Assembly (NCBI RefSeq): GCF_000018105.1
Contig: NC_009925.1
Coordinates: 2,250,001 to 2,282,000, forward strand
DNA: 32,000 bases
From: Acaryochloris marina MBIC11017
Lineage (GTDB): Bacteria > Cyanobacteriota > Cyanobacteriia > Thermosynechococcales > Thermosynechococcaceae
Reading direction: 5' to 3'
Part shown: positions 1 through 32,000 of the stretch, piece after piece
How positions within the stretch are numbered: the stretch's first letter is position 1
Layout: the number at the start of each line of letters is the position of its first letter
The notes under the pieces: model-generated
Databases searched by the model: none
Seen by the model: the letters and a program-made list of their open reading frames with translations, nothing else
What the model was told of the DNA's origin: nothing
Program-made: the position numbers and the translations under genes

Positions 1-291
1 ACCACCAGGAATAAATTGAATCATTTGTACCTTGGGATCGGCGAGATCTTGATAGGTCTGAGCCCGAGTTTCCAGAGATTGCAGTTGTCCTAAGGCGAGG
101 CTGCAAGGCATACCATATTTAGCTTTTACTCGGTCGCTGGCAATGGTCAGAGCGGTTTGTGATCGCGCCATAAAGTCACTCAATTCATAGGTACTTCCTG
201 GCTCGAAATAGTCTTTGACGACCAAGGAAGGTGAATAGCAGGTTTCCTGGGTACCGTCGGGCCATTGGATTTGAAAGCGAATTTCTGGCAT
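1..291 (-). CDS. Small protein resembling the MSMEG_0570-family nitrogen-starvation-response protein; 3' end runs off the window
   Basis: Not in the ORF track because no stop lies in the window. The reverse strand from ATG (289-291) reads 97 stop-free codons: MPEIRFQIQWPDGTQETCYSPSLVVKDYFEPGSTYELSDFMARSQTALTIASDRVKAKYGMPCSLALGQLQ... The WPDG..CYSPS..KDYF..AS.RV.AKYG..CS pattern matches my memory of that family. The track ORF 185..454(-) is in another frame. Confidence 0.5.
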   Translation of the reverse strand, partial: MPEIRFQIQWPDGTQETCYSPSLVVKDYFEPGSTYELSDFMARSQTALTIASDRVKAKYGMPCSLALGQLQSLETRAQTYQDLADPKVQMIQFIPGG

Positions 292-457
292 GGGGCAAAG
301 TGCAAAGGGAGATAAGTGAAACAGATTTCCTGACCTTTACTTTAACGGCGCAGGGGGAGTCGCAAGTTGTACTGGTTGATACAAAGTGAGGGGAGTCTTT
401 TTTATTCAATAAAGAAGTGATCCGTTCTCTTGAGCCATTCCAGCCCCAAGCCACACC

Positions 458-1867
458 TTGCTAAATTCTGTTCAGTTACTCTCCGATCTTCAGGATGTCA
501 ATGCGATTGGTCAAAGTATTTCTGGGTGCTTAGAACCAGCAGAAATTGCCCATCGTGTCACTGAAGCGTTGGTCCAGCGTTTTCAATGTGCCTTTGCTCG
601 CATCTGGTTAACGGACACTGATCAGCAAGCTCTGACCTTAGTTGCCTCTTCTGGGCTGTATACCCATACCAATGGTTCTTTTGCCCATGTGCCCATGGGT
701 GCCTATAAGGTGGGCAAGATTGCCCAAAACCGAGTGCCGTTTTTAAGTAATTATTTACCGGATGAACCCTGGGTCAAGGATCGAGACTGGGCAATTGCCA
801 ATCAAATTCAAGGGTTTGCCGGGTATCCGCTAATGGCGGGTGATCGGGTGTTAGGAGTCCTGGCCACCTTTAGTCATACTCCCCTCGCTCCAGAATTCCT
901 GGAAGTTCTGCAAATGCTGTGTCTGACGACAACTATTGCCTTAGATGCCGCACTTCAGTCTCAGAGAACGATACCCAAATCTGTGTCTCAAAGTGGGGCA
1001 ATAGCCCTTTCCGATCAACTGGCAAAGGTGCTCACCTCAACTCAGTTAATGTTGGTGGGCACGGAGCGGGATCTTCCGGCTTCTATGGCCTATGCCCTGC
1101 TGCGCGGGGTGGAGCTGTTAACCCAACTGGATTGCAGCTATTGCCGCTTGACCTATGGTGAACAAGCCGTATTGTTGGATGCAATCGCAATCTTCCCCCC
1201 TAACATCCGTGAAGATCTGTTAGAGCAAACTGCCTCTCCCTTAGCCGAGCTACAGCGGCTGACTCTGTGGCTGGGAGGGACATTGACTACCCAACCGGAC
1301 CCCCAAGATCGCGTGTTTGAGCTGACTTTAACGCTGCCCTATGGGGCTGCAACTGAGCATTTCTCCGTGTCCGTCCACTGTCAACAGTCTGTCTTACAAC
1401 TGGCATTTACCCATCTATGTTTGCAAGCAGGCTTAAATCTGAAAGAAATGACGTCTGCCAAAACAGCAGAATCAAATTGTCAAGAAGTCCTGCTGACAGA
1501 TCGTCTGGATATCCCATCGTCTAAGTCACCTATCATTTGGATTCAGCATTCCCCTCGGGGGCAGATCCCTGCAGCAGCTCAAGCGGTGGTGACACTGGAT
1601 ATTATTCCTCAGCAACTCTATACAGTTGTGGCTCAAGTTTCGCAAGGCCAAGCGGCTTTGCCTGAGCTAATCGCTCCTACGTTATCCGACCGGGAACAGG
1701 AAATTATGCGGTTGTTATCTCAAGGGCTAAGAGATCGCGATATTGCCAACCGATTACATATCAGCGAAAGTACCGTTCGGTTTCACGTCAACAATACTTT
1801 GACCAAGTTAAAGGCCAAAAATCGGTATCAAGCGGTTTATGAGGCTACTAGTCGAGAGTGGATTTAG
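458..1867 (+). CDS. GAF-domain / LuxR-type HTH transcriptional regulator
   Basis: 469-aa ORF with a TTG start. The N-terminus is GAF-like (RIWLTD...GFAGYPLMAGDRVLGVLATFS). The C-terminus carries the LuxR/FixJ HTH signature (LSDREQEIMRLLSQGLRDRDIANRLHISESTVRFHVNNTLTKLKAKNR). Confidence 0.85.
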   Translation: MLNSVQLLSDLQDVNAIGQSISGCLEPAEIAHRVTEALVQRFQCAFARIWLTDTDQQALTLVASSGLYTHTNGSFAHVPMGAYKVGKIAQNRVPFLSNYLPDEPWVKDRDWAIANQIQGFAGYPLMAGDRVLGVLATFSHTPLAPEFLEVLQMLCLTTTIALDAALQSQRTIPKSVSQSGAIALSDQLAKVLTSTQLMLVGTERDLPASMAYALLRGVELLTQLDCSYCRLTYGEQAVLLDAIAIFPPNIREDLLEQTASPLAELQRLTLWLGGTLTTQPDPQDRVFELTLTLPYGAATEHFSVSVHCQQSVLQLAFTHLCLQAGLNLKEMTSAKTAESNCQEVLLTDRLDIPSSKSPIIWIQHSPRGQIPAAAQAVVTLDIIPQQLYTVVAQVSQGQAALPELIAPTLSDREQEIMRLLSQGLRDRDIANRLHISESTVRFHVNNTLTKLKAKNRYQAVYEATSREWI

Positions 1868-2148
1868 GTGCTCAGTCGTGACTTTAGAACGAGACTGGGC
1901 AGACATTCAAAAATAGATATTCAGTGCAAGTATGAGAAGGCGACGCCAGCTCCTGGGACATGATTTATGGATGGTTTCTGGGTTCAATCCCTGGATAAAA
2001 CGCTGCTTTATTGGGCTAAAAGTTATGCGCTATCAACTTAGCTTAAACCACTTATTATGATGTAAATATTTTTGGCTATCTACTTAGTTTCGATCTAAGC
2101 TGCGATGGCCTAATCTTATTTAAATATCGACAATTGAACGTTTTAATA

Positions 2149-2568
2149 ATGGCACCCTGGGTATCCGATCCGCATTCAGGCGGCATAAACATTCCGACTC
2201 GACTGAAAGAGCCGATCAAACAACGCATACTGGCCTATGCAGCAAAGCACTATGCTGGCAAATACAATCGGATTGACGTGCGCTTTCGAGGCAAGTTTTG
2301 CTATATCGATGCCTACCTAGAATCCGAGGTACCAGCAAAAAATTTTAACGAGGAAGTCTATGGCTGCACGTGGGAAGAGCGGATTGAGTTTTTGAGATCG
2401 ATACCAACCCATCTGTGCCGTTTGCGCTACAGCGGCGATGCGGAAAAGTGGGCGATGGCATTTTATACCTACAGTAATGACAAGTATGAGCCTTGTGTGT
2501 TCAATAACGGTACTTTTAAGGGCACTCCAGAAGAGGCTTTTGAAAGCTCAGCCATGTATCTGCAATAG
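2149..2568 (+). CDS. Hypothetical protein
   Basis: ORF 2134..2568. I prefer the ATG at 2149 (MAPWVSDPH...) over the TTG at 2134. Coding-like composition; no family recognised. Confidence 0.5.
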   Translation: MAPWVSDPHSGGINIPTRLKEPIKQRILAYAAKHYAGKYNRIDVRFRGKFCYIDAYLESEVPAKNFNEEVYGCTWEERIEFLRSIPTHLCRLRYSGDAEKWAMAFYTYSNDKYEPCVFNNGTFKGTPEEAFESSAMYLQ

Positions 2569-2628
2569 TGGAAATTTCGGGGTATCAAGATCTGTTCTAT
2601 TGAATTCTCGGAATAAAGGAATGAGCCG

Positions 2629-3465
2629 ATGAGTGTAAACGGTGCGAATAGCAACGTGAGTGAAAAGCTGCTCGCGGCACTAACCCATGCTGAGCTTCAA
2701 TCCTTGCTAGATGCGTTGTGGGAAACCGTTCCCTTGGAACAAAGGGAAAGGGCGATTGCTCAACTCTCTGCAGATACTCAAGCCACCATTCGGCAGCTAC
2801 TCGAACCGCCCCCGCCAGATCAAGCCGAGGCAACAGGTTCTGAACAAACGCTCCCTGTTTCTTTGGCAAAACTATTGCAAACTTGGTCTGGGTTATGGCG
2901 AGAATGGGTTGACCTGGTTGATGTTGCTGCAGAAGAAGACGGGCAATATATTGAGCAGGAGGCACGCTGGGAGCCGCCTTATTTTGATGACACCACCTTT
3001 GCAGAAGACTTGGATGCGGTGGCTAAGAAAATGCGATCGCACTTGCCCGCAGCTTTTGATCATGGGCTCAATCCTCAACGGGGTTTTGCCACCGATCTGA
3101 TAGAAGCAGAGACAGACATCAGAGCAGGCATTCCCGAATGGATAGAAATTGTGGATGGTATTTGCTTAGGCACGCATGTGACCCATTGCTTGCTGGCCTG
3201 GGAATGGCTAACGATAAAGGCACAAGCACAAGATGCCTTTGCGTTCGCTCAGCAAGTCAGAGAAATAGAAACGGGGTTTTCTGACATGGCTCTAGATGAA
3301 GATGAGTTGATCAGGTTCTTGTGGGAGCTACCTCAAGCAGATCAAGCTTGTATCGTGGAGGGTTTGACAGCGAATAAGGACAAACGTTTGTGGCATCAGG
3401 TCTTGGAGAAGACCTACTCCCCTTGGCATTTATACTACCTGCAAAAGCTCAACGAGTTCTCCTGA
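2629..3465 (+). CDS. Hypothetical protein (278 aa, acidic)
   Basis: Long ATG-initiated ORF. The overlapping alternative-frame and antisense ORFs are shorter. No family recognised. Confidence 0.6.
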   Translation: MSVNGANSNVSEKLLAALTHAELQSLLDALWETVPLEQRERAIAQLSADTQATIRQLLEPPPPDQAEATGSEQTLPVSLAKLLQTWSGLWREWVDLVDVAAEEDGQYIEQEARWEPPYFDDTTFAEDLDAVAKKMRSHLPAAFDHGLNPQRGFATDLIEAETDIRAGIPEWIEIVDGICLGTHVTHCLLAWEWLTIKAQAQDAFAFAQQVREIETGFSDMALDEDELIRFLWELPQADQACIVEGLTANKDKRLWHQVLEKTYSPWHLYYLQKLNEFS

Positions 3466-3647
3466 TTCTTGAAAACTTGTAGAACGTCAAACTTGCGAGT
3501 AATTGCCCCAAATTGTCCCGCTGTTACCCTTCAATACAATTGCTCTTCAAAATTCCTTGGGTTTAAGTCAGGAAAGTGTTCGCAGGCATATCTCATGAGA
3601 CTGCCAAGTCAATCCCATTATTTGGGTTTCGGTCTTAAATCGCGACC

Positions 3648-4310
3648 CTAAGCCGGTGGCTCAGCATGATGTTTGATCCAGCTTTTGAGTTCTCTTAGGG
3701 CCTGGGCCTCACCGGCCGTTTTGCCCTGTTGCAAAAAGTGATAGAAAACCTCTTTCGGTACCCACGGGAAGGTGGGACTAGCATCAACCTCTCGGTACTG
3801 ATCCTGCTCAAGCTGGTAGATGGTCAATACTGAGCCGTTAAATCGCCAAAACTCGGGTACACCAAAACTGGCGTAGAGATTATTTTTATCGATATCTGCA
3901 TGGGTAATATCGACTTCTACTACTAAGTCAGGGGGCGGATCTTTTTCTAAATCAACAGTTCTACCTCGCACGAGGGGTTCATTTTGGATGTAATAGCATT
4001 TGTCTGGTTCGGCTCCTTTCTGTAAGGATTGGCGGCGGAGGGTGGTTGAAGCCATGCTTTTAATATTGAGACCGCTGTCAATCACTAGTGCTTTGATAAA
4101 GTCGCCAATCACATCACTGGGATTTTCATGGGCTTCTAAAGGAACCATAAATTCTAGTAGACCTAGGTCATAGTGCAACCGCGCAGCTCGATGTTCGCCA
4201 AAGGCATTCAGTAATTGTTCATAGGTGTCCCAAGACACATTCATCAAGATGAGGCGCTGCTCAGCAGGCTTTGTGTCGATCGTTTCAGTTACAGGTAGCT
4301 GAGTTTGCAT
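3648..4310 (-). CDS. Uma2-family (DUF820) restriction-endonuclease-like protein
   Basis: 220 aa. Typical Uma2 layout: SWDTYEQLL..., RLHYDLGLLEFMVP, EPDKCYY, PPDLVVEVDITH, ...YASFGVPEFWRF. The family is very abundant in cyanobacteria. Confidence 0.85.
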   Translation of the reverse strand: MQTQLPVTETIDTKPAEQRLILMNVSWDTYEQLLNAFGEHRAARLHYDLGLLEFMVPLEAHENPSDVIGDFIKALVIDSGLNIKSMASTTLRRQSLQKGAEPDKCYYIQNEPLVRGRTVDLEKDPPPDLVVEVDITHADIDKNNLYASFGVPEFWRFNGSVLTIYQLEQDQYREVDASPTFPWVPKEVFYHFLQQGKTAGEAQALRELKSWIKHHAEPPA

Positions 4311-4368
4311 GATCTCTAGACTCCTGAGTCTTCACCTCCTCCAGCATAAGCGGTGAAATTTATGTTGC

Positions 4369-4398
4369 AAAAAAAATCACTCATCTATAAGAGATGAG
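4369..4398 (-). terminator. Rho-independent terminator, minus strand
   Basis: Plus strand has A8 (4369-4376), then a 7-bp stem CTCATCT/AGATGAG (4380-4386 / 4392-4398) with a 5-nt loop. On the minus strand this is a hairpin followed by T8. Confidence 0.5.
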
Positions 4399-4436
4399 CG
4401 AGAGGAGAGTTTTGATACCCAATGAGAGAGAAGAAA

Positions 4437-4643
4437 TTATGAACAAGCTTCAGGTGCTGAATATGGCATTGTGTTTGGGCGATTAAAAATGAGATCAAAG
4501 TCTATGCTTTTCATTGTCTGAACAGGTGTGGAGCCCGTTTGTTGAGTGTAAGCAACCATTTGCTCCACTGGAGAATATGCTTCAGTTCTAAGGGCAGAAC
4601 CGAGTACTTTGCCTGCGATCGCAAATGAAATAAGGACAAGCAT
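4437..4643 (-). CDS. Possible small membrane/secreted protein (68 aa)
   Basis: ORF with a hydrophobic N-terminus (MLVLISFAIAGKVLGSAL). It ends ~40 nt upstream of the minus-strand terminator at 4369-4398. No homology recognised; it may instead be a non-coding transcript. Confidence 0.25.
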   Translation of the reverse strand: MLVLISFAIAGKVLGSALRTEAYSPVEQMVAYTQQTGSTPVQTMKSIDFDLIFNRPNTMPYSAPEACS

Positions 4644-4805
4644 GGGACAACTCTCAACTCACTGGGGATGTCGGTTAACAACAAGGCAACAAATGTATCT
4701 TTATGTAAATCAAGATAACATTTATGTAAATAAAGCGCAACATATATTGACATATTATTTTTTTCTTGCTAACCAGTTTTACCTGCGCGCCACAAAAAGA
4801 AAGAG

Positions 4806-4832
4806 TTGACATCTACCTACTAGATGGTAGAT
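4806..4832 (+). promoter_or_regulatory. Putative tetR promoter (-35 TTGACA) overlapping a 22-bp near-palindromic operator
   Basis: TTGACA at 4806-4811. ATCTACCTACTAGATGGTAGAT at 4811-4832 is palindromic at 9 of 11 pairs. It shares ATCTACCTACTAG with the second site at 5428-5446. Confidence 0.45.
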
Positions 4833-5411
4833 ATTCAAAATATGGAAAAAAACACTGCCACTCAAATCCTGGATGTTGCTCAAGAGATGGTGCGAAACCG
4901 AGGCTATAGTGCCTTTAGTTACGCCGATATCTCCAAGCAAGTCGGGATTCGCAAAGCTAGTATTCACTATCACTTTTCTACTAAAGATGAGTTAGTGAAG
5001 GAACTGGTGAAGCGATATCGGGAGGACATGATGCGGGCCTGCGATCGCATCACCCAATCCAACGCCAGTCTTGATCAGCAGATAGTTCAATTTGCCCATC
5101 TTTATCGCAATGGTTTAGAAGACAAACAGATCTGTCTCTGTGCCATGTTGGCTGCAGACTATGCCGTTCTTCCCCAACCGGTTCGCGACGAGATTCAAGT
5201 CTTCTTTCAGGAAACGGAAACCTGGCTCACCAATCTCCTCCAACAGGGATGCGATGCCCAACTTTGGACCTGTCAGCCGGAGCAGGAAGCTAAAGGGTTA
5301 ATTGCCCTGCTCCAAGGTGCTCAGTTACTAGCTCGTTCAGCAACGGACAGCACTACCACCTTCGAGCAAATGGTTTATCCCCTCTTAGCAGCCAAATTTC
5401 CCAGTCGCTAA
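4824..5411 (+). CDS. TetR/AcrR-family transcriptional regulator
   Basis: N-terminal TetR HTH (ILDVAQEMVRNRGYSAFSYADISKQVGIRKASIHYHFSTKDELV). An alternative start at ATG 4842 (MEKNTATQ...) is plausible given the promoter geometry. Confidence 0.85.
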   Translation: MVDIQNMEKNTATQILDVAQEMVRNRGYSAFSYADISKQVGIRKASIHYHFSTKDELVKELVKRYREDMMRACDRITQSNASLDQQIVQFAHLYRNGLEDKQICLCAMLAADYAVLPQPVRDEIQVFFQETETWLTNLLQQGCDAQLWTCQPEQEAKGLIALLQGAQLLARSATDSTTTFEQMVYPLLAAKFPSR

Positions 5412-5430
5412 ATTTTTTTGCTTCACTATC

Positions 5431-5446
5431 TACCTACTAGTAGGTA
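5431..5446. promoter_or_regulatory. Perfect 16-bp palindrome TACCTACTAGTAGGTA, putative TetR operator upstream of the SDR operon
   Basis: Perfect dyad symmetry read directly from the sequence, 39 nt upstream of the SDR start at 5485. Same half-site as the operator at 4811-4832. Confidence 0.45.
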
Positions 5447-5484
5447 TTTGAATTAATTCACCAGTCTATCTATAGGAGTTCGTC

Positions 5485-6267
5485 ATGTCTCAAGCCTTTA
5501 CAGGTCAAAAACTCATCGTTGTTGGTGGCACTAGCGGCATGGGCAAAGCCGTTGCCCGCATAATCCTTGAACAAGGAGGGTCCGCAGTCCTGATTGGTCG
5601 CCAACCCGAAAAACTCCATGCAGCCGTTGAGGAATTAAAGGCCTATGGTCCAGTATCAGGTGAGCAAGCTGATATTGCCAACCCAGAAGAGCGTCAAGCT
5701 CTGATCGCCCGCCTCAATCAGTCCTATGCCGATGCCACCCTATTAGTGAACGCGGCTGGCGTCTTTCTACCCAAACCTTTTCTGGAGTACGAAGAAGCCG
5801 ACTACGATCTCTACTTAGAACTGAACAAAGCCACTTTCTTTATTACCCAAGCCGTCGCCCAGAACATCATTAACCACCATCACAAAGGAGCCATCGTCAA
5901 TGTCGGTTCCATGTGGGCCAAGCAAGCCGTCCAGGCCACTCCATCCTCTGCCTACTCCATGGCTAAGGCCGGACTCCATTCCCTTACCCAGCATCTCGCC
6001 ATGGAACTAGCCGATCATCATATTCGAGTCAATGCCGTCTCCCCCGCAGTCGTTGCCACCCCCATCTATGAAGGCTTTATTCCCAAAGAAGAGGTCCATG
6101 GAACCCTACAAGGCTTTAATAGCTTTCATCCCATAGGTCGCATCGGCACCCCTGAAGATATCGCTGAGACCATTGCCTTCTTACTATCCGACAAAACCAG
6201 CTGGGCGACAGGCGCAATCTGGGATATTGATGGTGGCGTCATGGCCGGTCGAAACCAGTACAGCTAG
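5485..6267 (+). CDS. SDR-family (short-chain dehydrogenase/reductase) oxidoreductase
   Basis: Rossmann motif [11 protein letters not shown]; NAAG; catalytic S...YSMAKAG (YxxxK); C-terminal GAIWDIDGG. Confidence 0.9.
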
Positions 6268-6300
6268 CGTTGCAGACAGTAAACCGAAGAGATAGACACT

Positions 6301-6981
6301 ATGAAAATTCACGCAGATCTAACTGAACGGGCGGTGGTTCATAGCGACGACCTACCCTGGGTGGAGTCTCCCATGCCAGGGGTTCACCGCCGCATGTTGG
6401 AACGGGATGGCAAAGAAGTCGCTCGGGCAACCTCCATCGTTCGCTATGCTCCTGGTAGTGCCTTCTCTGCACACACCCACGGGGGTGGCGAAGAATATAT
6501 TGTTCTGAACGGCGTGTTTTCTGACGAGCATGGCGATTTTGGTCCAGGCACTTATGTCCGTAATCCGGTTGGGTCCAGCCACACCCCCTATAGCCAAGAA
6601 GGGGCCACCATTTTGGTCAAGCTCTGGCAAATGGACCCAGCCGATCAGCAGCCGGTGGTGATTGATACGACTCAGGCAGAGTGGGTGCCGGGGTTAGTAC
6701 CGGGGTTACAGGTGCTACCGCTGCATAATTACGGTACAGAACAGGTGGCCTTCGTGAAGTGGGCACCGGGGACAAAATTCCAAACCCACCAACACTGGGG
6801 CGGCGAAGAGATCTTTGTCCTAGAAGGCACCTTTGCCGATGACCAGGGCGTTTATCCTCAGGGGACTTGGCTACGCAATCCCCCCGGCAGCATCCATACC
6901 CCCTTTAGTGATGAAGGCTGTCTAATTTACGTGAAAACGGGACATTTAGAGAACATCTACCACCCAGGAGAATCCTCATGA
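6301..6981 (+). CDS. Bicupin protein (ChrR-like cupin domains)
   Basis: Two internally repeated cupin modules: SAHTHGGGEEYIVLNGVFSDEHGDFGPGTYVRNPVGSSHTP and QTHQHWGGEEIFVLEGTFADDQGVYPQGTWLRNPPGSIHTP. Confidence 0.75.
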   Translation: MKIHADLTERAVVHSDDLPWVESPMPGVHRRMLERDGKEVARATSIVRYAPGSAFSAHTHGGGEEYIVLNGVFSDEHGDFGPGTYVRNPVGSSHTPYSQEGATILVKLWQMDPADQQPVVIDTTQAEWVPGLVPGLQVLPLHNYGTEQVAFVKWAPGTKFQTHQHWGGEEIFVLEGTFADDQGVYPQGTWLRNPPGSIHTPFSDEGCLIYVKTGHLENIYHPGESS

Positions 6982-7364
6982 TTTCGGTTCAAGTTGCCTC
7001 CAATCATTCCCGGTATGGCCAAGATATTTCTATTCGCCATCTAAACCTGGCTGCGGATGAACCGCCTTCCCTAGGGGGGGATGATGTGGGTCCTACCCCA
7101 ACGGAATTGGTTTTGGCAGGCTTAGGTTCTTGCAAGGCAATCACCCTACAAATGTATGCCGAGCGCAAAGGATGGAAGCTAGAGTCCGTGGCGGTGGAGT
7201 TGAGCTACGACTCTGCTGTTCAACAACCCACCATCCAGGCCAAGCTCAGCCTCAGAGGTGACCTAGATGAGAAGCAACGGCAACGGCTCCGAGACATCAG
7301 CGATCGCTGCCCCGTGCATAAACTCCTGACTACTCCGGTCGCTATCCAAACGCAACTCACTTAA
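6978..7364 (+). CDS. OsmC-family peroxiredoxin-like protein
   Basis: 128 aa. OsmC-like pattern (GPTPTELVLAGLGSCKAITLQMYA...DISDRCPVHKLL, two conserved Cys). ATGA overlap with the upstream cupin gene indicates an operon. Confidence 0.8.
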   Translation: MISVQVASNHSRYGQDISIRHLNLAADEPPSLGGDDVGPTPTELVLAGLGSCKAITLQMYAERKGWKLESVAVELSYDSAVQQPTIQAKLSLRGDLDEKQRQRLRDISDRCPVHKLLTTPVAIQTQLT

Positions 7365-7408
7365 CGCCCTAATCGTTTTAGACGTTTCATCAACAGAAGG
7401 AGACTGTA

Positions 7409-7669
7409 ATGGATGCCTGTCGACTCGTGGCCTGTAGTTTTCATGATGAATTAGAAGCCTGGGCCACGCTCCGTCAAGATTGCCAGATCATCTATCGAGA
7501 TGAGAAAGGCCAAAACCAAACTGTAAACAGCAAAATCATTGATGTCTACGCAGCCAATCAAGCTGACTTTATCAAGCTCCAAGATGGAAGCATTATCCGT
7601 CTGGATTACTTAATTTCAGTGAATGATAAACCGATTCAATTTGCCAATTCGCCCTTCTCTTGCTCGTAA
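7409..7669 (+). CDS. Small protein, possibly Rof-like (Rho-binding antiterminator family)
   Basis: 86 aa. The N-terminal C..V.C.FHDELE.WA pattern and overall size resemble Rof as I recall it. Weak call. Confidence 0.4.
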   Translation: MDACRLVACSFHDELEAWATLRQDCQIIYRDEKGQNQTVNSKIIDVYAANQADFIKLQDGSIIRLDYLISVNDKPIQFANSPFSCS

Positions 7670-7740
7670 GGGCTGGCTAGTTCTGGCATCGTTCATATCT
7701 TTGAATCCAATACTGAGAAATCATTTAGGAGACTATCATC

Positions 7741-8061
7741 ATGGCTAATGTCGAAATTTACACTTGGAGTACTTGTCCTTTTTGTCGCCGCGCTAAGCAT
7801 CTGCTCGACCAAAAGGGGGTGACCTATACAGAATATGTGCTGGATGGTGATGAAACTGCCCGAGATGCCATGGTCGCCCGAGGCACCCAGGGGCGTCGTT
7901 CGGTACCTCAGATTTTTATTAATGACCAACATATTGGCGGGAGTGATGCCCTATATGACCTCGAACAGCAGGGCAAGCTAGATGGCTTACTCAACTCATC
8001 ATTAGCTGGCGCAACCCCACTCAAGCCCTATCAGCGAGGCCGAAATATTTCTGGCACTTGA
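7741..8061 (+). CDS. grxC: Glutaredoxin (Grx3-type, CPFC active site)
   Basis: VEIYTWSTCPFCRRAKHLLDQKGV...RRSVPQIFINDQHIGGSDALYDLEQQGKLDGLL is a classical dithiol glutaredoxin. Its 3' end overlaps the convergent gene by 31 nt. Confidence 0.9.
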   Translation: MANVEIYTWSTCPFCRRAKHLLDQKGVTYTEYVLDGDETARDAMVARGTQGRRSVPQIFINDQHIGGSDALYDLEQQGKLDGLLNSSLAGATPLKPYQRGRNISGT

Positions 8062-8666
8062 TGAGATGCAGGAGACTGGGAGAGATAATCGGCTATCGAC
8101 GAGAAGGAAAATGCAACGCCTAGGATTAAGATAATTCCTCGTATGATATTGAGCATCAAATAACGCTCCTGTTGTGGCGTGAGTCGCCGTCTCAAAATGA
8201 TGCGGAATAGATCATTTCGAGTACGCTCTACTTCTACCCAGAAGGAGATCCAGAAAATGACGAGGATGATGAGCGGTAACACCAATCGATCTTGAGCCGA
8301 ACCATAATCCATATCCCCAGAAGACAAAAGCAACAGGTGGAAGCCATACCAAAACACAGACCAAAACCCGAAAAAGATCAGCACTGAAGGATGGGGGGTG
8401 AGGGTGAGATGAATAACGGTCCCCCCTGCAAATGTTTCAAACCGTCCTTTAATGTAAGGTTCGCTGGCATTTGGACGACCCATGGGAATGCGGCTCATCT
8501 TACAACCAGACTGTGTCACTGATCCTTCATAGGGCGCATGGTTAAGGTCATAGGTTGAGCGAAATGTTTTGGGAGACTCTATTTGGGCTTCCAATCTCTC
8601 CATCACTGTTTGCAAAGGGGCAGAAGTTTGAATCACAAAGTGATCGCGCGGTACAAGGTGAACCAT
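8031..8666 (-). CDS. Membrane protein, paralog A of a tandem pair
   Basis: 211 aa with a soluble N-terminal domain followed by TM segments. Clearly paralogous to 8940..9431 (MVHLVPRDHFVIQT.../NHAPYEGSV/IKGRFET.AGGTV.H/FW.SFWVEVER.R.DL). Confidence 0.7.
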   Translation of the reverse strand: MVHLVPRDHFVIQTSAPLQTVMERLEAQIESPKTFRSTYDLNHAPYEGSVTQSGCKMSRIPMGRPNASEPYIKGRFETFAGGTVIHLTLTPHPSVLIFFGFWSVFWYGFHLLLLSSGDMDYGSAQDRLVLPLIILVIFWISFWVEVERTRNDLFRIILRRRLTPQQERYLMLNIIRGIILILGVAFSFSSIADYLSQSPASHQVPEIFRPR

Positions 8667-8939
8667 AGTTGATCACTCACTTTAAAGATTTTGAAACGAC
8701 AAATGAATGCCAGAGATACTGAGCAGATGCGATTTCAGATGGCGTGATTGTCCAGCAGTAGGTCTACCAAAACGAGGAGCACCCAAAGAGACTGGCTATC
8801 TATACCTAACGTTTTCAACAGGTGTCATCTGTCTCGATTCCCAGCAGAGATAACTTTTCAACGATTTGAGGCTGGCTGATGTGCAGCTTCTTTTCAATTC
8901 AAAGGTCAATATTGCACGGATAGCGTGCATCAGCGTTGT

Positions 8940-9431
8940 TTAATGGCGTGTCACATGTCCACCGATGATGTTCAGCAAATCTTTACGACTGCGCTCCACC
9001 TCTACCCAGAAACTCATCCAGAAGATGAATAGCACAAATAAAGGCAATCCCAAGACCAGTAAAGCTTCAGAATTAGCCACCTCCCCTGACAAGCCGATTG
9101 CTAAAGCACCACTGTAAAAAGAGAGAAACCACATCACTAGAAAGCTCATAACAAAAGGGTGAAGCTTCATAGAGATATGCACGACCGTTCCCCCTGCAGG
9201 TGTCTCAAAACGGCCTTTGATTTGGGGAATAAACGAGTTACGTCCCTGGGGAATTCGGTGCATCGTAAAGCCCGATTCTGAAACAGATCCTTCATAAGGG
9301 GCATGGTTGCGTTGATAGGACCATCGAAATGCCTTCGGAGCTTCTACATGAGCGTCCAGGCTTGCTATAACGTTTGGCAATGCAACGGGTGTCCGGATGA
9401 TAAAGCGATCCTGCGGTAAAAGGTGAACCAT
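8940..9431 (-). CDS. Membrane protein, paralog B of a tandem pair
   Basis: The track ORF starts at 9440 (MIIMVHLL). Alignment with paralog A supports a start at MVHLL (9431). It lacks the C-terminal extra TM of paralog A. Confidence 0.7.
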   Translation of the reverse strand: MVHLLPQDRFIIRTPVALPNVIASLDAHVEAPKAFRWSYQRNHAPYEGSVSESGFTMHRIPQGRNSFIPQIKGRFETPAGGTVVHISMKLHPFVMSFLVMWFLSFYSGALAIGLSGEVANSEALLVLGLPLFVLFIFWMSFWVEVERSRKDLLNIIGGHVTRH

Positions 9432-10004
9432 GATGATCACTCACTTTTAGATTCTTGAAACGACGATTAAATGTCAGGAGTACTCAGCAGGTCCGGTTTC
9501 AGGTGGAATATGTTTCTAGACATAGATCTATCCAACCAGAAAGCCGATTGAGAGATGGAACATCTGTGCTGTAGTTCCTAGCCAGATGCAATAGGTATAC
9601 TCAATTGGCTCTATCAGAGATATTTCTGCTTAGAGGTTACTGCTGATTTACTGCCAGTCGATGCCTTTCAGGTCTGATGGCGATTGGATGTGCTTGCCAT
9701 CTGGTGAACTGATGCTGGGCAGCTTCTACCCTGACATGCAAAGAAGTAATCTTTTATTCCTCTGATTGCTTCTTCAACATCTATGATCTGGTATCCATGA
9801 CTTAAATTCAGTGATCGGCATCATACGATGAGTCTCATCTCAGCTAGAACGGCTCGGCACGCAGCAATCAGGGGCGTCAATGGGGTGTCTTTAGAGACAT
9901 TAGGCTATGGCGAGCATGGCAGGAGCGATCGTCTGCCGTGCAGGTAAGGATGCGACAACGCTAATGTTGAGACAGCCATACCTGTCCTGCAATGGAGACA
10001 AATC

Positions 10005-10868
10005 ATGAGTAGCGACTATACGCCCCCCAAAGTTTGGCAATGGGATTCTGAAAGTGGGGGGACTTGGGCCAAGATTAACCGCCCCATTGCAGGGCCAACC
10101 CATGAGCAAGACTTGCCCGTGGGTAAACATCCTTTGCAGCTCTATTCCATGGCAACCCCCAACGGCCAAAAAGTCACCATCATACTAGAAGAACTGTTGG
10201 CATTGGGTGAGGCTGGGGCTGAATACGATGCCCATTTAATCAAAATTGGAGATGGCGATCAGTTTGGCAGTGGATTTGTGGATGTTAATCCCAACTCCAA
10301 AATTCCGGCTCTTGTAGACCACTCCACTTCAACCCCAGCTCGCGTCTTTGAATCTGGAGCTATCCTCCTATACCTAGCAGAAAAATTCGGCCAGCTCCTA
10401 CCCACAGAACATGCAGCTCGCACCGAATGTTTGTCCTGGTTATTTTGGCAGATGGGTTCAGCGCCCTATCTGGGAGGGGGATTTGGTCATTTTTATAGCT
10501 ATGCTCCCGCCAAAATTGAATATTGCATCAACCGTTTCACCATGGAGGTGAAGCGCCAGCTTGACGTCCTGAATCGTCATCTTGAAACCCACTCATTTAT
10601 GGCTGGCGACGATTACTCAATTGCTGATATTGCCATCTGGCCTTGGTATGGCGGGGTAATTCGCAATACTCTATACGATGCCGCAGAGTTTATCGATGCC
10701 CCCTCTTATACCCATGTGGTTCGCTGGGCTCAGAATATCGCTGATCGCCCAGCAGTCCAGCGGGGCCGCATGGTCAACCGCACTTGGGGAGCCTTGTCAG
10801 AACAGCTCCATGAACGCCATGATGCCGGTGATTTTAATATTAAGACGCAGGATAAGCTTAACCCGTAG
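10005..10868 (+). CDS. yghU: YghU-type (Nu-class) glutathione S-transferase / GSH-dependent disulfide oxidoreductase
   Basis: 287 aa. YTPPKVWQWD...GGTWAKINRPIAGPTHEQDLPVGKHPLQLYSMATPNGQKVTI..EEL and DGDQFGSGFVDVNPNSKIPALVD are characteristic of YghU/YfcG-like GSTs. Confidence 0.85.
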   Translation: MSSDYTPPKVWQWDSESGGTWAKINRPIAGPTHEQDLPVGKHPLQLYSMATPNGQKVTIILEELLALGEAGAEYDAHLIKIGDGDQFGSGFVDVNPNSKIPALVDHSTSTPARVFESGAILLYLAEKFGQLLPTEHAARTECLSWLFWQMGSAPYLGGGFGHFYSYAPAKIEYCINRFTMEVKRQLDVLNRHLETHSFMAGDDYSIADIAIWPWYGGVIRNTLYDAAEFIDAPSYTHVVRWAQNIADRPAVQRGRMVNRTWGALSEQLHERHDAGDFNIKTQDKLNP

Positions 10869-10979
10869 CTTTCTCTAGGGGAAATGGACAAAGATCGGTA
10901 AATCCTTAGGTAGTATAGTAGACCCCTTGCATGAATCCTGCCTAAAGCTACTGTCTCTTACTCTTTATGGATGGCACTA

Positions 10980-11186
10980 GCCCCCCCGCCCCCCCAATTC
11001 TGGGGGGAGAGTATTGAAAGATAACGTCACGGTTGCCAGCATTCATGGGCCAATCTCACAGACTTGAGGGTGAGTGGTACTTTTGAGCAACGGTACAGGG
11101 GGTAAGCGAATTGAGGCTAACGTTCTCACAGCAGAATCGGACAAGATAACGCTGCTCTCCCCCCAGAATTGGGGGGGCGGGGGGGC
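10980..11186. repeat. 207-bp element bounded by perfect 31-32-bp G/C-run inverted repeats (MITE-like or giant hairpin)
   Basis: Left arm 10981-11011 (C7 G C7 AATTCT G6 AGAG) is the exact reverse complement of right arm 11155-11185. The g/c pair at 10980/11186 extends the repeat to 32 bp. Confidence 0.6.
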
Positions 11187-11259
11187 CATTTATGCAAGAC
11201 CTCTAGTAAACGCTTTAACGTTTAGATGTTGTGGTGTCTATATGCACAAGGACAACGAT

Positions 11260-11493
11260 ATGAATGAGTCATCCAAGCGTTCAACTATTTACTTTGAACC
11301 GGAGTTGCATCAGGCATTACGTCTCAAAGCAGCATCGACTGATCGCACGGTATCGGATCTCGTGAATGAGGCCGTCCGTCTAGCCTTACAGGGCGATCAA
11401 GAAGATCTAGCGGTCTTTGATGAGCGAGAAACAGAGTCTACGATGACTTATAAAGAACTGCTCAATGATCTTAAAAGCCATGGCAAACTATAA
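11260..11493 (+). CDS. Ribbon-helix-helix (CopG/ParD-like) type II antitoxin
   Basis: MNESSKRSTIYFEPELHQALRLKAASTDRTVSDLVNEAVRLAL... has the RHH strand-helix-helix pattern. AAGGA lies 7 nt upstream of ATG 11260 (alternative ATG at 11242). The track's 11074 start runs through the inverted-repeat element and is rejected. The 3' end overlaps the toxin start. Confidence 0.65.
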   Translation: MNESSKRSTIYFEPELHQALRLKAASTDRTVSDLVNEAVRLALQGDQEDLAVFDERETESTMTYKELLNDLKSHGKL

Positions 11494-11740
11494 GGCCGTT
11501 TTCAAGTGATCCGTTGCCAAAGATCTGCACCGTATTTCTAATCAGGATATTGCTAGAATTCTCAGTCGGATTGAATCTCTTGCTATTGATCCACGGCTAG
11601 GTGCAGAAAAACTGTCAGAGCAAGAGAGAGCTTGCATCCGACAAAGCGTTTACCGAATCATTTACGAGATTGTAGACCAAGAATTAATCGTAGTTGTTGT
11701 TAAAGTTGGCCACAGACGCGATGTGTACAAGAATCGCTAA
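11480..11740 (+). pseudogene. RelE/ParE-family type II toxin interrupted by an in-frame TGA at codon 10
   Basis: My translation from ATG 11480: MANYKAVFK*SVAKDLHRISNQDIARILSRIESLAIDPRLGAEKLSEQERACIRQSVYRIIYEIVDQELIVVVVKVGHRRDVYKNR*. The TGA is at 11507-11509. The rest matches the RelE/ParE consensus (KDL..I, YRI.YEI, GHR.DVY). Absent from the ORF track because no start codon follows the stop. Confidence 0.65.
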
Positions 11741-11768
11741 TAGCGCTTTCAGGTAATTTCAGGAGAGA

Positions 11769-12167
11769 GTGATGGCTGGAACAGATATTAAAACTCATCC
11801 TATTCATCTGGGGTTGGGTGCAACGGCAGAAACTGAACCCGTATTTACAGGGTCGATGGAATGGTACATCGACTATGCTAAACGCCATGATTCTGACGGT
11901 ACCGAAGGGCGCTTAGTTAGTATGCATTCTTTCTCAGAAGCTTGGGATGTTTGGGAAATGCATCCGCAGGGTAGTGAGGTCGTCATGTGTATTACGGGAA
12001 CGATAACGCTGCATCAAAAAGAGGCAGAGGGTTCTGTGACCACCACCCTCAGTCCTGGTGAATATGCCATTAATCAGCCTGGTGTTTGGCATACCGCCGA
12101 TGTCGAAGAAGAAGCGACGGTGTTATTTATCACTTCTGGTATCGGCACCCAAATTCGGCCCCGGTAG
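11769..12167 (+). CDS. Cupin-domain protein
   Basis: 132 aa, single cupin-like barrel (WEMHPQGSEVVMCITG...GEYAINQPGVWHTADV). Confidence 0.65.
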   Translation: MMAGTDIKTHPIHLGLGATAETEPVFTGSMEWYIDYAKRHDSDGTEGRLVSMHSFSEAWDVWEMHPQGSEVVMCITGTITLHQKEAEGSVTTTLSPGEYAINQPGVWHTADVEEEATVLFITSGIGTQIRPR

Positions 12168-12175
12168 ATTGGCAC

Positions 12176-12565
12176 TTACAACACCTGGCTGGCAATCATG
12201 CCCATGCCGATCAAAGAGCCACCAAACGCAAAGCTACGCACCACGGGCACGCCAAAAACATACAGGGGCAAATAGACCACTCGACTCCAAAAATAGAGCC
12301 AGGCCCCTACGGCACTAACGCCATTGGTGTGGCCTGTCGCCTGCACCAGCAGCAATAAACCCAATGCCCAAGGCAAGGTCTCTTTGAAATTATGGTTGGC
12401 TCGCTCGCCTCGAATGCCATAGGTATTCTGGCGAGGGGGTAAATTATCGCGGGGACCGAGCAGGACCATTGGCCCAACTTCAAAAATCCTGGTCATTGAA
12501 CCAATGCCAAGGTGAATCATGGCCAAGATCAGCGTCAGCAGGAAAACAGTTGTTTCGGGGGTCAT
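12176..12565 (-). CDS. MAPEG-family membrane protein
   Basis: 129 aa, multi-TM. The R.ERA.HNF.ETLP motif is typical of MAPEG (microsomal GST-like) proteins. Confidence 0.75.
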   Translation of the reverse strand: MTPETTVFLLTLILAMIHLGIGSMTRIFEVGPMVLLGPRDNLPPRQNTYGIRGERANHNFKETLPWALGLLLLVQATGHTNGVSAVGAWLYFWSRVVYLPLYVFGVPVVRSFAFGGSLIGMGMIASQVL

Positions 12566-12607
12566 GGTTATCAGAAGTGTAGGGTTGATTCAAACGTTGT
12601 CACGGTC

Positions 12608-13075
12608 TTAGGCCGCAGTGACGACTTGACCTTGCGTGACATAAGCATCATTGCCTTCCAGGAGGGCATTGAGCATTTCCGTAAATTTGGGTTTCATCAT
12701 GGGGAGCATAAGCTTGCCCAGTAACCCCATCCTCGGCTCAAAGTCCATGCTCATAATGATTTCAGTTCGTTTCGCCATGACTTTACGGAAACGTAAAGTT
12801 GCTTTTGCACTTTTCAGGGGCATGGTTCCCTCATAGATATTGAAGGTCATCTGCTGGTAGGGAATATATTCAACGACTTCTTCGCGAATCCAGTTTTTGC
12901 CGTCATTCAGATCGCACTGCCGCTTGGCCCCTTGTCCTTTCGGGAGAGAATCTTCAAGGAGATGGGAATGAGTGAGATTGGGATTGAATTGGTAGATATT
13001 GCCAAAGTCATCCCAACTCTCCCAAACCTTTTCGAGGGAGGCATAGATGGTTCGATATACGGTCACATTCGCCAT
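12608..13075 (-). CDS. SRPBCC-family (polyketide cyclase/dehydrase-like) protein
   Basis: The track ORF extends to 13201. I place the start at MANVTVYRTIYASLEKVWESWDDFGNIYQFNP (ATG at 13075), a typical SRPBCC N-terminus. Confidence 0.7.
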   Translation of the reverse strand: MANVTVYRTIYASLEKVWESWDDFGNIYQFNPNLTHSHLLEDSLPKGQGAKRQCDLNDGKNWIREEVVEYIPYQQMTFNIYEGTMPLKSAKATLRFRKVMAKRTEIIMSMDFEPRMGLLGKLMLPMMKPKFTEMLNALLEGNDAYVTQGQVVTAA

Positions 13076-13219
13076 GATGATGCTCCTATACAGGCTGGGA
13101 AGATCAACCACTTGGGGTCGATGGTGCCAACTGGCTTTCCTTCGATAGTATGTAATCATTCCTGCATTGAGAAGCCCAAAATAAGCACCCTGCCGTTGCA
13201 TAAATGCACCAGAGGAATC

Positions 13220-14113
13220 ATGAACTGGGATGATTTGAGAATCTTTTTAGCGATTGCCCGTCAAGGATCGGCTCGGGCTGCTGCTGCCAAGCTGGGGGTT
13301 CACCACTCCACCATCACGCGCCGGATTGATGCCTTTGAATCCACCCAGAAAACACGCCTCTTTGATCGGTTACCAAGCGGGTATGCCCTGACCTTAGCGG
13401 GGGAAGAACTACTGGCGGGGGCTACTCGGGTCGAGGACGAAATGAATGGGATTGAACGCCATATCCTCGGGCAAGATATTCAGCTACGGGGCAATCTCCG
13501 CGTCACGATGCCAGATGCTTTAGCGGTTCATTTTCTCATGCCAGATTTGGTGTGCTTTATGGAGACTTATCCAGAGGTGAACTTGGAAGTCTTGATTTCC
13601 TATGAGGTCTATAACCTCACCAAGCGGGAAGCAGATGTTGCCATTCGAGTCACCGAAAATCCGCCTGAACATTTGGTGGGGCGGAAAGTGGGATGTTATC
13701 ACTGCGCCAACTATGCATCTGTAGACTACTTGGCAGCTCATGCACTGCCCAAGAATACTGAAGGGGCCTATTGGATTGGTTGGGATGCACCAACCCCCTA
13801 TCCAGACTGGGTGCGAAAGAGTGAGTTTCCCCATATTCCGATGCGGGGGCGATTCAATAATGCGATCGCACAACTCGCAGCCGCCAAAGCCGGTTTGGGA
13901 CTCGCCCGTATCCCCTGTTTTTTAGGCGATCCAGAACCCACCCTCAAACGAGTTCCTCCCGGTCAGAGTGCCCCTTGCCATGACGTCTGGATTTTGACCC
14001 ATAAAGATCTGATCTCAACGGTACGTATCCAAACCTTTATGGACTGTATGTCCAAAGCCTTCCAGCAAAAGCAGGATTTATTAGAAGGGCGTTGCCCTGC
14101 ACTATCCGCTTAA
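13220..14113 (+). CDS. LysR-family transcriptional regulator
   Basis: The real start is MNWDDLRIFLAIARQGSARAAAAKLGVHHSTITRRIDAFE (ATG 13220, in frame with track ORF 12932..14113). This is the canonical LysR HTH. The gene is divergent from the SRPBCC gene. Confidence 0.9.
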   Translation: MNWDDLRIFLAIARQGSARAAAAKLGVHHSTITRRIDAFESTQKTRLFDRLPSGYALTLAGEELLAGATRVEDEMNGIERHILGQDIQLRGNLRVTMPDALAVHFLMPDLVCFMETYPEVNLEVLISYEVYNLTKREADVAIRVTENPPEHLVGRKVGCYHCANYASVDYLAAHALPKNTEGAYWIGWDAPTPYPDWVRKSEFPHIPMRGRFNNAIAQLAAAKAGLGLARIPCFLGDPEPTLKRVPPGQSAPCHDVWILTHKDLISTVRIQTFMDCMSKAFQQKQDLLEGRCPALSA

Positions 14114-14332
14114 CTCAACACAATCATACGAATCAACCTGTGCAACAGTACCCAATCGAGGACTAGTCGCTATAGGCTACGGCTCTTAAGCTGAGTTCGA
14201 AAGAGCCTCAGCCCTGTCTTGGTGTGTTGCACTGAGGCGATTCAGCCCAATTTGCTTCTGGATGTTCTAAGCCTGATAACCGAACTATCGAACCTTCATT
14301 GATGTTCCTTTCGCCTATGGAGACCGTAACCC

Positions 14333-14761
14333 ATGAATCAACAGGCCATTTTTGCCCCCATTTTTGTGATGTTCTTACTAACGTTGACGGTCTGGATCTA
14401 TATGTATGCCCATCGCATTCCCTTCATCATCAAAAACAACTTCCCCCCTGAAAAAATGCGGCCCCTAGAATTTGCCCGAATCTCTCCACCTAGCGTCTCC
14501 AATCCTTCGGACAATCTCAAAAACCTCTTTGAGTTACCCGTGCTGTTTTACGCCCTCGGCAACTACCTATTTATGACCAGCCAAGTCGACGGGTTCTATG
14601 TGTTCTTAGCTTGGATATTCGCAGGTTTTCGCATTCTGCATAGCCTAGTTCACTGTACGATCAACCGGATTTTGCTGCGGTTTTATCTCTATCTAACCGC
14701 TGCCGTCGCCCTATGGTTGATGGTTTTGCGGGCAGGCTGGCAATATCTCGGTAGCGCCTGA
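14333..14761 (+). CDS. MAPEG-like membrane protein
   Basis: 142 aa, 3-4 TM segments. The FRILHSLVHCT motif resembles bacterial MAPEG-family proteins. Confidence 0.55.
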   Translation: MNQQAIFAPIFVMFLLTLTVWIYMYAHRIPFIIKNNFPPEKMRPLEFARISPPSVSNPSDNLKNLFELPVLFYALGNYLFMTSQVDGFYVFLAWIFAGFRILHSLVHCTINRILLRFYLYLTAAVALWLMVLRAGWQYLGSA

Positions 14762-14857
14762 TGCATTTCCCCAAAACGGCTGAGAATCCTCAGACAAATG
14801 CGTCAAAATTGAAAAAAGATAATACACCTAAAATGGCAGAGTAGGTTTGGTACGGAT

Positions 14858-15298
14858 ATGACTGCATTACCCCAAGGCAAGCTGCGCAAAACCCATCACT
14901 TTGCCCTGAATGTCAAAGACCTGCAAGCCTCCCGGCATTTTTATGGCACTATTTTGGGCCTGCATGAGTTAACGGGCTCTGAAGTGCCAGAAACCCTCGT
15001 CGAACTTGTGAAACAGGGACGCATTAGCAACTTTGTCACCCCCGATGGATGGGTTTTGGACCTCTTCTGGGAGCCAGATCTATCTCCCCCCAATCCAGAT
15101 CCAGAGCAGCAGTTTACCCGCGCCAATCACTTGGCCTTTGATATTGCCCCCGACGCCTTCGACGAGGCCGTGCAGGTTTTGCAGGCGAATCAAGTTGCGA
15201 TCGCACAAGGTCCAGTCTCCCGACCCACCGGGCGGGGCATTTATTTTTATGATCCAGATGGGTTCTTACTTGAAATCCGCTGTGATCCAGAAAACTAG
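14858..15298 (+). CDS. VOC-family (glyoxalase/bleomycin-resistance/dioxygenase) protein
   Basis: HHFALNVKDLQASRHFYGTILGL...NHLAFDI...GRGIYFYDPDGFLLEI is the typical VOC fold signature. Confidence 0.8.
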   Translation: MTALPQGKLRKTHHFALNVKDLQASRHFYGTILGLHELTGSEVPETLVELVKQGRISNFVTPDGWVLDLFWEPDLSPPNPDPEQQFTRANHLAFDIAPDAFDEAVQVLQANQVAIAQGPVSRPTGRGIYFYDPDGFLLEIRCDPEN

Positions 15299-16440
15299 CG
15301 ATTCAAGGTGTACTTAAAGGCATCCAAAACCATATGGACATTTTCAGGGCGGCTGTTAAAGCCCATCAGTCCAATTCGCCAGGCCTTGCCCGCCAGTTCT
15401 CCTAAACCATTCCCAATTTCGATATTAAAGTCTTTCAGGAATTGCTGGGTGATAGCTTTACCATCCACCCCATCTGGAATCCGCACCGTAATTAACGAAG
15501 GCAATCGATGCTGGCGTTCCACATAGCACTCCATGCCCAGGGAAGCTAACCCTTCCCACATCAACTCGGCATTGGTTTGATGTCGCGCCCAGCGTTCCGC
15601 GAGACCTTCTTCGGCAATCAAACGGAGGGCTTCCCGAAAGCCGTAGATCATATTAATGGGAGCTGTATGGTGATAGGTTCGCTCCGACCCCCAATATTTG
15701 CCCACCATCGACATATCTAAATACCAGTTGGGCACTTTTTTCTCTCGCTGATTGAGCTTCTCCACCGCGCGAGCCCCTAAGGTGAACGGACTAATTCCCG
15801 GTGGGCAGCTCAGGCATTTTTGGCTACCGCTATAGGCCATATCCACGCCCCATTCATCCAAAAACAGCGGTAAGCCCCCTAAGCTAGTCACCGTATCTGC
15901 CAGCAGCAAACAATCATATTCTCGACACAAGTCACCCACACCTTCTAAGGGTTGGCAGGCGCCCGTAGATGTTTCCGCATGAACCAGCCCCAAAACCTTG
16001 GGACGATGCTCTTCCAGGCCAGCTTTCAATTCATCTAAGGAAAAGACTTCTCCCCAGGGTTTATCGATGCGACGCACATCCGCCCCATAACGCCCAGCCA
16101 TATCCATCATTCGATGACCGAAATAGCCATTGACGCCCACTAAAACCACATCTCCTGGTTCGACGGTATTGGCCAAAGTGGCTTCCATAGCCGCGCTACC
16201 CGTCGCGCTCACCGGAATCGTCGTCGGGTTCTCCGTTTGCCAAGCATATTTAAGCAGAGACTGAACTTCGTTCATCAGCTCGATAAAGCAAGGATCTAAG
16301 TGCCCTACTTGGCGCATTCCCAACGCTTGTAAAACTCTGGGATGGGCGTTGGACGGCCCCGGCCCCATTAATAGGCGGGGGGGAACGTCTAGCTGAGCAG
16401 TTTGCTGACGATGGGTCTCATTGATGGCAACGTTGGTCAT
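15295..16440 (-). CDS. Class-V PLP-dependent aminotransferase (alanine-glyoxylate / serine-pyruvate aminotransferase type)
   Basis: 381 aa. LLMGPGPSN, HAETSTG, DTVTSLGG and SGSQKCL (PLP lysine) motifs. Its stop overlaps the convergent VOC stop within CTAG at 15295-15298. Confidence 0.9.
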   Translation of the reverse strand: MTNVAINETHRQQTAQLDVPPRLLMGPGPSNAHPRVLQALGMRQVGHLDPCFIELMNEVQSLLKYAWQTENPTTIPVSATGSAAMEATLANTVEPGDVVLVGVNGYFGHRMMDMAGRYGADVRRIDKPWGEVFSLDELKAGLEEHRPKVLGLVHAETSTGACQPLEGVGDLCREYDCLLLADTVTSLGGLPLFLDEWGVDMAYSGSQKCLSCPPGISPFTLGARAVEKLNQREKKVPNWYLDMSMVGKYWGSERTYHHTAPINMIYGFREALRLIAEEGLAERWARHQTNAELMWEGLASLGMECYVERQHRLPSLITVRIPDGVDGKAITQQFLKDFNIEIGNGLGELAGKAWRIGLMGFNSRPENVHMVLDAFKYTLNR

Positions 16441-16713
16441 AGGAATGGGCCGGAATAGATAGAGGAAGGTCAGTTAGGTTACCAGGCTGATCCAGATGAT
16501 GGTCGCAGATGGTCCCACAGGGCGGCATCTCGATTCAGGGTCAGTAATGGCGCATTTAAGACGGAGCAGATTAGAAATGATGCATGGGTCTTAAGCATGC
16601 TTTGCATATCCTACAATCAATCAGCCCCCGTACCCGCAGAGTTTCTAGGCGGCTTGTCTCGGGACGAGAGCATTGTTGCTAGACTAGTAAGCAGTCCATT
16701 CTCGAGAAACTTT

Positions 16714-16944
16714 ATGTCTAAGCGCCCCACCATCGACACCACGCATATTATGCGGCGAGCTGAAGAATTGATTAGCGCTTCTTCCAATCGCTACCGCATT
16801 ACTGTGCAAGTTGCGAACCGGGCCAAAAAGCGTCGTCGCCGCGAAAATTTAGAAGACTTTGAAGATGCTGGCATGAAGTCCGTGATGCAAGCCATTATCG
16901 AAATGTCTGATGAACTGACGCAACCGGAGATTATTGGCGAGTGA
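16714..16944 (+). CDS. rpoZ: DNA-directed RNA polymerase omega subunit
   Basis: [41 protein letters not shown]...[14 protein letters not shown] matches cyanobacterial RpoZ. Start at ATG 16714, internal to track ORF 16597. Confidence 0.85.
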
Positions 16945-17624
16945 ACCCTAACCTCACTCTGATTCAACGGTCCAAGCGGGCACTTCTCTGTGCCTCCTTG
17001 GTCGTCAGCGGATGGATGCTGGCCCAACCAGCGGTGGCCCAGCGTCTGAACGCCAAACTGGCAGCGGATGCGGTCTACTCCCAATTGCCGGAGCTACCGC
17101 AAGAAAACCAGTATGTGCGCCGCAAGGGTAATAAGCCTGCTCCCAATAGCACGTTGGTCAGTCGACTAATTCGGTATCACACCCAGGTCAAGGGCCGATC
17201 GCCTCAGTATCGGTTTGACTGGAAAATCACCCTGGCGGACTATCTAGGACTCTACGAAAACCTACGAGAAGAAGAATATCCGGGGCAGTCGTACTTAAAG
17301 ACGAATCCCATGGAGAGCGATCGCAAGTTGATTCGCCAGTTCACCCGCAAGCAGCGCCTGGCATTAACTCAAGCCCTTAGCGATGTATACGCGAGTCAAG
17401 TCCCCCAGCAGGCAGCCCCTCCACCAGAGAAACAACAACCAGAGCCACCCAAGCCTGCAGCAGCCCCAGATCCAGAACCAATCTCTCGTCCCAAACTCAT
17501 TCCCTTACCTGGTTCGGGCAGCGCCGATCTCTTACGGCCTCAAACAACGCCCAAATCCAGCTCACCTCAGTCCACTACCCCCACTCGTAAGCCTACAGGT
17601 GAGTCCCAAAAGCTCACTTTTTAA
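16941..17624 (+). CDS. Hypothetical secreted protein with a Pro-rich C-terminus
   Basis: GTG start overlapping the rpoZ stop (GTGA). Signal-peptide-like [22 protein letters not shown]-terminal [21 protein letters not shown] low-complexity region. Confidence 0.6.
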
Positions 17625-17633
17625 GTACTAAGA

Positions 17634-17996
17634 ATGGACCGACAGCTCAAAGAGGGCAACGGTTGGCGCTTGGGATGGCATCCTCAGGCAGCGTTTTCCA
17701 CCCTACTCGGTACCAATGAATGGGCGGTAGAGTTAACGGCTGAGGAATTTGCTGATTTTCGTCGTCTGCTCTTACAGCTCGTCGAGTCCATCACCCAATT
17801 ACAAGATCAATTAATGGCTGAGGAAACCATTGCCTGTGAGGCGAGTAGTGATTTGGTTTGGCTAGAGGTGCAAGGCTATCCCCAGCAGTTTGCTCTCAGT
17901 TTTATCCTCTTAAATGGTCGCCGAGCAGAAGGACATTGGTCTGCAGAGAGCACCGCTGAACTGGTGGGCGCTATCCAAACAATTGAGGTCTTTTAA
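17634..17996 (+). CDS. Conserved cyanobacterial hypothetical protein (DUF1818-like, from memory)
   Basis: 120 aa. GNGWRLGW...LLGTNEWAVELTAEEFADFRRLLLQL resembles the DUF1818 family as I recall it. Confidence 0.55.
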   Translation: MDRQLKEGNGWRLGWHPQAAFSTLLGTNEWAVELTAEEFADFRRLLLQLVESITQLQDQLMAEETIACEASSDLVWLEVQGYPQQFALSFILLNGRRAEGHWSAESTAELVGAIQTIEVF

Positions 17997-18028
17997 TCAG
18001 AGTTTTATGTTAGGCTTGTAAAGCAAAA

Positions 18029-18102
18029 CGGGGCGTAGCGCAGCTTGGTAGCGCACCACTTTGGGGTAGTGGGGGTCGTGGGTTCAAATCCCGCCGCTCC
18101 GA
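18029..18102 (+). tRNA. tRNA-Pro (anticodon GGG)
   Basis: Hand-folded 74-nt cloverleaf: acceptor CGGGGCG/CGCTCCG, D-stem GCGC/GCGC, anticodon stem CCACT/AGTGG, loop TTGGGGT (anticodon GGG), T-arm GTGGG-TTCAAAT-CCCGC, discriminator A. No encoded CCA. Confidence 0.9.
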
Positions 18103-18104
18103 TT
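18056..18104 (+). repeat. attL: 49-bp direct repeat (3' half of tRNA-Pro from the anticodon stem, plus 2 nt)
   Basis: CCACTTTGGGGTAGTGGGGGTCGTGGGTTCAAATCCCGCCGCTCCGATT is identical at 30655-30703. Confidence 0.85.
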
Positions 18105-18220
18105 GACTGTAATTCTTATATCTGGCAAGGCTTGAAGGCTACTGATACTAGCTTTCAGGTCTATTTTTGTGCAATCAATATGCATTGAAATAAGTCCGTT
18201 AAAGCTGGTTAGTCGTTTAG

Positions 18221-18244
18221 TTGGCCGGATAGATTGGCCGGAAG
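18221..18244 (+). promoter_or_regulatory. Candidate integrase arm-type site (TTGGCCGGA x2), attL side
   Basis: TTGGCCGGATAGATTGGCCGGAAG lies 10 nt upstream of the integrase GTG. An identical 24-mer is at 30575-30598. Confidence 0.4.
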
Positions 18245-18253
18245 GATTAACCT

Positions 18254-19363
18254 GTGAAAAGTAGAGATAAAGTGCAGGTCACCAGTGATAGGGGGATGCT
18301 AAGACTCCGGTGGACATATATAGATAAACGTCAGAGCCTCAACCTTGGATTAGAAAATACCCGGATTAATAGGACTTATGCCAATGGCATTGCTAGGCAA
18401 ATAGCAGAAGATATTAGATGTGGTGAATACGATGTCACCAAAAATAAGTACAGGCCCAAGCTGATTGGTAATTCTGGCTTAAACTGCTCAGAGTTATTTG
18501 ATAAGTTCACAACCTACAAACAACACGATTTAGGCATCTCCCCTCGATCTGTTGAAACAAGATATATTCCGTTATCCAGGGCTTTAAACAAATGGTTAGA
18601 TATGCCTGCTCATGAGGTCACTAAAGATCATGCTAGGCACTTCATGAGTATCCAAAGTGAGCATGTCACCGCTGACACTGCTAAAGCCAGAATTGGATTA
18701 TTGGGAAGCTGTTGGAAGTGGGCCATACAAGAAGAACTATTAGCCACAGATAATCCTTGGGTTGGCTTGAGAGTAGCTCTTAAACCTCAACCAACTCAAC
18801 GAGTGAAACCCTTCAATCGAGAAGAAATCAAGGCTATCTTGTCCGAGTTTAGGAATAATCGCTATTACTCACATTATTCAGACTTTGTGATTTTCCTATT
18901 TGGTGTAGGTTGTCGGTTTGGAGAAGCAGCAGGATTACTGTGGAAGCATATTGCAGATGATTTCCAAACAGTCTGGATAGGAGAAAGCGTTTCTAGAGGC
19001 TATCGGAAAAGCACTAAGACTGGAAAGGCGAGGACGATAGTGCTATCCCCAAACGTACAATCGATGCTTAAAGCGCGATACGAAAGGCTGAAGCCTAATC
19101 TCGAAGATTTAGTTTTCCCTAGTCCACAAGGGTTACCAATATGCGATCGCAGTTTTAGAAGACGGGCGTGGAAAACAGTTCTAATTAAATGTGGCATTGA
19201 ATATCGAAAACCCTATGCAATAAGGCATTCCGCAGTTAGCCATGCACTAGCTAGTGGTGCTGATCCAATCAGTGTTGCTGAGCAAAGTGGGCACGATAAG
19301 AGAGTAATGCTGGAAAGCTATGCCCATGTCATTCAACCCCAGAGCGTTTTTATAGAGTTTTAG
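18254..19363 (+). CDS. Tyrosine-type site-specific integrase (phage integrase family)
   Basis: 369 aa, GTG start. N-terminal arm-binding-like VQVTSDRGMLRLRWTY. Catalytic signature: RFGEAAGLLW (R), AIRHSAVS (HxxR), GHDKRVMLESYAH (H...Y). Confidence 0.9.
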   Translation: MKSRDKVQVTSDRGMLRLRWTYIDKRQSLNLGLENTRINRTYANGIARQIAEDIRCGEYDVTKNKYRPKLIGNSGLNCSELFDKFTTYKQHDLGISPRSVETRYIPLSRALNKWLDMPAHEVTKDHARHFMSIQSEHVTADTAKARIGLLGSCWKWAIQEELLATDNPWVGLRVALKPQPTQRVKPFNREEIKAILSEFRNNRYYSHYSDFVIFLFGVGCRFGEAAGLLWKHIADDFQTVWIGESVSRGYRKSTKTGKARTIVLSPNVQSMLKARYERLKPNLEDLVFPSPQGLPICDRSFRRRAWKTVLIKCGIEYRKPYAIRHSAVSHALASGADPISVAEQSGHDKRVMLESYAHVIQPQSVFIEF

Positions 19364-19365
19364 TA

Positions 19366-20151
19366 ATGGAAAGTGAATTAGAAAATATTATTTGCCAGAG
19401 GATCCCCTATAAGGGTTGGATGGCGATTAACTACATGGGTGTCACATTAGAGCCTGCGATAATTAATAACATAATTGAATGTGATTTATACCTATCTTTA
19501 TGGCTTCGACATAAGGTTCTTGGTGAAAGAAAGGATCATAGTCTTGCGAGTGACACAGGGGGGGAGTATTGTTGCGATTTTTGGTATGCTCGCCTCAATC
19601 TAATTCTGGAGTTATATAAACGATCCGATGTAATCCAAAAGGGTGAATTAGCAGACCTATTTGTTTCTTGGAGTCCATACCTACTTTGGTGGACGTGCCT
19701 TTGTGAAAGTGCAATACGTGAAATTGAGAGAATTGTTTGTGAATTACCTATAAGAAAGGATTCTTTCCTCAAGTTTCACACTCAGAACTCTCCCGAAGAT
19801 CAGGAAGCGAATCCACCGCATGATGGCATAATCCCTGGGCGACTTCCCCAGTTGTCATCATACGAGTGCCCTGATATAGAAATCCAATTAGGTTTGGTAT
19901 CTCAAAATCATAACCCTAAAGAGAATGAGATGCTTTTATTCACTTTGATTGAGAAAGAAGCCAAAATTATTAGCGATAAAGATACTTCTTTCCAACCACA
20001 CTTCGATAACTATATAAGGGAAGATCGAAAGCTAATTTACCGGATGAATCGAGATCCCAAATTCTCATTCCTGAATGTTCGAGAAGGAAAGATATTGGAA
20101 AGCAAGAGAGGCAGACCCAGGCACCCAAAAGGGTTCGGAAACAGAAAATAG
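19366..20151 (+). CDS. Hypothetical island protein with a C-terminal AT-hook-like KRGRPRHPKG
   Basis: 261-aa ORF starting 2 nt after the integrase stop. No family recognised. Confidence 0.55.
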   Translation: MESELENIICQRIPYKGWMAINYMGVTLEPAIINNIIECDLYLSLWLRHKVLGERKDHSLASDTGGEYCCDFWYARLNLILELYKRSDVIQKGELADLFVSWSPYLLWWTCLCESAIREIERIVCELPIRKDSFLKFHTQNSPEDQEANPPHDGIIPGRLPQLSSYECPDIEIQLGLVSQNHNPKENEMLLFTLIEKEAKIISDKDTSFQPHFDNYIREDRKLIYRMNRDPKFSFLNVREGKILESKRGRPRHPKGFGNRK

Positions 20152-20351
20152 AATGTAACAATTTTGTGATATTAGAGCAGTTAATTCTGTATTTCGTTTG
20201 ACTACGAAAAGTCCGATTAGGTTTGTTATAGCCTTTAAGTCTTGCTATGGACCAAAAGGATTACAGCAAAAAAAATTAATCCGGTAGTACCTTCTCGTCA
20301 AAGTTGATCACTACCGGACTGATTAACAATCTAAATCATGGACGATTTATC

Positions 20352-20630
20352 ATGTTTACCCATCAGCATAAAGCTATTTTCCCATTCGTTGATACAAGAA
20401 CCTTACGTACCCACTTCCAATTGGGGAAGTTTTGTGAATCAAGGTTACGTGAGCAATTGCCCAGTCCTATTTATTGGATTCAGCCAGAACGAAAAGTTTT
20501 ATGGAACATCCGTCTGGTGCAGGACTATTTACTAAATGGTGATGGGCCTAGCCACCAGAGGTTGGTTGAAGAGTATCTATCAACCCTTGAGCCTCAAATT
20601 GACAATTTCAGCAACCAATATGCGGCTTAG
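20352..20630 (+). CDS. Small DNA-binding protein, possibly AlpA/excisionase-like
   Basis: ORF 20304..20630; I prefer ATG 20352 (MFTHQH...). LPSPIYWIQPERKVLWNIRLVQDYLL resembles the FP.P...G.R...W....V..WL tail of AlpA/MerR-type excisionases. Weak functional call. Confidence 0.4.
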   Translation: MFTHQHKAIFPFVDTRTLRTHFQLGKFCESRLREQLPSPIYWIQPERKVLWNIRLVQDYLLNGDGPSHQRLVEEYLSTLEPQIDNFSNQYAA

Positions 20631-20633
20631 GAG

Positions 20634-22202
20634 GTGAATAAAGTGAATTCTTCAACAAATAATCCACAAAATTTTTCTAGCATACTTGATGTTGCGATAG
20701 GGTATCTAGACTTAGGTTCGTCACCTCTACCAGTGGCACCAAAACAGCCTAATTCCAATTTTAATGGGAAAAATCCAAGCTATTTAGATGAACAAGGTAA
20801 GGCTTATCTAATTAGTAGCAAGCAATATCAGAATAAGCAACCAACTCGTACAGAGATAGATCTATGGTTTGCTAACCCTGAAAATGGCATTGGAATCCTT
20901 GGTAATAATCACTTGCATATAGTTGATGTCGATACCAAGCATTTCGATAGTAAGGAAGTATGTGAGCAAGTCGTTAATAAATGGCTGGATAAGCATTCTC
21001 AACTGCATGATGCTCAGGTAGAAAGAACTCTTAGTGATGGCTTCCACATATATGTAGAGTTTGCAGAGCCACCAGGGTTTACACGCTTTGCTTTTAGTGA
21101 GGGTGGATCACACGTAGGGGAGATCCAAGGGCCAAATCAGTTCACTGTCGTGGCACCCACTGTTGGTTACCAGGTAGTACAGAAAGGTAGATTCGCCCCT
21201 GTCATCGATGCTGAGTCTATTGGGCTGTACTCAATCAAGAAGGCTAAGAAAGCTAAAGCAAGCAGGTCTGATCAAGTCCAGAAAACAGTAAGAATCAAGC
21301 CAGAAAATAGTGATGCTTTATCCCTGCTGGAATTATCCACAAGGGGGGTCCAGGCAATATACCAAAGTCAACCTGAGTCTGATGATAGGAGTAAAGACAT
21401 CACCAAAGTTGCTAACGAGCTTTATGGTTGGGCAAATTGGTGTGAAGCAAATAACCTGGCTTATGATCCAGAGCCTCGAACTCTCCTTGTGGATCTTGCA
21501 TCTAACTTGGACATTGATGAGGACAGATTAGACAGAATCATTGATTCCATAGACATTGATGACTGTCAACCAGCTTGTGTATATGAAGGGGGAGATGAGG
21601 CAGCTTGGAAGAAGATCAAGAAGCTATCAGTAGATGTGGAACTAGAGGAAGTTACCACAAAAATATTGATAGACAGCACAATCATAAAGCCTCCCCAACT
21701 CTTTCATAAATCGTTATATGGCCCACTCAGTGATCTTGCATCAAATCTTGAGTTACCAGTAGAAGCTTTTCTTGTTTGTATTCTTCCTATCCTGGCTTCA
21801 AGGCTTAAGGCTGAGACAAGGCTAATAATCGATCCAGGAACTGGCTACCATGTACCGCCAATCATTTGGGCTGGTTTAGTAGGTGAATCAGGAACCATGA
21901 AAAGCCCCATTCTTAAGCTCCTCACTAGACCTTTGTCGAGGTTGCAACAAGAAGTCCACGAGAGCTATCAACTGGAAGTCTCTGAGTATGAAAAGGATTT
22001 GCAACGGTTTCAGTCTCGGTCCAAAAAACTACCTATCACCCCAGAAAAACCTAAGCATCCCAACATGAGAGATTTATTTTTCTCTGACTTTACGATTGAG
22101 GCCATTGCCGATTCCATCTGTCATCATCCATCAGAAGGCTATCTAATCCATATAGATGAGTTGGCTGGATTCTTTAAATCGATGGATGCCTATCGTAATT
22201 GA
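20634..22202 (+). CDS. Prim-Pol (bifunctional primase/polymerase) N-terminal domain plus the start of a DUF3987/YfjI-like helicase domain; ends at an in-frame TGA
   Basis: Prim-Pol motifs HIVDVDTKH (DxD) and SDGFHIYVEF. Later P-loop-like GLVGESGTMKSP. The same frame continues open after TGA 22200-22202. Confidence 0.75.
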   Translation: MNKVNSSTNNPQNFSSILDVAIGYLDLGSSPLPVAPKQPNSNFNGKNPSYLDEQGKAYLISSKQYQNKQPTRTEIDLWFANPENGIGILGNNHLHIVDVDTKHFDSKEVCEQVVNKWLDKHSQLHDAQVERTLSDGFHIYVEFAEPPGFTRFAFSEGGSHVGEIQGPNQFTVVAPTVGYQVVQKGRFAPVIDAESIGLYSIKKAKKAKASRSDQVQKTVRIKPENSDALSLLELSTRGVQAIYQSQPESDDRSKDITKVANELYGWANWCEANNLAYDPEPRTLLVDLASNLDIDEDRLDRIIDSIDIDDCQPACVYEGGDEAAWKKIKKLSVDVELEEVTTKILIDSTIIKPPQLFHKSLYGPLSDLASNLELPVEAFLVCILPILASRLKAETRLIIDPGTGYHVPPIIWAGLVGESGTMKSPILKLLTRPLSRLQQEVHESYQLEVSEYEKDLQRFQSRSKKLPITPEKPKHPNMRDLFFSDFTIEAIADSICHHPSEGYLIHIDELAGFFKSMDAYRN

Positions 22203-22310
22203 AAAGGGGCTGATAGGCAGAGGTGGTTAACTTTTTATGGTGGGGACTCTCTCAAAGTTAATCGAAAATCTTCTGAGCCGATCTATATCCCTAAAACCTC
22301 AATCAGTTTA

Positions 22311-23219
22311 TTGGGAAGTATTCAGCCTTCAGTGTTAGGGAAATTGGTATTAGATGATCCCACATCGGAAGATGGCCTCTGGCCCAGATTCCTGTGGTTT
22401 CGTCTGCCAATAACAACTCCACCAGGAATCTCAGATAGGCCGAAGCTTGATTTAATGCCCTTACTGAAAGGTGTTTACTGTGGCCTAAATGAGCTTGATG
22501 CCCAAGAGCACCGACTTTCAAGGGGAGCAATAGGGGTATGGAATCAGTGGAATCATGAGATAGGCCAGCTTATCCAACAAGAACCATCCAATATTCTCAG
22601 AGCTATATATCCAAAGTTCAAGGAGATTGCAGGCCGAATTGCCCTCATTGTTCACACCACAAATTGGGTATTAGACCAGTTAACTCTCACAGAGGGTTCA
22701 TCTACTTTTGAGGAGTCCATTATCCCTGGAATCCGGCCAATAGAGAGTGAGATCTCTGCAGAAACACTCACTGATGCTATTCAATTCACCAAATGGCTCA
22801 TGGGTCAAACTAGAAGCCTCTACTGTGAACTTGGATTATCAGACAAGGAATCATCCAGAGTTGTCAGATGCATCAATCGTTTTAGGGGATGTGGATGGAT
22901 TAAGGCTAGAACCATTACTCAATGGTGGGGGTCTACATCAAGACCTAAGGTTCAACAGGCACGAGAGTTTATGAGTCAAATTGTTGCACTGGGATATGCC
23001 ATTGATAATGGTAAGTCAGTGAATGATTCCAAATACCAAATCAAAATCACCGTACCTACAAGCCAATCCACACTTAATGCAGTAGGTGGTAAAAGTGTTG
23101 GTACGAGTTGGGAAGAAGTTGGCCACCATCCCAACAGGCTTAAAGCCATAGAGGAAAGTAGTTCCAGGGATTCTGTTGGTAATGTTGGCACATTTCTAGA
23201 ACAGAAGGTCAACAGATAG
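22311..23219 (+). CDS. C-terminal part of the DUF3987-like primase-helicase (same frame as 20634..22202)
   Basis: The frame is open from 22203 (KGADRQRWLTFYGGDSLKVNRKSSEPIYIPKTSISLLGSIQP...). It has no convincing start of its own. 22311-20634 is divisible by 3. Confidence 0.65.
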   Translation: MGSIQPSVLGKLVLDDPTSEDGLWPRFLWFRLPITTPPGISDRPKLDLMPLLKGVYCGLNELDAQEHRLSRGAIGVWNQWNHEIGQLIQQEPSNILRAIYPKFKEIAGRIALIVHTTNWVLDQLTLTEGSSTFEESIIPGIRPIESEISAETLTDAIQFTKWLMGQTRSLYCELGLSDKESSRVVRCINRFRGCGWIKARTITQWWGSTSRPKVQQAREFMSQIVALGYAIDNGKSVNDSKYQIKITVPTSQSTLNAVGGKSVGTSWEEVGHHPNRLKAIEESSSRDSVGNVGTFLEQKVNR

Positions 23220-23276
23220 TCTACATACCGTGGTCAGAATTTCCTGCTCACTACTACGGTCTTAGGGAGGTGTGTG

Positions 23277-23864
23277 ATGACGACCTCTAAACCATTTCTC
23301 AACCACATAACCACTGTGGGGGAGACTGATTACCCTACTGTAAGTTTTGAAGATGATCTCATAAGACTTAAGTATCCTGATGGCTCCACAAAATGTATAC
23401 CTAGTTTTGCATTCAAGAGCTGGTATCTAACTCTTCCCCCCTATGACTTCTCTGATTCCACTGAAAGTTTGGGTGCTATTGCATTAGGACCTGCAGGGAA
23501 AGGGGCAATTATCACCGATGTGGACGATTCTTGGGTTACTGTCAGATACCCCAATGGCACATCTAGGAAGCTATCAAGGAGAGGTTTCATAGAGTGCCAG
23601 AGAATCAAATCCACTACATTTAAGGTGGGTGATTGGGTTCTAGCTATGCTTAAGGACCTGACCTGGGTAACAGTTCAAATACTTAGCCTAGACACCCCCA
23701 CAAAGGTTATAGAAGGTGAATCCTATACCTATATTCAGGGTTGTGGGTTCAGAGCCAAAATACTAAGTAAGCCTAAGTCTATATGGAGTATTCAAATTCC
23801 CGTTCAGATTATGTGGCCTCGTAAACCACCTAATATGCAAGGGCTTGATTACTCTCTTACTTAG
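23277..23864 (+). CDS. Hypothetical island protein with internally repeated DD....YP[DN]G[ST] modules
   Basis: GGGAGG lies 6 nt upstream of ATG 23277. Repeats: FEDDLIRLKYPDGSTK and VDDSWVTVRYPNGTSR. Confidence 0.6.
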   Translation: MTTSKPFLNHITTVGETDYPTVSFEDDLIRLKYPDGSTKCIPSFAFKSWYLTLPPYDFSDSTESLGAIALGPAGKGAIITDVDDSWVTVRYPNGTSRKLSRRGFIECQRIKSTTFKVGDWVLAMLKDLTWVTVQILSLDTPTKVIEGESYTYIQGCGFRAKILSKPKSIWSIQIPVQIMWPRKPPNMQGLDYSLT

Positions 23865-23868
23865 AATG

Positions 23869-24064
23869 TGCCAACAATACCAACAAAAAACTTGAAAGTA
23901 CTGCCAGATAAAGGTTTAACCCTGTTGGCAAGCAATTCAACAACTACCCAACAGGTACCAACAAATTCTTCTTCGGATTAATTGTTGGTATTTGTTGGCA
24001 TCTATACCAACACACCAAAGTCAGTAAGAGAAATGGTCTCAGCGTTTTGTTGGCAATGTTGGTA
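23869..24064. repeat. Iteron cluster: nine perfect copies of the octamer TGTTGGYA in both orientations (putative island origin)
   Basis: Forward copies at 23923, 23983, 23993, 24048 and 24057. Reverse copies (TRCCAACA) at 23869, 23878, 23956 and 24005. An AT-rich tract follows (24070-24190). Confidence 0.6.
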
Positions 24065-24256
24065 TGTTTTCCAGGATCTAATAAAACAATCTTAATAATT
24101 AAACATACGCAAACAAGAAAATATTTGAGCTGGAATTTTCATATATACTCATTTCATTAAATCAATTTGAGTATTTATTATCCTAAACACGCTAGTCCAA
24201 AACTACGCACTTTCAGTGCGAGACTTTAGTTGCTACACATCTCCAATGCAGGATAA

Positions 24257-24604
24257 AGAAGTAGTATCAAGAAGTCTATAGTCGAGAATCATCTGGGAAA
24301 TTATGCTGTCACCCGCTTAACTATATTAAAAGGGATGGTCAGTAAAGATCATGATCATACGCTAATTGAATATCCCCCATCGAAATCGATCAGTGACATA
24401 GCCAAGCGGTTGAAAGGGTTCACATCAAGGCGACTTCAGCAAGAGTATCGAGAGTTAGAGCGGCGATATTGGGATAAATATCTGTGGGCCTTAGGTTATG
24501 GAGCCTGGAGTACAGGTAATATCAGTGAACAGATGGTGGAGGAATATTTGGAGCATCACCGTCTCGTGTCTAATAACGATATAAATACGTTCATGCTGGA
24601 GTGA
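24257..24604 (+). pseudogene. 5'-truncated IS200/IS605-family TnpA (Y1 HUH transposase) remnant
   Basis: ...YAVTRLTILKGMVSKDHDHTLIEYPPSKSISDIAKRLKGFTSRRLQQEYRELERRYWDKYLWALGYGAWSTGNISEQMVEEYLEHH matches the C-terminal ~2/3 of TnpA. The HUH motif is degenerate (HDH) and the N-terminal ~35 aa are missing. Flanking hairpins at 24206-24220 and 24657-24671. Confidence 0.65.
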
Positions 24605-24728
24605 ATCAAGACTTTAGTCCTGAGAAGAATCGGACATTAAGTCCATCAATGACCTCTGTGCTTTCAGTACAAATTCGTTAAGTTTTTCTAGATTAGTTGT
24701 TTAAATTTCTCACTACTAGAATGGTGAA

Positions 24729-25202
24729 CTATTTTGAATATTTACCAACTACTATTCCAATAAAACCTCCAGCTAACGAAATAGATAATTTTTCACATAA
24801 ATCTATGAAGTTTTTTTCATTATATGCCAAAGGCTCTTTAAAGTAATAAGCAGACCACCAGGCACCCACAAATGCAGCTATCATCAAAAGAGCACAAACT
24901 ACAAGCATTACTTGATAACTTGGACTTAAATTAATAGCTGTTGGATTTAGTATCTTATCTTGAAGAAGTTCAACTTGCTTTTCAAGTGTCTCAACCTGGC
25001 CCTTTAGATGTTCTATAAACTCTTTATCCGTTCCTTCATGCACATGAAAACTATCTACTACTTTCGTAGTAAGACTTTTATCATTATTCGCTGGATACCT
25101 AAGAAAACTTTTTGGCTTTAGGGGATTATTAAAAGATAAGATAATTATTTTAAGGAGGTCTAAAAATATAAATAATCTAGTAGTCTTTTTAGTTCTAATC
25201 AT
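24729..25202 (-). CDS. Coiled-coil protein with two C-terminal TM helices (cargo cassette gene D)
   Basis: 157 aa. Heptad-like EFIEHLKGQVETLEKQVELLQDKIL. TM segments YQVMLVVCALLMIAAFVGAWWSAYYF and LSISLAGGFIGIVVG. Very AT-rich. Confidence 0.55.
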   Translation of the reverse strand: MIRTKKTTRLFIFLDLLKIIILSFNNPLKPKSFLRYPANNDKSLTTKVVDSFHVHEGTDKEFIEHLKGQVETLEKQVELLQDKILNPTAINLSPSYQVMLVVCALLMIAAFVGAWWSAYYFKEPLAYNEKNFIDLCEKLSISLAGGFIGIVVGKYSK

Positions 25203-25666
25203 ACTTTAGTGGGAGTTGATTAACTAAGTCCAGCTCACATGCCCCTGAAAAGTCACAAAGAATTTATACAGAATTTTATATGTTTAGGTTTTTTATTCTC
25301 TTGAAATAAATTCTTTATTTATATCTGTGCTCATAAAGTTTTTATAGCAATTACCAAATTATATATATTGAAGTTTATATGTGTATATTTCAGTCGAAAA
25401 GTGAATTTTCGTAGTTAACTTTGTCTACCTTTGAGGTCAACATAAGTTTATTACAAAGAGTTTACTCAACGAAGTCAATAGAGGCTTAAAAATCACGTAA
25501 ATATGCAGAATCCCAACATTATATACACAAGATAGTATGGAGTCAAAACGTTTGAAACACAGAAAATTGTTATTTAGCCTTACATATGTAGGTACGAACC
25601 CTAATTCACATTTTGCTCATGAAGAAGAGTTCATAAGTAGCGGTTTTGAATGCTGATCAACTGATG

Positions 25667-26080
25667 TTAATGGGTAAGAAAATATTCTTCTCCATTAAAA
25701 CACGCCTCTAACTCATCTAAAATATCTCTACCTATCAATGCGATTTCTCTACTCCAAGCTAAAACAGACCTATTTGGAAGAATAATTCCATCCAACCTAA
25801 TCGATAGGGAATATGGATCATAAAAACCATGCCCTCCTACACCATAACTTATAACCGCAGGACCAATAAGAGGTGCATTCAACTCGAGTATTAGATCTTT
25901 AGGTATAAATGTTATAGGTGAACCAGTATCCAAAAGGCCATAGCAAGAAGAATCTTCGCCGAAAACAAATTCTTCTTGATAAGGTAGAGAAAGTGCAATT
26001 CTTGCAAAAGGTCCGCTCCTCACCGTATTACTATCAGAATCATGAGAATTAATATAGGGAGGAGTGATGTATTGTGGCAC
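25667..26080 (-). CDS. Retropepsin-like (clan AA) aspartic protease (cargo cassette gene C)
   Basis: 137 aa, the size of one retropepsin monomer. Active-site LLDTGSPITFIP and the flap-distal ALIGRDILDEL (compare the retroviral DTG and GRD/N motifs). Its start lies 7 nt after the stop of the upstream gene. Confidence 0.6.
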   Translation of the reverse strand: MPQYITPPYINSHDSDSNTVRSGPFARIALSLPYQEEFVFGEDSSCYGLLDTGSPITFIPKDLILELNAPLIGPAVISYGVGGHGFYDPYSLSIRLDGIILPNRSVLAWSREIALIGRDILDELEACFNGEEYFLTH

Positions 26081-26087
26081 TTATTAG

Positions 26088-26834
26088 CTATTCCTTAGGA
26101 AGCGGTGTAAAGACCCCATAATTATCACTTGTTTTAGACACTTTTTTTATGAAGATATTTTTACTTCCTCGAAATTCTCCAGCAACTTTAGTTACCGCAG
26201 CCATTGAATTACCAGCATACAATACTTCTCCATCATGAAATAAAACATATTGGCCAGCATATTTTTTGATTAATTCATCAAGTTTTTGGTTGAACAGATG
26301 ATTTTGCCTTTCAATATATTTTCGGGGTTCTTCAAAACCATCCATTTCTAGCTTTACCTTCTCAGCGGATTGGGCTAGAACACCAATCGTATTTACATCA
26401 TCTACAACATTTTCTTCTAATTGGCCCTCATGAAAAAAGGCGCTTGCAACATTTGCACCTTTTTCAATTAAAACCTCAGTGCAGAAGTGGTGACCGATAT
26501 CTGGGCAAACTGTTGCTACATGAGGGGATAGATAAGGATGTTGATCACCTGTATTTAGCAATTCACGAGAATGTTGTATTGATTTGTTTGCTAAGTCGTT
26601 TCCATCATTCAAATATCTCCCTTCATCTATATCATGATGGGGGGCATGATCTTTGCAAACTTGCTGTTCTCGCGCAGCCAAATGCGCTTCTTTCACCTGA
26701 ATTATATTTAAGACCCCAATACCACAGCTAACGGGTGAAATTGTTCTAAAGTGGCAAGACAATTCTTTAGTCCATCGACTTTCCAAGTCAGCCAATTTTC
26801 TAGAGGTATAAACGACTCTCTTAGGGTAAACCAT
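26088..26834 (-). CDS. Cys/His-rich protein with a DUF5678-like C-terminal module (cargo cassette gene B)
   Basis: 248 aa. N-terminal region has SCHF, VSCG, VCKDHAPHHD and VCPDIGHHFC. The C-terminal LDELIKKYAGQYVLFHDGEVLYAGNSMAAVTKVAGEFRGSKNIFIKKV matches my memory of DUF5678. Confidence 0.55.
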   Translation of the reverse strand: MVYPKRVVYTSRKLADLESRWTKELSCHFRTISPVSCGIGVLNIIQVKEAHLAAREQQVCKDHAPHHDIDEGRYLNDGNDLANKSIQHSRELLNTGDQHPYLSPHVATVCPDIGHHFCTEVLIEKGANVASAFFHEGQLEENVVDDVNTIGVLAQSAEKVKLEMDGFEEPRKYIERQNHLFNQKLDELIKKYAGQYVLFHDGEVLYAGNSMAAVTKVAGEFRGSKNIFIKKVSKTSDNYGVFTPLPKE

Positions 26835-26897
26835 GGCTAAAAATATCTTGCTAAAGGACGAAACATCAAAAGCTATCTAGTTGAGGGAGAAACTACT

Positions 26898-27806
26898 TTA
26901 ATCGGATAATATTTTCTTTGCATTGTAATAAACAGTAGAAAACTGAGTAAACATCAATTGATTTATTAAATAAATTGACAAAATATCAGTAAGAATTTGT
27001 ATAAAAAATCTATCTTCGAGCTTAAAATATTCTACATTGATATGGTCAAAACATAGAAATCCAAATAAAGCTCGCTGAGTGGAGCTAATAATTTGAAACT
27101 TTTCAATAAATTCTTTCCTTAACTTTTTCGTTGCCAAAGAAACTGGAAGTATAAGCGTGGATTTATAACACGTTTCTGGGGGAGATTCAATACTTTCTTT
27201 AGAGCCCACCCTTGAAACTGGAGACCAGCAGCTGACCCATTCTTGATCATACCTATCTCTGAACTTTCTACTGTGATCAACACTATGAGTTGTAGCATAT
27301 ATATATGCTGCCTTATCTTTTATCCTTATGTTCACATATTTTCCATTTGCAATTTCGTTAGGTATATTATTGCACAAATAAAAATCTTTACCCTGAGCAA
27401 TCTCAAGAAAACCTGTATTAGCTGAAATTTCAGTGTTGTTGTCTGACAAAAATGACTCTGGTATCTTTAAAAGAGTTGCTAGTTTGTCCTTAGAAATAAC
27501 TTTAAGAGTTAACCGTGGTGATATGTTTGACCTACCCTGAAAATATACCAATGAATACTTATAAGCCTTCTCAAAAATTCTCCCAAAATCATCTAAGAAA
27601 AAGCCGTCAAAATCAGCTAATAATTCTCTCAGGTGATCTTCTTCATCTTTACTTATCTCTTGCTTATCTGAAGTTATAGATTGGATACATTGTCTTAGAT
27701 TTTTATGATTTTCATTAACCATAAAAATATGCTGCAATAAACTTGTTTGACTACTGCAAACATAATCACTTAAAAGCTCTAATAATTTTGATTCAATCTC
27801 ACTCAT
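26898..27806 (-). CDS. Hypothetical protein, possibly GAF-like sensor fold (cargo cassette gene A)
   Basis: 302 aa. C-terminal STLILPVSL...RALFGFLCFDHINVEYFKLEDRFFIQILTDILSIYL resembles the end of a GAF domain. No catalytic motif seen. Low-confidence fold guess. Confidence 0.5.
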   Translation of the reverse strand: MSEIESKLLELLSDYVCSSQTSLLQHIFMVNENHKNLRQCIQSITSDKQEISKDEEDHLRELLADFDGFFLDDFGRIFEKAYKYSLVYFQGRSNISPRLTLKVISKDKLATLLKIPESFLSDNNTEISANTGFLEIAQGKDFYLCNNIPNEIANGKYVNIRIKDKAAYIYATTHSVDHSRKFRDRYDQEWVSCWSPVSRVGSKESIESPPETCYKSTLILPVSLATKKLRKEFIEKFQIISSTQRALFGFLCFDHINVEYFKLEDRFFIQILTDILSIYLINQLMFTQFSTVYYNAKKILSD

Positions 27807-29070
27807 TATTTTATGATTTTTAAGGTCTAACTGAGATTCATAAGTATCTGCTTAATTAAGTGAATATTTTCAAGAATTTAGTAGGATATAATGAAAAAAT
27901 AATTAACCCAACAATATCACTAATAGAATTTAGCAGATTGTATATTTCTTTACAAACAATCGTTTTTTTTGCAGTTTAACTATAGCTCATTCTTGTATTA
28001 AGCTGCTTCAGCAATACCCCTGAGAAAAAATTAGAATTCGCTTATTGTTTTCATTAGAATTACCGATGCATTTTTCTCAAGGAAGCAATAAGAAGAGTTG
28101 GATCCACAAAGAAAGAAAACTTTCTGTATAATATTATACTATTTTAAAGCGATTATGGCTTTTGCCCCAGATTGTTTCATTGAAGCAAGCGATCATGAAA
28201 GGATAATCTATTGTGCTCCAAAGACGAGAATTCGTGTTTTGCAGCCCTGTAAGAGTTTTTTCTTTCAGAAAGGGTTGTATACGGTAACACACTTAGATAT
28301 TCTCCTGCTTGTTGGCTATTCATGTTGATTTTTGGGGCTCTCTATTCTAGAGTGTAATTTTTTTTAGGTAGTTTATTTATACTTAATGACTATTATCTTT
28401 CTGTGGTTTTGCCAAATAATACGCCGATTTTACATTTCTTATTGCCAATCTCTGCTTTTTTATCATTCTCTCCCGCTTATATTAAGGATTTATAGTTGAT
28501 GGCTTTTCGAAAACCTTCTAAAGTCTTTTCTAATTCGCGAGATCAAAGTTGAGATTTTATAAAGTAAAACCAATTGTTTGATTTAAGATAAAGTCAGTTT
28601 ATAGAGATGACCTCCACAATCTCTAAGTCAATGAATAGCTAGGGTTGCCCCTGAACCTTGGATATTCTAATAAATAGGAAGTAGCACAGAGCTTGAATAA
28701 ACTTGCCAATGACGTAGTAAGCAAAACAATGATGTAACTACTTGAAGTTGAAAAAGTAAACAAAAATTGTTAGGTTGCAAGTACCTTGAATTAATGGATG
28801 AGTCAGTCACCAGAGTAATGATTAAAATCAACAGGTAAATTTGTAATACTGGAAACTGGCCGGAAAGTTGAACAAAGCTGTTTCATGGGAGTATTCCCAA
28901 AACGGGACAATAATCTGAAACGCTCCCCAGGAATTTTACCTAGTGAATTTGGCACTGGTCTCTTAACAAGGCGCACGTCTAAAACCTTTATTGGTTATGA
29001 GTTCTAACATGCTAAGCGGGCGTGAAGAAAATCCCATCTCCATCGCTGGCGTAGTCTGCTTGCTGAGCCC

Positions 29071-29637
29071 TCAATGGGGTCTAACCCAGTTATGAATCAG
29101 CCGTTGTACGTCTAGCACTCTCTGAAAACCCGACTGCTTCTTAGCGTAGAGATTCTGCCTTTTTCGATAAGCACTACATCGTCTCCTCAAGGCAGCATTG
29201 TGAGCCTCGTTGTGATTGGCATGGACCTCAGATGCTGGACTGATAGCGGTAAAGGGATGCTCTGCTTTCACCCACTTCACCCACTTCACTCGCCGATTCG
29301 CCTGAAATCCTTTAACTTTCATCGCGACTTCTAATCCGTCTCGCCAAACCTTGCGATGCCCATAATCAGGGTGACACTCCTCAGCGTTGAGAGAGACACT
29401 GGCGAGCTTCCAAAGTTCTTGTCCATAGCGTCTTTCTCCATCAGTAAACCATTGAATCCCATCACAGGTTTTCATCCACTCCCAAGCTGATTGAACGCCA
29501 TCAATAAAGAGTTGTTGATCCTTGAGACCAGCCTGTGCTGTAAACCAATAACGGCTCGCGCGCTCAAGGAAGTGGATGGTCCAGCCCTGGGACTGGCTAG
29601 AGGGGAAGATTTTCGCATACACGAGTGTAAACTTCAT
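29071..29637 (-). CDS. IS1 InsB-like DDE transposase catalytic part (+1 frame relative to InsA)
   Basis: WFTDGERRY (second D) and HANHNEAHNAALRRRCSAYRKRQNLYAKK (E region) parallel IS1 InsB MTDGWPLY / IERHNLNLRQHLARL. 41-nt overlap with the InsA frame. Confidence 0.75.
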   Translation of the reverse strand: MKFTLVYAKIFPSSQSQGWTIHFLERASRYWFTAQAGLKDQQLFIDGVQSAWEWMKTCDGIQWFTDGERRYGQELWKLASVSLNAEECHPDYGHRKVWRDGLEVAMKVKGFQANRRVKWVKWVKAEHPFTAISPASEVHANHNEAHNAALRRRCSAYRKRQNLYAKKQSGFQRVLDVQRLIHNWVRPH

Positions 29638-29968
29638 CCCCTTCTACCGTCACATCAGAACTTGCTGGAGCTGGGGGTGACCAGTTCAGTGCCTGATCTG
29701 CTAGGTGCTTTTCCCACCGCATAATGGTGGTATGAGATGTCCCAAAAGTACGACCCGTTGCACGGACTCCCATTCCTTTGGTGCGAGCCTTGATGGCATA
29801 GCTCACCACTAAACTGGTGGTGCGTAAGCGAGCCATTGGGTTACCTGTGCGTTCTTTGAAACGCCGATTGCAATCCTCACACTGATATCGCTGGACTAGT
29901 GTCCCATCTTGCAGGCTATCAAAGCCTCGTTTATGGATCTTCTGGCTCTGGCAGCATGGGCATTCCAT
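29597..29968 (-). CDS. IS1 InsA-like (zinc finger plus HTH) ORF
   Basis: CPCC...CEDC zinc ribbon. GMGVRATGRTFGTSHTTIMRW HTH resembles IS1 InsA. It ends with GDEVYTRV (first DDE aspartate region). Confidence 0.75.
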   Translation of the reverse strand: MECPCCQSQKIHKRGFDSLQDGTLVQRYQCEDCNRRFKERTGNPMARLRTTSLVVSYAIKARTKGMGVRATGRTFGTSHTTIMRWEKHLADQALNWSPPAPASSDVTVEGDEVYTRVCENLPL

Positions 29969-30300
29969 TGATCTACATTACGTTGTGTCGGAGCCATTCT
30001 AGCTAGATCCAGTTGATAGACCAGTGCCAATTAGACCGCTTTGATAGCATTAACTCTGGATAATAGTAGTTTTTTTCCTTTTACTGGCGTATTTTGTACT
30101 GTGGAAACTTTGTTCAGTTTAGAAGTACTTGAGTTTACTACCCTTATTTTTCCATGTTAACTGGGTAAAGATACGTAGCTATGATATAAGTCCGACAACC
30201 TTACCTGAAGTTATATAAGCAATACTTATACTTCCCTGTTATCTGGGATTAATCTTGTCGAAACTGGGTACTCTAAGGTTAACGTTTTTGACTTTTCGTT

Positions 30301-30546
30301 ATGCCTAAGAAGAAAGGCACCCCTGGTGGTAATCCCAATCCAGTCCAGACACCACAATTCATAGCCAAGCAATTTAAAGCTGATGACGTGCCTGAAGGTG
30401 TCAAACTTCAAAAAGGCTTGACGGCAGTTAGACTACCTGAAGACATAGCTGATCTAGTTAATGGTTTGGGTAAAGAGAAACCAGCTTGGCTACGTCGAGT
30501 GATTACCACAGCAGTGAAGCAAGAGTTGATGGGAGGTGAGGAATAA
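30301..30546 (+). CDS. Small basic protein, possibly ribbon-helix-helix DNA-binding
   Basis: 81 aa. TAVRLPEDIADLVNGLGKEKPAWLRRVITTAVKQEL fits a strand-helix-helix pattern. It ends 28 nt before the arm-type repeat near attR. Confidence 0.45.
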   Translation: MPKKKGTPGGNPNPVQTPQFIAKQFKADDVPEGVKLQKGLTAVRLPEDIADLVNGLGKEKPAWLRRVITTAVKQELMGGEE

Positions 30547-30574
30547 GAACGAATTTACGTTGTTTCAGATGCCA

Positions 30575-30598
30575 TTGGCCGGATAGATTGGCCGGAAG
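30575..30598 (+). promoter_or_regulatory. Candidate integrase arm-type site (TTGGCCGGA x2), attR side
   Basis: Identical 24-mer to 18221-18244 in the same orientation, 56 nt before the attR core. Confidence 0.4.
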
Positions 30599-30654
30599 CA
30601 TTTGGAAGAAGCCTTGTAAGTCTTGCTAGACAAAGATTTTGTAGATCATGTGAC

Positions 30655-30703
30655 CCACTTTGGGGTAGTGGGGGTCGTGGGTTCAAATCCCGCCGCTCCG
30701 ATT
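30655..30703 (+). repeat. attR: displaced 3' half of tRNA-Pro (49-bp direct repeat)
   Basis: Identical to 18056-18104. The preceding sequence does not complete a tRNA. Confidence 0.85.
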
Positions 30704-30710
30704 AACTTAG

Positions 30711-30740
30711 AACCTCCTCTAGTAGGAGGTTTAATTATTT
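30711..30740 (+). terminator. Rho-independent terminator (original tRNA-Pro terminator)
   Basis: 8-bp stem AACCTCCT/AGGAGGTT (30711-30718 / 30724-30731) with loop CTAGT, followed by the T-rich TAATTATTTT. Confidence 0.6.
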
Positions 30741-30897
30741 TAAACGGCCTTAATTAACACCTTTTCAACAAGAAAGAAATGCATCATTCTCAGATGGAAA
30801 AGTTAAAGGGTCAACCTACTATTCTGGTTATAAGATCAGGGGCTAACCCTCTATTGGCAATCATTAATTCTGACTGGAAATAGAGGGTCAAGATCGG

Positions 30898-32000
30898 TTA
30901 GATCTCTGTGCCATCAGGAATGATGGCATTCTTCAAAATGACAACAATCCCACTCCGAATATAGAAGCCTTCATCCTCATGATTCGCCTCCTCCACCTGG
31001 GCTTTATTGACGATTTTGACGTTCTTGCCAATTCGGGCATTTTTATCAACAATTGCTTTGCGTATAACAGTATTTTCTCCAATCCCTAAGGGCACTCTAC
31101 CTTGATCCAGATCAGCTTGCCGCTCAGACAGGGATTGATAATAATCAGACCCTAGCCACAACACATTGTCCAGGGTGCAATGATCGTCTACATAAGAGCG
31201 AACCCCTAGAACGGAATGGTGAATTTGGCTCTTTTTGACAATACAGCCTTCACCAACAATGGATTCCGTCACCCGGCAATCGAGGATTTTACTAGGGGGT
31301 AAATATCGGGCTCGAGTATAAATGGGAGCCTGCTCATCGTAAAAACTAAATTTGGGTTTTGGCTGTTGTGCTAACGCTAGATTGGCTTCATAGAACGCTT
31401 CAATCGTTCCAATATCTTCCCAATAATCATCAAACAGAAATGCCTGGATATTGTGATTCGCAGCAGCCGTGGGAATCACCTCTTTGCCAAAGTCAGTGTG
31501 CGCAATATTAGATTCCAGTAAGTCGATCAGAACCTCTTTTTTGAATACGTATATCCCCATAGAGGCAATATAAGGTTGCTCACGGGCCTGTTCTGCACTC
31601 AACCCGAGCAACGTGGTATCCACCTGCATTTGGGTTAATTCATCTCCCGAGGGTTTTTCACAAAAATCTCCCACACGCCCTGACTCATCCAGCTTCATCA
31701 AGCCAAAGGCAGAGGCCCGTCGCTCATCCATGGGAACCACAGAGATGGTGATATCAGCATTGGTATCACGATGTCGTTGGACAAATCGGCTGTAGTCCAT
31801 GCGATACAGATGGTCTCCAGAAAGGATGAGATATTCATCCACATCCCATTCCTTGAGCAACTGCAAATACTGGCGAACCGCATCGGCCGTTCCTTCAAAC
31901 CAACCTGAGTTGTCGGGAGTCTGCTGGGCAGCCAAGACCTCAACAAATCCTTCTGTAAAATTCGAGAAATTATAGCCCCGACTCAAATGTCGATTGAGAG
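30898..32000 (-). CDS. glgC: Glucose-1-phosphate adenylyltransferase (ADP-glucose pyrophosphorylase), 5'-truncated by the window end
   Basis: ...[44 protein letters not shown]...[18 protein letters not shown]... is unmistakably cyanobacterial GlgC. The frame stays open upstream of the track's TTG 'start' to position 32000. Confidence 0.92.

Follow-up and report, generated by a model that had tools for sequence, protein, structure and literature searches.

The segment at 18105-30654 (12.6 kb) is very probably a small integrative element of Acaryochloris marina that was inserted in a tRNA-Pro(GGG) gene and is now present as a degenerate copy that has lost its replication. The window, meaning the whole stretch of DNA that was analysed, comprises 32,000 nucleotides of strain MBIC11017 (NC_009925.1:2250001-2282000) and holds the genes AM1_2270-2280. 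A sequence-only reading had described a tRNA-Pro(GGG)-integrated island, and this is borne out by an exact repeat, an adjoining integrase and contigs in which the site is empty. GC content is 0.489 in the left flank and 0.446 in the right flank but falls to 0.393 in the island and to 0.34 in its cargo region. It is an ordinary, correctly read genomic island of a family that is widespread but little described.

The integration site

The features of the two junctions are as follows.
18029-18102, plus strand: intact tRNA-Pro(GGG) (ARAGORN; Rfam tRNA, 59.7 bits)
18056-18104, plus strand: attL core, left copy of the exact 49-bp repeat (repeat search)
18128-18162, plus strand: element-borne terminator-like hairpin, followed by ATTTTTG (hairpin search)
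18221-18242, plus strand: two tandem TTGGCCGGA motifs with 13 bp spacing, just upstream of int (motif count)
30575-30596, plus strand: two tandem TTGGCCGGA motifs, 59 bp before the attR core (motif count)
30655-30703, plus strand: attR core, the displaced 3′ part of the original tRNA (repeat search, empty-site comparison)
30710-30732, plus strand: native tRNA terminator hairpin (hairpin search; empty-site contigs)

The tRNA-Pro(GGG) is the only tRNA found in the window by ARAGORN. The identical 49-mer reported at both ends is exact over its full length and spans, as had been stated, tRNA position 28 in the anticodon stem to 2 nt beyond the last tRNA base. It reaches 53 bp if one mismatch is allowed (18105/30704). 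About 1e-21 chance pairs of 49-mers are expected in 32 kb, and no third copy was found in the window with up to 3 mismatches allowed. The native terminator that had been placed beyond the displaced tRNA part is matched by a terminator-like hairpin following the right copy, and in the empty-site contigs this hairpin lies directly 3′ of the tRNA. At the left end, the stem of the hairpin at 18128-18162 is conserved in the related element L010; this terminator-like structure may stand in for the native terminator behind the rebuilt tRNA.

An allele lacking the island had been predicted to read from tRNA-Pro directly into position 30704 onward. This is the arrangement of three contigs (L002, L003 and L006), which then continue into glgC. 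Their gene order is DUF1818, tRNA-Pro and glgC with nothing between, the left side of attL being joined to the right side of attR. All three belong to a related A. marina lineage with 95-97% identity in the left flank; because of their common SNP pattern, they count as a single lineage rather than as three.

Insertion would have involved recombination by the tyrosine integrase between a 49-bp attP core and the 3′ part of the chromosomal tRNA-Pro(GGG), identical in sequence. A complete tRNA would be rebuilt at attL, with its 3′ two-thirds supplied by the element and an element-borne terminator behind it. The original 3′ part and the native terminator would be left at attR. The TTGGCCGGA motif occurs in 5 copies in the window versus 0.23 expected, and its pairs are kept at both arms of L010 although the surrounding DNA has diverged. 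These pairs, which flank the core on both sides, are likely candidates for arm-type sites bound by the N-terminal domain of the integrase, with 18221-18242 as the predicted P′ arm and 30575-30596 as the predicted P arm.

Backbone, cargo and insertion sequences

The backbone genes are listed below.
18254-19363, plus strand: tyrosine integrase with an N-terminal Arm-DNA-binding domain, inward-facing (Pfam, PHROG)
19366-20151, plus strand: 261-aa protein AM1_2270 (ORF call, homology)
20352-20630, plus strand: 92-aa protein AM1_2271, between int and the primase (conserved across the family)
20634-23219, plus strand: PrimPol (AEP)-DUF3987 helicase replicase, broken (Pfam Prim-Pol and DUF3987; translation)
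23274-23864, plus strand: 196-aa backbone protein (80% identical to its L010 counterpart)
30301-30546, plus strand: 81-aa protein AM1_2280, at the right end (conserved in related elements)

The backbone runs in the order attL, int, a variable gene, the 92-aa putative excisionase, the PrimPol-DUF3987 primase-helicase, the 196-aa protein, cargo, the 81-aa putative ribbon-helix-helix (RHH) regulator and attR. The integrase, said to lie directly downstream of the reconstituted tRNA, starts 152 bp past the tRNA end with a GTG codon at 18254; the deposited annotation takes an ATG at 18296. Its ORF contains no internal stop codon. It matches Phage_integrase (E=6e-20) and Arm-DNA-bind_2 in Pfam and a PHROG integrase profile (E=2e-50). 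Residues R221, R324, H325, H347 and Y356 are invariant in 12 relatives, and the catalytic R, R, H and Y are kept. The slot occupied by AM1_2270 is variable, as L010 has an unrelated 233-aa gene there.

The replicase carries PrimPol motifs I (IVDVD at 96) and II (GFH at 136), followed by Walker A (GESGTMKS at 417) and Walker B (IHIDE at 505). The nonsense codon that had been noted in this gene is one single in-frame TGA (codon 523, 22200-22202), and the two halves share a frame. The intact 894-aa relative in L010 (P0001; 82% identical) has GGA (Gly) at this codon. The stop lies just past Walker B, inside DUF3987, and profile positions beyond ~163 of 364 are lost. It is also present in strain MBIC10699 and in Logan assemblies. 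In published work, DUF3987 proved to be a 5′-3′ helicase acting together with an AEP primase-polymerase on integrated elements (PMC11724360), and elements integrated at tRNA genes are known to use AEP-helicase fusions as replicases (PMC5862659).

Of 80 integrase loci, 23 encode the 92-aa protein alongside int, as does L010. Its 90 homolog clusters are all annotated as hypothetical, and no match to excisionases was found in sequence searches. The top Foldseek matches of its AF2 model (pLDDT 75.9) are RdfS and Tn916 excisionases, at non-significant scores (best E=0.34). On the basis of these matches, it is a candidate excisionase or winged-helix DNA binder. The sequence pattern of the 81-aa AM1_2280, whose homologs adjoin attR in L010, L022 and L065, suggests a ribbon-helix-helix regulator.

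The remainder of the island consists of cargo and insertion sequences.
24172-24604, plus strand: IS200/IS605 remnant (Pfam, repeat and hairpin searches)
24335-24604, plus strand: truncated Y1 transposase ORF within it (Pfam Y1_Tnp positions 48-120 of 121)
24729-25202, minus strand: 157-aa cargo protein, hydrophobic towards its C-terminus (ORF call)
25667-26834, minus strand: cargo gene pair (Pfam; NCBI name)
26088-26834, minus strand: 248-aa cargo protein of this pair, with a C-terminal DUF5678 (Pfam)
25667-26080, minus strand: 137-aa retropepsin-like cargo protein of this pair, with a DTGS motif (NCBI: 'pepsin/retropepsin-like aspartic protease')
26898-27806, minus strand: 302-aa cargo protein AM1_2277, with an unannotated domain (homology)
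28949-30030, minus strand: IS1-family insertion sequence (NCBIfam transpos_IS1, terminal inverted repeats, homologs)
29597-29968, minus strand: IS1-family ORFA (NCBIfam)
29071-29637, minus strand: IS1-family ORFB, with a premature TGA end (homologs)

The domain of AM1_2277, of ~300 aa, is elsewhere fused to TIR, PNP, caspase, metallophosphatase or GT4-conflict domains. In a more speculative reading, these effector fusions might point to a new sensor module of anti-phage systems.

Both insertion sequences that had been described are present. Of the IS200 element, the C-terminal 60% of the transposase alone is left, and a complete Y1 (HUH) transposase is absent. Further copies of the sequence at 24172-24322, which includes a hairpin (24206-24220), occur on Acaryochloris plasmids. 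The IS1 located in the right arm resembles its family in size (~1.1 kb), in terminal inverted repeats of 19 bp (17/19 matching, the left end confirmed by a second copy), in a zinc-finger/HTH ORFA and in a frame-shifted ORFB. ORFA has the zinc-finger/HTH region at its N-terminus, and its layout with ORFB is that of Pseudanabaena copies annotated 'IS1 family transposase'. ORFB is 62% identical at the protein level to PGAP-annotated IS1-family transposases. The element differs from the family in that the NCBIfam transpos_IS1 match of ORFA (E=7e-17) scores 62 bits against a curated cutoff of 100, the insert gave no Pfam DDE_Tnp_IS1 match even at E<=5, and ORFB lies in the +1 frame relative to ORFA and stops ~34 codons early at the TGA. 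In addition, no target-site duplication is visible around it, as the flanking 9-mers differ.

Mobility of the present copy

An intact element of this kind would excise as a circle, be copied by the primase-helicase that it encodes and, on reaching a new cell, insert again at the same tRNA. In the present copy, the replicase is cut by the nonsense codon inside the helicase domain, and an IS200 and an IS1-family element, both themselves damaged, have landed in the cargo and the right arm. Excision may still occur and is plausible, since neither the integrase nor the core nor the arm sites are damaged; the excised circle would probably be unable to replicate.

The sequence-only reading took the perfect att repeats as a sign of recent integration or retained mobility. 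This argument is weak and is not supported. The repeat is 49 bp only, and its left copy forms part of a functional tRNA, which keeps it from changing. The island is also found, with the same TGA and the same IS200 remnant, in strain MBIC10699 (ANI of 98.0 to MBIC11017; PMC9324425), where it differs by only 3 SNPs and 1 indel over 20 kb. The insertion and the common lesions therefore predate the divergence of the two copies. The island and its flanks are almost identical in the two strains, and homologous recombination of the whole region, not site-specific integration, could have been its route into one of them.

It is unlikely that the element remains fully mobile, with the TGA tolerated through cooperation of the two halves, readthrough or replication of the circle by the host, so that it excises, persists and re-integrates. 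The intact integrase, 49-bp cores and arm repeats are in keeping with this, as is a contig of sample DRR194263 with flanks identical to those of MBIC11017 that reads empty, with island fragments in the same sample. However, the stop lies within the DUF3987 helicase domain, two strains keep the island in the same place with identical lesions, and the two IS insertions point to relaxed selection. Assembly alone can produce the DRR194263 contig, given a 49-bp core longer than the assembler word length and patchy sample coverage. Neither a circular form nor an attP junction was observed; integrated and excised states are indistinguishable in Logan contigs, as the core is longer than the contig overlaps. 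In samples that have the island, the contigs end 30 nt inside the core, which suggests an assembler k of ~31.

Related systems and the wider family

The degenerate integrative element shares several features with the tycheposons of Prochlorococcus (bioRxiv 10.1101/2020.12.28.424599), namely a cyanobacterial host, a tRNA-targeting tyrosine integrase, a partial tRNA at the far end and a variable cargo module. As in the tycheposon layout, int reads into the element and the primase-helicase gene follows. At the level of functional class, the integrase, the putative xis and pri/hel of the hallmark genes are represented. In contrast to tycheposons, the host here is a large-genome benthic/epiphytic cyanobacterium and not a streamlined picocyanobacterium, the cargo shows no nutrient-acquisition genes and the copy is degenerate.

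With regard to the replicase, the closest systems are elements of the PrimPol-PV1 supergroup, including the Anabaena all3500-like family (PMC5862659), and the AgaPP/AgaPH elements (PMC11724360). They have in common with the island PrimPol motifs I and II and a DUF3987 helicase with Walker A and B, encoded on an element that has an integrase and is flanked by att repeats in a tRNA gene. Unlike the two separate proteins AgaPP and AgaPH, the primase and helicase of the island form one polypeptide, whose gene is interrupted by a nonsense codon, and the island has no pAgo. No relaxase, T4SS or coupling-protein domain, as looked for in an ICE or IME, was found in Pfam/profile searches of the island ORFs.

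Satellites such as P4 and the PICIs are likewise small and tRNA-integrated, with an integrase, a small excision/regulatory protein, a primase-helicase replicase and accessory/defence cargo. To our knowledge, the island replicase, of AEP/DUF3987 type, is not of the P4 alpha type. A phage satellite (PICI-like, or a PICI-like tycheposon) that is mobilised and packaged by a helper cyanophage, rather than a plasmid-like element, is an improbable reading of the island. The small size and the int/putative xis/primase-helicase module are typical of satellites, cargo with a domain fused elsewhere to defence effectors is common on them, and transfer genes of its own were not found in the island with Pfam and PHROGs. 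However, the same searches of the island ORFs gave no terminase small subunit, capsid, capsid-remodelling or sid/psu-like gene, and inspection by eye gave no terminase, capsid or remodelling genes in L010 and L022. IMG/VR viral contigs contain hardly any members of the integrase family (best match 41% identical), relatives of the island being rare in viral contig collections, and no helper phage is known.

The shared position in MBIC11017 and MBIC10699 might suggest ancestral core DNA in which the 3′ end of the tRNA was duplicated locally to give the repeat. This reading is refuted by the contigs with an empty-site allele and is further opposed by a GC content 10 points below the left flank, the integrase, primase and IS content, the use of the same core by a related element with different cargo and the family-wide integrase-tRNA link, so that practically no weight is left to it.

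This link is seen among homologous loci in GTDB cyanobacterial genomes, where a co-oriented tRNA lies 139-284 bp upstream of the integrase in 59 of 80 loci. A second tRNA copy of 43-59 nt, starting at tRNA position 25-32, is present in 8 loci and bounds elements of 3.8-10.7 kb. L010, a related element of 8.9 kb, carries the core of the island at each end of its contig, together with the same backbone at ~86% nucleotide identity, an intact 894-aa primase and different cargo.

The island adds a further member to this cyanobacteria-wide family of elements. It may, tentatively, be one decayed copy from a formally undescribed family of small (4-13 kb), tRNA-targeting, integrative and self-replicating elements, a counterpart of the tycheposons outside the picocyanobacteria. 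If so, the 92-aa protein as a new, unannotated excisionase-like family would add to the novelty, as would the cargo domain that is fused elsewhere to conflict effectors.

The integrative element at tRNA-Pro(GGG) and its empty site

The locus AM1_2270-2280 of A. marina MBIC11017 is a degenerate integrative element at tRNA-Pro(GGG). This is the single tRNA in the window (18029-18102, ARAGORN) and was also scored by Rfam, at 59.7 bits. A repeat finder returned the pair 18056-18108 and 30655-30707, 53 nt with one mismatch, of which the first 49 nt are identical. Chance 49-mer pairs are expected at ~1e-21 in 32 kb, and a third copy was not found in the window with 3 mismatches allowed. The extent given to the att repeat in the sequence-only reading is borne out: it runs from the anticodon stem (tRNA position 28) to 2 nt past the last tRNA base. 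The GC content is 0.393 in the island and 0.338 in its cargo part, against 0.489 (left) and 0.446 (right) in the flanks. Two hairpins accompany the cores:

30710-30732, 3' of the right core: terminator-like hairpin
18128-18162, 3' of the rebuilt tRNA: second hairpin, with a T-tract

The former agrees with the native terminator that had been placed behind the displaced 3' half of the tRNA. The latter lies behind the rebuilt tRNA, and the element therefore supplies its own terminator. The tRNA-Pro(GGG) of MBIC11017 is a working gene, rebuilt from element DNA.

Look-up of the DUF1818 protein encoded just left of the tRNA retrieved three contigs (L002, L003, L006) in which glgC comes directly after DUF1818 and tRNA-Pro. 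On alignment, the left side of attL is joined to the right side of attR and continues as window 30704 onward, the arrangement expected of an unoccupied site. The left flank is 94.9-96.6% identical to the window and the right flank 99.9%. The three contigs count as one lineage because they have one SNP pattern in common, and it is a lineage other than that of the window. In island-carrying samples, contigs end 30 nt into the core (L005, L007, L008, L012, L260-L264), which is the expected product of an unresolved 49-bp repeat.

The ~2 kb around the att site (17287-18104 and 30704-32000) are near-identical to L002/L003, with 1-2 differences, while a divergence of ~5% begins abruptly left of 17286 and one of ~2.4% is seen further right. 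The asymmetry of the flanks thus reflects a conserved ~2-kb block, since divergence begins only left of 17286. This block, near-identical between lineages, may be a recombination tract. Further left, an RHH antitoxin/ParE toxin pair (window ~10835-11757) is present in MBIC11017 and MBIC10699, with ~50 bp in its place in L002, a further small indel close to the island.

Exact-sequence look-ups placed the island proteins in MBIC11017 (AM1_2270 to AM1_2280) and also in A. marina MBIC10699 (record AP026075). The two strains have an ANI of 98.0 (PMC9324425). Across 20 kb, 3 SNPs and one poly-T indel separate the MBIC10699 copy from the window. The glgC gene of MBIC10699 is interrupted at window 31086-31093 by an insert of ~892 bp, with a DDE_Tnp_1 (DUF4096) transposase and an 8-bp duplication; its product is annotated as 370 aa, whereas that of the empty-site contigs has 429 aa. 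This insert is absent from the window glgC.

Decay and mobility of this copy

The sequence-only reading had described a nonsense codon in the replication gene, an IS200 remnant and an IS1 in the right arm, and each of these was recovered. The replicase frame (20634-23219) contains a single stop, a TGA at 22200-22202. A homology search found a full-length relative, P0001, of 894 aa and 82% identity, which reads ...AYRNGKGADRQ... against ...AYRN-stop-KGADRQ... in the window. P0001 carries a G at the stop position, and the TGA therefore replaces a GGA glycine codon. The stop, at codon 523, lies past AEP motif I (IVDVD, 96), motif II (GFH, 136), Walker A (417) and Walker B (505), and the DUF3987 profile beyond approximately position 163 of 364 is lost. 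DUF3987 is a proven 5'-3' helicase and the partner of AEP primase-polymerase on integrase-bearing elements (PMC11724360). The same in-frame stop is present in MBIC10699.

The IS200 remnant is the ORF 24335-24604; of the 121 positions of the Y1 transposase profile, it matches 48-120 only. Ahead of it lies a 150-bp non-coding sequence (24172-24322) with an internal hairpin (24206-24220). Several Acaryochloris plasmids carry this sequence too, at 82-95% identity, and it may represent a small repeat element or the end of an IS200/IS605 element.

The IS1-family element (28949-30030) has 19-bp terminal inverted repeats, and a degenerate second copy on a plasmid of A. marina S15 confirms its left end. 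Its ORFA matches the NCBIfam model transpos_IS1 at E=7e-17, under the curated cutoff. ORFB has 62% identity to Pseudanabaena proteins named IS1 family transposase by PGAP, with the same ORFA/ORFB layout. No target-site duplication was seen around the element. It is itself damaged; a TGA ends ORFB early, at a codon that reads TGG or GGN in relatives, whose proteins run ~34 residues longer. Another strain's copy of the right arm (L258, from SRR29694079) is 99.1% identical to window 29553-30684. Inside the IS1 ORFB of this contig, the island arm gives way to unrelated DNA with a gene for a caspase-GUN4 protein, which points to a rearrangement associated with IS1 or to a variant element.

The integrase noted immediately downstream of the rebuilt tRNA is a 369-aa ORF (18254-19363) with Phage_integrase (E=6e-20) and Arm-DNA-bind_2 domains. 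It is uninterrupted, and the catalytic residues R221, R324, H325, H347 and Y356 are conserved. A tandem pair of TTGGCCGGA, with 13-bp spacing, lies just upstream of int (18221-18242) and another at 30575-30596, 59 bp ahead of the right core. The motif occurs in 5 copies in the window against 0.23 expected. Both pairs are kept in the related element L010 although the adjacent DNA has diverged. In an excised circle the pairs would be placed on either side of the core. They are candidate arm-type sites for the Arm-DNA-bind_2 domain of the integrase.

The protein of 92 aa encoded ahead of the replicase (AM1_2271, 20352-20630) co-occurs with the integrase in 23 of 80 loci. It has 90 homolog clusters, all annotated as hypothetical and with no Pfam domain, and no Pfam or PDB sequence match was obtained even with a 22-sequence profile. 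The AF2 model, from an 80-sequence alignment, has a pLDDT of 75.9. Its best structural matches are the excisionases RdfS (E=0.34) and that of Tn916 (E=1.1), neither of them significant. These matches are suggestive of a putative excisionase, and the assignment stays tentative because the fold matches are weak and a sequence match is absent.

The observation made from the sequence alone is confirmed and its interpretation supported, with the exception of the argument that perfect repeats imply a recent or still mobile island. The repeats are short, with the left copy under constraint as part of the tRNA; moreover, the island and its nonsense codon are common to two separately isolated strains. 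Excision is nonetheless plausible because the integrase is uninterrupted with conserved catalytic residues, and the cores and arm repeats are intact. As predicted from the replicase stop, the excised circle would be without a working helicase.

A pass-through contig (L004, from DRR194263), with flanks identical to MBIC11017 and island fragments in the same sample, was rejected as proof of ongoing excision and may be an assembler artefact. It was not counted because the core exceeds the assembler word size and the coverage of DRR194263, which may be RNA-seq, is patchy. As the 49-bp core is longer than the word size, the integrated and excised states give an identical assembly graph. The contigs L004 and L014-L016 (DRR194262-4) hold only the int 3' end and the 261-aa gene (window 18713-20357), ending near 20324-20357, and one runs on into a sulfite/nitrite reductase gene. 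These contigs look transcript-derived or chimeric. Should DRR194262-4 be RNA-seq, they would show expression of int and the 261-aa gene in culture.

The element family and its cargo

The related element L010 (8,896 bp), from another sample, is a contig with both ends within the same core. Its backbone has the order of the island (int, variable gene, 92-aa gene, primase-helicase, 195-aa gene) at ~86% nucleotide identity, its cargo is unrelated, and its right end carries a homolog of the 81-aa gene. Integrase homologs number 748 at E<1e-20 and are essentially all cyanobacterial. In 59 of 80 loci from GTDB species genomes, the integrase lies 139-284 bp downstream of a co-oriented tRNA (Pro-CGG, Pro-GGG, Val, Ala, Thr or Gly); in most of the other 21 it is at a contig edge. 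In 8 loci a second att copy lies within the 10 kb retrieved, with a repeat of 43-59 nt starting from tRNA position 25-32 and elements of 3.8-10.7 kb. This repeat geometry matches the window. The family is near-absent from IMG/VR, where there are no close integrase relatives and the best match has 41% identity.

A related 10.3-kb element with different cargo (L022) is found at tRNA-Val(CAC) of Acaryochloris sp. IP29b_bin.148. It has an extra 252-aa gene (11190-11948) between the 92-aa gene and the primase. These differences show modular exchange inside the element family.

No known defence system was found in the cargo of the island by PADLOC. The cargo includes:

26898-27806, minus strand: 302-aa protein (AM1_2277), from a family without annotation
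25667-26834, minus strand: gene pair encoding a protein with C-terminal DUF5678 and a 137-aa retropepsin-like protein (DTGS motif)

At the 50%-cluster level, 458 relatives of the 302-aa protein were found. Searches of Pfam, PDB and PADLOC gave no match covering the domain itself; the family profile gave one weak GAF_2 match, in 1 of 53 members, and nothing else in PDB or Pfam. The single-sequence AF2 model is unusable (pLDDT 42.9). In longer relatives the domain forms the C-terminal part, behind a GT4-conflict, calcineurin-like phosphoesterase, caspase, PNP_UDP_1 or TIR domain, and several of these N-terminal parts match PADLOC effector models. A C-terminal domain fused to effectors is typical of sensor or regulatory modules of anti-phage systems. 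The 302-aa domain may be such a sensor module, a lead rather than a finding. Among 74 metagenome loci, the family had no conserved neighbour and no tie to the DUF5678/retropepsin pair or to the 157-aa protein. The pair may form a small module of two genes, for instance an addiction module; literature mention of DUF5678 was found only on an unrelated subject.

Kind of element and significance

The island is an integrative element of an already known kind: ordinary, well delimited and in part decayed. Genes for capsid, terminase, tail, relaxase or secretion were not found in it, nor were structural phage genes by PHROGs or Pfam. It is similar to P4/PICI satellites in module layout, without a detectable packaging function. 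It also matches tRNA-integrated elements with AEP primase-helicase fusions (PMC5862659). Its architecture fits the published definition of tycheposons (bioRxiv 10.1101/2020.12.28.424599): a tRNA-site-specific integrase, inward-facing at one end, with cargo and a small replication module. The likeness to tycheposons is one of architecture.

The current understanding of how genomic islands work is unchanged by these results. The genomes of Acaryochloris are known for a large and plastic gene content. The integrase family marks many cyanobacterial tRNA genes as insertion hotspots. The combination of integrase, 92-aa protein and a tRNA 3' repeat from position 25-32 offers a handle for flexible-genome islands in cyanobacteria. 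The 49-bp core and the putative TTGGCCGGA arm sites might serve cyanobacterial engineering as a tool for site-specific integration. The value of the island lies in this view of the family across cyanobacteria and in the unannotated cargo domain, a lead tied to defence effectors.

Follow-up and report, generated by a model that had tools for sequence, protein, structure and literature searches.

The window, by which we mean the whole 32-kb stretch of Acaryochloris marina MBIC11017 DNA that was analysed, contains a 12.6-kb island inserted at a tRNA-Pro gene, and all the octamer sites described here except one lie in this island (Table 1). The island is bounded by attL and attR copies of the tRNA-Pro 3' end, the host gene glgC comes after attR, and the array is found at the end of a module composed of int, two ORFs and a primase-helicase gene. 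The sites are found within the final 125 bp of the Prim-Pol/DUF3987 gene and, further on, 650 bp past its end. ORF196 separates the primase-helicase gene from the main array and is flanked by two half-arrays; it had no Pfam or PHROG match, and it showed one related cluster among 1.84 billion representatives and a faint similarity to PPC repeats. An IS200-type transposase fragment marks a rearrangement directly beside the array. No packaging gene was recognised in the MBIC11017 island.

Table 1. Features of the tRNA-Pro island and of its octamer arrays (positions in the window)
Feature	Position	Strand	Basis or remark
tRNA-Pro (GGG), integration target	18029..18102	+	ARAGORN, Rfam
attL, 3' part of tRNA-Pro	18056-18108		53-nt direct repeat D1
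Tyrosine integrase	18254..19363	+	Pfam Phage_integrase 6e-20, Arm-DNA-bind_2
Prim-Pol/DUF3987 primase-helicase gene	20634..23219	+	Pfam; read as pseudogene
Prim-Pol domain	aa 44-184 of primase-helicase		Pfam
DUF3987 helicase domain	after Prim-Pol within primase-helicase		Pfam
C-terminal winged helix, predicted	about 22845-23048		model, pLDDT 82.5
Repeat-encoded tail of primase-helicase	about 23070-23219		
In-gene half-array, 6 sites	23096..23190	+	layout >>>< 44 >>; members 23096, 23106w, 23117w, 23129(-)w, 23174, 23183 (w = weaker)
Perfect octamers inside primase-helicase gene	23096, 23174, 23183		exact matches
Weaker site AGTTGGGA	23106	+	fills out site pattern
Weaker site AGTTGGCC	23117	+	fills out site pattern
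Weaker site TGTTGGGA	23129	-	fills out site pattern
ORF196, orphan 196-aa protein	23277..23864	+	ATG at 23277, GGGAGG before it
Perfect octamers, non-coding	23869, 23878, 23956, 24005	-	exact matches
Perfect octamers, non-coding	23923, 23983, 23993, 24048, 24057	+	exact matches
Left terminal pair of putative iterons, TGTTGGTA t TGTTGGCA	23869..23885	-	outward-pointing
Inner-left cluster	23923..23963		23923 (+), 23946 (-, degenerate TGTTGGGT), 23956 (-)
Weaker site TGTTGGGT	23946-23953	-	fills out site pattern
Inner-right cluster	23983..24012		23983 (+), 23993 (+), 24005 (-)
Right terminal pair of putative iterons, TGTTGGCA a TGTTGGTA	24048..24064	+	outward-pointing; conserved module ends here
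AT-rich tract	24069..24190		72-80% A+T (measured 24069-24168)
IS200-type transposase fragment	24335..24604	+	Pfam Y1_Tnp 6e-21, profile positions 48-120 only
attR, 53-nt copy of tRNA-Pro 3' end	30655..30707	+	D1, 98% identical; right island end

Twelve of the 13 perfect matches to TGTTGGYA in the window fell within 23096-24064 (about 970 bp), the single match outside the array region being at 10195. Dinucleotide-preserving shuffles of the 32 kb (n=100) gave a mean of 2.16 matches and a maximum of 8, i.e., about 0.013 per 196 bp, close to the roughly 0.01 copies per 200 bp that an earlier note, made from the sequence alone, had estimated. All twelve octamer coordinates in that note were exact on re-search, and the dimers it described, with members 1-2 nt apart, were found at 23174/23183, 23869/23878, 23983/23993 and 24048/24057. 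The in-gene half-array has the layout of the canonical array's right half (see below), and it and 23865-23963 are the two arms of a 99-nt inverted repeat (I1, 72% complementary). A search of the array region with Rfam returned no RNA family, and promoter and terminator scans returned nothing above chance within the array.

The gene next to the array indeed encodes the Prim-Pol and DUF3987 domains previously assigned to it, as shown by Pfam, but the gene is not intact. Its reading frame contains a TGA stop at 22200-22202, where every homologue has Gly, and the gene is therefore read as a pseudogene; the L001 homologue, P0001, is intact. A DUF3987 protein has been demonstrated as an oligomeric 5'-to-3' helicase partnering a Prim-Pol (PMC11724360). 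The C-terminal part was modelled as a domain on its own from 24 sequences with a pLDDT of 82.5; an earlier model of 253 aa from 7 sequences, in which this domain had a pLDDT of 29-58, was discarded. The top structural matches of the model were all winged-helix proteins, mostly DNA-binding repressors, and included MarR, MecI and ORC2, none of them reaching E <= 0.001. The Pfam search on this domain alone gave nothing useful, and searching PDB sequences with a profile of the whole protein produced no match. The C-terminus of the primase-helicase is predicted from the model to be a winged helix, a candidate sequence-specific DNA-binding domain.

The comparison set, gathered through protein hits and contig look-ups, comprised 18 gene-array pairs from islands, plasmid-like contigs and four complete cyanobacterial plasmids; scanning collections of genomic, metagenomic and viral contigs with the protein alignment added only one new locus, L008. 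Every related DUF3987 gene examined comes with its own array, made up of 7-17 copies of a particular 6-8-mer. In 15 of the 18 pairs the array either lies within the 3' end of the DUF3987 gene or closely follows it, and in the other three it is upstream or unmapped; of the complete plasmids, L020 and L021 have it inside the gene's 3' end, and L019 and L022 have it upstream. The repeat is TGTTGGCT in L003, TGTTACC in L005, GGTTACC in L006, ATGGACTA in L007 and L008, TAGTCAC in L015 and GTTACC in L016. The contigs L012 and L017 each carry two different DUF3987 genes, each with its own array and a different repeat (TTGTCAGC and TGGACTA in L012, TAGTGAC and TGTTGGCA in L017). A 12-site layout, << 44 ><<< c >>>< 44 >>, is common to five lineages with near-identical spacings, and this geometry recurs with unrelated repeat sequences. 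The octamer array itself is kept in the sister islands L001 and L002 (8.9 and 9.9 kb), the conservation in related islands that the earlier note had named as a check. Across the window, L001 and L002, variable columns made up 3/80 of the octamers versus 26/116 of the spacers (Fisher p = 1.8e-4). The in-gene sites occupy all three reading frames and both strands, which indicates that the repeat is kept at the DNA level and not as a peptide. The terminal overlaps of the L001 and L002 contigs were considered as evidence of a circular episome and rejected as uninformative, because both contigs break inside the att repeat.

Among the relatives, the repeat sequence is tracked by residues of the predicted winged helix that lie in helix 2 and at the beginning of helix 3: TQW is found with TGTTGG, THW with GTTACC, RDW with ATGGACTA, RAW with TAGTCAC, TRW with TAGTGAC and YRW with TTGTCAGC. 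This covariation is partly confounded by shared descent, since gene and array are physically adjacent and inherited together. The repeat was correctly predicted from these residues in two loci fetched later, i.e., GTTACC from THW in L016 and TGTTGGCA from TQW in L017.

Taken together, the array at 23869-24064 and the half-array at 23096-23190 are probably the replication origin of the tRNA-Pro island, in which the octamers would be iterons for the predicted C-terminal winged helix of the primase-helicase. The core of this reading, an island origin of octamer iterons bound by the adjacent primase-helicase C-terminus, had been put forward in the earlier note, and the comparative sequence evidence argues for it. 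On excision of the island, the primase-helicase subunits would attach to the iterons by way of their winged helices, and the mirror layout, which runs from an outward pair across about 44 bp to an inner cluster and the centre and then repeats these in mirror image, would place two oligomers face to face. The DNA may then open near the array centre, followed by unwinding by the DUF3987 helicase and by priming and the start of synthesis by the Prim-Pol domain. With a nonsense codon disrupting its initiator gene, the origin in MBIC11017 is probably idle, or silent, unless a matching intact initiator of the same specificity is supplied in trans; both the in-frame TGA in the initiator and the insertion-sequence fragment abutting the array suggest that this copy may be non-functional.

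The AT-rich tract next to the array had been suggested as an unwinding element. Its A+T richness is real, as compared to about 60% for the array and 60-65% for the array centre, which is like the rest of the array, but its conservation is not: the similarity to the sister islands L001 and L002 ends at about 24070, which places the tract outside the conserved unit. No AT-rich tract was found beside the arrays of the relatives with in-gene arrays, and no conserved AT-rich unwinding element was present at the flanks or centres of the arrays compared. The tract was thus rejected as a conserved unwinding element, and an origin role for it appears doubtful from these alignments.

The array could also be bound by the primase-helicase and yet serve chiefly in copy-number control, in incompatibility or as an auxiliary cis element, like the P4 crr or the handcuffing iterons of plasmids, with initiation elsewhere, e.g., at the in-gene half-array or the AT-rich tract. 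The two clusters around ORF196, 23096-23190 and 23869-24064, linked by the 99-nt inverted repeat, would fit such a role, and P4 needs both ori and crr, the crr being a cluster 3' of alpha. Two cis clusters are present in the window, L001 and L002, but in most relatives there is one array without a second cluster, so that this array must carry whatever cis function is needed, and we consider such a mainly auxiliary role unlikely. It is quite improbable that the array serves as a platform for another protein or process, such as packaging by a small terminase (pac site), partition (centromere) or regulation through ORF196 or a host regulator (operator), even though a small terminase is encoded in L006, a capsid protein in L007 and L015, and ParA on the plasmid-like contigs, and ORF196 is bracketed by half-arrays in this lineage. 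The arrays go with the DUF3987 gene whatever other genes are present, a separate array and repeat belongs to each DUF3987 gene of L012 and L017, and the repeat sequence follows residues of the C-terminal domain of the DUF3987 protein. Of the two binders proposed in the earlier note, the primase-helicase is favoured by this tracking of repeat and winged-helix residues, and ORF196 was rejected, as this orphan protein has no DNA-binding signature and is missing from most array-bearing relatives.

Parts of the array are translated as a low-complexity tail (SVG..EVG..SVGNVG in the window) and the island copy is decaying, as seen from the TGA and the insertion-sequence fragments, which could mean that the repeats are functionless, whether left over from duplication, produced incidentally by a repetitive peptide tail or remaining as the scar of a recombination. 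This explanation is disfavoured, and we give it very little credence, because most sites of the window are non-coding and on both strands, the coding ones fall in all three frames, the octamers are more conserved than the spacers, and the 12-site geometry recurs with unrelated repeat sequences.

The origin reading is best compared with P4, whose logic the earlier note had invoked. The annotated P4 ori consists of six TGTTCACC sites, arranged as 3+1, a 43-bp gap and then 2 (9310-, 9320-, 9331-, 9353+, 9396-, 9406-). Its spacings of 10, 11, 22, 43 and 10 nearly equal the 9, 11, 13, 45 and 9 of the right half of L005, and the number of sites is equal to that of one half-array of the DUF3987 layout; the same half-array pattern is present in the window at 23096-23190 and in each half of 23869-24064. 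In P4 the crr immediately follows the alpha gene on its 3' side; its sites come as pairs 9 bp apart, with a 43-bp gap after them. P4 and the island are alike in being small and carrying an integrase. In each, the primase-helicase has several domains and ends in a winged helix that binds the origin (in the island protein by prediction), and in both the 8-bp iterons start with TGTT, i.e., TGTTCACC in P4 and TGTTGGYA or TGTTACC in DUF3987 elements. In contrast, the primase is an archaeo-eukaryotic Prim-Pol in the island and a Toprim primase in P4 alpha, the helicase is DUF3987 instead of the alpha type, and the canonical DUF3987 array, unlike P4, is composed of two inverted halves in one block, often inside coding sequence. 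The site polarity is also opposite to that of P4 if the TGTT...ACC similarity sets the orientation. The comparison of the island winged helix with the P4 alpha C-terminus by hhalign gave a probability of 0.1, with no detectable similarity, and 1KA8 was absent from the top 50 structural matches of the winged-helix model. Homology to the P4 alpha origin-binding domain was rejected on these results, and the Prim-Pol/DUF3987 protein is not a homologue of P4 alpha.

The phage-inducible islands (SaPI/PICI) are also integrase-bearing and have their own primase/helicase initiator with an iteron origin adjoining the initiator gene, and allelic PICI initiators each have their own iterons (PMC6092414). 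The MBIC11017 island resembles them in its integrase beside tRNA-Pro, its 53-nt att repeats and its 12.6-kb size. PICI origins are described with two iteron sets around an AT-rich melting region, whereas the centre and spacers are not AT-rich here; the PICI origin lies 3' of rep, whereas the window has two mirror-image halves with ORF196 between the gene and the main array. The array of DUF3987 elements is moreover often inside the gene, and the initiator family differs. In the lambda-type origin the iterons lie within the coding sequence of the initiator itself, in a poorly conserved protein stretch, which is like the in-gene arrays; unlike the island protein, lambda O is neither a helicase nor a primase; the lambda iterons, as 19-bp direct repeats, precede an AT-rich region. 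The pRN1 protein ORF904 (Prim-Pol, SF3 helicase, winged helix) has the same order of activities in one polypeptide, and its cis site is just downstream of the replicase gene, as for the island array (PMC4234260). It differs in its origin, a 100-nt stem-loop without iterons, its superfamily 3 helicase and its archaeal host. CyRepA proteins are cyanobacterial plasmid initiators with primase-like and helicase domains, but they are DUF3854 + DEXDc proteins instead of Prim-Pol + DUF3987, by which membership of the same family was excluded, and iterons are unmentioned in PMC10079941.

Mobile elements, marine phage satellites among them, commonly encode DUF3987 helicases that are either fused to Prim-Pol or paired with it (PMC10803314), and no description of an origin for DUF3987/Prim-Pol elements was found in the literature searched. 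The kind of element is an expected one, and the probable origin would be new for the Prim-Pol/DUF3987 family. The comparison yields a concrete, testable cis site, a candidate origin-binding domain and a candidate specificity code. Tentatively, the 12-site array might be a loading platform for two opposed DUF3987 hexamers, with 2+4 sites for the six winged helices of each ring and bidirectional replication, and a few helix 2/3 residues might be the recognition code. If this were true, mutually orthogonal initiator-origin pairs would exist across cyanobacterial islands, satellites and plasmids, and the origin would be written into the initiator's own coding tail. The practical meaning for the MBIC11017 genome is small, and its array is probably a relic because the initiator of the island is broken. 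Well-defined replicons are wanting in cyanobacterial genetics (PMC10079941), and compact initiator-origin cassettes of differing specificity could supply compatible cyanobacterial vectors.

The best explanation of the octamer array, and one that we consider likely, is that it is an iteron origin cognate to the primase-helicase that the island encodes. The TGTTGGYA coordinates of the earlier note were all confirmed as exact matches, and its pairs 1-2 nt apart are real. The window holds 13 copies, 12 of them within 23096-24064, and shuffling of the whole 32 kb gave a mean of 2.16 copies and a maximum of 8. Nine perfect sites form the main array, three fall within the final 125 bp of the primase-helicase gene upstream, and weaker sites complete the pattern. 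The two complete sister islands from sequencing runs, L001 (8.9 kb) and L002 (9.9 kb), share the bounding att sequence and the module, and the array recurs in them at an unchanged position. Within the array, variable columns among the three islands were 3/80 in octamers versus 26/116 in spacers (p = 1.8e-4); altogether 167 of 196 columns were invariant. The primase of L001 is 82% identical to that of the window and that of L002 55%, the latter rising to 77% in the winged-helix domain. The sequence comparison suggests that winged helix, tail, ORF196 and putative origin have been swapped between elements as one block. Similarity between the window and its sister islands stops directly after the last octamer pair; therefore the conserved module ends with the array, and the adjacent AT-rich tract (72-80% A+T), a possible unwinding element in the earlier note, falls outside it.

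The decisive comparison is with the arrays of distant relatives. Apart from L010 and L014, which are gene remnants cut off by insertion sequences and lack an array, each DUF3987 gene reached with flanking DNA was accompanied by a dense array of a short repeat peculiar to it, in most cases at the 3' end of the gene or directly behind it. In five lineages with unrelated repeats (L005, L006, L007, L008 and L015), exactly 12 sites are laid out as << 44 ><<< centre >>>< 44 >> (arrowheads, orientation; numbers, gaps in bp), with gaps of 8-9, 44-48, 10-13, 11 and 9-10, a centre of 23-54 and then the mirror image; the expanded arrays of plasmid-like contigs have 13-17 sites. The main array of the window is a 10-site variant of this layout (<< 44 > 24 << 26 >>< 42 >>), and the in-gene sites (>>>< 44 >>) are exactly one right half of it. 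Paired with the left half of the main array, these sites make up a 99-nt inverted repeat (72% complementary). The repeat flanks ORF196 on both sides, with the terminal site pairs facing it, and suggests that an origin was duplicated or rearranged, or that there are two clusters as in P4. A TTTAA(C/G)CC-like extension precedes the single inverted site of each half-array and is conserved in TGTTGG-using arrays; it may extend the protein contact or serve a second factor. In the plasmid collection, all 17 records matching the primase-helicase protein were cyanobacterial, and the four examined (L019-L022; 25-29% protein identity) have arrays with 9-13 repeats, which lie upstream of the gene in L019 and L022 but within its 3' end in L020 and L021. 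In-gene repeat sites fall in each of the three reading frames and on either strand, thus the repeat is kept as DNA and not as peptide. The stereotyped 12-site geometry, together with a putative origin written into the coding tail of its initiator, is worth follow-up.

Two binders of the octamers had been proposed, the primase-helicase and ORF196, the 196-aa protein encoded between the two site clusters. The ribosome-binding site of ORF196 is good, and both sister islands (L001, L002) conserve the protein; beyond them, one related cluster was found among 1.84 billion representatives; it matched no family in Pfam or PHROG, and its similarity to PPC repeats was faint. Nothing suggests that it binds the octamers, and relatives without it still carry arrays. 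As for the primase-helicase, in all relatives the helicase core is followed by a shared domain of ~100 aa and then by a tail of low conservation, which in many of them is encoded by the array itself. AlphaFold2 with 24 sequences predicted a confident winged helix (mean pLDDT 82.5; topology H1, b1, H2, H3, b2, b3), and the best PDB structural matches were all winged-helix (MarR, MecI, ESCRT-II, ORC2), none of which reached E <= 0.001. Where H2 ends and H3 begins, the residues agree within groups using the same repeat and differ between groups using different ones. This pairing then served to predict the repeat at two further loci. 'THWSSS..ADAAR' called for GTTACC, and in L016 an array of GTTACC directly follows the gene; 'TQWW' called for TGTTGG, and the L017 gene is directly followed by 14 exact TGTTGGCA sites, or 16 if weaker ones are counted, although its domain is only 47% identical to that of the window. 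A caveat to the covariation is that the array and the domain coding sequence lie side by side and are inherited together.

The parallel with the ori/crr logic of phage P4 drawn in the earlier note proved closer than expected in layout. In the annotated record X51522 (type-1 repeat TGTTCACC), ori has six sites, namely three, one inverted, a 43-bp gap and a pair, which are the counts of a half-array at nearly the same spacing, and crr, which adjoins the alpha gene on its 3' side, has sites paired at 9 bp and then a 43-bp gap. The parallel does not extend to the proteins, because the window protein is of the Prim-Pol plus DUF3987 and not the alpha type, profile comparison of its winged-helix domain with the alpha origin-binding domain showed no similarity, and 1KA8 was absent from the structural matches; homology with P4 alpha was rejected on these grounds. 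P4 ori/crr and the cyanobacterial arrays have in common site pairs at a distance of 9-10 bp and a 43-bp gap to the next cluster, and this spacing may be a convergent geometry or a deep shared binding mode. In the published description of PICI origins, two iteron sets enclose an AT-rich region, adjoining pri-rep (PMC6092414), whereas the centre of the cyanobacterial array is not AT-rich. pRN1 shares the domain order and likewise places its cis site on the 3' side of the gene, but as a stem-loop (PMC4234260). One DUF3987 protein is a demonstrated 5'-to-3' helicase; it forms oligomers, binds a Prim-Pol and contains a 'C-terminal small domain' (PMC11724360). The literature searched yielded no described origin for the Prim-Pol/DUF3987 family. 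We observed clustering, selective conservation of the octamers, a geometry conserved across different repeats, and repeat-domain covariation with two successful predictions; with a cognate iteron origin, the primase-helicase would bind the iterons, assemble as a ring on the array, melt the origin and then prime.

In Acaryochloris marina MBIC11017 the system is probably inactive because of a nonsense codon: an in-frame TGA divides the primase-helicase gene into ORFs of 522 aa and 302 aa. In its N-terminal part, the gene product shows full identity to AM1_2272. Glycine stands at the TGA position in 7/7 homologues aligned across it, and a single G-to-T change (GGA to TGA) would explain the codon. 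The interruption is probably real and shared with another sample, since a 99%-identical protein there was likewise called as a separate C-terminal ORF. The island is 12.6 kb long, with a G+C content of ~0.40 versus ~0.51 on its left, and is bounded by a 53-nt direct repeat of the tRNA-Pro(GGG) 3' end. Just inside both ends lies TTGGCCGGATAGATTGGCCGGAAG, one copy upstream of the integrase gene and the other shortly before attR; the integrase probably binds both as arm-type sites. Fragments of two transposases inside the island are signs of decay and rearrangement adjoining the array.

Coordinates of the island features and of the compared loci, with the repeats used
Feature	Position	Remark
tRNA-Pro(GGG) direct repeat	18056-18108, 30655-30707	island bounds
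TTGGCCGGATAGATTGGCCGGAAG	18221-18248, 30575-30602	
Tyrosine integrase	18254-19363	first in gene order
Two small unknown ORFs		after integrase
Prim-Pol + DUF3987 primase-helicase	20634-23219	after small ORFs
In-frame TGA	22200-22202	
In-gene half-array	23096-23190	
Weaker octamer sites	23106, 23117, 23129, 23946	
Inverted-repeat arms	23096-23194, 23865-23963	
TTTAA(C/G)CC-like extension	23137-23145, 23914-23922	
ORF196	23277-23864	after primase-helicase
Main array	23869-24064	after ORF196
AT-rich tract	24069-24168	
IS200-type transposase fragment	24335-24604	after array, then variable cargo; hairpins 24206-24220, 24631-24645
Other transposase fragment	29597-29968	
L003, extension	12362-12369, 12440-12447	repeat TGTTGGCT
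L005		repeat TGTTACC
L006, small terminase gene	5494-6084	repeat GGTTACC
L007, protease-capsid fusion gene	5347-7173	repeat ATGGACTA
L008		repeat ATGGACTA
L015, protease-capsid fusion gene	2438-4297	repeat TAGTCAC
L012, two genes on one plasmid-like contig		repeats TGGACTA, TTGTCAGC
L012/L013, DUF3987 genes or remnants	638-3211, 6001-7266	
L016		repeat GTTACC
L017, DUF3987 genes or remnants	3-1376, 3152-3921	two genes; repeats TAGTGAC, TGTTGGCA
L018 (P4), compared stretches	9310-9413, 4291-4590	

Plasmid-like contigs (L012/L013, L017) carry two DUF3987 genes or remnants each, every one with its own, different repeat array; their other genes are ParA and Mob_Pre, or toxin-antitoxin, and a NACHT gene sits between the two DUF3987 genes of L012. 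Some cyanobacterial relatives combine the same replication module with a gene for a small terminase or for a protease-capsid fusion, which points to phage-satellite lifestyles in cyanobacteria, like those of capsid-forming PICIs.

Follow-up and report, generated by a model that had tools for sequence, protein, structure and literature searches.

Among the described systems, those closest in logic to the locus analyzed here are the CBASS-associated CapH/CapP and the IrrE/DdrO regulators, in which a GAF sensor controls a protease that acts on a partner encoded next to it and which are associated with defense systems and mobile elements (bioRxiv 10.1101/2022.04.27.489752). Retropepsin-like enzymes have also been described in bacteria, including RimB, a small protein that acts in regulation (PMC11957791), as well as APRc and the Rlo proteins of P. 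aeruginosa, which are membrane-bound or secreted (PMC4140852, PMC12239564).

The locus in question is a cassette of four co-oriented minus-strand ORFs (A to D) at positions 24729-27806 of a 32,000-nt stretch of DNA of Acaryochloris marina MBIC11017 (NC_009925.1:2250001-2282000; hereafter the window, with positions counted from its first letter). Genes A, B and C resemble the CapH/CapP and IrrE/DdrO systems in that a GAF-like sensor candidate (A), a predicted protease (C) and its apparent dedicated partner (B) are encoded side by side. The components themselves are different: CapP and IrrE combine an HExxH zinc metallopeptidase and the GAF domain in one polypeptide and have an HTH repressor as the partner, whereas here the GAF-like protein is a separate protein with a helical hairpin, the protease is a separate protein of the retropepsin type, and the partner contains DUF5678 and no HTH that could be detected. 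The A, B and C proteins showed no metallopeptidase domain and no HTH domain, and no sequence relationship of the module to CapH/CapP or IrrE/DdrO was detected. Tentatively, and with a probability that we put at roughly 0.45, we interpret A-B-C as a sensor-gated aspartic-protease conflict module, probably of the anti-phage or abortive-infection type, that is carried as island cargo.

The cassette, its island and its counterparts elsewhere

The cassette is carried by a 12.6-kb tRNA-Pro island of A. marina, the relevant features of which are the following:

18029-18102: tRNA-Pro(GGG)
18056..18108, plus strand: attL, the 3' part of tRNA-Pro(GGG), left end of the island
24335-24604: remnant of an IS200 Y1 transposase
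24729..25202, minus strand: gene D, 157 aa
25203..25666, minus strand: 464-nt AT-rich spacer between C and D
25667..26080, minus strand: gene C, 137 aa, start codon GTG
26088..26834, minus strand: gene B (AM1_2276), 248 aa
26898..27806, minus strand: gene A (AM1_2277), 302 aa
28949-30030: IS1-family element with 19-nt inverted repeats
30655..30707, plus strand: attR, a 53-nt direct repeat of the tRNA 3' end, 98% identical

The tyrosine integrase encoded next to the tRNA gene, the direct-repeat att sites and the PrimPol/DUF3987 gene identify a tRNA-integrated integrase/primase island, and both insertion elements that the earlier note had placed on either side of the cassette were located, along with the tRNA and the att repeats. 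The same set of features is found in P4-like and other integrase/primase satellite islands, as is the position of lower-GC cargo near the distal end, whereas the cyanobacterial host, the split of the PrimPol/DUF3987 gene into two ORFs and the invasion by IS elements distinguish the present island. The ORF lengths and the intergenic gaps (63 nt between A and B, 7 nt between B and C, 464 nt between C and D) proved to be exactly as previously reported. The low GC content also was confirmed as a trend (33.5% GC in the whole cassette, 41.9% in the island backbone, 48.9% in the left core); the range of 23-30% given originally is somewhat too low overall, the 60-nt lines of the cassette spanning 15-48% with a median of 33%. 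By parts, the GC content is 31.0% in A, 37.9% in B, 37.4% in C, 30.4% in the C-D spacer and 31.0% in D.

At least five other independent loci, all of them apparently from cyanobacteria (L001/L005, L002, L006/L007, L012 from a Coleofasciculaceae MAG, and L050/L051), contain genes A, B and C with order and orientation unchanged; there, A is about 40-56% identical to the window protein and B and C only 23-33%. Because homologs exist and the gene order is kept elsewhere, the A, B and C ORFs are not fortuitous; in the window, all three are intact and retain all family-invariant residues. Every further A-B-C locus with enough downstream sequence also contains a convergent gene for a protein with three TM segments, which we denote x. 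A tblastn search of the window with x was empty and no remnant of x is present in the C-D spacer. Because x is missing here, though present in all other complete units, the window copy is possibly partial or no longer active. No tRNA-type integrase/primase island is apparent around the other A-B-C-x loci, and two large neighbors in the Coleofasciculaceae locus show no match to PDB sequences.

The conservation of synteny that was anticipated for A-B-C(-D) does not extend to D, which is a neighbor outside the conserved module. This protein, with a predicted coiled-coil and two C-terminal TM segments, belongs to a singleton cluster limited to A. marina, and no relatives were found in loci L001-L004 (two of them syntenic), on plasmids or in viral contigs. 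The assignment of D as the membrane effector of the system accordingly has to be abandoned: D is missing from all related loci and the conserved membrane partner is the unrelated x. Comparison of D with x as a possible divergent homolog yielded an hhalign probability of 0.4%. The spacer upstream of D contains an 11/12 match to a sigma-70-like promoter (25546-25518), and D is probably a separate transcription unit with its own promoter.

The retropepsin-like protease and its DUF5678 partner

The salient elements of C and B are as follows:

25922..25930, minus strand: catalytic motif D51-T52-G53 of C, within the invariant LxDTG
25724..25732, minus strand: G117-R118-D119 of C, aligned with GRN/GRD of retroviral proteases
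26136..26276, minus strand: DUF5678 domain of B, residues 187-233, a helix plus beta-beta-alpha-beta
26103..26108, minus strand: invariant Thr243-Pro244 in the C-terminal tail of B (VFTPLPKE)

Gene C is predicted to encode a small cytoplasmic retropepsin-like (clan AA) aspartic protease, in agreement with the earlier note. Within the LLDTGS motif (about residues 48-53), L49, D51, T52 and G53 are invariant in 32 relatives, and the DTG and GRD motifs align with those of the HIV and HTLV proteases. The C family profile matches HTLV-1 protease with E 3e-7, covering the whole fold, and HIV-1 protease with E 5.7e-9 in the case of tethered dimers, while single chains of 99 residues give E values of about 1e-3 (3.4e-4 at best); C thus shares with the retroviral and retroviral-like proteases (HIV-1, HTLV-1, Ddi1) both the DTG and GRD/GRN motifs and profile similarity across the fold. 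Matches to the Pfam families Asp_protease_2, gag-asp_proteas and RVP are weak for the window protein (16.7 bits against a cut-off of 24.3), and similarly weak matches to these families were obtained for four of five close relatives and many distant ones. A word-indexed protein search with C found C itself alone, and the relatives came from the profile search. By analogy only, with about 130 aa and a single DTG, active C is putatively dimeric. Like RimB (PMC11957791), C is small and has no predicted signal peptide. Compared to RimB, APRc and the Rlo proteins, C falls in a distinct clade in which a DUF5678 gene nearly always precedes the protease gene. To our knowledge, none of these characterized bacterial retropepsin-like enzymes has a DUF5678 partner.

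In the partner protein B, a long N-terminal region that is poorly conserved and modeled with low confidence precedes a C-terminal DUF5678 domain, and a conserved tail follows. The match to Pfam DUF5678 (PF18929; gathering score 23.2) reaches 23.1 bits with the full-length protein and 25.3 bits with the isolated C-terminal 88 aa; this bears out the proposed DUF5678-like assignment. The description of B as Cys/His-rich applies to the window copy only, there being no invariant Cys or His column among the homologs. Conservation in the alignment of B homologs is limited to the C-terminal third, and in a single-sequence AF2 model with a mean pLDDT of 42 only residues about 183-234 reach pLDDT 60-80. 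Tails equivalent to VFTPLPKE in relatives include IYTPF, IDTPFF and IPSPR. A profile comparison of the DUF5678 domain with sequences of solved structures returned only a short, spurious hydrogenase match. In one sampled strain, B is truncated by an indel.

In a metagenome scan for C relatives, with an alignment of 11 sequences as the query, a DUF5678-like ORF was found immediately upstream of the protease gene and on the same strand in 69 of 78 loci; most of the remaining nine are cut by a contig end. The spacing of the two genes, overlaps included, is mostly -3 to +10 nt. Of 37 partner domains, 29 match Pfam DUF5678 (best E 3.9e-9). The B-C pair is an instance of a widespread two-gene DUF5678-retropepsin module, and to judge by this gene linkage B is a dedicated partner of the protease. 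The N-termini of the B-like proteins range from none at all to a response-regulator receiver domain, as expected of an input or adaptor region; minimal pairs comprise proteins of 61-81 aa and about 148 aa. The pairs are encountered by themselves in many unrelated contexts, including integrative elements in some cases, and one adjoins excisionase and integrase genes. No match to B or C was obtained on plasmids (tblastn).

The GAF-like protein and its wider family

Protein A combines an N-terminal helical hairpin (residues 3-88) with a GAF-like alpha/beta domain (98-300). The AF2 model (pLDDT 85.4, pTM 0.83) corresponds to the GAF fold, which is defined by an antiparallel beta-sheet, backing helices and long flanking N- and C-terminal helices, and Foldseek comparison to PDB retrieves GAF and phytochrome GAF domains with probability 1.0 and E 2e-4 to 4e-3, in support of the original assignment. 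TM-scores normalized to isolated GAF domains are 0.5-0.68 (3o5y, 3e0y, 5w10). The best matches are phytochrome/cyanobacteriochrome and cAMP-binding GAF domains; the GAF-fold enzymes fRMsr/YebR (1vhm, 1f5m, 3mmh) are also among them. Judging by the model, the resemblance to GAF is confined to the fold level: A does not match Pfam GAF, GAF_2 or GAF_3 at E<=1, nor any Pfam, NCBIfam or PADLOC family, and the A family profile retrieves no GAF chain and no link to a solved structure among PDB sequences. Foldseek comparison to viral structures gave nothing informative beyond generic GAF and helical proteins. The window protein keeps all family-conserved residues, namely R98, K102, N146-x-IP149, Y157, N159, R161, W190 and W194, along with the motifs CYKST (213-217) and GxLCxDH (249-255). 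The conserved polar residues R98, K102, N159, R161, K215, S216, T217, D254 and H255 are suggestive of a putative ligand pocket.

The A family encompasses 574 representative clusters at 50% identity and has no family name; an exact-word search with the window protein yields only seven related clusters. Most members are about 310 aa long and stand alone, without a further effector, and the wider family shows the pattern [CF]YKST in which C213 is not conserved. Several members carry N-terminal fusions, in particular GT4-conflict (two cases), PNP_UDP_1, Peptidase_C14 (two), Guanylate_cyc, TIR_2 (four) and CAP12/Pycsar-type TIR (two) domains, and PADLOC identifies the fused parts as CBASS/Pycsar-type TIR and PN effectors and PycC. 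Conflict systems, and not housekeeping signaling, are the typical setting of TIR, caspase, PNP and GT4-conflict domains, so these fusions favor a conflict role. The layout with an N-terminal effector and a C-terminal sensor-like module is the same as in fusions of CBASS, Pycsar and Thoeris (TIR-STING/Cap12, PycTIR, TIR-SAVED). In contrast to these systems, the C-terminal module of the A family is not SAVED, STING, cNMP-binding or SLOG, cyclases or other enzymes that produce a signal are not regularly encoded nearby, a short peptide partner is conserved instead, and the window protein itself lacks any fused effector.

In the wider family this partner, which has a conserved motif, is encoded by a short ORF immediately following A or forms a C-terminal extension of A itself; one such pair interrupts a prophage between its portal and terminase genes. 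In the A-B-C clade, neither a fused effector nor the small partner peptide accompanies A. A partner motif hidden in the N-terminus of B was sought and rejected, with an hhalign probability of 0.07% and scores of the motif HMM on B no higher than on shuffled B. A physical link between A and B is a conjecture because the clade lacks both the fused effector and the peptide, and none is traceable in B. All-against-all BLAST and a Pfam scan of 120 neighbors of A in the wider family uncovered heterogeneous genes only, with no conserved third protein. Known defense genes are scarce next to A in other genomes: the neighbors of 36 A homologs are mostly housekeeping genes, with only two AbiEii genes and two DNA methylases, which does not demonstrate enrichment in defense islands.

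Possible functions of the module

No named defense system was recognized in the cassette by the earlier note, nor by PADLOC. A and B have no match in PADLOC-DB v2.0.0, the hits of C to PDC-M08B (E 0.057) and of D to an ABC permease model (E 0.0019) are short and not significant, and the B, C and x families show nothing better than E 0.018; this absence fits novelty and, equally, a role outside defense. Our literature searches, which covered DUF5678, retropepsins in anti-phage or antitoxin roles, and GAF with TIR in defense, yielded no account of these modules. The previous suggestion of an undescribed defense system is strengthened by the conserved A-B-C order and the fusions of A relatives to immune effectors; the defense role itself is one that we infer.

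In the conflict module that we favor, A would act as a sensor or switch, through its helical hairpin and GAF-like domain, and would respond to an infection-linked cue, which might be a phage protein or a small molecule bound in its GAF-like pocket. The DUF5678 domain of B and its x-(S/T)-P-x tail would bind C and restrain it as an inhibitor or pseudo-substrate, or else be cleaved, with the long variable N-terminus of B serving as an adaptor. Cue-activated A might then relieve the hold of B on C, and the freed protease would cleave cellular or phage targets. In relatives, x belongs to the unit and might serve there as the effector or as a target in the membrane; it would have been lost from the Acaryochloris copy, D being an unrelated neighbor. 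A broader proposal, about which we are more doubtful, is that A represents a new, widespread immune-switch family that is gated by a short partner peptide, can be plugged into many effectors and in cyanobacteria is wired to the DUF5678-retropepsin pair.

The organization of B-C suggests an alternative, unlikely in our view, under which the pair is a toxin-antitoxin (TA)-like addiction or stress module that stabilizes mobile elements, with a protease toxin and a DUF5678 antitoxin. A and x would then be accessory regulators confined to particular lineages, and nothing in the unit would be dedicated to phage defense. Two small, co-directional, tightly spaced genes that recur as a pair are the layout of type II TA modules, and like these the B-C pairs are compact, have translationally coupled spacing, come in minimal forms and are scattered through genomes and mobile elements, often alone, the window copy itself being on an island. 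We know of no TA family with an aspartic protease toxin or a DUF5678 antitoxin; moreover, no antitoxin-typical DNA-binding domain was detected in B-like proteins, the window pair, unlike type II TA, sits in a larger unit with A, and with x in relatives, and the fusion of the A family to immune effectors is left unexplained. Given that TA and abortive-infection roles overlap, this explanation is not cleanly separable from a conflict module. That A to D are decaying or spurious AT-rich ORFs brought together by chance in junk DNA of the island can hardly be credited: the region is AT-rich, IS remnants flank it, PrimPol/DUF3987 is split, D has no relatives and B is truncated in one strain, but the intact A, B and C, with their family-invariant residues and an order conserved in at least five loci at 23-56% identity, effectively refute this possibility for A-B-C, if not for D.

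GAF domains are classical small-molecule sensors, and A might instead serve physiological signaling, binding an endogenous small ligand (a metabolite, a bilin or a cyclic nucleotide, for instance) and controlling proteolysis of B or other targets by C. The phytochrome/cyanobacteriochrome and cAMP-binding folds at the top of the list, the largely housekeeping contexts of A homologs, the regulatory role of the small retropepsin-like RimB (PMC11957791) and one locus (L052) where a B-C pair follows a GAF histidine kinase and the B-like protein is a response regulator are all compatible with such a function; nevertheless, it appears quite improbable in view of the patchy, sporadic distribution, with few clusters related to the window protein, the location on a low-GC island, the prophage-borne copy of A, and the fusions to TIR, caspase, PNP and GT4-conflict domains. 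Finally, A itself could be an effector or enzyme of the GAF fold, akin to free methionine sulfoxide reductases, that is processed or regulated by B-C. The invariance of C213, K215, S216, T217, C252, D254, H255, R98, K102 and R161 in the alignments, the fRMsr/YebR fold matches and the prevalence of stand-alone A proteins point in this direction, whereas the variation of C213 across the wider family and the fusion to several alternative enzymatic domains, which is more typical of a shared sensor or regulatory module, make it very unlikely.

If the conflict-module interpretation is correct, the 574 clusters of A, with no model in Pfam, NCBIfam or PADLOC, would constitute a new sensor family that takes the place of SAVED, STING or cNMP-binding modules in immune effectors and is paired with a peptide rather than a nucleotide cyclase, and the common but unstudied DUF5678-retropepsin pair would acquire a role. 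Regulated proteolysis by a retroviral-type protease in bacterial conflict would bear on where retropepsins come from and what they do apart from retroelements, and under the broader proposal this would be the first anti-phage system with an HIV-type aspartic protease as the effector. Should an anti-phage role prove wrong, a directly testable hypothesis of a protease and its partner would still follow from how strictly B and C are coupled and from the (S/T)-P tail that is conserved in B; cassettes of this type are common in soil, sediment and cyanobacterial metagenomes.

Conserved gene order and its membrane protein

The AT-rich cassette had been described in the earlier note as four co-oriented ORFs, and all four are present exactly as claimed:

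26898-27806, minus strand: gene A (AM1_2277), ORF of 302 aa, GAF-like protein
26088-26834, minus strand: gene B (AM1_2276), ORF of 248 aa, DUF5678 protein
25667-26080, minus strand: gene C, ORF of 137 aa with a GTG start, retropepsin-like protease
24729-25202, minus strand: gene D, ORF of 157 aa, coiled-coil membrane protein

Measurement likewise confirmed the claimed intergenic gaps of 63 nt (A-B), 7 nt (B-C) and 464 nt (C-D). The contrast in composition also holds, with 33.5% GC in the cassette vs. 41.9% in the island backbone from the integrase to the DUF3987 gene and 48.9% in the left core, although the 23-30% GC reported for individual 60-nt lines is slightly too low (median 33%, range 15-48%). 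The ~1.1 kb separating the A start codon from the IS1-family element (window 27807-28948; 34% GC) is free of ORFs above 76 aa, and an Rfam search of this segment gave no match.

An exact-word protein search identified only seven clusters related to A. In all close relatives (40-56% identity), contig look-up showed that A is followed by homologues of B and then C, with order and orientation kept (loci L001/L005, L002 and L006/L007); the same order was found in L012, a Coleofasciculaceae MAG locus added by a genome scan, and in L050/L051, added by a search with the protease profile. The B and C proteins of the syntenic loci are only 23-33% identical to those encoded in the window and, accordingly, the synteny goes beyond simple recent common descent; a chance cluster is essentially excluded for A-B-C. 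A small 3-TM protein of about 100-130 aa (denoted x) is conserved across the A-B-C loci and is encoded in all those with enough downstream sequence, convergently with C and beginning 4-70 nt past the C stop codon. Thus, the linkage of A, B and C, together with a small membrane protein, is conserved in one cyanobacterial clade. The window copy lacks x, the membrane protein that belongs to the unit (none found by tblastn).

The possibility that D is a diverged x was considered and rejected (hhalign probability 0.4%). D forms a singleton cluster known only from A. marina; neither the loci fetched first (L001-L004) nor plasmids or viral contigs yielded a relative. Because x is kept among the loci whereas D has no such relatives and is unlike x, the conserved unit is A-B-C(-x), and D, previously proposed as the membrane component of the system, is best treated as a neighbor outside this unit. 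The C-D spacer holds a sigma-70-like promoter match (11/12). The most distant members recovered in the first search (29% identity; L003:8001-8960 and L004:8001-8786) are solo A-like genes, without B, C or x in either locus, that adjoin yajC-secDF and ribosomal-protein genes as well as Transposase_mut IS copies.

The retropepsin-type protease and its DUF5678 partner

The protein encoded by C contains the motifs LLDTGS and IGRD, and Pfam aspartic-protease models match it only weakly. The C family profile spans the entire fold of the HTLV-1 protease (E 3e-7) and of the HIV-1 protease (tethered dimers, E 5.7e-9), with DTG and GRD/GRN in register, which bears out the original assignment of C as retropepsin-like. 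By motif and profile, C belongs to the clan AA retropepsin-like enzymes, where it sits in a partner-dependent clade distinct from the RimB, APRc and Rlo proteins. No signal peptide or TM segment was seen in C, and given a single DTG in ~130 aa, the protein presumably works as a homodimer.

The C-terminus of B matches Pfam DUF5678 with 23.1 bits for the full-length protein and 25.3 bits for the isolated domain (cut-off 23.2), and conservation across homologues is confined to this C-terminal third. The N-terminal region differs in sequence and length from one homologue to the next (totals of 165-312 aa) and has no invariant Cys or His column among the homologues, so that from the former description of B as a Cys/His-rich DUF5678-like protein the domain assignment survives but the Cys/His conservation does not. 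In an A. marina-like sequence (L011:1418-1619; Logan SRR4784082), B is reduced to 202 aa by an indel of one base with respect to the window, which could reflect strain variation or faulty assembly.

A metagenome scan with the C family alignment yielded 78 loci, in 69 of which a DUF5678-like ORF is located on the same strand immediately upstream of the C relative; most of the remaining nine end at a contig edge. The gap between the two genes is mostly -3 to +10 nt. In one subgroup within L055-L132 (e.g., L083, L118, L120-L122, L127, L129 and L132), the genes overlap by 22-25 nt, which could reflect coupled translation or, possibly, fusion by frameshifting. The partner proteins are 61-324 aa long, and the DUF5678 domain, matched by Pfam in 29/37 partner domains, is always C-terminal, with a conserved tail behind it that reads IPSPR, IDTPFF or QVTPF, and (I/V)(Y/F)TP(F/L) in the A-B-C clade. 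None of the 78 metagenome loci contains A or x. Other DUF5678-retropepsin pairs are solitary in chromosomal surroundings or adjoin an excisionase and an integrase, and L052:1404-4405 encodes, in this order, a GAF histidine kinase, a response regulator with a C-terminal DUF5678-like domain and a retropepsin, so that the B-C pair here takes the form of a two-component system. Given the upstream DUF5678 partner, the tight spacing and the many contexts, B-C exemplifies a two-gene module that is widespread and tightly coupled, and in which the DUF5678 protein is an obligate partner of the protease. We found no literature on this module and no solved structure related to DUF5678 by sequence.

The A family, its fusions and its short partner peptide

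Searches of A against Pfam, NCBIfam and PADLOC models gave no match. In the AlphaFold model, built from seven homologues (pLDDT 85.4, pTM 0.83), two long N-terminal helices (residues 3-46 and 53-88) precede an alpha/beta domain (98-300). Foldseek against PDB retrieved almost exclusively GAF domains (probability 1.0, E 2e-4 to 4e-3; TM-scores 0.5-0.68, relative to isolated GAF domains), including those of phytochromes, cyanobacteriochromes and sensor kinases, cAMP-binding Lcd1 and the GAF-fold fRMsr enzymes. Hence the "GAF-like" label applies to A at the level of the fold, whereas sequence profiles find no GAF domain.

A full HMM search over 1.84 billion representatives places A in a sizeable unnamed family (574 clusters at E<=1e-3, 320 at E<=1e-30), most members of which have ~300-330 aa and span the entire hairpin-plus-GAF-like module. 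Some members carry N-terminal extensions:

TIR_2, four members
CAP12/Pycsar-type TIR, two members
caspase-type Peptidase_C14, two members
GT4-conflict glycosyltransferase, two members
PNP_UDP_1 nucleosidase-type domain, one member
adenylate/guanylate cyclase, one member

PADLOC assigns these N-terminal parts to CBASS/Pycsar-type TIR and PN effectors and to PycC. A is thus a GAF-like protein from a family fused elsewhere to immune effector domains, and this repertoire is the pattern of sensor or regulatory modules in immune and conflict systems. An unnamed N-terminal domain of ~100 aa, with no Pfam match, precedes the A module in at least 11 members (proteins P0102, P0132, P0087, P0154, P0065, P0082, P0113, P0111, P0078 and P0125, and L035:7809-8885).

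The wider family was surveyed in 38 genome loci from Cyanobacteria, several proteobacterial classes, Desulfobacterota, Nitrospirota, Acidobacteriota, Campylobacterota, Bacteroidota and a single archaeal MAG. B, C and x accompany A in L012 alone; the other neighborhoods are heterogeneous and largely housekeeping, the defense-like neighbors being two AbiEii and two cytosine methylases.

Directly downstream of distant A homologues (L013-L049 and L054), there is a recurrent short ORF of about 45-90 aa (e.g., L023:8890-9135, L022:8925-9119, L047:448-642 and L054:6902-7129) with the motif [ST]xNNxL[VY]x[VI][DG]xxL[ILV]x[YF]A[RKQ]. An HMM derived from 11 of these ORFs confidently finds four more (E <= 7.5e-7) and, weakly, a fifth that is called on the opposite strand (L025, E 4.6e-4), all five just downstream of A; among the 5778 ORFs scanned, the only other match below E 0.001 is an A ORF itself (L020). 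Five A homologues (P0140, P0135, P0109, P0097 and P0128) carry the motif as a C-terminal fusion, and the short partner is retained by the TIR-A and GT4-A fusions. The short ORF appears to encode a partner peptide that is obligate for the A family. The A-B-C clade has no such peptide, and no trace of it was found in B. In one viral contig (IMG/VR UViG_2634166859_000001), an A homologue and its short partner (L054:5920-7129) lie on the opposite strand between the prophage portal (4115-5518) and large-terminase (8660-10456) genes, a typical "moron"-like prophage position.

Proposed working of the module and the surrounding island

The closest systems in logic are CapH/CapP and IrrE/DdrO, which are associated with CBASS and other defense systems and in which a GAF-controlled protease cleaves an adjacent partner. 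In these systems, however, one polypeptide combines a zinc metallopeptidase with the GAF domain, and the partner is an HTH repressor, so that A-B-C is not a member of this group. The fusion pattern of the A family is similar to that of the sensor halves in CBASS, Pycsar and Thoeris effectors, but the family has a peptide partner instead of an associated signal synthase. None of the components is matched by a PADLOC v2 model, in agreement with the initial view of an unnamed system, and the synteny and the domain fusions strengthen both this view and the idea of a sensor, a protease and its partner acting together, with D removed from the scheme.

The reading that we tentatively prefer, at a probability of roughly 0.45, is a sensor-gated protease conflict module; the function of A-B-C, including a role in defense, is a prediction. 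C would be the effector, in the slot taken by the fused caspase or TIR domain in other A-family members. B would bind to C through its DUF5678 domain and (S/T)-P tail, which would serve as inhibitor, pseudo-substrate or cleavable latch; X-Pro sites are characteristically accepted by retroviral proteases. The variable N-terminus of B would be an adaptor connecting to A, which would sense a cue through the GAF-like pocket or the hairpin, releasing the protease. As for x, it might serve as a target in the membrane or as another effector. An addiction module of the toxin-antitoxin type, with accessory regulators, appears doubtful, an ordinary proteolytic switch under small-molecule control somewhat more so, and it is improbable that A is an enzyme in its own right. 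On this sensor-gated reading, A-B-C would represent a modular conflict system of the sensor-effector kind, assembled from unnamed parts.

The cassette lies in a 12.6-kb island of the Acaryochloris marina MBIC11017 chromosome that is delimited by repeats of the tRNA-Pro 3' end, encodes a tyrosine integrase, and is also found in a second A. marina assembly:

18029-18102: tRNA-Pro(GGG)
18056-18108 and 30655-30707: 53-nt direct repeat of the tRNA-Pro 3' end, island boundaries
20634-23219: split PrimPol/DUF3987 gene, two ORFs (522 and 302 aa) that each contain a portion of DUF3987
28949-30030: IS1-family element, ~1.08 kb, with 19-nt inverted repeats at its ends and overlapping ORFs of 123 and 188 aa

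The low-GC cassette is indeed island cargo located, as noticed earlier, between an IS200 Y1-transposase remnant and the IS1-family element, the latter with ~50% GC, unlike its AT-rich flanks. The PrimPol/DUF3987 split recurs in the second assembly (L008), and this replication gene of the island may be inactivated. Just within both island ends (window 18221-18248 and 30575-30602), there is a 28-nt direct repeat, TTGGCCGGATAGATTGGCCGGAAGGATT, with 96% identity between the copies, which are possibly arm-type binding sites of the integrase.

Follow-up and report, generated by a model that had tools for sequence, protein, structure and literature searches.

In Acaryochloris marina MBIC11017, genes B and C are the unvarying core of a modular cassette that is rare and horizontally mobile, in which C probably encodes a soluble aspartic protease of the retropepsin fold and the C-terminal DUF5678 domain of B appears to be its obligate, translationally coupled partner. 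Comparison of gene neighbourhoods shows this core accompanied by two exchangeable parts, a gene 1 'sensor' (A or X) and a small membrane protein of type D1 or D2. The cassette is absent from Pfam, NCBIfam, the PADLOC system models and the searchable literature. The features of the 32,000-nt stretch of DNA that was analysed (the window) are collected in Table 1.

Table 1. Features of the cassette and of its surroundings, in coordinates of the window
Feature	Position	Strand	Basis or description
Integrated island, 12.6 kb, carrying the cassette	18056-30707		tRNA, direct repeats, GC
tRNA-Pro(GGG) 3' half / attL	18056-18108		tRNA search
Integrase	18254-19363		Pfam label
PrimPol/DUF3987 genes	20634-23219		Pfam label
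Gene D (type D1), 157 aa	24729-25202	minus	small membrane protein; coiled-coil N-terminal part, predicted TM 98-116
Promoter-like TTGACT-17-TATAAT, 11/12	25518-25546	minus	between C and D; consensus match only
Gene C, 137 aa, GTG start	25667-26080	minus	ORF list; predicted cytoplasmic retropepsin-like aspartic protease
C GRD motif, G117-R118-D119	codons 25724-25732	minus	within EIALIGRDILDEL; checked on DNA
C flap-like YGVGGHG	residues 79-85	minus	between DTG and GRD; aligned to HIV-1 protease GIGG
C catalytic DTG, D51-T52-G53	codons 25922-25930	minus	within CYGLLDTGSPITFIP; checked on DNA
Gene B, 248 aa	26088-26834	minus	ORF list; N-terminal motif, variable linker and C-terminal DUF5678
B stop codon TAG	26088-26090	minus	DNA check
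B C-terminal conserved module, residues 171-245	26100-26324	minus	alignment of relatives and Pfam
DUF5678 match in B, residues 187-233	26136-26276	minus	PF18929
Ankyrin-like stretch of B, residues 105-137	26424-26522	minus	HVATVCPDIGHHFCTEVLIEKGANVASAFFHEG; phmmer match to P0012
B N-terminal motif KLADLES…ISPVSCG, residues 13-38	26721-26798	minus	family alignment
Gene A, 302 aa	26898-27806	minus	lies 63 nt before B; predicted GAF fold preceded by a long helical hairpin
attR	30655-30707		direct repeat

The retropepsin-like protein and its DUF5678 partner

Both retropepsin hallmarks that the preliminary description had read in C, the DTG of LLDTGSP and the GRD of ALIGRDIL, are present in the DNA and conserved in the family. 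LLDTGS (residues 49-54) fits the clan AA catalytic-Asp pattern, D-T/S-G-A/S after two hydrophobics; D-T/S-G is kept in all eight aligned homologues (as DSG in one) and is also carried by the protease of locus L036. GRD/N was found in all seven homologues long enough to reach that motif, and LIGRD (residues 115-119) pairs with IIGRN of HIV-1 protease in the profile alignment. A profile of eight C homologues matched HIV-1 protease with E-values from 1e-6 (monomer) to 9e-11 (tethered dimers), aligning the DTG, the GxGG flap and GRD/N to its residues 20-98, and matched HTLV-1 protease as well, which upholds the earlier view of C as a stand-alone retropepsin-like protein. The placement in clan AA by Pfam fared less uniformly: three of the eight homologues have matches with E-values of 5e-5 to 1.5e-4 among RVP, gag-asp_proteas and Asp_protease_2, whereas A. 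marina C alone stays below the thresholds (Asp_protease_2 at 16.7 bits against a gathering cut-off of 24.3, E 0.012; RVP at E 0.14). Judged from sequence comparison, the retropepsin-like character is convincing for the family, and we infer it from there for A. marina C, which NCBI names a pepsin/retropepsin-like aspartic protease family protein. AlphaFold2 run on the single C sequence gave a pLDDT of 32, too low for the model to be used. Most C genes of the family use GTG as start codon. As in all retropepsins, the predicted activity of C should require a homodimer.

Like the retroviral and retropepsin-like proteases (MEROPS clan AA; Pfam RVP, Asp_protease_2, gag-asp_proteas), the C family consists of monomers of ~100-130 aa, with D-T/S-G, a Gly-rich flap and G-R-D/N in the same order and at the same spacing as in enzymes such as HIV-1 and HTLV-1 protease. 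Unlike retroviral proteases, C belongs to no polyprotein and no retroelement, RT, integrase and Gag all being missing, and its family possesses an additional ~45-aa N-terminal extension with a conserved Y..Y….AP[F/Y] and always has a DUF5678 gene before it. A retroelement remnant was rejected because no RT or Gag occurs near C. Other stand-alone clan-AA proteases of bacteria are Rickettsia APRc, Caulobacter PerP, B. subtilis SpoIIGA and the Pseudomonas Rlo proteins, and the best-understood enzymes of this kind act in dedicated processing or signal transduction. These four are membrane-embedded, periplasmic or secreted, whereas the hydropathy scan of C revealed no hydrophobic segment or signal peptide, and C is paired with a cytoplasmic DUF5678 protein. 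PMC11957051 deals with its own Pseudomonas enzymes and cites work on APRc, on SpoIIGA and on the protease that truncates PodJ.

The resemblance of the last ~55 aa of B to DUF5678, also noted previously, is confirmed by PF18929: full-length B scores 23.1 bits (E 6.8e-5) against a gathering cut-off of 23.2, and its C-terminal 89 aa alone reach 25.2 bits (E 1.4e-5) and exceed it. The same family is matched by 33 of 38 B-type C-terminal domains. The Pfam model comprises 49 residues, whereas the unit conserved among B relatives spans ~80 aa, in which an N-terminal helix (YIExQxxLF) precedes the DUF5678 core and an hTPh tail follows it. Relatives of B and C were found by a full HMMER scan, while word-indexed homologue searches with the two proteins returned self-matches only. 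P0018, a distant relative (26% identity), is the sole one aligning over full-length B; the remaining 46 matches cover residues ~160-248 only. In the relatives examined, DUF5678 is always the last domain, at the very C-terminus, and the regions that precede it are highly diverse. The DUF5678 family has neither an assigned function nor a literature.

Gene B ends exactly 7 nt before C, as had been described (gap 26081-26087; GTG start of C at 26080). Across independent loci with room downstream, C directly follows a DUF5678 domain in 17 of 18 cases, at a spacing of -4 to +30 nt, so that the tight coupling of B and C described before is matched by their co-conservation. One locus (L010) contains a DUF5678 gene without a protease, and another (L015) contains B and C as degraded fragments. 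The rule given in the preliminary description, that DUF5678 proteins precede small clan-AA proteases, is borne out by the cyanobacterial loci and by one metagenomic contig of ~60% GC, which carries a minimal DUF5678 and RVP pair and is one of the 17 loci.

Accompanying genes and the N-terminal region of B

Gene A had no Pfam, NCBIfam, PADLOC or PDB sequence match, and its family profile likewise had none in Pfam or the PDB. AlphaFold2, supplied with an 11-sequence alignment, returned a model with a pLDDT of 87.5 and a pTM of 0.84, in which A is predicted to have a GAF fold, an antiparallel sheet packed on helices. The top Foldseek matches of this model in the PDB were all GAF domains (E 2e-4 to 5e-3, probability 1.0), with bilin-binding GAFs at the head, and its alpha/beta domain reached TM 0.55-0.64 against single-GAF targets; viral GAF proteins were matched as well. 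The final strand LFGFLCFDH and the next helix show the usual GAF pattern. A differs from known GAF domains (phytochrome/cyanobacteriochrome, cNMP-binding, fRMsr) in lacking a Pfam GAF HMM match, in its helical-hairpin N-terminus and in a set of invariant residues peculiar to it (N146, P149, Y157, N159, R161, W190, W194, CYKST 213-217, C252, D254 and H255). The A family comprises only 11 clusters among 5.8e9.

Gene D is recognised by its own profile (hmmsearch E 9e-65), and its homologues adjoin C in L009, L016 and L018. A second, weaker C-terminal hydrophobic stretch was judged by eye and lies below the hydropathy threshold in A. marina D. The promoter-like site before D suggests, by its match to the consensus, that D may be transcribed separately. 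Because D in A. marina points the same way as C at a distance of 464 nt, and is convergent in nine of nine other D-containing cassettes, it is tied to the module by conservation only. Among inverted repeats that could explain the re-orientation, only a weak 15-nt pair (87%) was found and was judged to be chance in AT-rich DNA. For A, B and D no informative match came from NCBIfam, PHROGs or PADLOC, and the PDB sequence searches made with B, with the profile of its C-terminal part and with that of A returned nothing above noise.

The order A-B-C-D recurs in seven further independent loci, and A also precedes B-C on one truncated contig. Two loci (L031 and L034) contain X-B'-C-D2 cassettes, in which X is a protein of ~230 aa unrelated to A. 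Gene 1 therefore exists in two unrelated versions (A and X), as does the membrane protein (D1 and D2), and in P0011 and P0024 a D2-type membrane domain is fused straight to the DUF5678 domain. Minimal DUF5678 and retropepsin pairs with neither A nor D were found at L011, L026, L030 and L036, and A and D are dispensable for the core function because these pairs lack both.

The minimal pairs would fit a plain two-gene, toxin-antitoxin-like addiction pair, with C as a proteolytic toxin, B (DUF5678) as its antitoxin and A and D as mere neighbours. The genes are small, separated by 3-nt gaps or overlapping by 4 nt, with the small protein first; the B' N-terminal regions of P0039 and P0048 look by eye like antitoxin-type HTH domains; and the cassette lies on a mobile island. 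We nevertheless consider this reading unlikely, since A or X, together with D1 or D2, accompanies the B-C pair in at least 10 independent loci, the D2-DUF5678 fusion exists, and the N-terminal motif of B is present where A is present. The motif (family consensus TLA[D/E]LE, ~15-20 aa, then PVS[Y/F]G..R[Y/F]), in whole or at least in its PV[S/D][Y/F]G half, is present in the B proteins that an A gene precedes, namely those of A. marina and of L009, L012, L016, L018, L017, L021 and L033, and it was found in P0009, so an A gene was predicted upstream of P0009 and then found. We know of no proteolytic retropepsin toxin. Our literature search on retropepsins combined with antitoxins, anti-phage functions or defence gave nothing relevant except a note that small retropepsin proteins adjoin type III CRISPR loci in Sulfolobales.

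Between this motif and DUF5678, B consists of a linker hypervariable in length and sequence. The preliminary description had instead seen here a Cys/His-rich domain of ~190 aa, perhaps metal-binding and faintly HNH-like. The strings on which it relied (SCHF, VSCG, VCKDHAPHHD and VCPDIGHHFC) are all present in A. marina B, whose residues 1-190 hold 5 Cys and 12 His. A Cys/His metal-binding domain, possibly an HNH-like nuclease, joined to DUF5678 is nevertheless to be discarded almost entirely: not one of the 16 N-terminal Cys/His positions is conserved in an alignment of 17 sequences (16 relatives), only C110 and C118 recur, in one relative, and neither P0003 nor P0009 has a single Cys or His in its N-terminal region. 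At C37, 13 of 16 relatives have Tyr or Phe and none has Cys. No HNH or other domain was matched in Pfam, NCBIfam, PADLOC or the PDB sequences, and the lack of conservation is the reason why the metal-domain and HNH readings were both rejected. The best-looking cluster, VCPDIGHHFC, falls inside a lineage-specific stretch (residues 105-137) that is not kept in B relatives and that tentatively resembles one ankyrin repeat (13 of 24 identities and a BLASTP E of ~1e-3 to single ankyrin repeats of P0012); the resemblance can be only tentative because a Pfam Ank match is absent from B.

Island setting and possible roles of the cassette

The A. marina cassette is apparently cargo of a low-GC tRNA-Pro island, which is bounded by 53-nt direct repeats of 98% identity and has a GC content of 31-44%, against ~46-53% outside. 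Rfam identified only the tRNA. No plasmid match was obtained by tblastn for C, for the C-terminal domain of B or for a typical DUF5678 protein, and no cassette relative was found on viral contigs. Decaying, non-functional cargo left as remnants on an old island could be read from several observations: in the Acaryochloris read sets SRR4784082/84, codon 35 of B, which lies within the conserved motif, has lost 1 nt; A. marina B has Cys at the position of the usual Tyr or Phe; D points another way than in all the other cassettes; there are IS remnants on the flanks of the cassette; and L015 has degraded fragments of B and C. However, the four ORFs (A-D) are intact in the A. marina sequence and in most read sets, and the catalytic and family-invariant residues are kept in A, B, C and D, which makes decay very improbable.

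Alternatively, C could serve in regulated proteolytic maturation or signalling and not in a conflict system, processing B as a pro-protein or adaptor, with a metabolic or light signal sensed by the GAF domain being passed to the membrane protein, a scenario likened to SpoIIGA/pro-sigma-E or PerP/PodJ. GAF domains are the classic sensors of cyanobacteria, and the characterised bacterial retropepsin-like enzymes known to us are dedicated processing proteases; both points, as well as the bilin-binding GAFs among the top matches of A, would suit such a role. On the one hand, a Tyr/Trp-Pro motif, YP[D/S/E]xE, which 11 of 48 relatives, counted by eye, have ~10 aa before the DUF5678 helix, resembles Tyr-Pro retropepsin sites, and the L021 cassette sits among chromosomal housekeeping genes, outside any recognisable defence island. 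On the other hand, the motif is missing from A. marina B and the A-linked subfamily, the distribution is very patchy and rare, as the few clusters of the A family illustrate, the modules swap between loci, and the A. marina cassette lies on the low-GC island. A maturation or signalling role is therefore, in our estimate, improbable, about as much so as the plain addiction pair.

We tentatively prefer, without giving it the greater part of our confidence, a mobile module of the conflict or addiction type, with the DUF5678 domain as partner of the protease. This reading is largely an extrapolation, and the physical contacts of B with C and of A with B, the inhibition, the cleavage and the role of D are parts that we infer. 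At rest, the DUF5678 domain would keep C inactive or sequestered in a 1:1 complex, in the manner of an antitoxin, and the N-terminal motif of B would dock this complex onto A. The GAF domain of A could then sense a small molecule or a stress such as phage infection, leading to the release of C. Freed C might cleave B and/or another target and activate the membrane protein D, whose activation would result in growth arrest or death. The cassette would in this case serve defence, abortive infection or island addiction. The modularity of the cassette, its place on the island and weak matches of C relatives to a candidate defence system speak for this reading. Against it count the scores of A. marina C below the Pfam and PADLOC thresholds, the missing PDC-M08A-like partner, the housekeeping surroundings of the L021 cassette, the lack of copies on the plasmids and viral contigs searched, the protease-free L010 gene, the minimal pairs and the orientation and distance of D in A. 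marina.

The proposed conflict module has architectural parallels. As in type II toxin-antitoxin systems, B and C are small, co-directional, closely spaced and co-conserved genes on an island, and with protease-gated conflict systems (bacterial gasdermin plus protease, CalpL/CalpT, ImmA/ImmR) the cassette shares a small coupled upstream partner and an enzyme. Like both kinds of system, it is mobile, patchy and modular, with a swappable sensor and effector and a membrane protein as plausible effector; the likeness is of architecture only, none of the cassette components being homologous to theirs. PADLOC offers a further comparison in PDC-M08, a candidate defence system that is itself unvalidated; our literature search on it found no paper. 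Five of eight C-family members weakly match one PDC-M08B model, with E 4e-5 at best, and a second model of PDC-M08B gives 1.2e-6, from which it follows that PDC-M08 also uses a small retropepsin-like protein. A. marina C itself gives E 0.057, below the PADLOC threshold, none of A, B, X and D2 matches any PDC-M08 model, and no PDC-M08A-like partner was found with the PADLOC models among A, B, X, D1 or D2, the sole match of D1 being a weak and unrelated ABC-permease model. Membership of the cassette in PDC-M08 was rejected because this partner component is missing.

A bolder claim, to which we attach distinctly less confidence, is that the cassette, with its exchangeable sensor and membrane protein, represents a class of mobile conflict system not yet described in prokaryotes, of the abortive-infection or addiction type, with a cytoplasmic retropepsin as its signal-transducing protease, restrained by a dedicated DUF5678 partner domain. 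If true, this would give free-standing cytoplasmic bacterial retropepsins their first defined cellular role and regulator, and would place the origin of the retroviral protease in a prokaryotic setting. Even if no defence or addiction role exists, a tempting mis-annotation of B as a metal-binding or HNH protein is corrected here. Retropepsin-like proteins that are free-standing and cytoplasmic occur widely across the genomes of bacteria and archaea and are essentially unstudied, and this locus offers a concrete, testable system with an obligate DUF5678 partner, a sensor of ligand-binding fold and a candidate membrane effector, in which natural module swapping shows which part of the cassette talks to which. 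Should a role in defence or addiction be correct, aspartic proteases would join the short list of protease classes in prokaryotic immunity, and two orphan families, DUF5678 and the A family, would gain a function.

Gene C as a retropepsin-like protein and gene B as its proposed DUF5678 partner

The product of gene C (100% identical to an NCBI protein; Acaryochloris marina chromosome, locus AP026075.1 at 5.56 Mb) contains the LLDTGS (D51-T52-G53) and LIGRD (G117-R118-D119) motifs from which the preliminary description had read a retropepsin. As a single sequence it remained below the cut-off of Pfam Asp_protease_2 (E 0.012, 16.7 bits against 24.3) and reached E values of 0.14 and 0.16 with Pfam RVP and HTLV-1 protease, respectively; taken alone, the sequence is only suggestive of a retropepsin. 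A word-indexed search recovered no homologues of C beyond C itself, and the family alignment comprised C and seven homologues recovered from genomic loci; conserved across it are the Gly-rich flap, GRD/N and DTG, which reads DSG in one member. In contrast to the single sequence, the family profile matched HIV-1 protease over residues 20–98 (E 1.3e-6 with the monomer; tethered dimers gave values as low as 9e-11), and likewise the HTLV-1 and EIAV proteases, and three of the eight members reached E < 2e-4 to RVP, gag-asp_proteas or Asp_protease_2. The assignment is thus convincing for the family and, through the family, for C. No hydrophobic segment was found in C, and its predicted cytoplasmic location would set it apart from the characterised bacterial retropepsin-like enzymes APRc, PerP, SpoIIGA and Rlo, since these are membrane-embedded, periplasmic or secreted. 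Work on these enzymes is cited in PMC11957051. GTG is the start codon of most C genes among the loci. Another case of free-standing retropepsins of prokaryotes in a defence context is that of small (~100 aa) retropepsin-domain proteins, e.g. Saci_1895, which are reported to accompany type III-D CRISPR loci of Sulfolobales (PMC3973734).

The ORFs, their strand and spacing, the C motifs, the end of B (its C-terminal sequence includes YAGQYVLFHDGEVLYAGNSMAAVTKVAGEFRGSKNIFIKKV) and all the Cys/His strings quoted for B were found, so the locus had been accurately described. Of the 48 matches to B obtained when 1.8e9 representatives were scanned in full with HMMER, 46 cover only residues ~160–248; P0018 is the single end-to-end relative (26% identity), and one match is an ankyrin-repeat protein aligning to residues 110–138. 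Judged by sequence, the B stretch VCPDIGHHFCTEVLIEKGANV tentatively resembles a lone ankyrin-type repeat. The conserved C-terminal unit of the family (~80 aa) consists of a helix (YIExQxxLF), the DUF5678 core (PF18929) and an hTPh tail; excised from B, the domain scores 25.2 bits, above the DUF5678 gathering threshold of 23.2 bits, and 33 of 38 relatives match the model, in agreement with the earlier DUF5678 reading. The domain always lies at the extreme C-terminus, preceded by mutually unrelated N-terminal regions of 0–230 aa. In the B subfamily, the alignment revealed a short, conserved N-terminal motif, TLA[D/E]LE followed after ~15–20 aa by PVS[Y/F]G..R[Y/F], and a middle region hypervariable in both length and sequence.

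The Cys/His-rich N-terminal region of B had suggested metal binding and a faint likeness to HNH. None of its 16 Cys/His positions is conserved; position 37, Cys in B, is Tyr/Phe in 13 of 16 relatives and Cys in none, the relatives P0003 and P0009 lack Cys/His in that region, and neither an HNH nor any other domain model matched it. This reading was therefore rejected, and its headline novelty, a metal/HNH domain joined to DUF5678, does not exist.

Two further observations concern B. By a count made by eye, 11 of the 48 relatives (P0011, P0014, P0017, P0023, P0024, P0029, P0033–P0036 and P0039) share a conserved [Y/W]-P-[D/S/E]-x-E motif that precedes the DUF5678 helix by ~10 residues and is missing from B of the window; retropepsins classically cleave at Tyr-Pro. 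The SRR4784084 and SRR4784082 contigs (L003, L005) carry a 1-nt deletion at window position 26732 (G of GTT, Val35), within the conserved PVS[Y/F]G motif, which truncates the frame (gene callers give a 202-aa product); the aligned 861-nt B region is otherwise identical, and the gene is intact in SRR4784081.

Conservation of the four-gene cassette

Loci were gathered by genome and metagenome scans and exact-protein look-ups, and scanned with our own profiles of A, the B C-terminal domain, C, and D1 and D2, two small membrane proteins unrelated to each other. Of the 18 independent loci with room downstream, 17 have a C gene directly behind the DUF5678 domain (−4 to +30 nt), among them a degraded remnant pair (L015) and, on a contig of ~60% GC, a minimal pair of DUF5678 (103 aa) and RVP (128 aa) proteins (L036); in the exception, L010, the domain has no following C gene. 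B and C are thus tightly coupled and co-conserved, as the preliminary reading presumed. The pair usually belongs to a four-gene cassette: A-B-C-D1 in the window, L009 (Drouetiella), L016 and L018; A-B-C-D2 in L012 (Coleofasciculaceae), L021 and L033; and A-B-C followed by the contig end in L017. In L031 and L034, gene A is exchanged for X, a conserved protein of ~230 aa unrelated to A, and the N-terminal region of the B-type protein (B') differs, with C and D2 kept. Both the first gene and D are therefore modularly exchanged. P0011 and P0024 are direct fusions of a D2-type membrane domain, with three segments, to a C-terminal DUF5678 domain, which links the membrane component to the protease-partner domain. 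The B N-terminal motif is associated with A, occurring where A occurs; gene A upstream of P0009 was predicted from this motif alone and then found there. The X cassette of L034 adjoins a D12-class DNA methyltransferase gene.

In the window, D lies on the same strand as A-B-C behind a near-consensus promoter-like site, whereas it is convergent with C, often abutting or overlapping it, in all nine other D-containing cassettes, which suggests a local rearrangement. The inverted repeat flanking D is weak (15 nt only).

Features of the window and of related loci
Feature	Position	Strand	Remarks
Gene A	26898-27806	minus	302 aa
Gene B	26088-26834	minus	248 aa; stop 7 nt before GTG of C
Gene C	25667-26080	minus	137 aa; GTG start
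Gene D region	24729-25666	minus	464-nt spacer downstream of C
Promoter-like site	25546-25518		ahead of D
Inverted repeat	24731-24745; 25497-25511		flanks D
Island	18029-30707		12.6 kb, at tRNA-Pro(GGG); carries cassette
Direct repeats, 53 nt	18056-18108; 30655-30707		98% identical; bound island
Second direct repeat	18221-18248; 30575-30602 (plus 30588-30615)		96% identical; just inside island ends
Tyrosine integrase	18254-19363
PrimPol/DUF3987 genes	20634-23219		522-aa and 302-aa ORFs
IS200/IS605 Y1 transposase fragment	24335-24604		89 aa; beside cassette
Low-GC stretch	27807-29070		~1.2 kb upstream of A; 30-35% GC
ORFs of 188 and 123 aa	29071-29968		~50% GC patch in low-GC island
X-B'-C-D2, L031	461-2847
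X-B'-C-D2, L034	66-2324
P0011, L035	154-747		membrane domain-DUF5678 fusion
A homologue, L023	6001-6960		solitary
A homologue, L024	6001-6786		solitary

Gene A and the genomic island

Gene A had no match, even as a profile, in Pfam, NCBIfam, PADLOC, PHROGs or PDB sequences, and its family comprises only 11 clusters among 5.8e9. In the AF2 model from the 11-sequence alignment (pLDDT 87.5, pTM 0.84), two long helices at the N-terminus lead into an alpha/beta domain. The top Foldseek PDB matches of the model are all GAF domains (cyanobacteriochrome/phytochrome, cAMP-binding Lcd1 and fRMsr; TM up to 0.64 on single-domain GAF targets), and the BFVD matches are phage GAF proteins. Fold or family is established, as a prediction, for A, the C-terminal domain of B and C. 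The family-invariant residues of A (N146, P149, Y157, N159, R161, W190, W194, C213-Y-K-S-T217, C252, D254 and H255) suggest a specific pocket, and place the conserved Cys/His of the system in A, not B. Distant homologues of A in L023 and L024 (29–30% identity over ~60% of the protein) have no B, C or D and adjoin secDF/yajC genes.

The cassette is mobile: it is carried by an island with bounding direct repeats and a tyrosine integrase, and GC falls from ~46–53% outside to 31–44% within the island and 31–36% around the cassette, which has IS remnants on its flanks. That it is merely decaying cargo of this island appears very improbable.

Other features were noted in the island. The second direct repeat, TTGGCCGGATAGATTGGCCGGAAGGATT, is also internally repeated and may be a candidate arm-type binding site for integrase/excisionase. 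The Y1 fragment is N-terminally truncated, covering Pfam Y1_Tnp positions 48–120 of 121. The primase-helicase is apparently split, its 302-aa ORF covering DUF3987 profile positions 202–363 only, which may reflect a frameshift or a gene duplication. The low-GC stretch upstream of A contains no ORF of at least 90 aa and no Rfam match. The 188-aa and 123-aa ORFs have no Pfam match; by eye, the C-terminus of the former looks like a DDE/IS-type transposase tail.

Proposed function and implications

The anatomy of the cassette is solid, and we infer its function as follows. DUF5678 would be a dedicated binding partner of protease C; we favour an inhibitor or tether over a pure substrate, since the domain is invariably free at the C-terminus, is produced in cis immediately ahead of the GTG-started protease and occurs also as a minimal protein of ~100 aa. 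The N-terminal motif of B would dock the B–C complex onto the GAF sensor A; signal perception would then free or activate the protease, with the membrane protein as the putative output. That C and its partner instead serve a physiological processing pathway seems unlikely. The overall logic of the cassette is similar to that of protease-gated conflict systems and of type II TA modules, but none of its components has a homologue among theirs, and we consider a plain TA pair a doubtful alternative to the sensor-gated protease. The C relatives match the PDC-M08B models of the unvalidated PADLOC system PDC-M08 weakly, and none of the other PDC-M08 parts was present with the cassette.

The DUF5678–retropepsin adjacency is real; no description of it was found in the searchable literature, and none of the model libraries used contains the modular cassette of four genes with its GAF-fold sensor. 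Protease-containing mobile modules are already known as a kind, and the anatomy of this cassette opens the biology of cytoplasmic retropepsins in bacteria to direct tests.
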